A DNA stretch of 63,989 bases from contig CM119270.1 in the NCBI GenBank assembly GCA_051294375.1, positions 19,665,741 through 19,729,729 of the forward strand, in the 5' to 3' direction. Both the position numbers and the translations under genes were made by a program. The notes beneath the pieces were generated by a model. It was not told where the DNA came from, did no database searches, and saw only the letters and a program-made list of their open reading frames with translations. Origin of the DNA: Paraspadella gotoi (lineage: Eukaryota > Animalia > Chaetognatha). Every line of letters starts with the position of its first letter. The first letter of the stretch is position 1. Positions 1-63,989 of this stretch are shown here, piece after piece.

Positions 1-187
1 CACAAAACGGTCCAACAAGCAGTCACAGCCGGTCACAAGCGGTCACACACCAGGTTCACAGAGCAGTCACAAACTTTCGTTGCGACCGAGCTCCCGTGAC
101 CGGTCACACAACGCGGTCCACAAACGGATCGCACCTTTTACAAGTCCTACCAATTCAGAAGCGCGGAAATAAGCGAAGAAATTAATT

Positions 188-363
188 TCATTTCTTCTTT
201 TTCTTCTTCTTCTTCTTCTTCTTCTTCCTTCTTTCTTCTTCTTCTTCTTCTCTTCTTTCTTTCCTCTCTCCTTTCTCCCATCTCTCCCACCCAAAAACTT
301 CCTCCTTTTCTCTATTCAGGGGTCGACTTTCTGGCCGGTTCAAACTTCCGCCATACAACGACC

Positions 364-448
<85 letters not shown>

Positions 449-1096
449 CTCTCTTTCTTCCTTCGCCGCTGCCAATTCCGAGGATTCCGAGAGACGCTTA
501 ACGAACCGGAGTTTGTTTANNNNNNNNNNNNNNNNNNNNNNNNNTTGCTCCTTTTGGTTCTCCTGTTCTCCTTCTTCATCTCATTTTGGTTCTCCTGATC
601 TCTCCTTGGTTTCTCCGTTCTTCTTCTTCATCTCATTCTGGTTCTCCTGTTCTTCTCCTTTTGGTTCTCACTGTTCTTCTTTTTCGAATTCGTCATTCTG
701 TTCTCCTTTGTTCTTTTTTTCATTCTTGGATTCTACTGTTCTTCTTCTTTTTTCAGACTCTCATTTTTTTCTCCTTTTTCTATTTTTGGTTTTTTTTCTT
801 CTTCATCTATTCTTTCTTTCCATGTTCTTACTTCTGTTTAATCCTCCTTTCTTCTTTTCTCTCATTTCGTTCTCCTATCTTCTCCTTCGGTTCTCATTTC
901 CTTTTCTTTCTCAACTCTCTCTTTTTCTTCTTCTTTCTCTTCTTCTTCTTCTTCTTCTTCTTCTTCTTCTTCTTTTCTTCTTTCTCTCCTTATCCTCCTC
1001 TTCCTCCCATCCTCCCCCCAAAAACTTCCTCCTTTTCTCTATTCAGGGAGTCGACTTTCTGGCGGTTCAAACTTCCGCCATACAACGACTTTTCCA

Positions 1097-1137
<41 letters not shown>

Positions 1138-1253
1138 CTCTCTTCTTCTCTCTCTCTCTTTCTTTCTCTCTTCTCTCGTCTCTTCTCTTTTTCTCTTCGC
1201 CGCTGCCAATTCCGAGGATTCCGAGAGGCTTAACGACACCGGAGTTTGTTTAA
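188..1253 (+). repeat. Tandem duplicate across a 25-N gap: 188-519 vs ~930-1253, with (CTT)n and (CT)n tracts
   Basis: Both end ..TTCCGAGGATTCCGAGAG..CCGGAGTTTGTTTA. Confidence 0.85.
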
Positions 1254-2472
1254 TTCGTCACTAAGCGACGAATCAAACGGAAAATAATTCTGGTTTCATT
1301 TCGCATGATGCTCATTGAGGATGCATTGAGGGGGTAATTAGGGTAACGACCGCTCCCCAAAAGAACGTTCCCTCACACCCTTACTCTGGAGTTCACCTAG
1401 GAGAACTTACCTTCCTAACTTTTTTTTTTCTCTTCAGTTCCTTTCGTATTCAAACTTGGACTCGATGAAGTAAAAATCCAACGTGATTCTCCTCTTCTTA
1501 CGATTAATCCTCATTTCGTCCTTACCTTTTTTTTCCTTACCCTCGCTACTCACTCTCTTCGTCTCCACTTCACTTTCTCCCTTTCTCTTTTAACTCACTA
1601 TTTCACCTCACGAAACTCTTACACTCACCGCTACCCACACTATATCCTACATTTTCTCCACATTTTCATCCCAGGACTTTCAAGTTTAATTCATTATGAC
1701 AGAATATGTTAATATATAATTAACATGTCATTGTATTATTTATTATGTAAGTTTTTTTATCAAATAAAAACTATTCTTGTATTTTAGGAATTATTATGTT
1801 TATTTCAATACTTTTCTTTTTTGATTTTTTTTTCGCCCCAGGTCACGCCCCCTAAGGGACTGGGTCACCCAGCCTAGCGAAGGATGCCTCTCCTCTGCAG
1901 GATACCTTGCCTTACTTCCTGCCTCACCCGGCGAGGCCGGCTTCCCTTTCTTCCCCGCGCCCCCCTTTTAACCAATCTCGATGCCCGAGGTCAGAGTGAT
2001 TCCATTCCCATCAAATTTGATGAGCATACGATTCTCTTTGGCGAAGGTGATTGAGAGAGAGAGAGAGAAGAGAGAGAAGAGAGAGAAGGAGAAGAGAGAG
2101 AGAGAGAGAGTAGAGGAGAGAGAGAGACGAGAGAGACAGACAGGAGAGAGGTGATGGTCGGAGGTGAGCGTTGGTTAATCGGCAGGAAGAAAAAAACTAC
2201 GTTCTGTCGATCGAGGGCGAAACAAAAATTCCATGACTTATCTTTATGGCTCTGTTTAGAACTTAACCCGGCGAAAAAATTTCAAGAAAGCTTCTCCTGA
2301 GGTAGAAGTGAAGTTTACCAAAGTCACAGGATGAGAAACTCGGAAATAACAAAGTGACCCGCTTAGGATTTGACTGACGAAATAAAATTTTGCTAATTTC
2401 CAAATAACTTGATACGGTTAATTTCCGTTTTGCCCCAATTTTTCCTTCTTTATCTCTCCTTCTTGTCTCTCT

Positions 2473-2510
<38 letters not shown>

Positions 2511-2525
2511 TCCTCTCCTCCTTTC

Positions 2526-2585
<60 letters not shown>

Positions 2586-2885
2586 CTCTCGCTCCAAATA
2601 ATAATAGTCGTACTTTTCCCCGCGAAATTTTCCTCTCCCCACAGAAATCCTTCGTGAGAGACATCGCGAACATCATTTAACTTCTCGCTAGTCGAAAGTT
2701 TCGGGTCTCTTGAACCTTGTGTGACCCTGTCGTGACAAAATTTACACTAGGTAGGTCTGTAACGGGGTAAGTCCTTTCTTTTTTCACCTCAACAGTGAAA
2801 GAACACCACCCAAAATTGAAAAAAACTTGACTACACGTTGTAATGATTAAATTGGTGTCACTTTACTGCGCAGCCGGAAATCTAA
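1251..2885 (+). repeat. Block A copy 1 (copy 2 at 10452-12020; noisy partial copy at ~2985-3900)
   Basis: Both start TAATTCGTCACTAAGCGACGAATC and remain collinear to TTGACTACACG..CACTTTACT. Confidence 0.9.
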
Positions 2886-4134
2886 AAATCCCGAGCGACT
2901 ATCCTTTTACTCGGTAAGGAGAAAGAACACGTTCACGTCTTGGATAACCTTCAAACGACGAAGCCCGAATTATAACCAACAACTTCTTCCCATGACTATG
3001 ATCTTTATGCCCCCTAGTTTAGAACTTATCCCGGCAAAAAAAAAATGTAAGAAAATGGTTCTTATAGGTAGCCACGAGTGAAAACTGTTACCAAATCTAT
3101 GCTCACAGGATCCTACTCTTCCCTGCCTATTTTGAGCGTCTGAAAGATCCCTCCCGGACAATGAACATTACACCGAATTGATACACGCCAGCAGATTTAG
3201 GATCCCTTTGGCTGCTGCGAATAAAATTTGTGAATTTACCTTCTTAATTTTTAATTCTTGATACCGGACCCATATAAATATTCCGTTTTTTTCTTTCCTG
3301 TCTCTCCCACACCAATGATTTTTCACTAATATACCTTTCTTTTCTCCTCCTTTCCTTAGTCCTCTTCTTCTCCTCTCTCTCTCCTTTCTTTCTCTCTCCT
3401 CTCCTCTTCTTCTCTCTCCCGGGTGCCCTTAAATCTCTCTTCTCCTTCTCTCTCTCTCTCTAACTTCTGACCTTTTTGGCCGTTTTCTCTCTCTGGCTCG
3501 TCTAACTCATCAATTCAATCGCTGTCCTATCATAACCTTACCATTATCGTTCTTTTTCCGTTCAGCGGAGTAAGTATAATCTACCCCACAGAAAAAATAT
3601 GTGATCCCGTAGCTGCTTGACCGATATCTATTAATTCTGCCTTAAGGGTCGAAAGTTTAACATAGGTGGCTGTGTTAACCTTGAGCAGGGTGCCATCAAT
3701 AAACAATTTAATTTTAGTCTTGGAAGGCTGGGTAAAAGAAGTACCTGGTGAGTGTTTCGGTAAAGTCTTTTGCTATTTAATGTGTAAACTTCAAAGTGGA
3801 CCCAATCCCAGAACAAACGAAATCCATGATAATAGGCTTGACTACACGTTGTTGATACAATTAATTGTATGTCAAACTTTTGAACTTATTGGCAGAAGCT
3901 TTGGATACACCTCTATAACAATTATTATTTGTCACCAGGGGTTTGAACACAAGCTATAATGTTATTAACAAACTATTATCATTAACGAGTATTCCTTTAT
4001 ATATTAATATTTTACTTTATTAACTAATTTTGGTTAACTAATATACATAATATATTAATAATAATACCCCTATCCCGTTGTACCCATTCAAGTTCATAAA
4101 GCAATAAACATATCCATATTGCCCGCCCGTTGAA

Positions 4135-4400
4135 CGGCTGAAGATGGACTACCCCCTTAGTAGCCATGGAACGGGTCCTAGCTGGAAACTCAGGCTTGAA
4201 GGGTTGCCACGCCCCCAAGGCGTGCCTTAGGCCTGGAACCAGAAGTCCTCACGCTTCCCGCAGGGCTTATGTGCGTTACAGCTGGGCTTTGAGTGAACCT
4301 TGATAGTGATCATGAGCTGATGGCTTTGATCTTCAATTGAGGCGACCACGGGTTCAGGAACTGAAGGTGTCATGCTATAGGAGGCGCCGGGCTTACCAGT
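4135..4400 (-). mobile_element. Unclassified GC-rich dispersed repeat, copy 1
   Basis: Reverse complement shares AGCCATCAGCTCA, CTGCGGGAAGCGTGAGGAC, GGGGGCGTGG..ACCC, AGGACCCGTTCCATGGCT and CTTCAGCC with 54625-54850 and 56585-56700. Confidence 0.6.
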
Positions 4401-4473
4401 TGTGAACCTAGGCATCCCAATGCCCCTCTACAATTTCCTCCTGTGGCTCGAAGACTCCCTTAACTATAATATA

Positions 4474-7038
4474 CAGGTATCGGTTTTAAGAACTGGACAT
4501 TAAGGTCCAGGAGGAACTGTAAATCTCCGTGTTTCTGTAAATGCTGGGCAATTCCATGTGCAGACGTTGAAAAATCGAATACGTGGAACGACCGTTAGAC
4601 ATGGAGATGGTTATTCCCCATAAGAGTTTGAGGCCACTTTTAGAAAAAATGACTAATAAATAGTAGGAATGGGTCATTTTTTTTTTTGTATCAAAAGAAT
4701 TAATGGTTGCATACTGTAATTAGAAAAAATATATGGTACCCGGAGTAAAAATACTACAACCTATATATTATGGGAATAAACCGCGGAGGGGTTGCCTAAA
4801 CCAGTCGGTAATTGTAAAACAAAATGATCAAATATCAGAACTTTGTTAATAAACTTGCATTTTTGTCAAATACAAGTAGTCAATATAAATTTATTTATTT
4901 TATACTATGTATTTTCAGTTTTTATTGATAATTTAAAAAAAATTGTATTTCAAAATAATAGCTAACTGATTTACACCATTATATACATTACAATGCTAAG
5001 AATAGAATATTTGTTATCTTTAATCCAAAAATTAATTGTTTTTAACAAAATATAAAAATATGCATTTTTTGAAACAAATGTTTTTTAAAAATAGTTAATG
5101 ATGCTCTCTAACCCAACTGTCCTCGGATGCATCTGATTTACAATATATAATTTTTTTTTTAATACGAACTACATCCATTATGAAATATAAACCCCTTCAA
5201 AACCCTAAAAAAATAACAGAAAATACAAACCCTTAAATTCAAATCTTAAATAAAAACCATTCCCAAACCTGATAATTACATCTCTCATACTTTAATACAT
5301 ATTCAAGGAGAACCATTCAGGGTTTATTGTGGGAAAGTTAGAGATAACTTACGATAAGGACAATGATCCTGCCACAGGAAGGCGAAAAATAGATGGATTG
5401 AAACTATATCGAGCTTTGTAATTGAATAAGTTACTCTTGCTTAATAAGGCGAACAAAGCTAAAATTTTATTTTTAGAGAAACCGAAATTCAGAAATAGCC
5501 AATAAGAGAAGCTTTTTCCCTACACAAAGTTATAATGCGTTTTTCAATTATTGTTGATGATAAGTGGGTTCAAATAACGGAAAAACTTGTTTATAAATAA
5601 ATTCTAAAGTCCTCATACCAAATCGAATCGTCCTGACGCATAATTTTTTTTATATGTTTTATGTTAACCTCCATTTACAAGCCACATTGAATACCGAAAA
5701 TGAATTGAAAGATTTCTTCGTAATAATTGGTAGGCTAAATTTAATAATTTTGGTTTTTCAATCTGTCTCGTTACCCGATAATTCTCGCCGAGCCAAGACC
5801 GCTTTAAAAATCTGATTTTGGAAGAAAAAAACGAGTGTCTCACAATTGACAGATCCACCAGATAAACCACCGAACTTGAACCTATCAGTAATACGCATAA
5901 ACTTTTAAATGCCTTCCCTACCCATTACTCTGCAGCACTAATACTATAAAAATACTAAATGTGTGTACCTGTTAATCCCTTCAATACTTACGACCTCTTC
6001 ACTCACAGGGATGCCCGAAATCCAATTAACTTGAGGTTACACTCTATAATTAAAACACACAGACTCTTAAAAGTTTTACTTTGTTCCCGCCTTTTATGGA
6101 AGGCAAAGAGAGCTTACATTATCAATTACAAGCTGACGTATAGTTCATCTATCCATTATCGCCTTCCTGGTTCTGCGCAGTCATATCCTATCCACTCGAA
6201 AAAGTATATCTCTATACTTTCACACAATAAACCTGATGTTCTCGGGCGGTTGATATGTATTATAGTAGAAGACGATGCGAACAATATCATTTGGAACGGT
6301 TTTTATTAAGTTATGCATATGAAGTTGTGTTTTTCTGGTATTTTTTTTAAGGTTTTGAAGGGGTGATATTTCACATTAATATATAGTCGTATTTAAAAAA
6401 AAATTGACTATATTTGGTTAATCAGTGGCACCGGAAGGAAACAGTTGGGTAAAGGCATAATTACTATTTATTAAAAAAAACATGATTGTTCAAAAACAAA
6501 AAAAATGCAAAATATTTTTTATTAATGTTGCAAAATAATTTTGCGATTTAAAAGAATAACAAATATCTCGCATTTTATTGGCTGCTATCAGAATCCTAGC
6601 CTATTATTTGCAAATAATTTTTTCTTAATTTATCATAGACTAAAAATAACAATATTATCAAAACAAAATAATCATGTGCTACTGCTATGCATTAATGCGT
6701 TAATTTTAACAAAGCATGTTATGTTGATCATTTTGTGTTACTCACTTGTTTAGGCAACCCCCCGGTGTTATAAATAACACCAATAAATTAAAGGTATGTA
6801 CTTTTACCTACCAAATATTTCTACTTTTACAGATATGCAGAATTAATTTTGTCCAAAAATCGCCCATTCAACCTGATTTTTTTTTAAAAGTGGGCTCGAA
6901 ACTCTTCATGGGAATAAACGACCCTCAGGTCTAAACCCGTATTCGATCCTTTCAGCTGATTTCAAGCATTTAGCAAAAATATGTTACAGCCTCCCCTGGA
7001 CGTTTTACCACCGTCTCTTCAAAACGACCCGGATACTG
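4474..7038. mobile_element. Non-autonomous Tc1/mariner-superfamily-like element with ~1-kb terminal inverted repeats
   Basis: 4474-~5478 is the noisy reverse complement of ~6062-7038 (e.g. TTATTCCCCATAAGAGTTTGAGGCCACTTTTA vs TAAAAGTGGGCTCGAAACTCTTCATGGGAATAA; CCCCTTCAAAACC vs GGTTTTGAAGGGG). Symmetry ends at TA|CAGGTATCGG ... CCGGATACTG|TA, consistent with a TA target duplication. The ~580-bp core is unique with no recognisable transposase. Confidence 0.6.
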
Positions 7039-7097
7039 TATATGAAAAGCTTTAAACACAAAGTACACAGTACAACATTTAACGAACGTACGGAACT

Positions 7098-10445
<3,348 letters not shown>

Positions 10446-11079
10446 TCGGTATAATTCGTCACTAAGCGACGAATCAACGGAAATAAATTCTGGTTTCATT
10501 TCGCTGATGACTCATTGAGGATGCATTGAGGGGGTCATTAGGGTAACGACCGCTCCCCAAAAGAACGTTACCCTCACACCCTTACTCGTTGGAGTTCACC
10601 TAGAGAACTTACCTTCCCTAACTTTCCCTTTTTTCTCTCTTCAGTTCCTTTCGTATTCAAACGTTGGACTCGATGAAGTAAAAATCCAACGTGGATTCTC
10701 CTCTTCTTACGATTAATCCTCATTTCGTCCTTACCTTTTTTTTCCTTACCCTCGCTACTCACTCTCTTCGTCTCACTTCACTTTCTCTCCTTTCTCTTTT
10801 AACTCAATTTTTCTCTCTCACTGAAACTCTTATTTTCACTTAGATCTTCACTCCCTACCCACAACTATACTACATTTTCTCCACATTTTTTACCCCGAAT
10901 CCATTAAGTCTTTACAGCTTGACAAAAATTATAATACCGTACAATTATTTAATATATACATGGCATTGTATTAATTTATTATGTAAGTTTTTTTATCAAA
11001 TAAAAAACTATTCTTGTATTTTAGGAATTATTATGTTTATTTCAATATTTTTCTTTTTTGGATTTTTTTTTCGCCCCAG

Positions 11080-11275
11080 GTCACGCCCCTAAGGGACTGG
11101 GTCACACCAGCCTAGCGAAGGATGCCTTTTCCTCTGCAGGACCTTGCCTTACTCCTGCCTCACCCGGCCGCTTCCTCTCCCCGCCCCCCTTTTAAACCAA
11201 TCTCGATGCCCGGGTCAGAGTCGATTCCAATTCCCATCAAATTTGGATGAGCATACGATTCTCTTTTGTCGAAAG
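11080..11275 (+). CDS. Candidate exon (HAPKGLGHTSLAKDAF...KPISMPGSESIPIPIKFDEHTILF); second copy 1842-2046
   Basis: T-tract + ccccag| acceptor, AAG|gt donor, GC-rich island; needs 1-2 indel corrections. Confidence 0.35.
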
Positions 11276-11278
11276 GTG

Positions 11279-11310
<32 letters not shown>

Positions 11311-11666
11311 GAGAGGAGAGAGAGAGAGAGAGAGAGTAGAGAGAGAGAGAGAGAGAGAAGAGAGACAGAGAGAGGTGAGGTCGGTGGGTGGTTAATCGGC
11401 AGGGAAGAAAAACACGTTCGTCGATCGAGGCGAAAAAAAATTCCATGACTAATCTTTATGTCTGTTTCGAACTTACCCGGCGAAAAAAATGTTAAGAACT
11501 GTCCTTGAGGTAGAAGTGAAGTTACCAAAGTCACAGGATGAGAAACTCGGAATAACAAAGTGATCCCGGTAGGATTTGACTACGAATAAAATTTTGCAAT
11601 TTCCAAATACTTGATACGTTAATCCGTTTTGCCTCCAATTTTTTTCCTTCTTTCTCCTCCTTTCTT

Positions 11667-11789
<123 letters not shown>

Positions 11790-12241
11790 CCAAATAATAA
11801 ATATCGTCTTTTCAGCGAAATTTCCCCCACAGAAATTTGAGAGGCGAATCATAATTCTGCAGTCGAGAGTTGGGGTTGAACCTCGAGTCGGGCACAAAGG
11901 AAATAGGTAAGGTTGGAGTGGGTAAGTTCTTTTTCACTCAAAGGAAAGAAAAAATAGAAAACTTGACTACACGTGTTGATAAATTTGTTGTCACTTTACT
12001 TGGCAGCGGAAATTTAAATTTGTACAGAGAAAATATATGTTATTACCTTACGTTTACATAATTTTAAATTTACTTATTAACTTAATTTTTAACACTTAAC
12101 TAAAGATAATATATATATATATATATATGAAATGTAAAATACACAACAACAACGACGACGAGGACTCGCGAATTGGCGCTCATATTTCATGGGGCGAGGT
12201 GCCACTGCGAAGTGCGTATGATTGGAAGAGAGAGTGAGAGA

Positions 12242-12288
<47 letters not shown>

Positions 12289-13039
12289 CGAGTCCGCGCC
12301 TGTCAGTTTTGTCTCACCTTCTTCCTATCGCGGTAGTGAAATATGCGAGTCGGTCTGTCTGTCTAGTTTCATTTCAGTCCGTTCATCCATCCGTCCATCT
12401 TGCTCCTTTCCCTCTCCCATTATCTCTGACTCCCGTCGAGCGAGTCATTCACGAGTCCAACGGATTTTGGTTTGAAATAAAACGATTGAAAAACGAGTCA
12501 ATTTCTTTTTGACGAAATTCATTAGGCCAAAGAAAGGATGAAGGCCACTCATATATCAAAAGAGGACAAAAGTATGGTGCAAGTGGCCAAAAATATGGTA
12601 CAAGAGGCGAAAGAGATAATATATTGATAAATTGATGGAAACCAAAAAAATGCTGGAAGAGGCCATTCAGATAGATTAATGGGCCAAACAAAGACTACTA
12701 AGCCTTAGAAAAATTCAAAGGTTTTAATTGAGACCAAAAAAAAACATTTAGAGAAACCATTTTAAAAGTTTGAGTGATATAACTGATGTCATCCAATAAA
12801 TATCACCTCTATCTACATTCTACAATGTTTCGAAACAAACTGACATAAGGACTGACTTACGAATCCACCAGGAAAAAAACTCGACTTAAAGATGAGAGAA
12901 AAAATAAAAATTGTCAGATACCATTGACTTGAGCAACGAAAGGGTAAATCATCAAAGCGACGTCGGTGGCGTCCGAAAGAACTAAACGAACAAATGAGCA
13001 TCGCGAACAAAAGACCTTCCAGTTCCAGTTGAACCAGAA

Positions 13040-13071
<32 letters not shown>

Positions 13072-13104
13072 NNNNNNNNNNNNNNNNNNNNNNNNNTCTC
13101 TCTC

Positions 13105-13156
<52 letters not shown>

Positions 13157-13329
13157 TCTCTCTCTCTCTCTCACACACACGCGCGCCATTTTAATTCTGC
13201 AAAAAAAGTCTTATCGCTTTTTTCATCCTTTGTTTCCCCGCCTTTTTTTCTCTCCCCCATCGAGAGAAACGGATTCCACTGATGGATGATAATTTCAGTT
13301 CCATTCGATTCGCGCTGACATCAGACGAG

Positions 13330-13420
<91 letters not shown>

Positions 13421-13751
13421 TCTCTCTCTCTTCTCTGCTGTTTCTCTTCTTGCTTTTCTTCTTTCTCACCTTTGTAGTTTTTTTTTGTTTGTAAATTTTT
13501 CATTACTGTCTATTTTTCTGTCGTTTTCTCGCCTTCTCTATCTATTTTTTTTTAATTTCCTGTCTACTTCTGTCCTCTTAGTGTATTATTTTTTAAGTAA
13601 CCTTGTCTATCCGTCTGTTAGTTGCTTTCTTAGTATTTATTTTTATTTATCTTTATGTATTTTTTTCCTTTTTATGATTTCCTCTCACTCTTTCCTCTCT
13701 TGCTTTTTCTCTTCTTTTCTTTCTGTCTCTCTCTCCCTCCCCCTTTCTTAC

Positions 13752-13786
<35 letters not shown>

Positions 13787-14206
13787 CTCTCTCTCTCTCT
13801 CTCTCTCTCTCTTGATTGACAATATCACCCATCTCGCTATTGCGGCTCGCGATTGTTCGAGTGACGTTAATCAATGTCCGCCTAATGGCGCCTCTATGGA
13901 AAAGCCAGCGGGAAAATGACGGCGAAGAAAGGTTTTTTTATGTAATGATTATGAATCTCGCTGTCGGAGCCCTGCTATATTTAAATGTTTTGAATTACGT
14001 TGGTAAAACTTAAACTAAAGCTAAAACTAAATACGGTGCAACTTGAAGAACGAAAAAATAAAAATTCTTGTTGAAAACTTATATTAAATATTACAAATAA
14101 TCATAATTAAATTGAGAAAAAAGAATTCAGTATGCTTAATTTAAAGTTCATGCTCGATGAACGGAAAGCATTGTTATTGACCTCGTTCTTCCTCTCTCTC
14201 TCTCTT

Positions 14207-14244
<38 letters not shown>

Positions 14245-15261
14245 TTCTCTCTTCTCTCTCTCTCATCGGTTACAATAATCAAAAATGTTAATGATCCTTT
14301 CTTTTCCTTGGATTAACCGTCGCGAGGGGAAGACGCGTTTCCATGGAAACAGCAGCGAGAGGATTGAAAACAATTTTATTTTTTTTTGGTTTTTAATCAA
14401 TGATGTTCGGCCTCGATCATGATTATCTCTCTCCGGCTTCGTTTTTTTTTTTTTTTTATTAATTTCATTATTATCTATTTAGAGATAAGGACTCCTTGAC
14501 GAAGAGGCGGTTTGCTTTTTTTTTTTAATGCGTCACGCATCCGTGTAAGAAATACTTCTTTGGCGAATCGATAGGTTAATTTTTAATAATGAATACAACG
14601 ATTATTTATATATTATAAAAAATAATTAAAACTATTTCGGATTTTAAGATTAATGATTTTAAAAATTAACGGTTATTAGACAACTGCTTATATAAAATAA
14701 ATGGATTGGGCGTTGCATTATCTGGGACAAGAAGAGACACTCGTTCGTCTTTTCTCATTATCGATTAATTTCTCCTGTGGTAAAGAGGACGGTTGTTTTT
14801 TTAAGGACGAGAATGAATAAAAAATTAGGAATGAAATGAAGAGAAAATTGAAGAAGGAAAATGAATAATTCACGACGTTTGATTATGTTATAGATGAAAT
14901 AATAGTAGTGGTTAAATAGATACATACTTTATTTATAATCATGTTTCAAAAATTTGGCAGAGTAGAACTAAATAAAAAACAAATTGTTTTATCAAATCGT
15001 CACTAGAAAAAAAATTATCTTCAAATGACGTCATTATAAAATGAAAAAGATAAACCTCATCAGTGACAAGACTATCACAAGAAATTGAGAAATATCGTAC
15101 AACCGATAAAAAAAACCCGGCCGAAGATAGAAACGTTTTTTCTGATCAGAATCGAAAAACTCAATTCCCGGACACTTGGTCAACCATTTTGTTATGACGG
15201 CTTTTCTTCAGCCCATCTTCTCTCTCTCTCTCTCTCTCTTCTCTCTCTTCTCTCTCTCTCT

Positions 15262-15301
<40 letters not shown>

Positions 15302-15713
15302 CTTATATGTCCAGCTTTCGTCTGGTTTCTTGCTCTTGTTTCTAGGCATTTGTGTTGTGTTTCTTTCTTTTTTTTTCTCTCTTCTTACATTTTTCGTCGC
15401 TTTCTCCTTTGTTTTCATTCCTCTCCGACTTTCTTCGTCTCCTACTTTAATTTTCATGTCTTCTCTTTTTCTCATCTCTGCATCATCTTTCCTCGTCGCG
15501 CATCAATACGACGAGAGAAAATCGAAAAAGGAAACTAAAAAAGAAAAATTAAATAAACCAACTAACAATATTTTTATATTTCTTTTGTGTTCCAATTTTG
15601 TTTGTTTTTTTTATAAAATTTTATTTGTCTTGATTTTACGATTATTCTGTTGCTCCGAAAAATACGACAGCAAAACTTAAAACAAAATCCAGAATATCTC
15701 TTAAAAATTCTTT

Positions 15714-15810
<97 letters not shown>

Positions 15811-16685
15811 TCCCTAGTTTTCCATTTTCAAATTGAGAAGGATTGAACCCAATTTTTTTATTTTTTTGATGGAACCGAGAGAGGAAGAATTTCCACAACG
15901 AATCTGAGAAGATTGATTCTGCCAAAAAAAAAAAAAAATATTTAGATGAATTGTCTGTATCTCTTCTGCTCTGTTCTTCTGCTCTCTCTTCCGTCTGCTC
16001 TGTTTTATTTTTGACCATTATTTTTTAATGTTCTGCACTTTGCACACTTCTCTTTTCTTACAGTAAACGGTTGTGCTTCTGTTTACAAAGTCCTCGCTGT
16101 ACTTACATCTTCGTAAGTGGTTATCGTATCTTTCGGCCTTCGAAACTTCCACTTTTTTTTTGGTTTCCTTTGACAACGAATCGATTTTCGTTTTTTAGTG
16201 AAAAGGAAAACGTTGAATTTTTTTTTGGAAAAAGTGAATTTTTTTAATTTTTTTAAAATTAAAAAGATAATAATGATCGAAATGGAGACTAAATTTGTTT
16301 GTTTTTTTTCTGCATTTTTTTTTTTGTTCGGAAAATTTGTATTGAAAAAAAATTAGGACAAAAACGATTTTTCTTATTGTTTTTAAAATTTTATGGTTTT
16401 CTATTCCGTGTTTTGATTTCTGATTTTTCTTGATTTTATTATTATTTTTTACTATTCATTTATCATTTAGTTATTTCTATTTATCAGTATTATATTTATA
16501 ACATAAAGAATTGCAAGATTACTTGTTACTAATTAAGAATAAATAAAAACTAAATTAAAAGAATATAAAAGTTAAATATATTTTCTACAAAGTATTTGAA
16601 ATAAATTAATTATTTCATTAATTCATATTCAATTATAAAGTATTTAATTATTAATAATGTATTTAATTTCATCCTCTTATTTCAG

Positions 16686-17341
16686 ATTTTTTTCCCTTCG
16701 AGGATGGGAATCGCCCTCAACTTCACCCAAACTTCGGCGCCGGCGGAAACTAAACTCGGTGATTGCCGGGATTCGAACGGGAACTTTCTCGCCCCCTCAC
16801 TCCCTCCACAGCTACGACAATTCTCCCGAGCCGACGAGGCGTTCCACCCCAGAAGCACCGTCGATCCCGCTTTCCGCCCTGCCCACTTTCCGATCATCCT
16901 CACCCGAAGCCCCCCCCGGCCCCCTCGCCCTCGATCCTCTTTCCGCCGCAGCCGCCCTTTCGCCGCAAGCCACTTGCAGCGCCGCCTTCTTCCTCCCACC
17001 GTCGTTCCCCGGCGCCTTCAGATCCTCCAGCGAACGACAGAAGCCGCGATTTCTCGACGACCGGCCGGAGGATAAGCCGGAACCGGCGATTGCGCGCCGT
17101 GCGGGAAGCACCGAGGAAAGGGCGCCGAGCCGGGAGCGGCGAGAAACAACGCTGGAATCAAAGCGCGAAGAAAGGGCTCGACCAGAATGGAACCGCCGGG
17201 AAAAGAGCCCCGGTTCCGTTTAAATTTCTGGCGTTCAAAGCGCCGAAAGAAAAACCCGTGGCGCCGAAATCAGAGAAAGAGAATGGGAATTGATGACGCC
17301 GCTTGGGAGTCGGAGAAAGTCATCTTCAGTTGATGAGGAGG
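16686..17341 (+). CDS. Noisy duplicate of exon 31186-31808 (frame broken by read indels)
   Basis: Collinear with 31186-31808, same splice sites, scattered single-base insertions. Confidence 0.5.
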
Positions 17342-17350
17342 GTAAGTTAG

Positions 17351-17439
<89 letters not shown>

Positions 17440-18001
17440 CTTCTCTCTCTCACTGTTTTTAATACAATTACCTTTGATTTTTTTCAGAAAAACAAACTTT
17501 CTGCTAGCATCATCACTTACATCAACACAGAGCTGGAATTCTCAAAATTTCTTCAAACGGTAACTATGAATTTTAAAATATTCTGTAGAAATATTAAAAT
17601 ATTTAATGACTTAAAAAACTAAGACAATTGTACAATGTACATTTGCGTCGATAAGTTGAGTGTTAATCTCACGCGTCTTGTTTCATATTCTTCGTTGCAA
17701 TTATTTTTTTTTCTTTCGATCACGTAACCATCTCGGTTTTTCCTTTCACGTGATCAAATCTTTGGTTGATTCGAGCCCCGGGCTGCTCTGTCGCGGTCTG
17801 TCTGTCTTTCTGTTTTGTCTGTCAGTCAGATTGCTTAAAAAAATGTAAAATTGTCAAAAGGTGCGTTGACCTAATTAGTATTTATATTTTATTGGATTGA
17901 ATACGGATCGTGCAAAGGCCGCATCTACAAGAGACAGACGAGAGAAAGATGAGAGAAGAGAGAATGAGCGAGAGAGCACGAGAGGAGATGAGAGAGAGAG
18001 A

Positions 18002-18046
<45 letters not shown>

Positions 18047-18384
18047 TCTGTCTGTGTATGGAGAGGGAGGGAGGGCCATTTAGCGCGCAAACGGTCACGC
18101 CTCAAGTTCACATCGTCTTCTCCCTCAAAATTGTTCCTTTTTTTCGAGGACGGACGTTAGGGTCAGGAGAGGTGGAGACGAAAGAGGGAGAGGGAGAGAG
18201 AGATGGAGACTGAGAGAGAAAAGAGACAGAGAGACGGATGTGAGCAGGAAAGGACAGAGGACAGAGACAGAGACAGAGACAGAGACAAAGAGAGGGAAAG
18301 AGTTCTTTCATCCTCGTTTTGGCCAATCAAGGTTACATGGAAAAGGAGATCGTTTGAGCCGTTTGGAGAAAGATGATTGATGTG

Positions 18385-18770
18385 AAATGAGTGATTATGT
18401 TGATTGAGTTATTACGTGATTTACTGAGTGACTTGATGATAAGTGACTTTGATGTGATTGAGTGATTATGTGATTACTGGTGATTGAGTGATTGAGTTAT
18501 TATGTGATTTACTTGATGTGATTTGAGTGATTGAGTTATTATTGATTTACTGAGTGATTGGAGTTGATTTGAAGTGATTATTGTGATTACTGAGTTGATG
18601 AGTTATTGAGTTATTTATGTGATTTACTGAGTGATTTGAGTATTTGAGTGATTATGTGATTTACTGAGTGATTGAGTGATTGAGTTATTTAGTGATTTTA
18701 CTGAGTGATTGAGTGATTGAGTGATTATGTGATTTACTGAGTGATTGAGTGATGAGTTAATGACGTGATT
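18385..18770 (+). repeat. GTGATTGA-based satellite (~28-bp higher-order unit GAGTGATTGAGTGATTATGTGATTTACT); copy at 32860-33205
   Basis: Visible tandem array. Confidence 0.85.
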
Positions 18771-20086
18771 GAAACATTTGATCGATTAAATAATATAGAG
18801 ATTTGGGCCGAAGGACGAATCAAATTATCGTGTATGGGAAGCGAAAAAGTTAAATTTATCCTAAATATCAAATACGATGGTTGGATTTAATTAGTATGAA
18901 GAGAGAAAAAAATTATTTAGAATTTTTAGAGCTCGATAATCATTAAACTTCATGATTTTAATAAAAAAATAGCTCATTAATAATTTCTCAGAGTTAGCCT
19001 CGGAATTAAATACATTTTTGTTCTTGGAAATCGAGACTTAATGTCTCATATCAGAAATAGAACCAGGACATTCGAGAGCATTTGACCAATCTCCATCAAA
19101 CCGAAACGATTGGGAAATCGAAAAGAGCTTGGAGCCTCGACTCCAAGATTTCCTTTATTACTCTCTTCCTCGCCCTCTTTTCTCAACGTTCTTTTATTAA
19201 TTTTTTTCTTTTTAACCCATTATCCCTTCTATACTTCTCTCACTTTCCTCTTTTCCTTCTTTACTCTCTCTTCTCTTCTTATTTCCTATCTTAATATCCG
19301 CTCGTGATTTGGACGATGTATAAGCGCCGTCGCCTTTCGTGGGTGAAGAGCGATGATTGGGTCGAGTCGATGTGGAGGTGAGTGAAGCTAGGTTATAGTT
19401 ACTTGATGAGAGCGAGGGTTGGGTAAGGCGGGAGAGATCGAAGCAAGTGAGGGCCGGGCCCGTGGTAATGGACGCCGCCGGGTCGGAAAGCGAATATGCA
19501 AAATGAATTGGCGTTTCTCTTTGGCGGCCGCGGAGGAGACCCCGAGTTCGAAAACGCGGGGTGGACGAAGAGAGAGAGAGAGACGAGAGAGAGATGAGAA
19601 AAGAGGAGAGAGAGACGATGAGAGAGAGAGAGAGAGAGAAGAGAGAGAGAGTGAGAGAGAGAAAAGAGAGAGAAGGATAGGGTTTCTAAGGGGCGTCGAT
19701 TAGTCCTTTGTTGTTGTTGTTTTGTCGACGGAGGCCGGACTTTCCCTTGGAGGGAAGAGAGAGGAGGAGGGAGGCGCCCGCGTCGGGCCGCCTGGAGCAA
19801 GGCTATGAGCTTCGTTGACCCCGGAGTGACCCGATTGGCACGGCCTGGGGTCTTTTATGTCCATCGGAAAAGGGGATTGCCTTGAAAGGATTGCGGATTC
19901 AGAAAATGAACTCTATTCATTATCATCATCGGCTGTTTTTTTTATCTTCAAAAACTTTTATACCGACGTTACTAACATCGAATGTTCTATAATTTCATTA
20001 TTTCAGTATTCATATCTCATATTACCGCAAAAACTGAAATTCTCTTGATCAAATCAAATCCCTCTCGCTCTCATCTTCTCTCTCTC

Positions 20087-20117
<31 letters not shown>

Positions 20118-20125
20118 GCTCTCTC

Positions 20126-20175
<50 letters not shown>

Positions 20176-22609
20176 GATTAACCCATATGAGATGCGTAAA
20201 AAATACAAACTTCGTTGTCATCCACCTTAAATTTCTCGCAACCCAAAGATTTTAAGCTTACCACAGCCAAACTAACTATCTGCCGCCACCGTACGATTTA
20301 CCCACAGCTGCTTCGAGGAATGATTTACCCACAGTCGCCGCCGGCCTACGATTTTACCCCACTGCTTTTGCAGTTGGGAAAAAAAATCGCGAATCGATTC
20401 CCCAGAGGATTTTTCGTTTTTTGCGCGGGGCGCGGGGGCGGTGGGTTTAGGGGGAGGGTGAGGTTAGGGAGGAGAGAGAGAGAAAGCGGGGAACGGGCAG
20501 AAAGTGAAGCCGATAGAAAACTGCGCGCGTTTTGAAAAATGCTTTTGGTAAGGAATGTGTCCCAGCGGAAAGATGCGCGTTTGCGACCGACTGCAGGTGT
20601 TCATCGAAAAAAAAATTGTCATTGGTTAGGATTTGAACATGGCAAACATATTTTAAATCTGTTAGAAAGGTACGGGTTACTGCCAGTTAATATTATTATT
20701 TCAAACTACTATTGTTATTAATTTTTTTTAAAACAAGTGGGACTTTGGCCGAATTTTGCAGTTTACCAATACCGCCGATTATTTCTTTGTGATGTGAACT
20801 TTTTCTGATAGATACACTTGTGATATCAACGATTTTACTTTTTCGTGATAAAGACTTCCTTTTGTGAGAGAGTGATTGTACTTTTTTTGATAAAGACTTT
20901 CTTTTGTGAAAGAGTGATTGTACTTTTGTGATAAAGACTTCCTTTTGTTGAGAGAAAGCGATTTGTACTTTTGTGATAAAAGACTTCCTTTGTGAGATAG
21001 CGATCGGTATTTTGTTGATTAAAGACTTCCTTTGGAGATAGCGATTGTACTTCAGTGACACAGCGCCTGCGAGGGTTTCACGCGTCGACGATCGGAGAGA
21101 GAAAATTACGAGACGGCGGGTCGCGGTCGTCTTGTTGTGTTGTCGTTGTTGTTTTTTAAAGTCATCGTCGTTGTCGTTCGTCGTTTTAGATTTGACCGAG
21201 GGAAAGATTTAACATTTTAAGCGCACCATCTCCCATATATCATCAATCCTTATTGTTATTTTGATGTCAACGAGTAGATCAGCGAAAAAACTCACTCATC
21301 ACGTCGTCGTCGTTCATTGTTCGTCGGTCGTCGTTAAGAAATCACACCTCACCAGTTTCACTTTCAAGCGTCAATGTTTCACTGTCGTCGCGGTTTTTGT
21401 AATCAATGTCATCGCGTCGTCGGCTGTCATAGCTTCTATCATTTTCCTAACCTCCCCTTCCACCTTTACCCCTTTTCTCTTTTTCCACTGATATTCCCTT
21501 CCCTTTCCTCCTCCCTTTCTCCCCCCACTCCTCTTCCTCTCCCTTCTCTTCCCTCTCCCTCTCTCCCCCTCCCTCCCCCTTTCTCCCCCCGCCCCCCTTC
21601 TAGCACCCGACGAGGGGGGAGAAACCAATTTCTGGCACCAAAAGGACTCCGACGTCTTTTGTCATGGAAATTGTTTTTTTTTCTTGGATCCTGGTTGAGT
21701 GCGAAGCGCCCGTCCTGTCGTGAGACGACGAGACTAGAAAAAAACCCGATGCTCTTTTTTTTTCACTCAGTGTGCGCGCGAATTTTTTTTCTTTACTAGA
21801 TGGCGCATTTTCGGTGGAAAGGCAGAGCCAGATATTTTTTCGTAAACGCTGTATAGTTATTGTTTATTACATTACATATTATATATAAATATATATCATT
21901 AAATATATCATTTAATATATTGCAATATTCATATGAGTTTCATTAAGGTTCATGTTGGCTTTGTTAAATTATGTCAGTAAGGAATTTCTGTTTTCAAGGA
22001 TTGCCTTAGGAAAAACTGTTCTCCTAACATTTTTAATTAAAATTATCCCAAAACGAAAAAAAAAGCAAAACTTTTTATAGCTTTAGTAAAAATTTTTTTG
22101 TCTCTGGCAAAGAAAAAAAAAATTTCAATGTTTCCCGCGATTTTTTTTTCAAGATTTTTTTTACCAGAAAATCTCTTTAACTTTTCGCGGTTTTTTAATC
22201 CCCGTCTTTCATTCAAAAATTCATCTTTTGTTCATCTCATCGTAACTTTTTTAAGGTTTTTTATCTTTTCTTCGCGGACGACGGAAAAAATACGGGAAAA
22301 AAGTTAACTAAAAAACTAAAAAACTAAAAACTAAAAACTAAAATAAAAACTGAAGACATTTTGAACCATGGATATAGTATAAAAATTATAAAGAATTATA
22401 AGATTTGGTTGATTTTGGCACACGCCAAGTTTTATTTACAAAAATTAGTAAATATCGGAAAGCAGCAAGCGATGAAAAGACTCTGTCTCTATCTCTGTCT
22501 CTATCTCAAGAGATGACGACTCTTGTCTCTTATCTTGGACAGATTTATAATTAATTACTTTTCAATTCGGCGGAGAAGGAAATGTATCCACGACGGGTAT
22601 GAGATTATT

Positions 22610-22745
22610 TTTATCAAGCCATGACCGGCAAAGCCGGTTCAGGCTTGATATTCATTCGGGTGAGCTTCTTTTGAACGTAGTCGTCGTCCGTTTCGTCCGT
22701 GTCCGTACGCTGTTTTTCCATAATAAAAACTACTACGCTTTATAG
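22610..22745. mobile_element. Left end of a Helentron/HINE (DINE-1/pearl-like) non-autonomous element
   Basis: T-run, then hairpin TATCAAGCCATGACCGGC-AAA-GCCGGTTCAGGCTTGATA (22612-22650), then a GTCGTCGTCCGT..GTCCGT microsatellite-like tract; this layout is typical of HINE ends. Confidence 0.5.
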
Positions 22746-23536
22746 GTTGGCTGTGACTTACCGTTTTTTTAAAATAAAAATTATTATGAATTTATGATTA
22801 AAGTTTTACAAAAGTGTGATTCCATAGTAAGTTAAAAATTTAGATATGCTTTCTCATCTTGAAATAGCTTTGATATTTTCTTATTACATTTGGATTTAAG
22901 TATTTTTTGTTTGAATTTCCACTTCATTATAATTTACTGCCAATATGCCAAATAAGCATTTATATTTACTCATTTATTTTTTCATATCCAAATTAGTATA
23001 TAGAAATGCCTTTAAATCTAATTTACATATTGCCAGATATAATTATTGAAGAGAAATTCAAAAAATTTATTTTAAATCTCTATTTTAATAAAAAATGCGA
23101 AACTCAAAAGTTAACTTTTTAATGAGGAAGCATATCTAATTTAATACAATAAAAAATAAAATCTTTTACAAAGCTGCGATTGGAAAAAATTGGAAAAAAT
23201 TTCAAATTGTAAACCATTGTAACATTTTTTTGCCTTTCTTTTATTTATTTTATTCTTTTTATTTCAGAAAAAACGAGTTCAGTTTCTTGCACTGACTGTA
23301 CAGCGGCCTTCAAGCAGCTGTCCAGCTTTGTCTCTCTTTCTCTCTCTTTCTCTCTCTCTCTTTCTTTCTCTTTCTGTCTTCTTTCTTCTCTTTTCGATCT
23401 TTTGCCTGTTCGTTCTTTTTGAAAAATTATTGATTATGTTTTTCTTTCTTTTATGTATATACTCTCTTTTCGTTGTTTTGAGGTATTAGGAAAACAGTTT
23501 TGTTGACACACGATTTATTTGACACAATTTTTTAGT

Positions 23537-23580
23537 ACAGACATGTTTCGGCTCTTTTCATCTAGAGCCTTCATCAGTGT
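23537..23580 (-). ncRNA. Minimal type I hammerhead ribozyme (Penelope-like-element type), core complete
   Basis: Minus strand reads ACA-CUGAUGA-A-GGCUCU-AGAUGAAA-AGAGCC-GAAAC-AU-GUC/UGU: stem I ACA:UGU, conserved CUGAUGA and GAAA boxes, 6-bp stem II, palindromic ACAUGU mini stem III, GUC cleavage triplet (predicted cut between 23540 and 23539). Confidence 0.85.
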
Positions 23581-23875
23581 TTGAACAATCAATATTTTGT
23601 CTCTGTTGAAGTAAGTTTTTGATAGAGAGAAAGAGGGAGAGAGAGAGAGAGAAAAATTGAGGGAGAATTCCAAACAAAGAATAGGTAAGGGACAGTGGTC
23701 AGAGATGTGAGGACAGCTGAAGGTGAGGAGAGGGAAGAAGTAAGTCTTTTGAAAAATGAAATGAAGTGGGAGAGAGAGAGATGAAGAGCAAAGCAAAAAC
23801 TTACTTCAACAGAGACAAAATATTGATTGTCAAACCACTGATGAAGGCTCTAAAATGAAAAGAGCACGAAACATG
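23542..23875. mobile_element. Inverted-repeat cassette carrying two hammerheads; probable Penelope-like pseudo-LTR remnant
   Basis: ~80-bp arms 23542-23621 and 23794-23875 are reverse complements (..GTCTCTGTTGAAGTAAGTTTTTG / CAAAAACTTACTTCAACAGAGAC..) around a 172-bp GA-rich spacer; AATAAA about 20 nt downstream of the minus-strand cleavage site in this copy. Confidence 0.6.
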
Positions 23876-23876
23876 G
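23835..23876 (+). ncRNA. Hammerhead ribozyme core, inverted partner copy, 3'-truncated
   Basis: CUGAUGA-A-GGCUCU-AAAAUGAAA-AGAGC(A)C-GAAAC-AUG; similarity to the minus-strand copy stops after GAAACAUG, so the GUC and the 3' strand of stem I are missing. Confidence 0.7.
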
Positions 23877-24814
23877 TTTTTCTTTCTTAAAAACTTTATT
23901 CGGGGCTTTTTTTCTTCAATACAAAATCCCCAAATTTACATTCCGAGATTTTTCGTGGATACATTTTTAAAAAAGTGAAGGAATAACTTATATTGGACAT
24001 GCATTGTCAACATATAAATCAAGCTAATGTGACTTATTATATATGGCAGCACTTTCGCCAAACAATATTGCATTAAAATTTTAAAAAAAATAAATTTTGT
24101 AATTTATTTATATATTTGTAACTTTGAAACGGGTTGGCCACTATTGGCAAATTAATATCTTAAAATAGGAGTTGATAAGATAGATATTTAGTCAAATTAA
24201 ACATTACTTTTGTTAATTCTGATTAATTTATTTACTATTATTTAAATTTTATAAATATTTTTTAGTGTATATAATATTAATCATTTTATCTTTTTTTTTA
24301 AATATAATTATGAGTTGTGATAACTTATTTATAAATTAAATTAAATATGCAAATATAAAATTTTGACCTCCGATCTGGGTTTCTTCCTAAAAAAAGACAA
24401 TCAAAAATATTCATTCAAGATTAAAATTTTTTAAAAATGAGGAAATAAAATTTTTTTTGATTAAGTAAAAAAAAAATATTTTGTAAGTCAAAAAATAAAT
24501 CATAAGGGGGGTTCCGGGTTTAAACTGAGGGTAAATTTTTCCAAAAAATATATATTTTTGTTAATAGAATATAATTTTTGGTCATTTATTATTGAAATAA
24601 ATTTTTTTTCTTCTGAATAGGGGTAGCCCCTCTTCAATGGAGGTTGAATCAAAAATTTAGTATGGGAAACAATGCTCAAACGAAAATTTATGCATTTTAA
24701 GTATACTTCAATGTACAAAAAGTTCTTATTATGGCCTCTATACCCAAATATTTATTTTGTTAATATTTTTTTATAGAAAGGAAAGAGTTTCGTCCCTACT
24801 CATATTTTCGTCGC

Positions 24815-24883
24815 GAAAATGAGTTCAGCTCTGCAGCGGCGCGTCAGCGCGTTCCAGCGGGGCGTCCAGCTTCTCTCTCTCTC

Positions 24884-24940
<57 letters not shown>

Positions 24941-25328
24941 CCTTCTAAAAACTTTTATTTATCGCCATTTATTCGCCGCCTTTTTCTCAATACAAAATCC
25001 CAAATTTTACATCGAGATTTTCGTAGATTTTTTCTTGGGGTGTGCATCGTTCTAAACTACTTAGTATTTTTAAATTAAATTTGCGCTACCGATCGACAGG
25101 AAATTAAAAATATTATCTACATGCAAAATTTTATCAAATCGGATAATTCGTTCAAAAGTTATGCCAGATAAACGATCGCCGAAAATCGCGCTTCGAAACC
25201 GATCAACTTTCGTTTAAAATCGAACTCGTTTTGATCCAACAAAGATTCTACTACGCGTAGTTTTAAGCTTTTTAAACTGGGCGAATCCGCTTTAGGCGCG
25301 ACCGGGGCCTCGTAGGCGGTAATCTAAA
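24815..25328. mobile_element. Helitron/Helentron-like body and right end
   Basis: 24815-25035 resembles 23272-23345 joined to 23880-23965; contains CATGCAAAATTTTATCAAATCGGATAATTCGTTCAAAAGTTATG; ends with GC-rich hairpin ACCG..GCCT-CGT-AGGC-GGT (25301-25320) followed by AATCTAA. Confidence 0.35.
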
Positions 25329-28283
25329 AGAAAAAACGTCAAAGAAGGGGAAATTAGGACAATTAAAAAAATAATTATTACAGAAAGGAAAGACCAATTC
25401 ATAAAAAAACCCAAAACTAAAGTTATCTTGTACTTAAATTTAGAATTATTCTGCCTTTATAAACGAATGAAGAAGACGGCGGACCAGCCACGAAATATTT
25501 ATACCATTTTTTAATTTACTTGAAAAACAAAAATCGCAAAAAAATCATGTAGTATTGTAGAGAATATGGCCCCTTTCCCCCTTATTTATTTTGTTTGCCT
25601 TTGTTTTACCGTTTTCTGCCGTTTAGATTTCGCTTTTCTTTTCTTTAGGAGATTTACTCCTCTTTCTTTTTTACCAGGGATATTCTAGGCCCATTAGTAC
25701 TTATGACTTTTCCCTCCGGTCATCAACTGCCTTCTAGTAACTCGATCACACCCAGTGACAATACCCACGGCCGGTACGGGCTCACGTCGCCGACTTACGG
25801 CCGCGAACCGGCCGACTTCCGTCATCACGGCGATCGACGTCTTCGAAGCCACGCGCAACGGCGTCAGACGCGGCCACGATCCATTTCCGGGAATCGTCTT
25901 GCCGGGGGGCGGAGGAGGACTACTATTTATATTTCATTTATAAAAAATTATATTCTTAATTTACATTTTCGTTACAAAAATAAAAATGACTAACTAGACC
26001 AAAAACTAAATGATTAAATAGTATATTAAATAGCTAAATTAATAAAAGCGGGGTGTGGACGCTAAAATAACAGGGGATTTATCCAAAACCAAACATTCAT
26101 TAGGATACTATTATAATGAAGAACATATACAAACGCCCGATTTCATCTTTAAATTCGGATTTATTATTTGTTTTTTTTAATCATTAAAGACTAAATCGGT
26201 ATGTTTAAAATATGATTCGGTAATGGCGCAAGGTGAGTGATTATAAGTTACGTGAATAGGCTTTGAGAGCTAAGGTAAATAAACTTAAGGGTTTACAGTT
26301 AGGGTTAAGGACTAGGTCAAAAGATTTAGATGAAAAGTTAAGGGCATTGGGCTTATATAAATTTAATTTTACTTTAAATTTTAAGGAATAAAATTAAATT
26401 TTTACGATAAAAAACCCAAAATTTGTAGCCTTATGTAAAAATGACATACAAATATATTTAATTTTTTTTTATTAATAAAGAATATTAATATTTATGAAAT
26501 TGGTACAACCAATATAAAATTATCCATTCATTTACTAAATTAAGAAAGCAGGTTGTTGACAACTAAAAAGACAAAGGATCAACGATTATATAAAAAAAAA
26601 AATATTAAAAAAAAAAATAACTTATTATGTTAACTTTTAATCTTAGTAATTAAGGTAACCTAATATTATTAAAATAAATTTAGCGTTAAATATTAATGTT
26701 AAAATTAAATAACTGGAATACAAGAACAGAAATTTGGCATTTATGCAAAATTAAAATTACATAATAAAATTTTATGATTCAAAGGCCCTGTAATTTTACC
26801 AGCTTAGAGATGCCGATCGTTCCAGTCAAAATTTTTAAAATAACTATTTAATACCCGGGACGTATTGAAAATCTGTTTGGAAGAAAGAAAGAAAAACATG
26901 GTCCAAAACTTCATTCTCTGAATTAAAAATCTATCTAACTAGCTATTTTACATGTTTTAACCCGGCCATCTCCCACACTAAGGTATGATATAATAGATAA
27001 ATATAAGTAAATAATGAAATAATATTTTTTTAAATCATATAATCATTCCAGTCACAATTTAATATAATTAATTAGATTAATTAATTAATTAATTATATTT
27101 GATGTTTAGTATAATTAACCATATTTTGGATCGACCAAAACATTTTGATTGACAAAAACATTGGATACGACGAAAAAAACCCAAGTTGCATTTATAATTT
27201 ATACATTATATTATGCAAACCTATATTATAATCATAAAAGTCATGCCAACTTAAAAAATTTTGAATAAACAAAGAACATTTGAAATAGAAAAACACTTTT
27301 TGATATCATATCAAGTGTATATAATTGATGTAACATTATATATAGAACTAGTTAGTTACTATCAAAGTCATATCCTTTAGATACAAGTTTGAAAAAGAAA
27401 TCCACTCAGTTGAGGGCAATATAGAAGAGAAGGAGATTGAGAATTTGCAGAGAAATAAGATTTCAAGATAATTTCACCTGATGCAAAAAATTTCAAACCT
27501 AATCATCTGATTTCCTCTCACAAGCAGTCAGTTCTCCTCTCTCTCTCTCTCTTTCACATTTACAAACGCCGGTCTCTCTCTTTTTTCCCCCTTTACATTT
27601 CCTTTTACAAGTATATATTTAATCTATTATTTTAAATGATTAATCTAAAATACCTTAAGTTGTTTCTCAAACGAACTTATATAAATATTTAATCACATGC
27701 TTCCAAAAAATTACATTTCATCTCTCTCTTTTCCCGCCTTTTTTTCTCTCCCCCATCGAGAGAACGGATTCCACTGATGGATGATAATTCAGTTCCATTC
27801 GATTCGCGCTGACATCAGACGAGACCTCTCTCNNNNNNNNNNNNNNNNNNNNNNNNNNNNNNNNNNNNNNNNNNNNNNNNNNNNNNNNNNNNNNNNNNNN
27901 NNNNNNNNNNNNNNNNNNNNNNNNNNNNNNNNNNNNNNNNNNNNNNNNNNNNNNNNNNNNNNNNNNNNNNNNNTGTTTCTCTCTTGCTTTTCTTCTTTCT
28001 CACCTTTGGTAGTTTTTTTGTTGTAATTTTTCATTACTGTCTATTTTTCTGTCGTTTTCTCGCCTTCTCTATCTATTTTTTTTTAATTTCCTGTCTACTT
28101 TCTGTCCTCTTAGTGTATGTATTTTTTTAAGTAACCTTGTCTATCCGTCTGTTAGTTGCTTTCTTAGTATTTATTTTTATTTATCTTTATGTATTTTTTT
28201 TCCTTTTTATTGATTTCCTCTCACTCTTTCCTCTCTTGCTTTTTCTCTTCTTTCTTTCTGTCTCTCTCTCCCTCCCCCTTTCT

Positions 28284-28381
<98 letters not shown>

Positions 28382-28762
28382 ATTGACAATATCACCCATC
28401 TCGCTAATGCGCCTCGATTGTTCGAGTGACGTTAGCAATGTCCGCCTAATGGCGCCATCTATGAAAAGCCAGCGGAAAATGACGGCGAAGAAAGGTTTTT
28501 TGTAATGATTATGAATCTCGGTCGGAGCCTGCTATATTTAAATTGTTTGAATACGTTGGTTAAACTTAAACTAAAGCTAAAACTAAAATACGGTGCACTT
28601 GAGAACGTAAAAATAAAAATTCTTGTGAAACTTATATTAAATATTACAAATAATCATAAATAAATGAGAAAAAAGAATCAGTATGCTAATTTAAGTCATG
28701 CTCGATGAACGGAAAGCATGTTATTGACCTCGTTCTTTCCTCTCTCTCTCTCTCTCTCTTCT

Positions 28763-28824
<62 letters not shown>

Positions 28825-29786
28825 CTCTCTCTCATACGGTTACAATAATCAAAAATGTTAATGAATCCTTTCTTTTTCCTTGATTAACCGTCGCGAGGGG
28901 AAGACGGTTTCCATGGAAACAGGCAGCGAGAGGATGAAAACAATTTTATTTTTTTTCTGTTTTTAATCAATGATGTTCGGCCTCGATCAATGATTATCTC
29001 TCTCCGGCTTCGTTTTTTTTTTTTTTTTTTTTTTTTATTAATTTTTCATTATTATCTATTTAGAGATAAGACTCTTGACGAAGAGGCGGTTTGCTTTTTT
29101 TTTTTAATGCGTCACCGCATCCGTGTAAGAATACTTCTTTGGCGATCGATAGGTTATATTTTTAATAATGAATACAACGATTATTTATATATTATAAAAA
29201 ATAATTAAAACTATGTTCGGATTTTAAGATTAATGATTTAGAAATTAACGGTTATTAGACAACTGCTTATATAAATAAATGGATTGGGCGTTGCATATCT
29301 GGACAAGAAGAGACACTCGTTCGTCTTTTCTCATTATCGATTATTCTCTGTGGTAAAGAGACGTTTGTTTTTTTAAGGACGAGAAATGAATAAAAAATTA
29401 GGAATGAAATGAAGAGAAAATGAAGAGAAAATGAATAATTCAACGACGGTTTTGATATGTTTATAGATGAAATAATAGTAGTGTTAAATAGATACATATA
29501 CTTTATTTATAATCATGTTTCAAAAATTTGGCAGAGTAGAACTAAATAAAAACAAATTGTTTATCAAATTCGTCACTAGAAAAAAATTTATCTTCAAATG
29601 ACGTCATTATAAAATGAAAAAGATAATAACCTCATCAGTGACAAGACTATCACAAGAAATGAGAAATATCGTACAACCGATAAGAAAAACCCGGCCGAAG
29701 ATAGAAACGTTTTTTCTTTGAGTCAGAATCGAAAACTCAATTCCCGACACTTGTCAACCATTTTGTTATGACGGCTTTTCTTCAGC

Positions 29787-29865
<79 letters not shown>

Positions 29866-30270
29866 ATGTCCAGCTTTCGTCTGGTTTTCGTGCTCTTGTT
29901 TCTAGGCATTTGTGTTGTGTTTCTTCTTTTTTTCTTCTTCTTACATTTTCGTCGCTTTCTCCTTTGTTTTCATCCTCTCCTGACTTTTCTTCGTCTCCTA
30001 CTTTAATTTTCATGTCTTCTTCTTTTTCTCATTCTCTGCATCATCTTTTCCGTCGTTCCGCGCATCAAACGACGAGAGAAAATCGAAAAAGAAACTAAAA
30101 AAGAAAAATAAATAAACCAACTAACAATATTTTTATAATTTCTTTTGTGTTCAATTTTTGTTTTGTTTTTTTTTATAAAATTTTATTTGTCTTGATTTTA
30201 CGATTATTCTGTTGCTCCGAAAAATACGACACGCAAACTAAAAACATCCAGATATCTCTTAAAAATTCTT

Positions 30271-30336
<66 letters not shown>

Positions 30337-31185
30337 TCCCTAGTTTCCATTCAAAATTTGAAAGGTGATTGACCCAATTTTTTATGTTTTGATGGAACCG
30401 AGAGAGGAAGAATTTCCACAACGAAATCTGAGAAGATTGATTCGTTGCCAAAAAAAAAAAAAAATATTAGATGAATGTCTGTATCTCTTCTGGTCTGTCT
30501 GTCTGCCTCTCTCTCCGTCTGTCTGTTTTTATTTTGACAGTATTTTAATGTCTGCACTTTGCACACTTCTCTTTTCTTACAGTAAACGGTTCTCTGTTTA
30601 CAAAGTCCTCGCTGTACTTACATCTTCGTAAGTGGTTATCGATCTTTCGCCTTCGAAACTTTTCCACTTTTTTTTGGTTTCCTTGACAACGAATCGATTT
30701 TCGTTTTTTAGTGAAAAGAAAACGTGAATTTTTTTTTGGAAAAAGTGAATTTTTTTTAATTTTTTAAAAATAAAAAGATAAAAATGATCGAAAATGGAGA
30801 CTAAATTTGTTTGTTTTTTTCTGCATTTTTTTTGTTCGAAAATTTTTTGTATTGAAAAAAAAATTAGACAAAAACGATTTTTCTTATTGTTGTAAAATTT
30901 TATGGTTTCTTCCGTCGTTTTGATTTCTGATTTTCTGATTTTATTATTATTTTTACTATCATTTATCATTAGTTATTTCTATTTATCAGTATTATATTAT
31001 AACATAAAGAATTGCAAGATTACTTGTTTTACTAAATTAGAATAAATAAAACTAAATTTTAAAAAGAATATAAAAGTTGAAATATATTTCATACAAGTAT
31101 TGAAATAAATTAATTATTTCATAATTCATATTCAATAAAGTATTTAATTAATTAATAATGTATTTAATTTTCATCTCTATTTCAG

Positions 31186-31808
31186 ATTTTTCCCTTCGAG
31201 GATGGAATCGCCCTCAACTCACCCAAACTTCGGCGCCGGCGGAACTAAACTCGGTGATTTGCCGGGATTCGAACCGGGAACTTTCTCGCCCCCTCATTCC
31301 CTCCACAGCTACGACAATTCTCCCGAGCCGACGAGGCGTTCCACCCCAGAAGCCCGTCGATCCCCGCTTCCGCCGCTGCCCACTTTCGATCATCCTCACC
31401 CGAAGCCGCCCTCCGCCCTCGATCCTCTTCCGCCGCAGCCGCCCTTCGCCGCAGCCACTGCAGCGCCGCCTCTTCCTCCCACCGTCGTCCCCGGCGCCGT
31501 CAGATCCTCCAGCGAACGACAGAGCCGCGATTTCTCGACGACGCCGGAGGATAAGCCGGAACCGGCGATGCGCGCCGTGCCGGAAGCACCGAGAAAGGGC
31601 GCCGAGCCGGGAGCGGCGAGAAACAACGCTGAATCAGAAGCGCCGAGAAAGGGCGCCAGAATGGAACCGCCGGGAAAGAGCCCCGGTTCCGTTAAATCTG
31701 GCGTCAAAGCGGCCGAAAGAAAAACCGTGGCGCCGAAATCAGAGAAAGAGAATGGAATGATGACGCCGGCTTGGAGTCGGAGAAAGTCATCTTCAGTTGA
31801 TGAGGAGG
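31186..31808 (+). CDS. Large Pro/Ser/Ala-rich exon (ATG at 31202, ~202 codons), likely N-terminal cytoplasmic region
   Basis: GC-rich island in AT-rich DNA, acceptor tatttcag|, uninterrupted frame MESPSTHPNFG...RRKSSSVDEEG, donor G|gtaagt. Confidence 0.7.
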
Positions 31809-32496
31809 GTAAGTTAGTCTCTCTCTCTCNNNNNNNNNNNNNNNNNNNNNNNNNNNNNNNNNNNNNNNNNNNNNNNNNNNNNNNNNNNNNNNNNNNNNNN
31901 NNNNNNNNNNNNNNNNNNNNNNNNNNNNNNNNNNNNNNNNNNNNNNNNNNNNNNNNNNNNNNNNNNNNNNNNNNNNNNNNNNNNNNNNNNNNNNNNNNNN
32001 NNNNNNNNNNNNNNNNNNNNNNNNNNNNNNNNNNNTACAATTACCTTGATTTTTTTTCAGAAAAACAAACTTTCTGCAGCATCATCACTTACATCAACAC
32101 CAGAGCTGGAATTCTCAAAATTCTTCAAACGGTAACTATGAATTAAAATATTCTGTAGAAATATTAAAATATTTAATGACTTAAAACTAATGACAATTGT
32201 ACAATGTACATTGCGTCGATAAGTGAGGTTAATCTCACGCGTCTTGTTTCATATTCTCGTTGCAATATTTTTTTTTCTTTCGATCACGTAACCATCTCGG
32301 TTTTTCTTTCACGTGATCAAAATTTTTGGTGATTCGAGCCCGGGGCTGTCTGTCGGTCTGTCTGTCTTTCTGTTTGTCTGTCAGTCAAGATTGCTTAAAA
32401 AAATGTAAATTGTCAAAAGGTGCGTTGACTAATTAGTATTTATATTTTATTGGATTGAAATACGATCGTGCAAAGGCGCATCTACAAGAGACAGAC

Positions 32497-32549
<53 letters not shown>

Positions 32550-34168
32550 TCTGTCTGTGTCGTGGAGAGGAGAGGCCATTAGCGCCGCCAAACGGTCACG
32601 CCTCAGTTCACATCGTCTTCTCCCTCAAAATTGTCCTTTTTTTTCGAGGAGGGACAGTTAGGGTCAGGAGAGGGAGACGGAAAGAGGGAGAGGGAGAGAG
32701 AGATGGAGACTGAGAGAGAAAGAGACAGAGAGACGGAATGTGAGAGAAAGAGACAGAGACAGAGACAGAGACAGAGACAGAGACAAAGAGAGGGAAAGAG
32801 TCTTCATCCTCGTTTGGCCAATCAAGGTTACATGAAAGGAGATCGTTGAGCCGTTGAGATGATTGAGTGAATGAGTGATTATGTGATTGAGTTATTACGT
32901 GATTTACTGAGTGATTGAGTGATTAAGTGATTGAGTGATTGAGTGATTATGTGATTTACTGAGTGNNNNNNNNNNNNNNNNNNNNNNNNNNNNNNNNNNN
33001 NNNNNNNNNNNNNNNNNNNNNNNNNNNNNNNNNNNNNNNNNNNNNNNNNNNNNNNNNNNNNNNNNNNNNNNNNNNNNNNNNNNNNNNNNNNNNNNNNNNN
33101 NNNNNNNNNNNNNNNNNNNNNNNNNNNNNNNNNNNNNNNNNNNNNNNNNNNNNGAGTGATTATGTGATTTACTGAGTGATTGAGTGATTGAGTAATGACG
33201 TGATTGAAACATTGATCGATTAAATAATATAGAGATTTGGGCCGAAGGACGAATCAAATTATCGTGTGGGAAGCGAAAAAGTTAAATTTATCCTAAATAT
33301 CAAATTACGATGTGTTGGATTTAATTATGTATGAAGAGAGAAAAAATTATTTAGAATTTTTTGATGAGCTCGATAATCATTAATTACTTATGATTAATAA
33401 AAAAAGAGCTCATTAATAATTTCTCAGAGTTAGCCTCGAATTTAAATACATTTTTGTTCTTGGAAATCGAGACTGTAATGTCTCATATCAGAAATAGAAA
33501 GGACATCGAGAGCATTTGACCAATCTCCATCAAACCGACGATTGGGATCGAAAACGAGGCTTGAGCCTCGACTCAAGATTTCCTTTATTACTCTCTTCCT
33601 TTTCGCCCTCTTTCTTCAACTTCTTTTATTAATTTTTTTCTTTTAACCATTATCCCTTCTATACTTCTCTCACTTTCCTTTCTTTTCCTTCTTTACTCTC
33701 TCTTCTCTTCTTATTTCCTATCTAATATCCGCTCGTGATTTGACGATGTATAGCGCCGTCGCCTTTCGTGGGTGAAGAGCGATGATTGGTCGAGTCGATG
33801 TGGAGGTGAGTGAAGCGAGGTAAGTACTTGATGAGAGGAGGGTGGGTAAGGCGGGAGAGATCGAAGAAGTGAGGGCGGGCCCGTGTAATGACGCCGCCCG
33901 GGTCAGGAAAGCGAATATGCAAATGAATTGGCGTTCTCTTTGGCGCCGTCGGAGGAGACCCCGAGTCGAAAACGNNNNNNNNNNNNNNNNNNNNNNNNNN
34001 NNNNNNNNNNNNNNNNNNNNNNNNNNNNNNNNNNNNNNNNNNNNNNNNNNNNNNNNNNNNNNNNNNNNNNNNNNNNNNNNNNNNNNNNNNNNNNNNNNNN
34101 NNNNNNNNNNNNNNNNNNNNNNNNNNNNNNNNNNNNGAGAGAGAAGGATAGGGTTTCTAAGGGCGTCA

Positions 34169-34450
34169 TTAGTCCTTTGTTGTTGTTGTTGTTGTCGACG
34201 GAGGCCGACTTTCCCTTGGAGGAAGAGGAGGAGGAGGAGGCGCCCGCGACGGCCGCCTGGAGCCAAGGCTATGAGCTTCGTGACCCCGGAGTGACCCCGA
34301 TGGCACGGCCTGGGTCTTTATGTCCATCGGAAAAGGGGTGTGCCTTGAAAGGATTGCGGATTCAGAAAATGAACTCTCATTCATTATCATCATCGGCTGT
34401 TTTTTTTATCTTCAAAAACTTTTATACCGACGTTACTAACATCGAATGTT
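34169..34450 (-). CDS. Candidate terminal exon, Pro/Thr-rich (..SLRGHEAHSLGSRRPSRAPPPPPLPPRESRPPSTTTTTTKD*); noisy copy ~19700-19990
   Basis: 74-aa ORF with stop at 34169; extends to an acceptor at 34450 if one A is added in an A8 run. Confidence 0.3.
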
Positions 34451-34550
34451 CTATAATTTCATTATTTCAGTATTCATATCTCATATTACCGCAAAAACTG
34501 AAATTCTCTTGATCAAATCAAATCCCTCTCGCTCTCATCTTCTCTCTCTC

Positions 34551-34581
<31 letters not shown>

Positions 34582-34589
34582 GCTCTCTC

Positions 34590-34639
<50 letters not shown>

Positions 34640-35277
34640 GATTAACCCATATGAGATGCGTAAAAAATACAAACTTCGTTGTCATCCACCTTAAATTTCT
34701 CGCAACCCAAAGATTTTAAGCTTACCACAGCCAAACTAACTATCTGCCGCCACCGTACGATTTACCCACAGCTGCTTCGAGGAATGATTTACCCACAGTC
34801 GCGCCGGCCTACTGATTTTACCCCAGCTGCTTTTGCAGTTTGGAAAGAAAAATCGCGAATCGATTCCCCAGAGGATTTTTCGTTTTTTGCGGGGGGCGGG
34901 CGGTGGGTTAGGGGGTAGGGTGAGGTTAGGGGGAGAGAGAGAGAAAGCGGGGAACGGGCAGAAAGTGAAGCGATAGAAAACTGCGCGCGTTTGAAAAATG
35001 TTTTGGTAAGGAATGTGTTCCCCAGCGGAAGAGCGCGTTTGGCGACCGACTGCGAGGTTTTCATCGAAAAAAATGTCATGGTAAGGATTTGAACATGGCA
35101 ACATATGTGAAATCTGTTAGAAAAGGTACGGGTTACTGCCAGGTAATATTATTATCTCAACTACTATTGTTATTAATTTTTTTAAAACAAGTGACTTTGC
35201 CGAATTTGCAGTTTACCAATACCGCGATTATTTTCTTTGTGATGTGAACTTTTCTGATAGATACACTTGTGAATCAA

Positions 35278-35493
35278 CGATTGTACTTTTGTGATAAAGA
35301 CTTCCTTTTGTGAGAGAGTGATTGTACTTTTTTGATAAAGACTTCTTTTTGTGAAAGAGTGATTGTACTTTTGTGATAAAGACTTCCTTTTGTGAGAGAG
35401 CGATTGTACTTTTGTGATAAAGACTTCCTTTTGTGAGAGAGCGATGGTATTTTTGTGATAAAGACTTCCTTTTGTGAGAGAGCGATTGTACTT
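35278..35493 (+). repeat. 41-bp minisatellite x ~5 (TTGTACTTTTGTGATAAAGACTTCCTTTTGTGAGAGAGYGA); copy at ~20830-21052
   Basis: Unit starts at 35281, 35322, 35363, 35404, 35445, 35486. Confidence 0.9.
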
Positions 35494-36694
35494 CAGTGAC
35501 ACAGGCGCCGCGAGGGTTCACGCGTCGACGATCGGAGAGAGAAATACGAGACGGGGTCGCGGTCGTCGTTGTTGTTGTTGTCGTTGTTGTTTTTAAAGTC
35601 ATCGTCGTTGTCGTCGTCGTTTTAGTTTGACCGAGGGAAAGATTTAAACATTTTAAAGCGACCATCTCCCATATATCATCAATCCTTATTGTTATTTTGA
35701 GTCAACGAGTAGATCAGCGAAAAAACTCACTCATCATCGTCGTCGTCGTCATTGTCGTCGTCGTCGTTAAGAAATCACACCTCACAGTTTCACTTTCAAG
35801 CGTCAATGTTTTCACTGTCGTCGTCGGGTTTGTAATCATTGTCATCGCCGTCGTCGCTGTCATAGTTCTATCATTTCCTCCTCCCCTTCCACCTTTACCC
35901 CTTTTCTCTTTTCCACTGATATTCCCTTCCTTTCCTCTCTCCCTTTCTCCCCACTCCTCTTCCTTCCCTCTTTCCCTCTCCCTCTCTCCCCCTCCCTCCC
36001 CCTTTCTCCCCCCCGCCCCCCTTTCTAGCACCCGACGAGGGGGAGAAACCAAATTTCTGGCACAAAAGACTCCGACGTCTTTTGTCATGGAAATTGTTGG
36101 ATCCCTGGTTGAGGCGAAGCGCCGTCCTGTCGGAGAACGACGGAGACTAGAAAAAAAACCCGATGCTCTTTTTTTTTTCACTCAGTTGTGCGCGCGAATT
36201 TTCTTTTCTTTACTAGATGGCGCATTTCGGTGAAAGGCAGAGCCAGATATTTTTTCGTAAACGCGTATAGTTATTGTTTATTAATTACATATATATATAT
36301 CATTAAATATATCATTAATATATTGCGATATTCATATGAGTTCATTAGAGTTTCATGTTGGCTTTGTAATATTATTAGAAGAATTCTGTTTCAAGGATTG
36401 CCTTAGGAAAACTGTTACTCCTAACATTTTTAATTAAAATTTATCCCAAAACGAAAAAAAAAGCAAAACTTTTATAGCTTGAGTAAAATTTTTGTCTCTG
36501 GCAAAGACAAAAAAAATTCAAATTTTCCCGCGATTTTTTTTCAAAGATTTTTTTACCAGAAAATCTCTTTAACTTTCGCGGTTTTTTAATCCCCGTCTTT
36601 CATTCAAATTCATCTTTTGTTCATCTCATCGTTTAACTTTTTAAGGTTTTTATCTTTTCTCGCGGACGACGGAAAAATAGCGGGAAAAAAGTTA

Positions 36695-36788
36695 ACTAAA
36701 AACTAAAAACTAAAAACTAAAAACTAAAAACTAAAAACTAAAAACTAAAAACTAAAAACTAAAAACTAAAAACTAAAAACTAAAAACT
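36695..36788 (+). repeat. (AAAAACT)n heptamer array; shorter copy at 22306-22351
   Basis: Visible tandem array. Confidence 0.9.
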
Positions 36789-39244
36789 GAAGACATTTTT
36801 GAACCATGATATAGTATAAAAATTATAAGAATTATAAGAATTTGGTTTGATTTGGCAACGGCCAAGTTTATTTACAAAAATAGTAAATATCGGAAAGAGC
36901 AAGCGATGAAGACTCTGTCTCTATCTCTGTCTCTATCTCAAGAGATGACGACTCTGTCTCTATCTTGGACAGATTTATAATTAATACTTTTCAATTCGCG
37001 GAGAAAGGAAAATGTATCCACGCCGGGTAATGAGATTATTTTTATCAAGCCATGACCGGCAAAGCCGGTTCAGGCTTTTTTTTTTGAAAGTATAACAATT
37101 TTTATATATTTTATTCTAAAATATTATGAGATATCTTCTATGACTTTAAAAAAATTATTTTTAATTTATTTTTTATAAAAATATTACTTGAATATTTTTG
37201 TATTTTTATATTCTGTTTCAAACAAAAATATGATCAAAAATAATTTTGTACTCGATAATCGAAATAGTTCAAAAGTATTAATATTATTGATAGCATTTGC
37301 GACCGAATTTTAAATTCAATGTAAATTAGCATTAAACAAATCCTTATGATTTATTATTTGAATTAAATTTTTTTCAAAAATCTTCATACTGATTATATAC
37401 AAAGAACGAGAGTCTGTCCAAATGCCGAATCCATGATCGCAAGAAATAGACTGAGCCTGAGCTCTACAACGAGGCAACGCAAACTTTACATCATGAACCG
37501 AGACGTTGACCTAACCAACTATTAAAACCTTCTTCTCTTTAATGGCATCTTTCTAGTATAAAAATATTGTTTAAAAAAAATTATATACGTCCGTTTGCTC
37601 TTTGCTTAATTCTTTGCTTTTAACTTTTTTTTAAATTTTGAGACCATTAGCAATTACTTTTCAAATTCACCGAATGCATAATATTTCCTTGTTTCTCGTT
37701 TTTAATTTAAAAAAAAAAAGACTGATGCTGAAAGTCAATCTACTTTTATAAAAAGAGCATCTGAGTTAACGTTAGCCAAGTCTGCTATTAAGCGCTGATG
37801 GAAGGAACATTCGACCAAAGGGGAGTAATATATACGTGAATAGCCATATTTAAAATTTCAGGAAATAAAACTTATATATTGATATATTATAAATACTTGC
37901 ATGTATGTAAAAGAAAAAGATTATTAATATGTTTAGGAAGGCATGCGATCATGTTAATGTATAATCGTATATTCTATAATTCAAAGTAAGAAACATAAAT
38001 TATATTCATACACACGTTAAGAACAAATTGACGAAAATGATCGCGGAGCAGAAAAAATGTATTCGAAGCGAAAAATATTTTTTTCTTATCAAAGTTTCAT
38101 CGAAATTGGATTTTTTTTCCGTTTTTTTTTAATTGGCGGCGTACTCCTCCTTTTGTGATGAGAAACGACATTAAAAATGTCATAATCTTCAAGGAATAAT
38201 AAGTTATTTAATGAATATTTGCAGAAAAAAGACGAAGAAACGCTAAAACACGTGGCATCGCAGGGAGCAGCCATGTTAAAAAGCGTTTTATCTGGCTCCA
38301 GATCGCGCATGATCAATTTCCTTTTTTTTTCGATCGAACGTCCTCGGTTAGATAACCTTATACACGAATTTTAAAATACGGCCCGGAATTGCGCTTCAAA
38401 GAACGCTTTTACCCGTACGAGAAACGGACTTCATTGTTTTGCATGAAATTATTATAAATAGACTAATTTATCCCGCGCTTACCTGAAACAGATATAAAAA
38501 CGAACAGTTTCTTTCGATGGTTTTTAGAACAAAAAAATATGAAAGCTTGACTATGCCAGTTTTCACCTAAAAAACCAGTTCGCAATTGATGCTTTATCAA
38601 AGCATTCAAGATTAAGAAATTAAACCTTTTTTTTTTTATCTTGCTAGAGAAGACAGTGCTATCCGAAACTGTACTGATATGTTATGATTTGTCTATTTTA
38701 CAAAAGATCTAGCAGGTTTTGGGAAAAGGGAAAAAACTGGCTGACCAGTCCATTAAATACCATTTTGTGGCATCGATAAAAATGGGATTTTCGATCGCGC
38801 TCCTAGACTCCGTTGGCTTCACAAGACGCCCACTTTCCAGAAATCTGCCATATGATATAATTTGTATTGGGGCCTTGACTATGCGTTTTGAATAGAAGTT
38901 AAATATAAAGGAATCTTGAATCGGCAGCTTCGATTCGAACGATGCGCAAGCCGCTATTTTTTCCCTAAAATTCTGATTATTCTTTATATATAACGAGAGA
39001 GACCTAATAATGGTTTCGTTGGGGCGGGACCGTCCAGCCTCTCTCTCTCTCTCCTCCTCTCTCTCTCTCTCTTCTTTCACTCATACACGATTTGTTTGTT
39101 TATTTACGAATGAATGTTCATCGCGTCCAATGAATGACTATCATCGCATCAATGAATGACTATCATCATGGCTTGATCCTTATGCTTTTAAGATTTTTCT
39201 TTTCATTTTCAACAATCGTTGTCTCTCCGCGTTTATCGTCTTCT

Positions 39245-39276
<32 letters not shown>

Positions 39277-39354
39277 CGTCGTCGTCGTCGTCGTCGTAAA
39301 CAACTATAAAATCGATTTCATTTTTTACTAATTATTGATTCGCTTTTGTTTTTA

Positions 39355-39411
39355 CGGTGATCGCATCGTCGCCCACTTGCGCGGGCCGGACGTTCAGCCA
39401 CCAACGCCGCT
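39355..39411 (+). CDS. Candidate small exon of the plus-strand membrane-protein gene
   Basis: GC-rich DRIVAHLRGPDV.. segment ending at G|gtaaag; acceptor AG not cleanly present. Confidence 0.25.
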
Positions 39412-39469
39412 GGTAAAGATTGAGGCGATACTAAATCGCCGATAGGGTTTCATCGTAAAAATCGTTCGT

Positions 39470-39640
39470 TTTCATTCATTCCTCCTTTCATTCATTCATT
39501 ATTCATTCCATTCATTCATTCATTCATTTATTCATTCATTCATTCATTCATCTCATTCATTTATTCTTAAAATCCGTAATTGATTTATTCATTCATTCAT
39601 TCATTCATTCATTCATTCATTATTCATTCATTCATTCATT
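39470..39640 (+). repeat. (ATTC)n microsatellite, two tracts
   Basis: Visible tandem array. Confidence 0.9.
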
Positions 39641-39962
39641 TAATCTTAAGTATTAAATAAATTTCTATATTTATTTATTTAAATTTATCTAAATTCCATT
39701 TATGTATTCATTTTGTTAATCTAGCTATCCCTAATTTTTTTACAGTTTTTTTAAATTCAATAATCACGTAAACATTTTATTAAATTAATAAATTACTACA
39801 CAGTTTGCCCAATTATCATTCAGGTCGGCGTCCCTGTATTTCTCGTCTTCGTGTTTCTTTGTTCTAGTATTAGGAGCAGCATTGTTTTTTGCATGTGGTG
39901 TTTGTCCCTTGTTCTTTTTTTTAGCTTCGCTCAAAATTCTCTCTTCTCTCTTCTCTTCTACG

Positions 39963-40000
39963 AATTTACGGAAGTCCGAGGAAAGGGGACTCACCTGCGG
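39963..40000 (+). CDS. Candidate small exon (..RGLTCG)
   Basis: Follows a pyrimidine tract and ends at TGC GG|gtaagt (phase 2), compatible with exon 40994-41038; 5' boundary uncertain and could extend to the acceptor near 39823. Confidence 0.3.
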
Positions 40001-40170
40001 GTAAGTCATACAGGGTAAAGGGTAGGAAAGATTTGGTCACTCACCCTGTTGGTAGCTCATAACAGGGTAAGGGTAGGAAAGATTTGCGGTCACTCATCGC
40101 TGTAGTAAGTCATACAGGTAAGGGTAGGAAAGATTGGGTCACTACCGTGTGGTAAGTCATTACAGGGTAA
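39990..40170 (+). repeat. ~50-bp minisatellite x ~3.5 (GTAAGTCATACAGGGTAAGGGTAGGAAAGATTGGGTCACTCACC..)
   Basis: Three to four noisy tandem units. Confidence 0.8.
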
Positions 40171-40718
40171 TGTTTGAGTAAGAAAAACGAGAGAAAAGAA
40201 AGGGAAAAACAAAAGGAAAAAAAAAGTCGAACTAAAATAAAAGGAAAGAGAATCTGCGAAAAAAGAAGGAAAAGAAAAGGGAAAAGAAAGGGAAAACAAA
40301 AGAAAAAGAAAGGGAAAAAGAAAGGAAAGAAAATGAAAGAGAGGAGAAAGGAGGGGTAGCGGATATCGAGAGACAGCAATTAAATCCAACTCGATTATCG
40401 GGATACGAATTATTCTCGACGAAAAAAAAGAGGAGAAAATTGGATAAAAAAAAAAAAAGAAAAAAATTGCGAAGCCGAACTGATTTTCTTTTTTCTTTTC
40501 TTCACCTTTTCTTTTTTTTTTCCTCTCTCGCAGTTTGTCAAAAAATATACAGCCGACGGGAACAAAAATAGGGGGGGAGTTGGGGGGGGGGGGATCTCCT
40601 GTTTAAAAAAGAAAATCAAAATGACGGCAAGCAGGTATTCAAAAAAAAAAAGAAAAAATTTCGGAGTTGACGGGTCGTTATAAAAAGAAGAAGGAACGAA
40701 CGTTAAAGGGTAGATTAG

Positions 40719-40772
<54 letters not shown>

Positions 40773-40993
40773 GAGAGAGAAGAGAGAGAGAGAGAGAAGA
40801 GAGAAAGAGAGAAATTCATCTTTAAACCCGCTCTGAGACTCTTTCTCTATCCGGATAACGCTTCTCTTCTCTCTCTCTCTCCTCTATCTCTCCTGTCTCT
40901 CTCTCTCTCCTTCTCTCTCCTCTCTCTCATCTCTCTCTCTCTTTTAACCTATCTCTTTATTTTCTCCCACGTCTTCTCACCGTTTCTCCCAAG

Positions 40994-41038
40994 CTGCTTT
41001 CCGGGCGGCATAGGCAAGCAACAATGTCAGACGCCGGA
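40994..41038 (+). CDS. 45-nt exon (CFPGGIGKQQCQTP)
   Basis: CT tract + cccaag| acceptor, |gtaagt donor; phase 2 to phase 2. Confidence 0.45.
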
Positions 41039-41047
41039 GTAAGTCGA

Positions 41048-41091
<44 letters not shown>

Positions 41092-41744
41092 ATCTCTCTC
41101 TCTCTCTCTCTCTCTTTTCTCTGTTACCGTTATTTTGGCGCGTAGTTTTGACGTGACAACGATATAATTTCTTTCACGGTTTCACAGCTTCGAACTTTTG
41201 TTTCAGTTTTCGCTTTTCACAACGATATTTAGTTTTTAACTACTTGTAACAATATTTTTTTTTTCGATGTGATTTTTTTTTTAGATTCACTATCTTCGGT
41301 TTAATTTTTTGTTTTGTTTCGAAAATGTTTTGTTTTTCGTTTCAAAATGATTTTTTTTCCACGTGGAGACTTCCGTCGTTCTCTCGCTCTCTCGATGCTT
41401 TCTGCCCATCATCAATCTTTTTTTTTCCTTCCGCTTTTCCCTTTTCTCCGCCACAATTGCGAGAGAGGAGCAAGAGAGACTGGACTGAGGCAACGCCGCG
41501 TCATAAATGGTCTTTCTCTCCTATCCGTTCACCATGGCAACCGTCAGCCACGTTTTCATGTCACTCAATATCATTTCCTTTCCAATTTCTCCAAATCAAT
41601 TCGTCTACTGACTCTCTTGCTTATTACCTCTCATAATCTATCCATCTTTACTCCCACAAGCTTAACCACATTCACCCACACCCCACATGACCCACTTAAT
41701 CCTTTTCATTAACCTTCTCTCTCTCTCTCCTCCCTCTCTCCTCG

Positions 41745-41784
<40 letters not shown>

Positions 41785-41812
41785 CTCTCCTCTCTCCCCT
41801 TCCTCTGCACAG

Positions 41813-41925
41813 GACTGGTCTACAACGCTGTCTCATCATACTCGTCTTCATCGCTGCCTTTTTGTTTTTGCTGACCGCGCATCGACTCCTCGATTCCCTG
41901 GTTGGGCGTCGTCGTCGCCACCGTC
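41813..41925 (+). CDS. Exon encoding a transmembrane anchor (TGLQRCLIILVFIAAFLFLLT) of a type II membrane protein
   Basis: ctctgcacag| acceptor after a CT tract, |gtaagt donor; hydrophobic run preceded by TxLxR, reminiscent of M13 neprilysin/ECE-like anchors. Confidence 0.5.
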
Positions 41926-42916
41926 GTAAGTTTCAAACAGTAGACGATGTTATTTTTGTTTTTTCTTTATATTTTTGACTCAAAGTACAAAAAAAACGCA
42001 NNNNNNNNNNNNNNNNNNNNNNNNNTGATATTCATTCGGGTGGCTTCTTTTGACGTAGTCGTCGTCCGTTCGTCGTGTCCGTCACGCTGTTTTTCCATAT
42101 AAAAACTACTACGCTTTATAAGGTTGGCTGTGACTTACCGTTTTTTTTTAAAATAAAAATTATTATGAATTTATGAAAAGTTTTACAAAAGTGTGGATTC
42201 ATAGTAAGTTTAAAAAGTTTAGATTATGCTGTTCTCCATCTTGAGAATAGCTTTGATATTTTCTATTACATTTGAATTTAAGTATTTTTTGTTTGAATTT
42301 CCAACTTCATGAGTAATTGTACTGCCAATATGCCAAATAAGATTATATTACTCATTTATTTCATATCCAAATTAGTATATAGAAATGCTTTAAATCTAAT
42401 TTACATTATTGCGGTCAGATATAATATTGAAGATGAAATTCAAAAAATTTATTTTAAATCTCATTTAATAAAAAATGGAAACTACAAAATAACTTTTTAT
42501 GAGGAAGCTTATATCTTAATTTTAATACAATATAAAAATAAAATCTTTTACAAGCTGCGATTGGAAAAAATTTGGGAAAAATTTCAAATTGTAACCATTG
42601 TAACATTTTTTGCCTTTCTTTTATTTATTTTTATTCTTTTTATTTCAGAAAAACGAGTTCAGTTTCGGTGCACTGACTGTACAGCGGCCTTCAACAGCTG
42701 TCCAGCTTTGTCTCTCTTTCTCTCTCTTTCTCTCTCTTCTTTCTTTCTCTTTCTGTTTCTTTCTTCTCTTTTCGATCTTGTTGCCTGATTCGTTCTTTTT
42801 GAAAAAATTATGATTATTTTTCTTTCTTTTATGTATATACTCTCTTTTCGTTAGTTTTGAGGTATTAGGAAAACAGTTATTGTTGACACACGATTTTTAG
42901 TGACACAATTTTTTAG

Positions 42917-42963
42917 TCAGACATGTTTCGGCATCTTTTCACTAGAGCCATATCATCAGTGTT
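42917..42963 (-). ncRNA. Hammerhead ribozyme, duplicate-assembly copy of 23537-23580 (noisy)
   Basis: Minus strand ACACUGAUGAUAUGGCUCUAGUGAAAAGAUGCCGAAACAUGUCUG; same motif with read-type indels. Confidence 0.7.
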
Positions 42964-43229
42964 TGACAATCAATATTTTGTCTCTGTTGAAGTAAGTTTA
43001 ATTGAAAGAGAGAAAGAGGGAGAGAAGAAGAGAGAGAAAAATTGAGGGAGAATTTCCAACAAAAGATAAGGTAAGGGACATTGGTCAGAGATGTGAGACG
43101 CTGAAAGGTGAGGAGAGGGAAGAAGTAAGCTTTTGGAAAAATGAAAATGAGGAGTGCGGGAGAGGAGAGAGATGGAGAGAGCAAAGCAAAAACTATACTA
43201 TCAACAGAGACCAAAATATGATTGTCAAC

Positions 43230-43269
43230 ACACTGATGAAGGCTCTAAAATGAAAGAGCCGAAACATGG
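43230..43269 (+). ncRNA. Hammerhead core, duplicate-assembly copy of 23835-23876
   Basis: ACA-CUGAUGA-A-GGCUCU-AAAAUGAA-AGAGCC-GAAAC-AUG-GUUUUU; perfect 6-bp stem II and the same 3' truncation point. Confidence 0.75.
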
Positions 43270-44538
43270 TTTTTCTATTCTTAAAAACTTTTATTCGGGG
43301 CTTTTTTTCTCAAATACAAAATCCCAAATTTAACATCCGAATTTTACGTGGATACATTTTAAAAAAGTGAAGGAAATAACTTATATTGACAATGCATTTG
43401 TCAACATATAAATCAAGCTATGTGACATTATTATATATGACAGCACTTTCGCCAAACAATATTGATAAAATTTTTAAAAAAATAAATTTTGTATTTATTT
43501 ATATATTTGTACTTTGAAACGGGTGTTGGCCACTATTGGCAAATTATATCTTAAAAAGGAGTTGATAAGAGAGATATTAGTCAAATTAAACTTACTCTTT
43601 GTTATTCTGATAATTTATTTACTATTATTAAATTTTGATAAATATTTTTTAGATGTATATAAATTAATCATTTTATCTATTTTTTATAAATATAATTATG
43701 AGTTGTGATACTAATTTATAAATTAATTAAATATCAAATATAAAATTTGACCTCGATCTGGGTATTCTTCTAAAAAAAGAACAAGCAAAAATTTCATTCA
43801 AGATTAAAATTTTTTATAAAATGAGGAAATAAAATTTTTTTTGATGTAAGTAAAAAAAAATATTTTGGAGTCAAAAAATAAATCATAGGTTCGGCTTAAA
43901 CTGAGGTAATTTTTTCAAATATAATATTTTGTTAATAGGAATTAATATTTGGTCATTTATTATTGAAAAAGTTTAGTTTTTTTTCTTCTGAAATAGGGGT
44001 AGCCCCTCTTCAATGGAGGTTGAATCAAAAATTTAGTATGGGAATACATTGCTCCAAACGAAAATTTTATGCAATTTTAAGTTTACTTCATGTACAAAAG
44101 TTTTTCTGGATGTTTGATTTTAATTAACAATTTTGTCACGTGAGACTAAATACGTTTCCAAGGAATTGAATATTATAAAAGAAATGTTATTAATGGGAAT
44201 ATCTAGAAAGTATTAGCAAAAGATAAAGTACACTAAAATATAAAAGGGGGGCGATAATTTGAAGGCTATGTCATACGGAGAACCATTAAGAAATTTCATT
44301 AATAACTAATTTTGACAATATTTTAATGAAATGACAATATTTTGATATTCGAACGTTTCTTTACTAATTGTAATATCCAGCATAGAAATGCAGTCTTCGC
44401 CTGTTAGTAGTTTCAATACTTTTTTAAAATTTAAAACAAAAAACGAAACAAAAAAAACGACACGTTTTTTCCTCATTGTTTTTCTTCGCTTGAACGAAGA
44501 AGCTTTTCGGGCAATTTCCAAATCCACAGATGCAGAGC

Positions 44539-44576
<38 letters not shown>

Positions 44577-44894
44577 GAAGAGAAGATTAAATATGAGGAG
44601 GAAGAGAGGAGAGCATGATTATAATGCGGCTTGAACGAAAGAAATGAATGAATTAGTCAGCATTAAACTCAGCGTTTTTTGCTTTAACGAACAGAAATGT
44701 AACTAACTATTCACTTCATTTGTTTTTTTCGCTTTCCTCCAACGCCGATTCCCATTCCCGATTCCCGATACCCTCGATTCCCGAATTCCGATCCCCGTCT
44801 ACCCCCCACCTCCCCCATCCACCCCACAATCCACCTCCCCCTCTCTTCCCCCCCTATTTGGCCGATAGATTTTCTCCTGGATCTGTTTTCTCCT

Positions 44895-45010
44895 CTACAT
44901 CTGCAAGCTTCCGCTTTTTGGCGCTCAAATCTCACAAAAAGACACAATTTCGTTCGCAACGTGTCGCCGGCCAGAGAGTCAGGCGGGTCTCGCCTGGCGG
45001 TACGCAAGTT
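44895..45010 (-). CDS. Candidate exon closing the C-type lectin domain (FVCEI motif); inverted copy at ~51135-51255 (+)
   Basis: Consensus of the two noisy copies gives ..RFVCEIERKKAKQLQ, resembling the terminal FxCE motif of CTLDs. Confidence 0.35.
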
Positions 45011-45054
45011 TTGAAAAATAAAAAAAAAGATCGAACACGGCGTCGTGATTTGAT

Positions 45055-45380
45055 GTTGCGTAGCGGCGTTGGTGATGGAGTTGGAAAGCGGCCTTTGGTG
45101 AATGGAGTTGGTAGCGGCGTTGGTGATGGAGTTGTTAAGCGGCCTTGTGATGGAGTTTGGTAGCGGCGTTGGTGATGGAGTTGTAAGCGCGTTGGTGATG
45201 GAGTTGAAAGCGGCGTTGGTGATGGAAAATGAAACGCCCGTTGGTGATGGAAGTTGAAAGCGGCTTTGGGATGGAGTTGTAAGCGCGTTGGTGATGGAGT
45301 TGAAAGCGGCGAGTTGGTGATGAGTTGGTAGCGCGTTGGTGATGGAGTTGAAAGCGCTTGGTGATTGAGTTGAAAGTCGC
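45055..45380 (+). repeat. ~22-24-bp minisatellite (AGCGGCGTTGGTGATGGAGTTG..); inverted copy at 50834-51100
   Basis: More than ten tandem units without unique spacers. Confidence 0.9.
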
Positions 45381-45419
45381 TTTCGGATAGAGTTTAAACC
45401 GAGGCGCGGTGATTTAGTT

Positions 45420-45570
45420 TACGGCTGGTCGTTCTTGGTGTGAGAAAATAAGCGCCGTATTTTTTTTTTCGGTGAAAGCGCCTTTGGGAAAGTGAAATGC
45501 GGCCCCAAGGTGGCGCGGCGTCGTCGGGCCGGGCGGCGTCGTAAAAACCGGCGTCGAGCCACAGAATTTT
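45420..45570 (-). CDS. Candidate internal exon of the lectin gene (frameshifted by read errors)
   Basis: GC-rich island after a T-tract; pieces ILWLDAGFYDAARPDDAA.. and GAFTEKKNTALIFSHQE in different frames; acceptor AG not cleanly visible. Confidence 0.3.
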
Positions 45571-46554
45571 GAAAAAAAAATGCGGCGGTCGAATTTTTTT
45601 TTTTTTTTTCAAAACTGCGTCGTTTTAAAAGGAAAGAGTTTTTTCCGATTTAGTCGATCTCTTGTACTCTTTTGTAATTTCGGTTCTCGCCCATTTAAGA
45701 AATATTGGTCATATGAAAGCAATTTTATTCAAACTACGTAGAGTAGGATAGTGTATAGAGTGCGTCAGCCTTTCAAAGTTCGCTTCCACTTGTCTGTGTC
45801 TTGCCCGTCAAAATTGTGCGTCTTAAAAATTTTCCTTCTTTTCCTTAATCAGAAGAATTAACCAGTTCGTCGTCGTCGTCGTCGTGTCGTCGTTTTTTTT
45901 AGCTCTCTTTTCTTTTCTCTGTGGATGGGCGCCTCTACGTCAAGGCCGTTAAAGGCTCGGTGGCTACATAATACAGGCTGCCGCCTAAAAAAATGTTTTT
46001 TTTTTTCTAAACCGCTTTATGTCGCATGTTCTATTAATCTATTTTAATTGTGGTGAGTCGGAAAACTAATAAAAAAAATTAAACAGCGCTATTGGTTTAT
46101 TTATTTTGTCGTTCTATAACGGAAACTGTAGGAGTAGCTTTTACACAGTTATTTATTTTGATTTCTTTTGAATCGCAAAAGCAAAAACAAAATCACATGG
46201 GAAATAAAAGAGAAAAACTAAAGAAAGAGTCAAGAAAAGAAAAACTAAAAGTAAAAAAAAACTAGATTATCACGAAAAAAAAGTTAAAAAAAAAGGAAGT
46301 AAAAAAAGGTAAGTTGCTCGTTAATTCGCCTCAAATCTCGTTTTTCGTCCTCATCCATTTCCTCTGCCATTGAAATCACCTTGAACGGCCCACCCGTTAC
46401 ACCTCACCCAGGGGACCTGGAAAAATCAGCCTCAATTTTCCCAAAGCCTCATTTCAAATCGGCCTCATTTCATCTTAATTTTAGAAATTATACTCGTTTT
46501 TTAGAAGGTTATTCATGCGTTTAGAGTATAGAGTAAAAAATCGGGTTACAGATG

Positions 46555-46735
46555 GGGTTTCACGTTTAGTTTTAGGGATTAGGTTTTAATGATAAAGGTT
46601 TAAGAATAGATTAGGACTTGGGAATTGGCAATTCATTATTAAAGGGCTTGGGGGTCAAAGATTATGGCTTTAGGGTTAGGTTACTGTTAGAGGATTAGGT
46701 TTAGGTTTAAGGATTTAGTTAGTAATTTAGTTTAC
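46555..46735 (+). repeat. Degenerate TTAGG(G)-like tract in the lectin-gene intron
   Basis: TTTAGGGATTAGG..TTAGGGTTAGG..TTAGGTTTAGG; a gap in the duplicate copy (52814-53046). Confidence 0.5.
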
Positions 46736-47009
46736 GAGATTGAATGTTTTCTTTTAGTAATATATTATTATCAAGTTCAGAAATTAAGAAAGGAATTGGG
46801 CTCTTTTGGAAAAGAGAGCCGACAATCTATCTACATTAACGCCCTCACTTTCCGACCTTAAACTCTGCATTATTCCGTCTTTTGACGCAAGTTAAAGCTT
46901 CAGACTTTTCAAGCTTTCTCAACTCTTTCCATGACAACTTACCCTAACCACATTTTAAGAAAACTCACACACTATCTGCTCTTTTCCCGCGGACCTGCCT
47001 TGAACTCAC

Positions 47010-47215
47010 CCTGCCAGGCGTTGAGCGCCCCCATCGAAAGGTTTCCGGGGCGCGATGAAACTTGTTACGCAGTGGTCGCCGTGCTGGATCCCAAGGGGCG
47101 GGCATCCAGCATGAATGTAGAGAGAGATTGGGGATGACGGCGCACATTTTGGTCAGGGGGAGGAAGAGGAGGAGGAGGAAGAGAGGGACGGCGACGAGAG
47201 ACGAGATCGATGCAT
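47010..47215 (-). CDS. First coding exon: signal peptide plus start of C-type lectin domain (noisy copy); possibly invertebrate contactin
   Basis: With indel correction reads MHRSRLLVAVPLFLLLLFLPLTKMCAVIP..ECPAPW..CY..; ends at donor gtgagt; same exon as 53078-53215. Confidence 0.6.
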
Positions 47216-48432
47216 TGTGGTGTGGTGTGTGGCGCAGTGTGCGGGAGTGTGTGGGAGTGTGTGTTTGTTTTTTCTTTGTTTGTTTTTTGTTTAATTTAGG
47301 TTGTTTTTTGTTGTTTTTGTTTTTTTTTTAAAGATTTGTTGTGAGATTAAAAAGAAGACGATTTGGTTTTCAAAGATGGTTTTTTTCTTCCTAAGGGGAT
47401 TTTTTTTTTAATTAATATTTTATAAATTTAAACTTTACTTGACGGAAAATGAAAACGTGGTTTGTGCTCGGATATTCAAGAGCGTAATGACTCGAATAGC
47501 TTTAGTTTTTGTGTTATGTTTTTTTTTCGTTTTGTTTCTATTTTGTTTCGTAATTTTCCAAAAACGAGGAATAGACGGAGATTTTTTTTTTATAATTTAA
47601 TTTGGCAAAGACGAGCGGGAGAAAAAGTTAATCGCAACTATTAACGGCGAATAATGAGGGAAAATAATTTGATGAAATTCGAGTAAATTTTACGGCGAAA
47701 GAAATGAAGACCGAACGGATTGAAGTTTGTTTCACGAAATGTAATTAAATACAAGAAATTGTGAAAGACTCGTGATCTCACTAAGAAGATGTTGAAAAGG
47801 ACGGTTTTGGTTTCAAGATTGTAAAAAGAGACGTTTGAAACAGACGTTTGTTTTGTTAAACAGATTCGTTAAAACAATTGAAAGAACGAGCGATAGTTAA
47901 ATTCTATTCGCAAAGGGACGCATGAGAATCGTTGCAGTTGGAAGAAGTTCATCAATGAGTGACAAAAAAAAAAAGAGAATCATGACTGACAATGTCTACT
48001 TTAAATAGGATGACGAAAAAAAATATTTTGTAACCAAAAAGTCGTTGTTTTTTTTTATTACAGGGTGAAACGACACGAATCGACGAAGTATGAAGATAAT
48101 TGATAATCGAAGTTGGTTGTGAAGATTTTTCACGATCCCGAAGACTTCTCACTTTTTTTTAAAAAGAAAGTGTGAATGAAGGAAATTCCCTCGCGACGAA
48201 CAAGTGAGACGAGTGAAGTTTGTTGAAGATGATTGTGAAGACGCGACTTGTGAAAGACGTTCGGTGATGAACGGTTGGACTCCGTCGCCGGCGAAACCTT
48301 TTTGCCAGCGCATCTGTGTGTGAAGACAAGAGAAAAGGAAAACAAATGAACATCGCGAAAGTGACTCACGCGTCTTGTGAGACTATACAATGTAACGTGA
48401 CGGAAATATTTTGCAAAAGTAGTGTAGTTGGG

Positions 48433-48524
<92 letters not shown>

Positions 48525-50022
48525 ATAGAGAGAGAAGAGAGAGAGGAAAAGACAGAAGGGGGAACTCCTTTCATATACCTTCATGACCTGCAGCAATCAC
48601 CGATGACTGAATATAAATTAGGGCAAAGAAAGAGAAAGAATATAGAATAAGAAAAAAAAGATTACGGCAAGAGCAGAAGAAAAGGAGAGCAAGAGAGAAG
48701 NNNNNNNNNNNNNNNNNNNNNNNNNGCCCGCCGCTCGTAATTTTGAATGTGAGGGAGGAATTGGGGTGAGGAAAGGTTAGTGAAGGGTGAGTATCTTCGG
48801 TGAAGAGTGAGTAAAGAAAACTGAGAGGTGANNNNNNNNNNNNNNNNNNNNNNNNNNNNNNNNNNNNNNNNNNNNNNNNNNNNNNNNNNNNNNNNNNNNN
48901 NNNNNNNNNNNNNNNNNNNNNNNNNNNNNNNNNNNNNNNNNNNNNNNNNNNNNNNNNNNNNNNNNNNNNNNNNNNNNNNNNNNNNNNNNNNNNNNNNNNN
49001 NNNNNNNNNNNNNNNNNNNNNNNNNNNNNNNNNNNNNNNNNNNNNNNNNNNNNNNNNNNNNNNNNNNNNNNNNNNNNNNNNNNNNNNNNNNNNNNNNNNN
49101 NNNNNNNNNNNNNNNNNNNNNNNNNNNNNNNNNNNNNNNNNNNNNNNNNNNNNNNNNNNNNNNNNNNNNNNNNNNNNNNNNNNNNNNNNNNNNNNNNNNN
49201 TCTCCCGCTCCCCTTCTAATATTCCAAAATTACATTCATAACAATTTACATTCATAAAAAGGAAGTTGATTTTTCGTTGCTGCCTACAAATGATCCATTT
49301 TTGCTGAGAGAGAATTTGGGTGGAGTCGGGNNNNNNNNNNNNNNNNNNNNNNNNNNNNNNNNNNNNNNNNNNNNNNNNNNNNNNNNNNNNNNNNNNNNNN
49401 NNNNNNNNNNNNNNNNNNNNNNNNNNNNNNNNNNNNNNNNNNNNNNNNNNNNNNNNNNNNNNNNNNNNNNNNNNNNNNNNNNNNNNNNNNNNNNNNNNNN
49501 NNNNNNNNNNNNNNNNNNNNNNNNNNNNNNNNNNNNNNNNNNNNNNNNNNNNNNNNNNNNNNNNNNNNNNNNNNNNNNNNNNNNNNNNNNNNNNNNNNNN
49601 NNNNNNNNNNNNNNNNNNNNNNNNNNNNNNNNNNNNNNNNNNNNNNNNNNNNNNNNNNNNNNNNNNNNNNNNNNNNNNNNNNNNNNNNNNNNNNNNNNNN
49701 NNNNNNNNNNNNNNNNNNNNNNNNNNNNNNNNNNNNNNNNNNNNNNNNNNNNNNNNNNNNNNNNNNNNNNNNNNNNNNNNNNNNNNNNNNNNNNNNNNNN
49801 NNNNNNNNNNNNNNNNNNNNNNNNNNNNNNNNNNNNNNNNNNNNNNNNNNNNNNNNNNNNNNNNNNNNNNNNNNNNNNNNNNNNNNNNNNNNNNNNNNNN
49901 NNNNNNNNNNNNNNNNNNNNNNNNNNNNNNNNTCCCTTCTCCTTTCCTTTGTTTCAAACTTTCCTCCATCAGTCCGACTTCACTCACCCTCGGCTCCATT
50001 ATGCCGATTTAATGTTGCATAT

Positions 50023-50060
<38 letters not shown>

Positions 50061-52639
50061 GAGAGAAGAAAGAAAGTTTTCCAGGATTCGATCTGGAATT
50101 ATTCCTAACGCTAATGTTTCTCGAGGTTGTAAAATGTTCCAAATGTCAAAAATATTAAAATTACGAATTGCTAATTGTTAGAAAAATGTTTTTATAACGC
50201 ATTGAATTTTTGACAATTTGAAAGGCTAATTGTATTTTAAACATCTTAGGTTTTTAGGACCTAAACTTTCCCGAGTTTAAAAGCATTTCTAGAGTTTAAT
50301 ACAAGCCATATATTTGAACATCAGACATGCAAACTGTTTTCTTAAAATTCTTAAAATTGTTTCGCCCCGAATTGAAGCTCGTATAGAGGAAACAACGCGA
50401 GGATTCGTTTAGAATTCCGAAAACAGTTGGATGGATTTCAAAACAAAAACAAAACCATGGCGTTGTCATTTTGTTTCATGGTTCAAACTTGGGCCGAATC
50501 TATAATGTATAACGTTGAAAAACTCTTTCTTTGGTCGGGAGGGGATGTTTATATGTTTATTTAGGGCAAAGCGTTACTTGAAAAAGGTTTTATCCTTTGA
50601 ATAAAGCGTTTTCGAATCTCCAATGAGAAAGAGGCATAGAGGAAGAGGAAAAGGAGGAAGATAGAAGAGAAGATTAATATGAGGAGGAAGAGGAGGAGAG
50701 CAATGATTATAATGCGCTTGAACGAAAGAATGAATGAATTAGTCAGCATTAAACTCAGCGTTTTTCTTTACGAACAGAAATGTAACTAAAATATTCACTT
50801 CATTTGTTTTCCTTTCCTCCCAACCCCGATTCCCGAAACGCGCTTTCAACTCCATCACCAACGCCGCTTTTCAACTCCACTCCCATCACCAACACACGCC
50901 GGCTACCAACTCCATCACCAAGGCCGCCCCGGCTTACAACTCCATCACCACGCCCGCTACCCCCAACGGGCCATCAACCAAACGCCGCTTTCAACTCCAT
51001 CACAACGGCCGCTACCAACTCCACCACCCGACGCCGCTACCAACTCCATCACCAACGCCGCTTTCAACTCCATCACCAACGGCGCTACCAACTCCATCAC
51101 CGACGCAGTGTTCATCTTTTTTTTTTTATTTCAAAAACTTGGCAGGGTGGTACCGCCAGCGACGCCCCCCGCCTGACTCTCTTGGCGGCGACACCGTTTG
51201 CGCGATTTGTCTTTGTGAGAGATTGAGCGCAAAAAAGCGAAGCAGCTGCAGATTGTAGTGTAGAGGAGGAAGAAGAAACAGGGATCAGGAGAAAATATCT
51301 ATTCGCAAATATGGGAATGAAAGGGGGAGGTGGATGTGAGGTTGATGGGTGGTAGGATGGGGGGTGTGGACGGGANNNNNNNNNNNNNNNNNNNNNNNNN
51401 NNNNNNNNNNNNNNNNNNNNNNNNNNNNNNNNNNNNNNNNNNNNNNNNNNNNNNNNNNNNNNNNNNNNNNNNNNNNNNNNNNNNNNNNNNNNNNNNNNNN
51501 NNNNNNNNNNNNNNNNNNNNNNNNNNNNNNNNNNNNNNNNNNNNNNNNNNNNNNNNNNNNNNNNNNNNNNNNNNNNNNNNNNNNNNNNNNNNNNNNNNNN
51601 NNNNNNNNNNNNNNNNNNNNNNNNNNNNNNNNNNNNNNNNNNNNNNNNNNNNNNNNNNNNNNNNNNNNNNNNNNNNNNNNNNNNNNNNNNNNNNNNNNNN
51701 NNNNNNNNNNNNNNNNNNNNNNNNNNNNNNNNNNNNNNNNNNNNNNNNNNNNNNNNNNNNNNNNNNNNNNNNNNNNNNNNNNNNNNNNNNNNNNNNNNNN
51801 NNNNNNNNNNNNNNNNNNNNNNNNNNNNNNNNNNNNNNNNNNNNNNNNNNNNNNNNNNNNNNNNNNNNNNNNNNNNNNNNNNNNNNNNNNNNNNNNNNNN
51901 NNNNNNNNNNNNNNNNNNNNNNNNNNNNNNNNNNNNNNNNNNNNNNNNNNNNNNNNNNNNNNNNNNNNNNNNNNNNNNNNNNNNNNNNNNNNNNNNNNNN
52001 NNNNNNNNNNNNNNNNNNNNNNNNNNNNNNNNNNNNNNNNNNNNNNNNNNNNNNNNNNNNNNNNNNNNNNNNNNNNNNNNNNNNNNNNNNNNNNNNNNNN
52101 NNNNNNNNNNNNNNNNNNNNNNNNNNNNNNNNNNNNNNNNNNNNNNNNNNNNNNNNNNNNNNNNNNNNNNNNNNNNNNNNNNNNNNNNNNNNNNNNNNNN
52201 NNNNNNNNNNNNNNNNNNNNNNNNNNNNNNNNNNNNNNNNNNNNNNNNNNNNNNNNNNNNNNNNNNNNNNNNNNNNNNNNNNNNNNTCTATTAATCTATT
52301 TAATTGTGTGAGTCGGAAAACTAATATAAAAAAAATTAACGCGCTATAGTTTATTTATTTTGTCGTTTTAAAACGAAACTGTAGGAGTAGCTTTTTACAA
52401 CAGTTATTTATTTTGCATTTCTTTTGAATCCAAAAGCAAAAAACAAAATCACTGGGAAATAAAGAGAAAAAACTAAAAGAAAGAGTCAAGAAAAAGAGAA
52501 AAAAACTAAAAGTAAAAAAAAACTCGATTATCACGAAAAAAAAGTAAAAAAAAGGAAGTAAAAAAAGGTAAGTTGCTCGTTAATTCGCCTCAAATCTCGT
52601 TTTTCGTCCTCATCCATTTCCTCCTGTCATTGAACTCAC

Positions 52640-52675
52640 CTTGAACGCCCCCCCGTTACACCTCACCCAGGGGAC
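52640..52675 (-). CDS. 36-nt micro-exon (VPWVRCNGGAFK), probably of the lectin gene; noisy copy at 46380-46416
   Basis: tttttccag|GTC CCC TGG ... TTC AAG|gtgagt; only frame 0 is open, matching the phase-0 donor of the preceding exon. Confidence 0.45.
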
Positions 52676-53077
52676 CTGGAAAAATCAGCCTCATTTTCCC
52701 AAAGCGCTCCATTTCAACAATCGGCCTCATTTCATCTTAAATTTTAGAATTATACTCGTTTTTAGAGGTTATTAGGTTAGAGTATAGAGTAAAAAATCGG
52801 GTTACAGATGGGGNNNNNNNNNNNNNNNNNNNNNNNNNNNNNNNNNNNNNNNNNNNNNNNNNNNNNNNNNNNNNNNNNNNNNNNNNNNNNNNNNNNNNNN
52901 NNNNNNNNNNNNNNNNNNNNNNNNNNNNNNNNNNNNNNNNNNNNNNNNNNNNNNNNNNNNNNNNNNNNNNNNNNNNNNNNNNNNNNNNNNNNNNNNNNNN
53001 NNNNNNNNNNNNNNNNNNNNNNNNNNNNNNNNNNNNNNNNNNNNNNCTCTTTCCCGCGGACCTCCTTCGAAACTCAC

Positions 53078-53215
53078 CCTGCAGGCGTTGAGCGCCCCCT
53101 CGAAGGTTTCCGGGGCGCGGATGAACTTGTAGCAGTGGTCGCCGTGCTGGACCCAAGGGGCGGGGCACTCCAGCATGATGTAGAGAGAGATGGGGATGAC
53201 GGCGCACATTTTGGT
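53078..53215 (-). CDS. C-type lectin domain N-terminal exon (clean copy, 5' part lost in gap)
   Basis: ECPAPWVQHGDHCYKFIRAPETFEGALNACR matches the long-form CTLD start CPxxWxxxxxxCYxF...(F/W)xxAxxxC; phase-0 donor AGG|gtgagt. Confidence 0.8.
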
Positions 53216-54624
53216 NNNNNNNNNNNNNNNNNNNNNNNNNNNNNNNNNNNNNNNNNNNNNNNNNNNNNNNNNNNNNNNNNNNNNNNNNNNNNNNNNNNNN
53301 NNNNNNNNNNNNNNNNNNNNNNNNNNNNNNNNNNNNNNNNNNNNNNNNNNNNNNNNNNNNNNNNNNNNNNNNNNNNNNNNNNNNNNNNNNNNNNNNNNNN
53401 NNNNNNNNNNNNNNNNNNNNNNNNNNNNNNNNNNNNNNNNNNNNNNNNNTTTTTTTTTTTAATTAATATTTTATAAATTTAAACTTTACTTGACGGAAAA
53501 TGAAAACGTGGTTTGTGCTCGGATATTCAAGAGCGAATGACTCGATAGCTTTAGTTTTTGTGATGTTTTTTTTTCGTTTTGTTTTCTATTTTGTTTCGTA
53601 TTTTCCAAAAACGAGGAATAGACGGAGATTTTTTTTTTATAAATTAATTTGGAAAGACGAGCGGGAGAAAAGTATCCAACTATTCAACGCGAATAATGAG
53701 GAAAATAATTTGTTGAAATTCGAGTAAATTTTACGGCGAAAGAATGAAAGACGAACGGATTGAAGTTTGTTTCACGAATTAATTAAATACAAAGAAATTG
53801 TGAAAGACTCGTGATCTCACTAAGAAGATGTTGAAAGACGGTTCGGTTTCGAAGATTGTAAAAGAGACGTTGAAAGACGTTTTGTTTGTAAACAAAGATT
53901 CGTTAAAACAATTGAAAGACGAGCGATAGTTAAATTCTATTCGCAAAGGACGAATGAGAATCGTTGCAGTTGGAAGAAAGTTCCATCAATGAGTGACAAA
54001 AAAAAAAAGAGAATCAATGACTGACAATGTCTACTTTAAATAGGATGACGAAAAAAAATATTTTGTACAAAAAAGTCGTTTGTTTTTTTTTAATTACAGG
54101 GTGAAACCGACGAATCGACGAAGTATGAAGATAATTTATAATCGAAGTTGGTTTGTGAAGATTTTTCACGATCCGCGAAGACTTCTCACTTTTTTTTTAA
54201 AAAGAAAGTGTGAATGAAGGAATTCCCTCGCGACGAACGAGTGAGACGGAGTGAAGTTTGTGAAGATGAATTGTGAAGACGCGACTTGTGAAAGACGTTC
54301 GGTGATGAACGGTTGGACTCCGTCGCCGGCGAAACCTTTTTGCCAGCGCCATCTGTTGTGAAGACAAAGAGAAAAGGAAAACAAATGAACATCGCGAAAG
54401 TGACTCCCGCGTCTTGTGAGAGCTATANNNNNNNNNNNNNNNNNNNNNNNNNNNNNNNNNNNNNNNNNNNNNNNNNNNNNNNNNNNNNNNNNNNNNNNNN
54501 NNNNNNNNNNNNNNNNNNNNNNNNNNNNNNNNNNNNNNNNNNNNNNNNNNNNNNNNNNNNNNNNNNNNNNNNNNNNNNNNNNNNNNNNNNNNNNNNNNNN
54601 NNNNNNNNNNNNNNNNNNNNNNNN

Positions 54625-54852
54625 CAAGTTCACCCACCCTATAAACATGACTCCCAGTGGCTCAAAGAGTGAATCTGAAGCCATCAGCTCACGACCTTAA
54701 ATTACCGGGATCGATCCCTTCTGGTGCCTTCACTGCGGGAAGCGTGAGGACGGCCGTAAATCGCCTCGGGGCCGTGAAAAACCCTCAACACTGGTTCCAA
54801 GCTCAGGGCCCGTTCCCTTGCTGCCGAAGACAGGGATAAAAATTTTCAGCCA
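54625..54852 (+). mobile_element. Unclassified GC-rich dispersed repeat, copy 2
   Basis: CCTATAAACATGAC..GAAGCCATCAGCTCACGA..CTGCGGGAAGCGTGAGGAC..GGCCCGTTCCCTTGCT..TTCAGCC, collinear with copy 1. Confidence 0.55.
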
Positions 54853-56442
54853 ACTTCGCGCCGTTTCCGCAGATAATTCCTTTTTTTAAATTGTTTTTAT
54901 ATTAAGTACATGCACTATATACTCTATGAAAAAATAATATAAGTTGGTTTTTGCTTTTAAAACTCCATAAAAAAAATCGCGCGCTCTCGCCGCTTCCCAA
55001 GTGTTAAGCAAAGAGAACTTCTCTGCCCATTTCTTATTCACAGAACCGAAGATTCAGCTGCATTCGTATTCAGCCAAAGTCTTTAGCAACATTTTTTTTG
55101 CTTGGATTAAATGAGGCAACAACCGGAATTCAACATTTCTATCTTCGTTTAACATTTTTTTTTTGGCTTAAAGAAATTGATGTTTTCCATAAAAAAAACT
55201 GAATTTAAATTAGGTTATTTTTCTTATTCAAACGATTTTTAAGTTGGTTTGATTTTGAATTCATTTTTTAAAAAAACGTTCAAAAATTGAACAAGAAAAA
55301 TTAGAGGAAGAATATTCTGGTTTTCTGTTTGACATTGTGACCGTCAATATTTATTGTCATCGTCGTCGTCAACTTAGTGGTTATTATCATCGTCGTGGTC
55401 GTCGTCATCATCGTCGTCGTTGCTGTCGATACCTTCGTCGTCATGGTAACTGTCATCGTCGCCTTTGTCGCTTTCGTAGTTGTTGACATCGTCGTCGTCT
55501 ACCTAAACAGTCCTTATGAGTCTTGACTCGAAATAGCGCTAAAACAAATTTGTAGACAAAAGAGAAGAAAATAAACAGGAAGAAAAAANNNNNNNNNNNN
55601 NNNNNNNNNNNNNNNNNNNNNNNNNNNNNNNNNNNNNNNNNNNNNNNNNNNNNNNNNNNNNNNNNNNNNNNNNNNNNNNNNNNNNNNNNNNNNNNNNNNN
55701 NNNNNNNNNNNNNNNNNNNNNNNNNNNNNNNNNNNNNNNNNNNNNNNNNNNNNNNNNNNNNNNNNNNNNNNNNNNNNNNNNNNNNNNNNNNNNNNNNNNN
55801 NNNNNNNNNNNNNNNNNNNNNNNNNNNNNNNNNNNNNNNNNNNNNTGGCAAAGAACCGAGAAAAAAATGGGAACTATACTGAAGGAAAAAGCAGAGAAAA
55901 TTTAAATTAAGAAAAAACGTTGAAAAGTCAGAGGCGCCGCGACGGGAGAAAAAAGGCGCCGGGAAAAGAGGGCGCGCGAAAAGCGGCGCCTAGAATATAA
56001 AGAACCTCCGCCATTTTTGAAAAGGAAGGCGGAAAAGTCGTAAAATTGAGAGAGNNNNNNNNNNNNNNNNNNNNNNNNNNNNNNNNNNNNNNNNNNNNNN
56101 NNNNNNNNNNNNNNNNNNNNNNNNNNNNNNNNNNNNNNNNNNNNNNNNNNNNNNNNNNNNNNNNNNNNNNNNNNNNNNNNNNNNNNNNNNNNNNNNNNNN
56201 NNNNNNNNNNNNNNNNNNNNNNNNNNNNNNNNNNNNNNNNNNNNNNNNNNNNNNNNNNNNNNNNNNNNNNNNNNNNNNNNNNNNNNNNNNNNNNNNNNNN
56301 NNNNNNNNNNNNNNNNNNNNGAGAGAGAGAGAGAGTGAGACGCGAACTCGTTTCGGTTAAATGTGGCGACAAATGCATTATTCCGAAAGGATTGACGAAA
56401 CTGGGAAGTGGAACTTGGAGTCTGTGAGATGACGAAGGAAAG

Positions 56443-56443
56443 G

Positions 56444-56504
<61 letters not shown>

Positions 56505-56545
56505 GATTATGATGATGATAATGATGATGATGAAGATGATGATTA
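56443..56545 (+). repeat. (ATG)n microsatellite
   Basis: Visible tandem array. Confidence 0.95.
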
Positions 56546-56584
56546 TTGTTTATTGCAGTCAGGCATTGCGTAAGTTCATCCCGC

Positions 56585-56700
56585 CTATAAGCTGCCCTGG
56601 GGGCGTGGAAACCCCTTAAGCTTGGATCAAAGCCCAGGACCCGTTCCATGGCTGCCAGAGAGGGTTAAAGAAGTTGCGGATAGCACTCTTCAGCCCCACT
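56585..56700 (+). mobile_element. Unclassified GC-rich dispersed repeat, copy 3 (3' part only)
   Basis: CTGGGGGCGTGGAACCCCTTAAGC..CCAGGACCCGTTCCATGGCT..CTCTTCAGCC matches the reverse complement of 4135-4225. Confidence 0.55.
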
Positions 56701-56887
56701 TAGCGCCTTATCCACATAATATTCCTTTTATTTTTTTTATTTTTTCGAAAAGATTATTTTTTTCGTGTCAGTTAAATAGCTTGAAATTGACAGTAACTTT
56801 TTGAAATAAATTTTTAAAAATATTAAACATCAAACAATCAGTTTGGTCAATATCTGCGTCATTTTAGTTATTGTCAGCATTGCTTAG

Positions 56888-57495
56888 TAGTCGTCGTCAT
56901 CGTCGTATTTATCGTCGTCGTTATTGTCGTCGTCGTCTCCATCGTCGTCGTCGCCGTCGTCGTCGCCATTGTTGTTATCGTCGAAATTGTCTTCATCGCC
57001 ATCGTCGACTTCATCATCATCGTCGTTGTCAAGTTCGTCGTCGCCGTCGTCGTCGTCGTNNNNNNNNNNNNNNNNNNNNNNNNNNNNNNNNNNNNNNNNN
57101 NNNNNNNNNNNNNNNNNNNNNNNNNNNNNNNNNNNNNNNNNNNNNNNNNNNNNNNNNNNNNNNNNNNNNNNNNNNNNNNNNNNNNNNNNNNNNNNNNNNN
57201 NNNNNNNNNNNNNNNNNNNNNNNNNNNNNNNNNNNNNNNNNNNNNNNNNNNNNNNNNNNNNNNNNNNNNNNNNNNNNNNNNNNNNNNNNNNNNNNNNNNN
57301 NNNNNNNNNNNNNNNNNNNNNNNNNNNNNNNNNNNNNNNNNNNNNNNNNNNNNNNNNNNNNNNNNNNNNNNNNNNNNNNNNNNNNNNNNNNNNNNNNNNN
57401 ATCGTCGTCGTCGTCGTCATCGTCGTTGTTTCCATCGTCGTCGTCATCGTCGTTGTCTCGAGCGTCGTCGTCGTCGTCTTCGTCGTCGTCGTCGC
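56888..57495 (+). repeat. Degenerate (GTC)n tract spanning a gap
   Basis: Visible; similar tracts at 35560-35860, 39235-39297, 50025-50058, 55355-55500. Confidence 0.85.
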
Positions 57496-58601
57496 CCCTG
57501 CAATAACGACGCCGTTCCATGAGTCGGAATCGTGATTCAAAAAAAAAAAAATAAATAAAAGGAGAATAAAAAAGAAAGAAGGAAAAATAGAAGGAAAAAA
57601 AAGAAATAAAAAAATCAAAGGATGGAATCGACATCTTTGAGGCGACGCCGCTATTGACGGCGTCAGCGGCGTTGGCGGCGTTGGGGGCGTTGGCGGCGTT
57701 GGCGGCGGCGTCGTTGGGGATGACGGACGTGGACGTTTCAGAGTTACGATGTTTATTTTGGCGTCGTCAAAGGAGGAGCCAACCTCAACGAAGCCAATGG
57801 GGCAGCCAATAGTTATTGATGTCACATTGCTCATCAATAGTTTCAAAAAATTATTAACTTTGAAAAGAGTAAATGTTATTTGCCTCAATGATCGAGGGAA
57901 AAAAAGATAAAGATTGTGCAATAGTTAACTTCTAAACCCGTTGCCTCGTGGGTTCTGCAATATGCGGCGTTGTCGGAATCGGCGCCGTCAGAAACGATGG
58001 CGCCCCTTGCGGAGTTTGAGACGGGCGACGGAAAAAAACCGACAAAAGAGCAATCAACGACAAAAACGAGAAAAAAAAGAAAGTGAAGTGAGGAAAATAA
58101 ATGAAAGAAGGTGGAGGGGCGAGGGGGGAGAGAGGAAGGGGGGAAGTGAGGTAGGAAAGATGAGGAAAAGGGGACGAGAGGGAGAGAGAAAAAAAATTGA
58201 TACCTTAAATTAAGGTTAAATTAAATTAAGGCTTAATGTGTCGAGAGACGGGATTTGGCATCGAAGCCCGAAAATGATATTAGCATTTTTTGTTGTTGAT
58301 AAATTATAATCCTTGAATGAATAATAATTAAAAATAAGCTGTGAATGTGATTTAAACGTTTTGTATAAGTGAGATAAGTCTTTTATTTCATTTTCTTTCT
58401 TTCCTTTTTTTTATCTTTCCATTCTCCTTTTTTTATTCCTTCCATTTCCGGTCATTTTCTTTCCATTTATTTCCTCCTTTATTTTCCTTTCCTCCTTCCT
58501 CTTTACTTTTCTCCTTTTCCTCCCTTTCCTCCTTTACGAAAATCGAAGCCAAAGCGCTGGGACATAACGAGGTTGGAATCGCAAGAATCGGAGTGAGGAG
58601 A

Positions 58602-58639
<38 letters not shown>

Positions 58640-59082
58640 CGTCGGAGAGAGAGAAGAGACAGAGACGAGGAAGAGAGAGAAGAGCAGGGTGGGCTGGGAA
58701 TTCGAATAATCAATGTGGAGAGAAGAAGAGATAGAGGTTAGTCAAGAAGGAGAGAAAGAGAAGGAAATGAATGAGAGAGAGGGAGTGAAAAAAAGTGAGG
58801 GAGAGAGAGACACAGAGAGAGGGACAGATAAAAGGAAAATGAGAATCAGAGAGAACGAGTGAAAAGAATTAGTCAAAAAAGTTAGAGAAGAAGCGATTTG
58901 TCATCGGTTTGAATTAAAACAATAACAAAAATTTAAATAAACAAAGATTTTGATAAGTGAAATAATTTATACAGGAATCTGAAAAAAGAAGAGAAAAAAT
59001 ATAACGATAGCTGAATGACGTTGAAAGGGAAGAGGATTTCCGTTGCCAGGTTTTCTAGGATTTCCACCACACTGGTCCTAAT

Positions 59083-59172
<90 letters not shown>

Positions 59173-59491
59173 CTAGATGCCGAGGAGCACTGATCGAAAG
59201 CTTGGCACGATTTCAATAATCTTCTCTGTATATTAATTCTCGGCGGCGCGGGGCTTCGTCTAATTTGCATTGAACAAGTTGTAAATATACATACAAATAG
59301 CGGCGCTGTTTTGAATTACAGATAATGTCATTTATGGTAGACGAAGTGGCGAAGAGGGAGTGAGAGGGAGAAAATGAGAATTATAAAGGGCGTGAGATAG
59401 ACGGAGAAAGAGTAGTTCACTGTATCCGCTTAGTTCCTCTTTTTGCCCCCTACGTGTTTTAACTCGATACAGCAGTATCTTTTTCTTCTTT

Positions 59492-59560
59492 TCCTCCCTT
59501 TTGCTCCCTTCTGCTCCCTTCTGCTCCCTTCTGCTCCCTTCTGCTCCCTTCTGCTCCCTT
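59492..59560 (+). repeat. 10-bp tandem repeat (CTGCTCCCTT) x ~6
   Basis: Visible tandem array. Confidence 0.95.
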
Positions 59561-59691
59561 TTCCTCGCCTCCTCGCGAGTCAAGTCTCTTCATAATCCAA
59601 TTTTCAGGAAATTCCATCCACTTTGGTTGACGGTTATTCCCTCCTCTCGTCTCCCTTCCTACGACGAGGTATCTTGATCTCTTGGCTCGCA

Positions 59692-59759
<68 letters not shown>

Positions 59760-60542
59760 CTTTTTATCCGTGTTTAAATTAATCGTTCCGTCAATCCATT
59801 CATCCATACATGTATGTAAGTTAAAGTCATTTTTCTCGTCTATGACAGTTAAATTTAATTTTATATTCAAGATATATATTATATAATTTCTTGTATATTG
59901 TAGGGATCAAGATTATATATATTTAGTTTTATTTTTTGTCGTTTAAGCAATAAGCATTGTCACAATAATTTTTGGCGTTATTGTATCAATGTTCTAAACT
60001 AACAATTTATAAAACGTCACAAACAGAAGCCTGAAATCACGTGAGTGAGACGGACGAAAGTGAAGCAGGTGAGAAAATCTCGACGAAGTCTGAATATTAG
60101 CCACAAGAACCACCGAACATTGTTTACCATGCGGGATAATGAAGTTCAAGGTCACGAATTCGAGACTGAGGATAAACGTTTATGTTTTGGATTGCCGCTT
60201 GTCTTTTAACTCTTTTTATCTTTAGTCAATAATACATACATATAAAACATCCCATTCAAAACCCTACAACAACTCGGTCTACCCCTTCAACAAGCCACGA
60301 CCTCTTCCGTTAACCGCTCTCCCTTCTGGAACCTGCCCCCCCCCCCGTTTTCCAATTTGCTCCATCCCCTTTTCATCCCCCCCCTCGCTCCCGCTGCGGT
60401 TCTCCAGATTTTTTTTTTTTTTTTGTCTGGGATTTTTTCTTTTTTTTTTCGGGTCAGAGATTAGAGAAAAGCGAAAAAGAGGGAGATCTTAGGGATAGGG
60501 TTGTGGGGAAAAGAGGGTGGAGGAGAGAGAGAGAGAGAGAGA

Positions 60543-60575
<33 letters not shown>

Positions 60576-60739
60576 TGCTAATACTAGTGTGTTTGTGAAA
60601 AAACTGAGGCATAAAGAGTGAGGTCGTGAGTAAAGCGGCTGAAAAGACTGAGACGGTAAGTCTGAGAAAAACAGCGGGTGAGGTAAGGTCGACGACTCTC
60701 TCTCTCACTCTCTCTCTCGGTTTTTTTTCAAATCCGGAA

Positions 60740-60895
60740 ATGCGTCTGGTAGGGTTCGGCACCGGCAGAGGCAACGGCAACTGCGGAACAGGGGTAGCAG
60801 CGGCGGCGGCGGCGAGGCGGCGGCGAAAACGCTGGTTTATCCGTGGCGGCTCTGGGGCGGCGGCAGGGGGCAACGGCGGCCGGCGTCAGTGGCGG
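60740..60895 (+). CDS. Candidate first coding exon, Gly/Ala/Arg-rich (MRLVGFGTGRG...GGRRQWR)
   Basis: Very GC-rich island, ATG start, 52 open codons, donor CGG|gtaaga; strand not certain because a minus frame is also open. Confidence 0.35.
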
Positions 60896-61457
60896 GTAAG
60901 AATGGCTGCGATGAACTGTGTATCCAGAAATCCGAAGTCTTTATCCAAGAGACGACGGAGAAAAAGGGGGAAAAAAAGATATCAACCAAAAAATAAAAGA
61001 ATTGGCGGAGAAAGAGAAAAATAAAAATAAATAAAAAAAGAAATAAAAAGAAATAAAAAATAAAAGTAAATAAAAAGAGAAAAATAAAAAAAAATAAAAA
61101 GAAATAAAAATAGAAAAATAATTTTTTTACGCTTAGAAAATCAGATGAGTTAGAAAAAAAAATTAGATTCTTAAGGTTCAACTTACAGATGAACATATGA
61201 AACAGATGGACATTTAAAAAAAATTATATTATCACTCTAGGTAATTTATCTTTAAGAGATCCAGCGATATCTGAGGAACATTACTTTGATACACAATGTC
61301 CTAAAACTTATGTCATAAATAAACTTCTTAATCAAATTCTTTTAAAACAAACCATTAAGAGATTTCCGCCGAAGCCTCGACTCGTTGCGTTGACTCCATT
61401 TTGTCACGACGCTAAAAACGGACTTCACAAATCGCCTGATCCTTTTTCGCTTTATTG

Positions 61458-61513
<56 letters not shown>

Positions 61514-61996
61514 CACCCCAGGTTCGTTTGCATTTTCCATGAATGTTTGTGAACCTCACATTCTCTCCCGCTCTTCAATTGTTTCCCAGGATTTTTTTTC
61601 TCTTTCAACTTCTTTAGTTTCGTTCGATAATTCAAATAATATAAATAACAAAAATGTATTAAATTAAAATTATTATAAACAAGTTTGAGCCAACATTGTC
61701 GGATATGCGACGATAATTAAGCGGTAATAAGCTAATCCGATGATTGTTTGTGCCTCTGTCGTTTCGATCACGTTGGCTGACTTTAGTTCTTATTTAAATA
61801 ACGTTCAGTTTTTGGAACAGGTTGGCGAGTTTATTTGTCAACAAACAATTTGGCGACGATAAACGGAGATAAAATGTTTCATAAAAACGAGGTGTGAAAT
61901 TAATTCTTTAATTTCGAGGTTAAAATATATAAAAACGTGCGTATAAAATCAATAAAAATAAACCCCAACGGCGAGATGTTAAAAACGTTGAACGTT

Positions 61997-62242
61997 CTAG
62001 AGGCAACGACTTTCTCTCTCTAAAACATTGCTAAAGTTAAAAATAAGACGGATACCAATTGTCCCCCTTTTTCCCCCTTTCTTCGCGACTGAATCAGTTG
62101 TAAAACTTTTCCCTATTATTTGGGCTGTCTCGATCGCGATGTCGTCCGCCGGTGACTCCGCGGACGTTGAACTTTCATTCCGCGCGGGAACGCACTCGTC
62201 GGCCAACAATGATAAATCACGATAATTCTTTCTGACTTTCAA
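61997..62242 (-). CDS. Candidate exon of unknown function
   Basis: 81-codon non-repetitive ORF with raised GC (ADECVPARNESSTSAESPADDIAIETAQ..); no domain recognised. Confidence 0.25.
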   Translation of the reverse strand: MKVRKNYRDLSLLADECVPARNESSTSAESPADDIAIETAQIIGKSFTTDSVAKKGGKRGTIGIRLIFNFSNVLERESRCL

Positions 62243-62316
62243 TTTGTGATCTTAACAGATCATAACAAATCCTAACATAACAAATCATAACAGACTTCTT
62301 AATAAATATATGAAGC

Positions 62317-62412
62317 AATTTGGTAAACTGGCATAATTTGGTCAACTGGCATAATTTGGTCAACCGGCATAATTTGGTCAACCGGCATAATTTGGTCAAC
62401 TTGCATAATTTG
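62317..62412 (+). repeat. 18-bp minisatellite (AATTTGGTCAACYGGCAT) x 5
   Basis: Visible tandem array. Confidence 0.95.
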
Positions 62413-63230
62413 ATGCGAGTTAAAACAATTTGACAAGTTAAAAAAAAGATGTAAGTTAAAAAAATGATACGGGTCGAAAAAATGATGAAAGTTTTAAAAA
62501 TTATTTGTATCATTGTAACAGTTCAGTTTAATCCCTCGCAAGCGATTTACATGTATTGGCGCATGTACATTTTACATGGCCCTTTATTATTAGTATCATC
62601 CGACTGATTGTTTTCGTTTATTAGTTTTGTAATATTGACATTTATTGTTTTTTTTCTTCTTCCAACGAAGGAATCTACACGATCAATTTCTTGCGATGAT
62701 TTCTTTTATTATTAATAATCCATCTTATCATCGCAAATGGAATCGGAACAAAGAAAGGAATCGGATCCACGACTGAGGGCTCTCTCATTGGACGAATCAT
62801 CATCGAAGCGACCAATGAGGAGAGAGTTTTCCTGCCATCGGGAAATGAGCCCGTGTCGTTGATCCGATTGTATTGTATAAATACTGGAACAATGATATCC
62901 AAAACAAACAAAATAATAAAGCTTGTGATAAGTATTCTACAGTCGCGGAACGTCGCTTTATCTTGACTGTACCAACAGATAAAAATATAACGTTAAGTAT
63001 ATTAATTCACAACAATCAACTACAACCAAGATTCTGTAGTTTGAAACGACTTTGTTCCAATATAATCAATTATAATCAAATAAAAAAAGTTTTTTTTTTT
63101 GCAGACAACGAATTAATTTTTATTTTAAAAAAATGTACAATTTATTAGCCTACCTAAGCGCAAAATAAGTTGTGAAAACATGTTTTTCTCTCAATGCCAA
63201 ATCTGTTAAATTTTTTTCACGACTCATTTT

Positions 63231-63263
63231 GCGCTGATGAAGGCTAACAAATTAGCCGAAACA
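63231..63263 (+). ncRNA. Hammerhead ribozyme core, second sequence variant, 3'-truncated
   Basis: GCG-CUGAUGA-A-GGCUAA-CAAA-UUAGCC-GAAAC-A; stem II differs from the 23.5k family by compensatory pairs; no GUH or stem I 3' strand follows. Confidence 0.65.
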
Positions 63264-63503
63264 AAACAAAACCCAAATTTTTAATTGATTCTAATCAATT
63301 AGTAACTAGTATTTGAAGTAAAGAATATATTCTTTAAGAAAAATGGAGACCTGCAAGAAGATGGAACTTTTAATCCTGACGTCGTAATTCAGATTTTCCA
63401 ACTGCAAAGCAGCCATTTTTTCTTCCTTCCGCTTTACACCGACAAATCACGTCCGTTTGAGTAAGGCTTTTGTTGCTAACGTGATAGCGATTCACTATTC
63501 CCT

Positions 63504-63989
63504 TCAAATTTCTATGCGATGGAATAAGTCGCGTTCGAGGTAAGCATTAAAATCTGGCAAGCATTGGTCGTCGTTCGGAAAGACCAATGAGATAATCGTC
63601 GATGTCGTTTGAAGCAACAATTGCAAAACGACTCGAGGAAAGCTTGAATTATGTTCAAATTGAACAAATGATTTTCTTTTAAATTTAATAAACGAGCGGA
63701 TCAACGATCTCACTCATCAAATAAAATCGAGGGATAGAGGAATGGTCGCCAAACCAAAAGCGTGAAGAATCACGGTGAACGTTTTCGCCACGACGTACCC
63801 CAGATTCGGGCAAAATGGTCACCATGCTTGGCAAATTACGGCCAGACCGTATGTCATCGAGACGACGCTATGAGCCAGGAACACGGGCCAAGAGTAAACG
63901 GCCCAATAGTCCTGGTCATGTGATGATTTGACGAAAGGTGATCGGCGACTGCTTTGGCGTCCGTGGCCAAGTCCGCCGTCGCCAGAATA
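63504..63989 (-). CDS. 3' part of a multi-pass membrane protein, 7TM/GPCR-like, frameshifted and 5'-partial
   Basis: Frame-hopping translation: YWAVYSWPVFLAHSVVSMTYGLAVI / NLGYVVAKTFTVILHAFGLATIPLSL / VRSLIRSFIKFKRK..: two hydrophobic helices followed by an amphipathic basic helix. Confidence 0.4.

What the first reader, a model, noticed from the sequence alone, without database searches (positions are those of the whole stretch)
23400..23880. Divergent inverted pair of minimal hammerhead ribozymes in a small protein-free cassette
Seen: ~80-bp inverted arms each contain a CUGAUGA/stem II/GAAAC hammerhead core pointing outward around a 172-bp GA-rich spacer. The minus-strand copy is complete (ACA:UGU stem I, palindromic ACAUGU, GUC site). 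The structure recurs in the duplicate-assembly copy at 42917-43269. Known: minimal hammerheads with a palindromic stem III lie in Penelope-like element pseudo-LTRs, cleave as dimers, and PLE insertions often carry an inverted partial pLTR. Inference: this is a non-autonomous PLE-derived or retrozyme-like unit of under 500 bp. Each transcript polarity would carry one ribozyme core plus its antisense, so it could fold into an ~80-bp hairpin that sequesters the ribozyme.
Basis: partly seen in the sequence, partly recalled or inferred. Interest (0 to 1): 0.85.

Follow-up and report, generated by a model that had tools for sequence, protein, structure and literature searches.

The report
Penelope stump with inverted hammerhead end
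This is a real but ordinary 425-base leftover, most likely of a Penelope-type jumping gene, laid down with a short mirror copy of its end: only one of the two motifs has a cutting site, an RNA read across both is predicted to zip into a hairpin rather than cut, and the piece was likely multiplied as a passenger inside a larger repeat.

Summary
The inverted arms (23542-23621, 23794-23875; 82 nt, 93%) and both hammerhead cores are real and present in short-read contigs. It is not a pair of ribozymes: the plus-strand copy stops 2 nt before the GUC site. The minus-strand stem I is 2 bp, not 3, because the third pair rests on a long-read error. The true unit is 23451-23875, flanked by a 12-13-bp target-site duplication, with empty-site contigs found. 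It is a 5'-truncated Penelope-like (PLE) 3' end plus an inverted partial pLTR, set beside a (CT)n tract of a larger high-copy repeat with a Helentron/HINE-like left end. The same PLE 3' end occurs at other loci. Opposite-strand minimal hammerheads 100-700 bp apart were described in 2014 (PMC4209133), and this scan has noted the layout repeatedly in other genomes. No tandem copies were seen, so it is not a retrozyme, and nothing shows that the fold-back moves by itself. No linked RT/GIY-YIG ORF was found (no genome was available). Two modest twists remain: likely passenger amplification in some samples, and the inverted arm ending at the predicted cut site (one case). Known kind, low interest.

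The parts
23451..23875 (-). Whole insertion, 425 bp: 5'-truncated PLE-type 3' end plus inverted partial pLTR, non-coding
   Evidence: Bounded by TSD; empty-site contigs; no meaningful Pfam hit in 6 of 6 frames
23438..23450 (+). Left target-site duplication (12-13 bp, T/C-rich)
   Evidence: The 13-mer occurs only here and at 23876 on the + strand; chance 0.0046 under a local Markov model
23876..23888 (+). Right target-site duplication, abutting the inverted arm
   Evidence: 3 X8 contigs run from 23449 directly into the sequence after this repeat
23542..23621 (-). Left arm of the inverted repeat (sense copy, collinear with spacer and 3' end)
23538..23579 (-). Minimal type-I hammerhead: 2-bp proximal stem I, CUGAUGA, extra A, 6-bp stem II, GAAAC, palindromic ACAUGU, predicted cut 23540/23539; activity untested
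23451..23539 (-). 89 nt downstream of the predicted cut; outer ~34 nt (23451-23484) is a candidate optional PLE 'tail'
   Evidence: one X8 contig whose likeness stops near 23485 and goes on with another flank
23622..23793 (-). 172-bp spacer, CT-rich on the element's inferred sense strand; likely 3' UTR/pLTR up to the 5' truncation point
   Evidence: loose ends diverge to the right of 23737-23740
23794..23875 (+). Right arm: inverted partial copy, core truncated at GAAACAUG, 2 nt before the cleavage site; cannot self-cleave in cis
22608..22706 (+). Left end of the host repeat, HINE/Helentron-like: T run, subTIR-like 22613-22624, inverted repeat 22638-22649, GTCC-type microsatellite
   Evidence: Hairpin -17.7 kcal/mol; motif positions; features as in PMC4067079 and PMC7492417
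22700..24700 (.). High-copy host repeat around the cassette (right end not determined); includes the (CT)n tract 23326-23393 next to the insertion
   Evidence: Covered in 28-30 of 30 bins by deep, fragmented contigs in 4 of 4 runs
24797..25033 (+). Diverged paralog of the host module in which both flanks are joined through (CT)n without the cassette
   Evidence: Alignment scores 130 and 93 against shuffle maxima 57 and 48
42781..43291 (.). Second, noisier assembly of most likely the same locus

Best explanation
It is a 425-bp, protein-free insertion flanked by a 12-13-bp target-site duplication, most likely a 5'-truncated Penelope-like (PLE) 3' end joined head-to-head to an 82-nt inverted copy of its own pseudo-LTR, and likely multiplied afterwards as a passenger of the larger repeat it landed in. 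Steps: (1, inferred) a PLE RT/GIY-YIG protein encoded elsewhere cut T-rich DNA beside a (CT)n tract of a high-copy repeat. (2, inferred) One cDNA started 89 nt downstream of the hammerhead cut site and stopped after about 343 nt; a second, opposite cDNA copied 82 nt of the same pLTR; repair joined them and left the TSD (TSD and empty site shown). (3, inferred from depth) The host repeat, with a HINE-like left end, was then amplified with the cassette in some samples. (4, shown by sequence) Only the minus copy has a cleavage site. (5, predicted) It is a dimer-type minimal hammerhead with a 2-bp stem I, and any read-through RNA folds into an ~80-bp hairpin that blocks it. The hammerheads are therefore by-products of PLE insertion, not a working switch.
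For: TSD abutting the arm end, empty-site contigs in X8 (3 contigs) and a cassette-free paralog at 24797-25033. Contigs that start at 23450-23454, some with long other flanks (X7 record 18: 368 nt, of which 286 are other flank; X3 record 10), show the same 3' end at other loci. The PLE min-HHR hallmarks of PMC4209133 are met: extra nucleotide between 9 and 10.1, G10.1-C11.1, palindromic 15.2-16.2/loop 3, long helix II, short helix I. Inverted pLTR + 8-10-bp TSD + 31-bp tail are described in PMC3846280. The 89 nt from cut to 3' end match 85-92 nt in the anole PLE (cut at +26, RT start at +111-118; PMC11167929). Folding: -127.9 kcal/mol, z -15.8; 43.6 against 6.3 kcal/mol. Passenger amplification: in X3, summed depth is 53,000/77,000 on either side of the left junction and 56,000/90,000 at the inversion junction, comparable to host flanks of 37,000-69,000; X3 record 9 bridges the left junction. 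The same core in a metagenome contig (L002) lies next to an inverted, decayed RT-like frame.
Against: The L002 link comes from another organism and is weak: 39 hits at E 1e-6 to 9e-4, 1 of 39 with a sub-threshold RVT_1 match; Pfam, PDB and the word-indexed search gave nothing useful. Depth sums are uncalibrated and, by the tool's own note, no copy number. No listed contig bridges the inversion junction by the 31-letter rule (best: 24 letters on the short side). The right-junction bin is 0 in X7 and X8. The listed empty-site contig is a diverged host copy (10 differences in 52). The TSD is low-complexity and blurred in the second assembly copy. The host's 3' subTIR was not found in this copy. 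The inverted arm ends 91 nt short of the 3' end, not at the usual pLTR end.
Confidence: 0.82

Rival explanations
1. The 425-bp fold-back is a non-autonomous mobile unit of its own (retrozyme- or MITE-like), copied whole by a PLE protein, possibly inserting repeatedly into the same site of the host repeat.
For: High depth over the inversion junction; intact TSD; near-identical arms; pLTR sequences suffice for trans-mobilisation in Adineta (PMC3846280).
Against: No tandem arrangement. Among the 24 of 121 loose ends shown, none gives another flank at the inverted-arm end, and depth at both junctions matches the same host flanks in X3 and X2. The hairpin would bury the hammerhead.
Confidence: 0.09
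2. A functional divergent module: a promoter in the GA-rich spacer makes two sense RNAs that do not anneal to each other; the truncated plus-strand core pairs through 5 of the 6 palindrome bases and cleaves the complete minus-strand RNA in trans.
For: The geometry allows it; bidirectional pLTR promoters are proposed in PMC3846280; without the inverted arm the core is only 6.3 kcal/mol from open.
Against: No transcription evidence. The palindrome duplex is weak (-4.6 kcal/mol for the perfect 6-mer), stem I is 2 bp, PLE min-HHRs cleave poorly even as dimers, and no conservation beyond repeat copies was seen.
Confidence: 0.04
3. The inversion or the cores are artefacts of a noisy long-read assembly (fold-back chimera) or of chance.
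For: The window is error-rich with redundant segments; one claimed base pair is indeed an error; Rfam gives no significant hit.
Against: Short-read contigs from independent runs hold the core and both upstream contexts of the arm; TSD and empty site; 0 of 100 shuffles give the descriptor.
Confidence: 0.02

Closest known systems
Minimal type-I hammerheads (min-HHR) in pLTRs of metazoan Penelope-like elements, including opposite-strand pairs 100-700 bp apart (Cervera and De la Pena 2014, PMC4209133)
   Same: Extra nucleotide at 9/10.1, G10.1-C11.1, long helix II, short helix I, palindromic helix III region; two cores about 260 bp apart on opposite strands; no ORF
   Different: Here the second core is cut off before the cleavage triplet; the parent ORF was not located
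EN+ PLE insertion units with inverted 5' pLTR, optional 30-40-bp tail and TSD (Arkhipova et al. 2013, PMC3846280; Craig et al. 2021, PMC8557442)
   Same: Head-to-head inverted partial copy, TSD with empty site, candidate 34-nt tail, insertion beside a microsatellite
   Different: TSD 12-13 bp against 8-10 bp in Adineta; the inverted arm ends in the hammerhead rather than at the pLTR 3' end
Poseidon PLE of Anolis (PAc; Frangieh et al. 2024, PMC11167929)
   Same: Distance from hammerhead cut to the element's 3' end: 89 nt here against 85-92 nt
   Different: No protein and no activity data here; no sequence comparison with PAc was made
Metazoan non-LTR retrozymes (PMC7229834; bioRxiv 10.64898/2026.07.22.740005)
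   Same: Small, non-coding, hammerhead-bearing, PLE-related
   Different: Retrozymes are head-to-tail tandem repeats, typically with canonical type-I hammerheads, and give circular RNAs; this is a single head-to-head unit that could not be cut out by two same-strand ribozymes
HINE / DINE-1 non-autonomous Helentrons (PMC4067079, PMC7492417), for the host repeat
   Same: T run, 12-bp subTIR-like motif with nearby inverted repeat, GTCC-type microsatellite, high copy number, variable internal cargo
   Different: 3' subTIR and palindrome not found in this copy; right end and empty site of the host not determined

Membership tests
PLE min-HHR | CUGANGA and GAAA boxes, G10.1-C11.1, extra nucleotide at 9/10.1, helix II | tested here: met
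   Both arms; no substitution >=5% in the core in 4 runs
PLE min-HHR | Palindromic 15.2-16.2/loop 3, NUH site and helix I | tested here: met
   Minus copy only: ACAUGU, GUC at 23542-23540, 2-bp proximal helix I
PLE min-HHR | NUH site and helix I in the plus-strand copy | tested here: not met
   Ends at 23875 before UC; TSD follows
PLE min-HHR | Self-cleavage as a dimer | not testable with these tools
   Needs an in vitro assay
EN+ Penelope-like element insertion | Inverted 5'-truncated pLTR copy, head-to-head | tested here: met
EN+ Penelope-like element insertion | Target-site duplication with empty site | tested here: met
EN+ Penelope-like element insertion | Dispersed copies sharing the 3' end | tested here: met
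   X7 record 18 and X3 record 10 with other flanks
EN+ Penelope-like element insertion | Optional 30-40-bp tail | tested here: inconclusive
   One X8 contig ends about 34 nt earlier
EN+ Penelope-like element insertion | Parent ORF with telomerase-like RT and GIY-YIG | tested here: inconclusive
   None in the window; no genome held; weak indirect link through L002
Non-LTR retrozyme | Head-to-tail tandem units, each with a complete hammerhead | tested here: not met
   Only SSR arrays in 22500-25400; one complete motif per locus
Non-LTR retrozyme | Expression as linear or circular monomer RNA | not testable with these tools
   No holder on record as RNA; only contigs available
HINE/Helentron (host) | 5' subTIR + inverted repeat + GTCY microsatellite after a T run | tested here: met
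   22608-22706
HINE/Helentron (host) | 3' subTIR followed by a palindrome | tested here: inconclusive
   Not found downstream in this copy; the only exact inverted match is at 39166 in the duplicated block, without a clear palindrome
HINE/Helentron (host) | Insertion into TT without TSD; autonomous Rep/Helicase partner | not testable with these tools
   No genome held

The most novel reading that the evidence does not exclude
The inverted arm ends at GAAACAUG, 2 nt before the predicted cut, and abuts an intact TSD, so this end was made at insertion and lies 57-91 nt inside the family's normal 3' ends. It may be the footprint of a hammerhead-cleaved PLE RNA used as the second template: genomic evidence that PLE minimal hammerheads cut in vivo. 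The resulting ~80-bp anti-PLE hairpin was then spread to many loci by a rolling-circle host repeat, where it could feed small-RNA silencing of its own family.
Probability: 0.15. Interest if true: 0.55.

Novelty: new member of a known kind. Interest (0 to 1): 0.2.

Why it matters
As it stands it matters little: it is one more example of a common, described by-product of PLE insertion. It corrects the idea of a two-ribozyme switch. Two side points could matter if they hold. What hammerheads do in endonuclease-bearing PLEs is open (PMC8557442 calls it unclear; PMC11167929 found no RNA ends at the site and no need for cleavage in vitro), and inverted-arm ends that pile up at the cut site would be in vivo evidence. 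Also, a fold-back PLE stump carried to many loci by a Helentron-like repeat would be a ready source of double-stranded RNA against its family. Both are testable by counting junctions in a good assembly.

Tried and rejected
Whole genome: none held. Rfam: no significant hammerhead. Pattern scans: viral contigs 0 and 1 loci, genome contigs 3 loci, metagenome contigs 2 loci that are the same locus twice. None of these 6 has an inverted partner arm, so the arm-end question could not be extended beyond one case. Sequencing runs: 9 listed, all with small shares (0.05-0.15); no RNA holder listed; X9 is only guessed to be RNA and is contigs, so nothing is said on expression. Bins 23630-23669 have no cover because the tool skips that repeat. 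I first read the 42-kb copy as a second insertion because its flanks differ. I dropped this: the upstream 3 kb is also duplicated and resumes at the same base after an intervening 4.9-kb piece and a gap, the differences are indel-dominated, and a rare loop base is shared. The 96-aa minus-strand open frame (23515-23805) has no Pfam hit. Loose ends at 23538 were considered as truncations at the cut site and rejected: nearly the same consensus recurs in two runs, which points to a related family with another tail. The single A>G in the left arm's loop is one event and was not read as RNA editing. Pfam, PDB and the word-indexed search did not identify the L002 frame. A paper search for Penelope + Helitron + nested + hammerhead listed 1 unrelated review, and a scan-note search for passenger amplification gave 0; this is weak evidence that the passenger aspect is not in print.

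Full report
Setting. The window is an error-rich, SSR-rich eukaryotic long-read scaffold with 17 N gaps and several redundant segments of 75-93% identity. No whole genome was held.

Observation. Two arms of 82 nt (23542-23621 and 23794-23875, 92.7%) flank a 172-bp spacer that is 140 of 172 purines. Each arm holds CUGAUGA, one extra A, a GGCUCU/AGAGCC stem II and GAAAC, pointing outward. The minus copy continues AU-GUC, with C17 at 23540. A strict descriptor hits once in the window and in 0 of 100 shuffles. Rfam misses it: 31 window hits, none a hammerhead, and Hammerhead_3 at 13.7 bits, E 7.2, locally. The plus copy stops at GAAACAUG, so it has no cleavage triplet and no stem I 3' strand.

Short-read check. 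Nine runs of one coded organism hold small shares of the region; six were laid as contigs. Over 23390-23960 the substitution table is complete at 5 rows, none in the core boxes; 12 of 30 indel rows were shown, none in the core. The majority has T at 23562 (86692 of 91366 in X3) and often one base less in loop II. It lacks A23537 (19900 of 19991 in X3, 3535 of 3690 in X2, 909 of 1010 in X8, 602 of 1094 in X7), as does the second assembly copy. The arm is seen with both upstream contexts: GA-rich by depth across 23770-23809, and CT-rich as an X2 loose end before 23794. The inversion is real, although no listed contig meets the 31-letter bridging rule at that junction (best 24).

Boundaries. A 13-mer occurs on the + strand only at 23438-23450 and 23876-23888, the latter abutting the arm (chance 0.0046). 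Three X8 contigs run from 23449 straight into the sequence that follows the right copy (median 11 loose letters, 30-letter consensus; the listed one is a diverged host copy, 10 differences in 52). A paralog at 24797-25033 joins both flanks through (CT)n with no cassette (scores 130 and 93 against shuffle maxima 57 and 48). The insertion is thus 23451-23875 with a 12-13-bp TSD. Contigs starting at 23450-23454 with other flanks (X7 record 18, X3 record 10) show the same 3' end elsewhere. One X8 contig ends near 23485, 34 nt earlier, as expected for an optional tail. The cut site lies 89 nt from the 3' end.

Host. The whole of 22700-24700 is covered by deep, fragmented contigs in 28-30 of 30 bins in 4 of 4 runs. 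Its left end has a T run, a 12-bp motif with its near inverse (22613-22624, 22638-22649; hairpin -17.7 kcal/mol) and a GTCC-type microsatellite, which matches the left module of HINE/DINE-1 elements (passages of PMC4067079 and PMC7492417). No 3' subTIR was found in this copy. In X3, summed depth is similar over host flanks (37,000-69,000), either side of the left junction (53,000/77,000) and the inversion junction (56,000/90,000); the right-junction bin is 17,600. In X8 no listed contig bridges the left junction and the right-junction bin is 0; X7 has one near-bridging contig of depth 164 and a right-junction bin of 0. These sums are not copy numbers and were not calibrated. They suggest one insertion later amplified with the host in the samples of study P1. 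The copy at 42.8-43.3 kb is most likely the same locus assembled twice.

Mechanism. I infer two-ended, target-primed copying by a PLE protein in trans. The anole PLE cuts and extends both strands and starts RT internally, 85-92 nt past its hammerhead cut (PMC11167929, parts 1-2 of 4 read). A read-through RNA folds at -127.9 kcal/mol (z -15.8). Forcing the core open costs 43.6 kcal/mol with the inverted arm and 6.3 without it. PLE min-HHRs show no monomer activity and low dimer activity. The cassette is predicted to be inert as a ribozyme.

Link to a PLE protein. None was found in the window. The same core occurs in a metagenome contig (L001/L002, one locus) beside an inverted decayed frame with 39 relatives at E 1e-6 to 9e-4, of which 1 has a sub-threshold RVT_1 match. 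That their motifs look like Neptune-type PLE RT is my recall, not a call result. PLE membership rests on architecture and hammerhead type.

Literature. PMC4209133 (parts 1-2 of 4 read) reports dual min-HHRs about 100-700 bp apart on opposite strands, ascribed to truncated PLEs, and the hallmarks met here. PMC3846280 (passages) and PMC8557442 (passages) describe inverted pLTR, tail, TSD and microsatellite bias. Retrozymes are tandem (PMC7229834, passages; bioRxiv 10.64898/2026.07.22.740005, part 1 of 5 and passages). No supplements were read; the HHR alignments in the supplements of PMC4209133, which include arthropods, may hold a closer relative. Scan notes list the same layout in other genomes, and several cases of an inverted arm ending at the cut site, judged only mildly favoured.

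Verdict. A real feature and a new member of a known kind. PLE stump with inverted partial pLTR 0.82; self-mobile fold-back 0.09; divergent trans-cleaving module 0.04; artefact 0.02. Interest 0.2.

Noticed in passing
window 23794-23888: The inverted arm ends 2 nt before the predicted hammerhead cut and directly abuts the TSD, 57-91 nt inside the family's usual 3' ends; one case only.
   Followed up: partly
window 22608-22706 and 37039-37077: HINE/DINE-1-like left end (T run, subTIR-like motif, inverted repeat, GTCC microsatellite). In the duplicated block the hairpin is interrupted at TT by a 4.9-kb piece plus a gap (37078-42025) and resumes at 42026; an exact inverse of the 12-bp motif lies at 39166.
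   Followed up: partly
window 22837-23142: Imperfect ~300-bp AT-rich palindrome (67%); its left half is the deepest part of the host repeat in short reads (up to 1.1 million summed depth in X3), perhaps a separate, more abundant element.
   Followed up: no
window 24797-25330: Diverged paralog of the host module without the cassette, followed by further palindrome-rich sequence that looks like another repeat family.
   Followed up: partly
window 23537-23584 (contigs): At least one related hammerhead family with the same core but other upstream sequence and tail exists in this organism (loose ends at 23538, 23579, 23584; X8 records 29-31).
   Followed up: no
window 23670-23760: Part of the spacer is deeper than either arm in X3, X2 and X7, so it is shared with more copies or families; it carries several GT splice-donor-like motifs on the plus strand.
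   Followed up: no
window 13439-24720 vs 27974-44099; 44575-48387 vs 50662-54427: Large redundant segments with indel-dominated differences: the scaffold holds the same loci twice, so repeat counts in this window are inflated.
   Followed up: partly
window 53050-53215 and 46983-47153 (minus): Exon-like frame that resembles the start of a C-type lectin domain (recalled motif, not searched), present in both redundant copies.
   Followed up: no
L002 795-1460: Minimal hammerhead with the same core next to an inverted, decayed RT-like frame, with telomere-like repeats about 150 bp away, in a metagenome contig.
   Followed up: partly
L005 1501-1550 (minus): Hammerhead-like core with a 10-bp stem II in a bacterial MAG; stems I and III not examined.
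   Followed up: no
window 40700-40940: Long GA/CT inverted microsatellite pair that draws many spurious Rfam miRNA hits.
   Followed up: no
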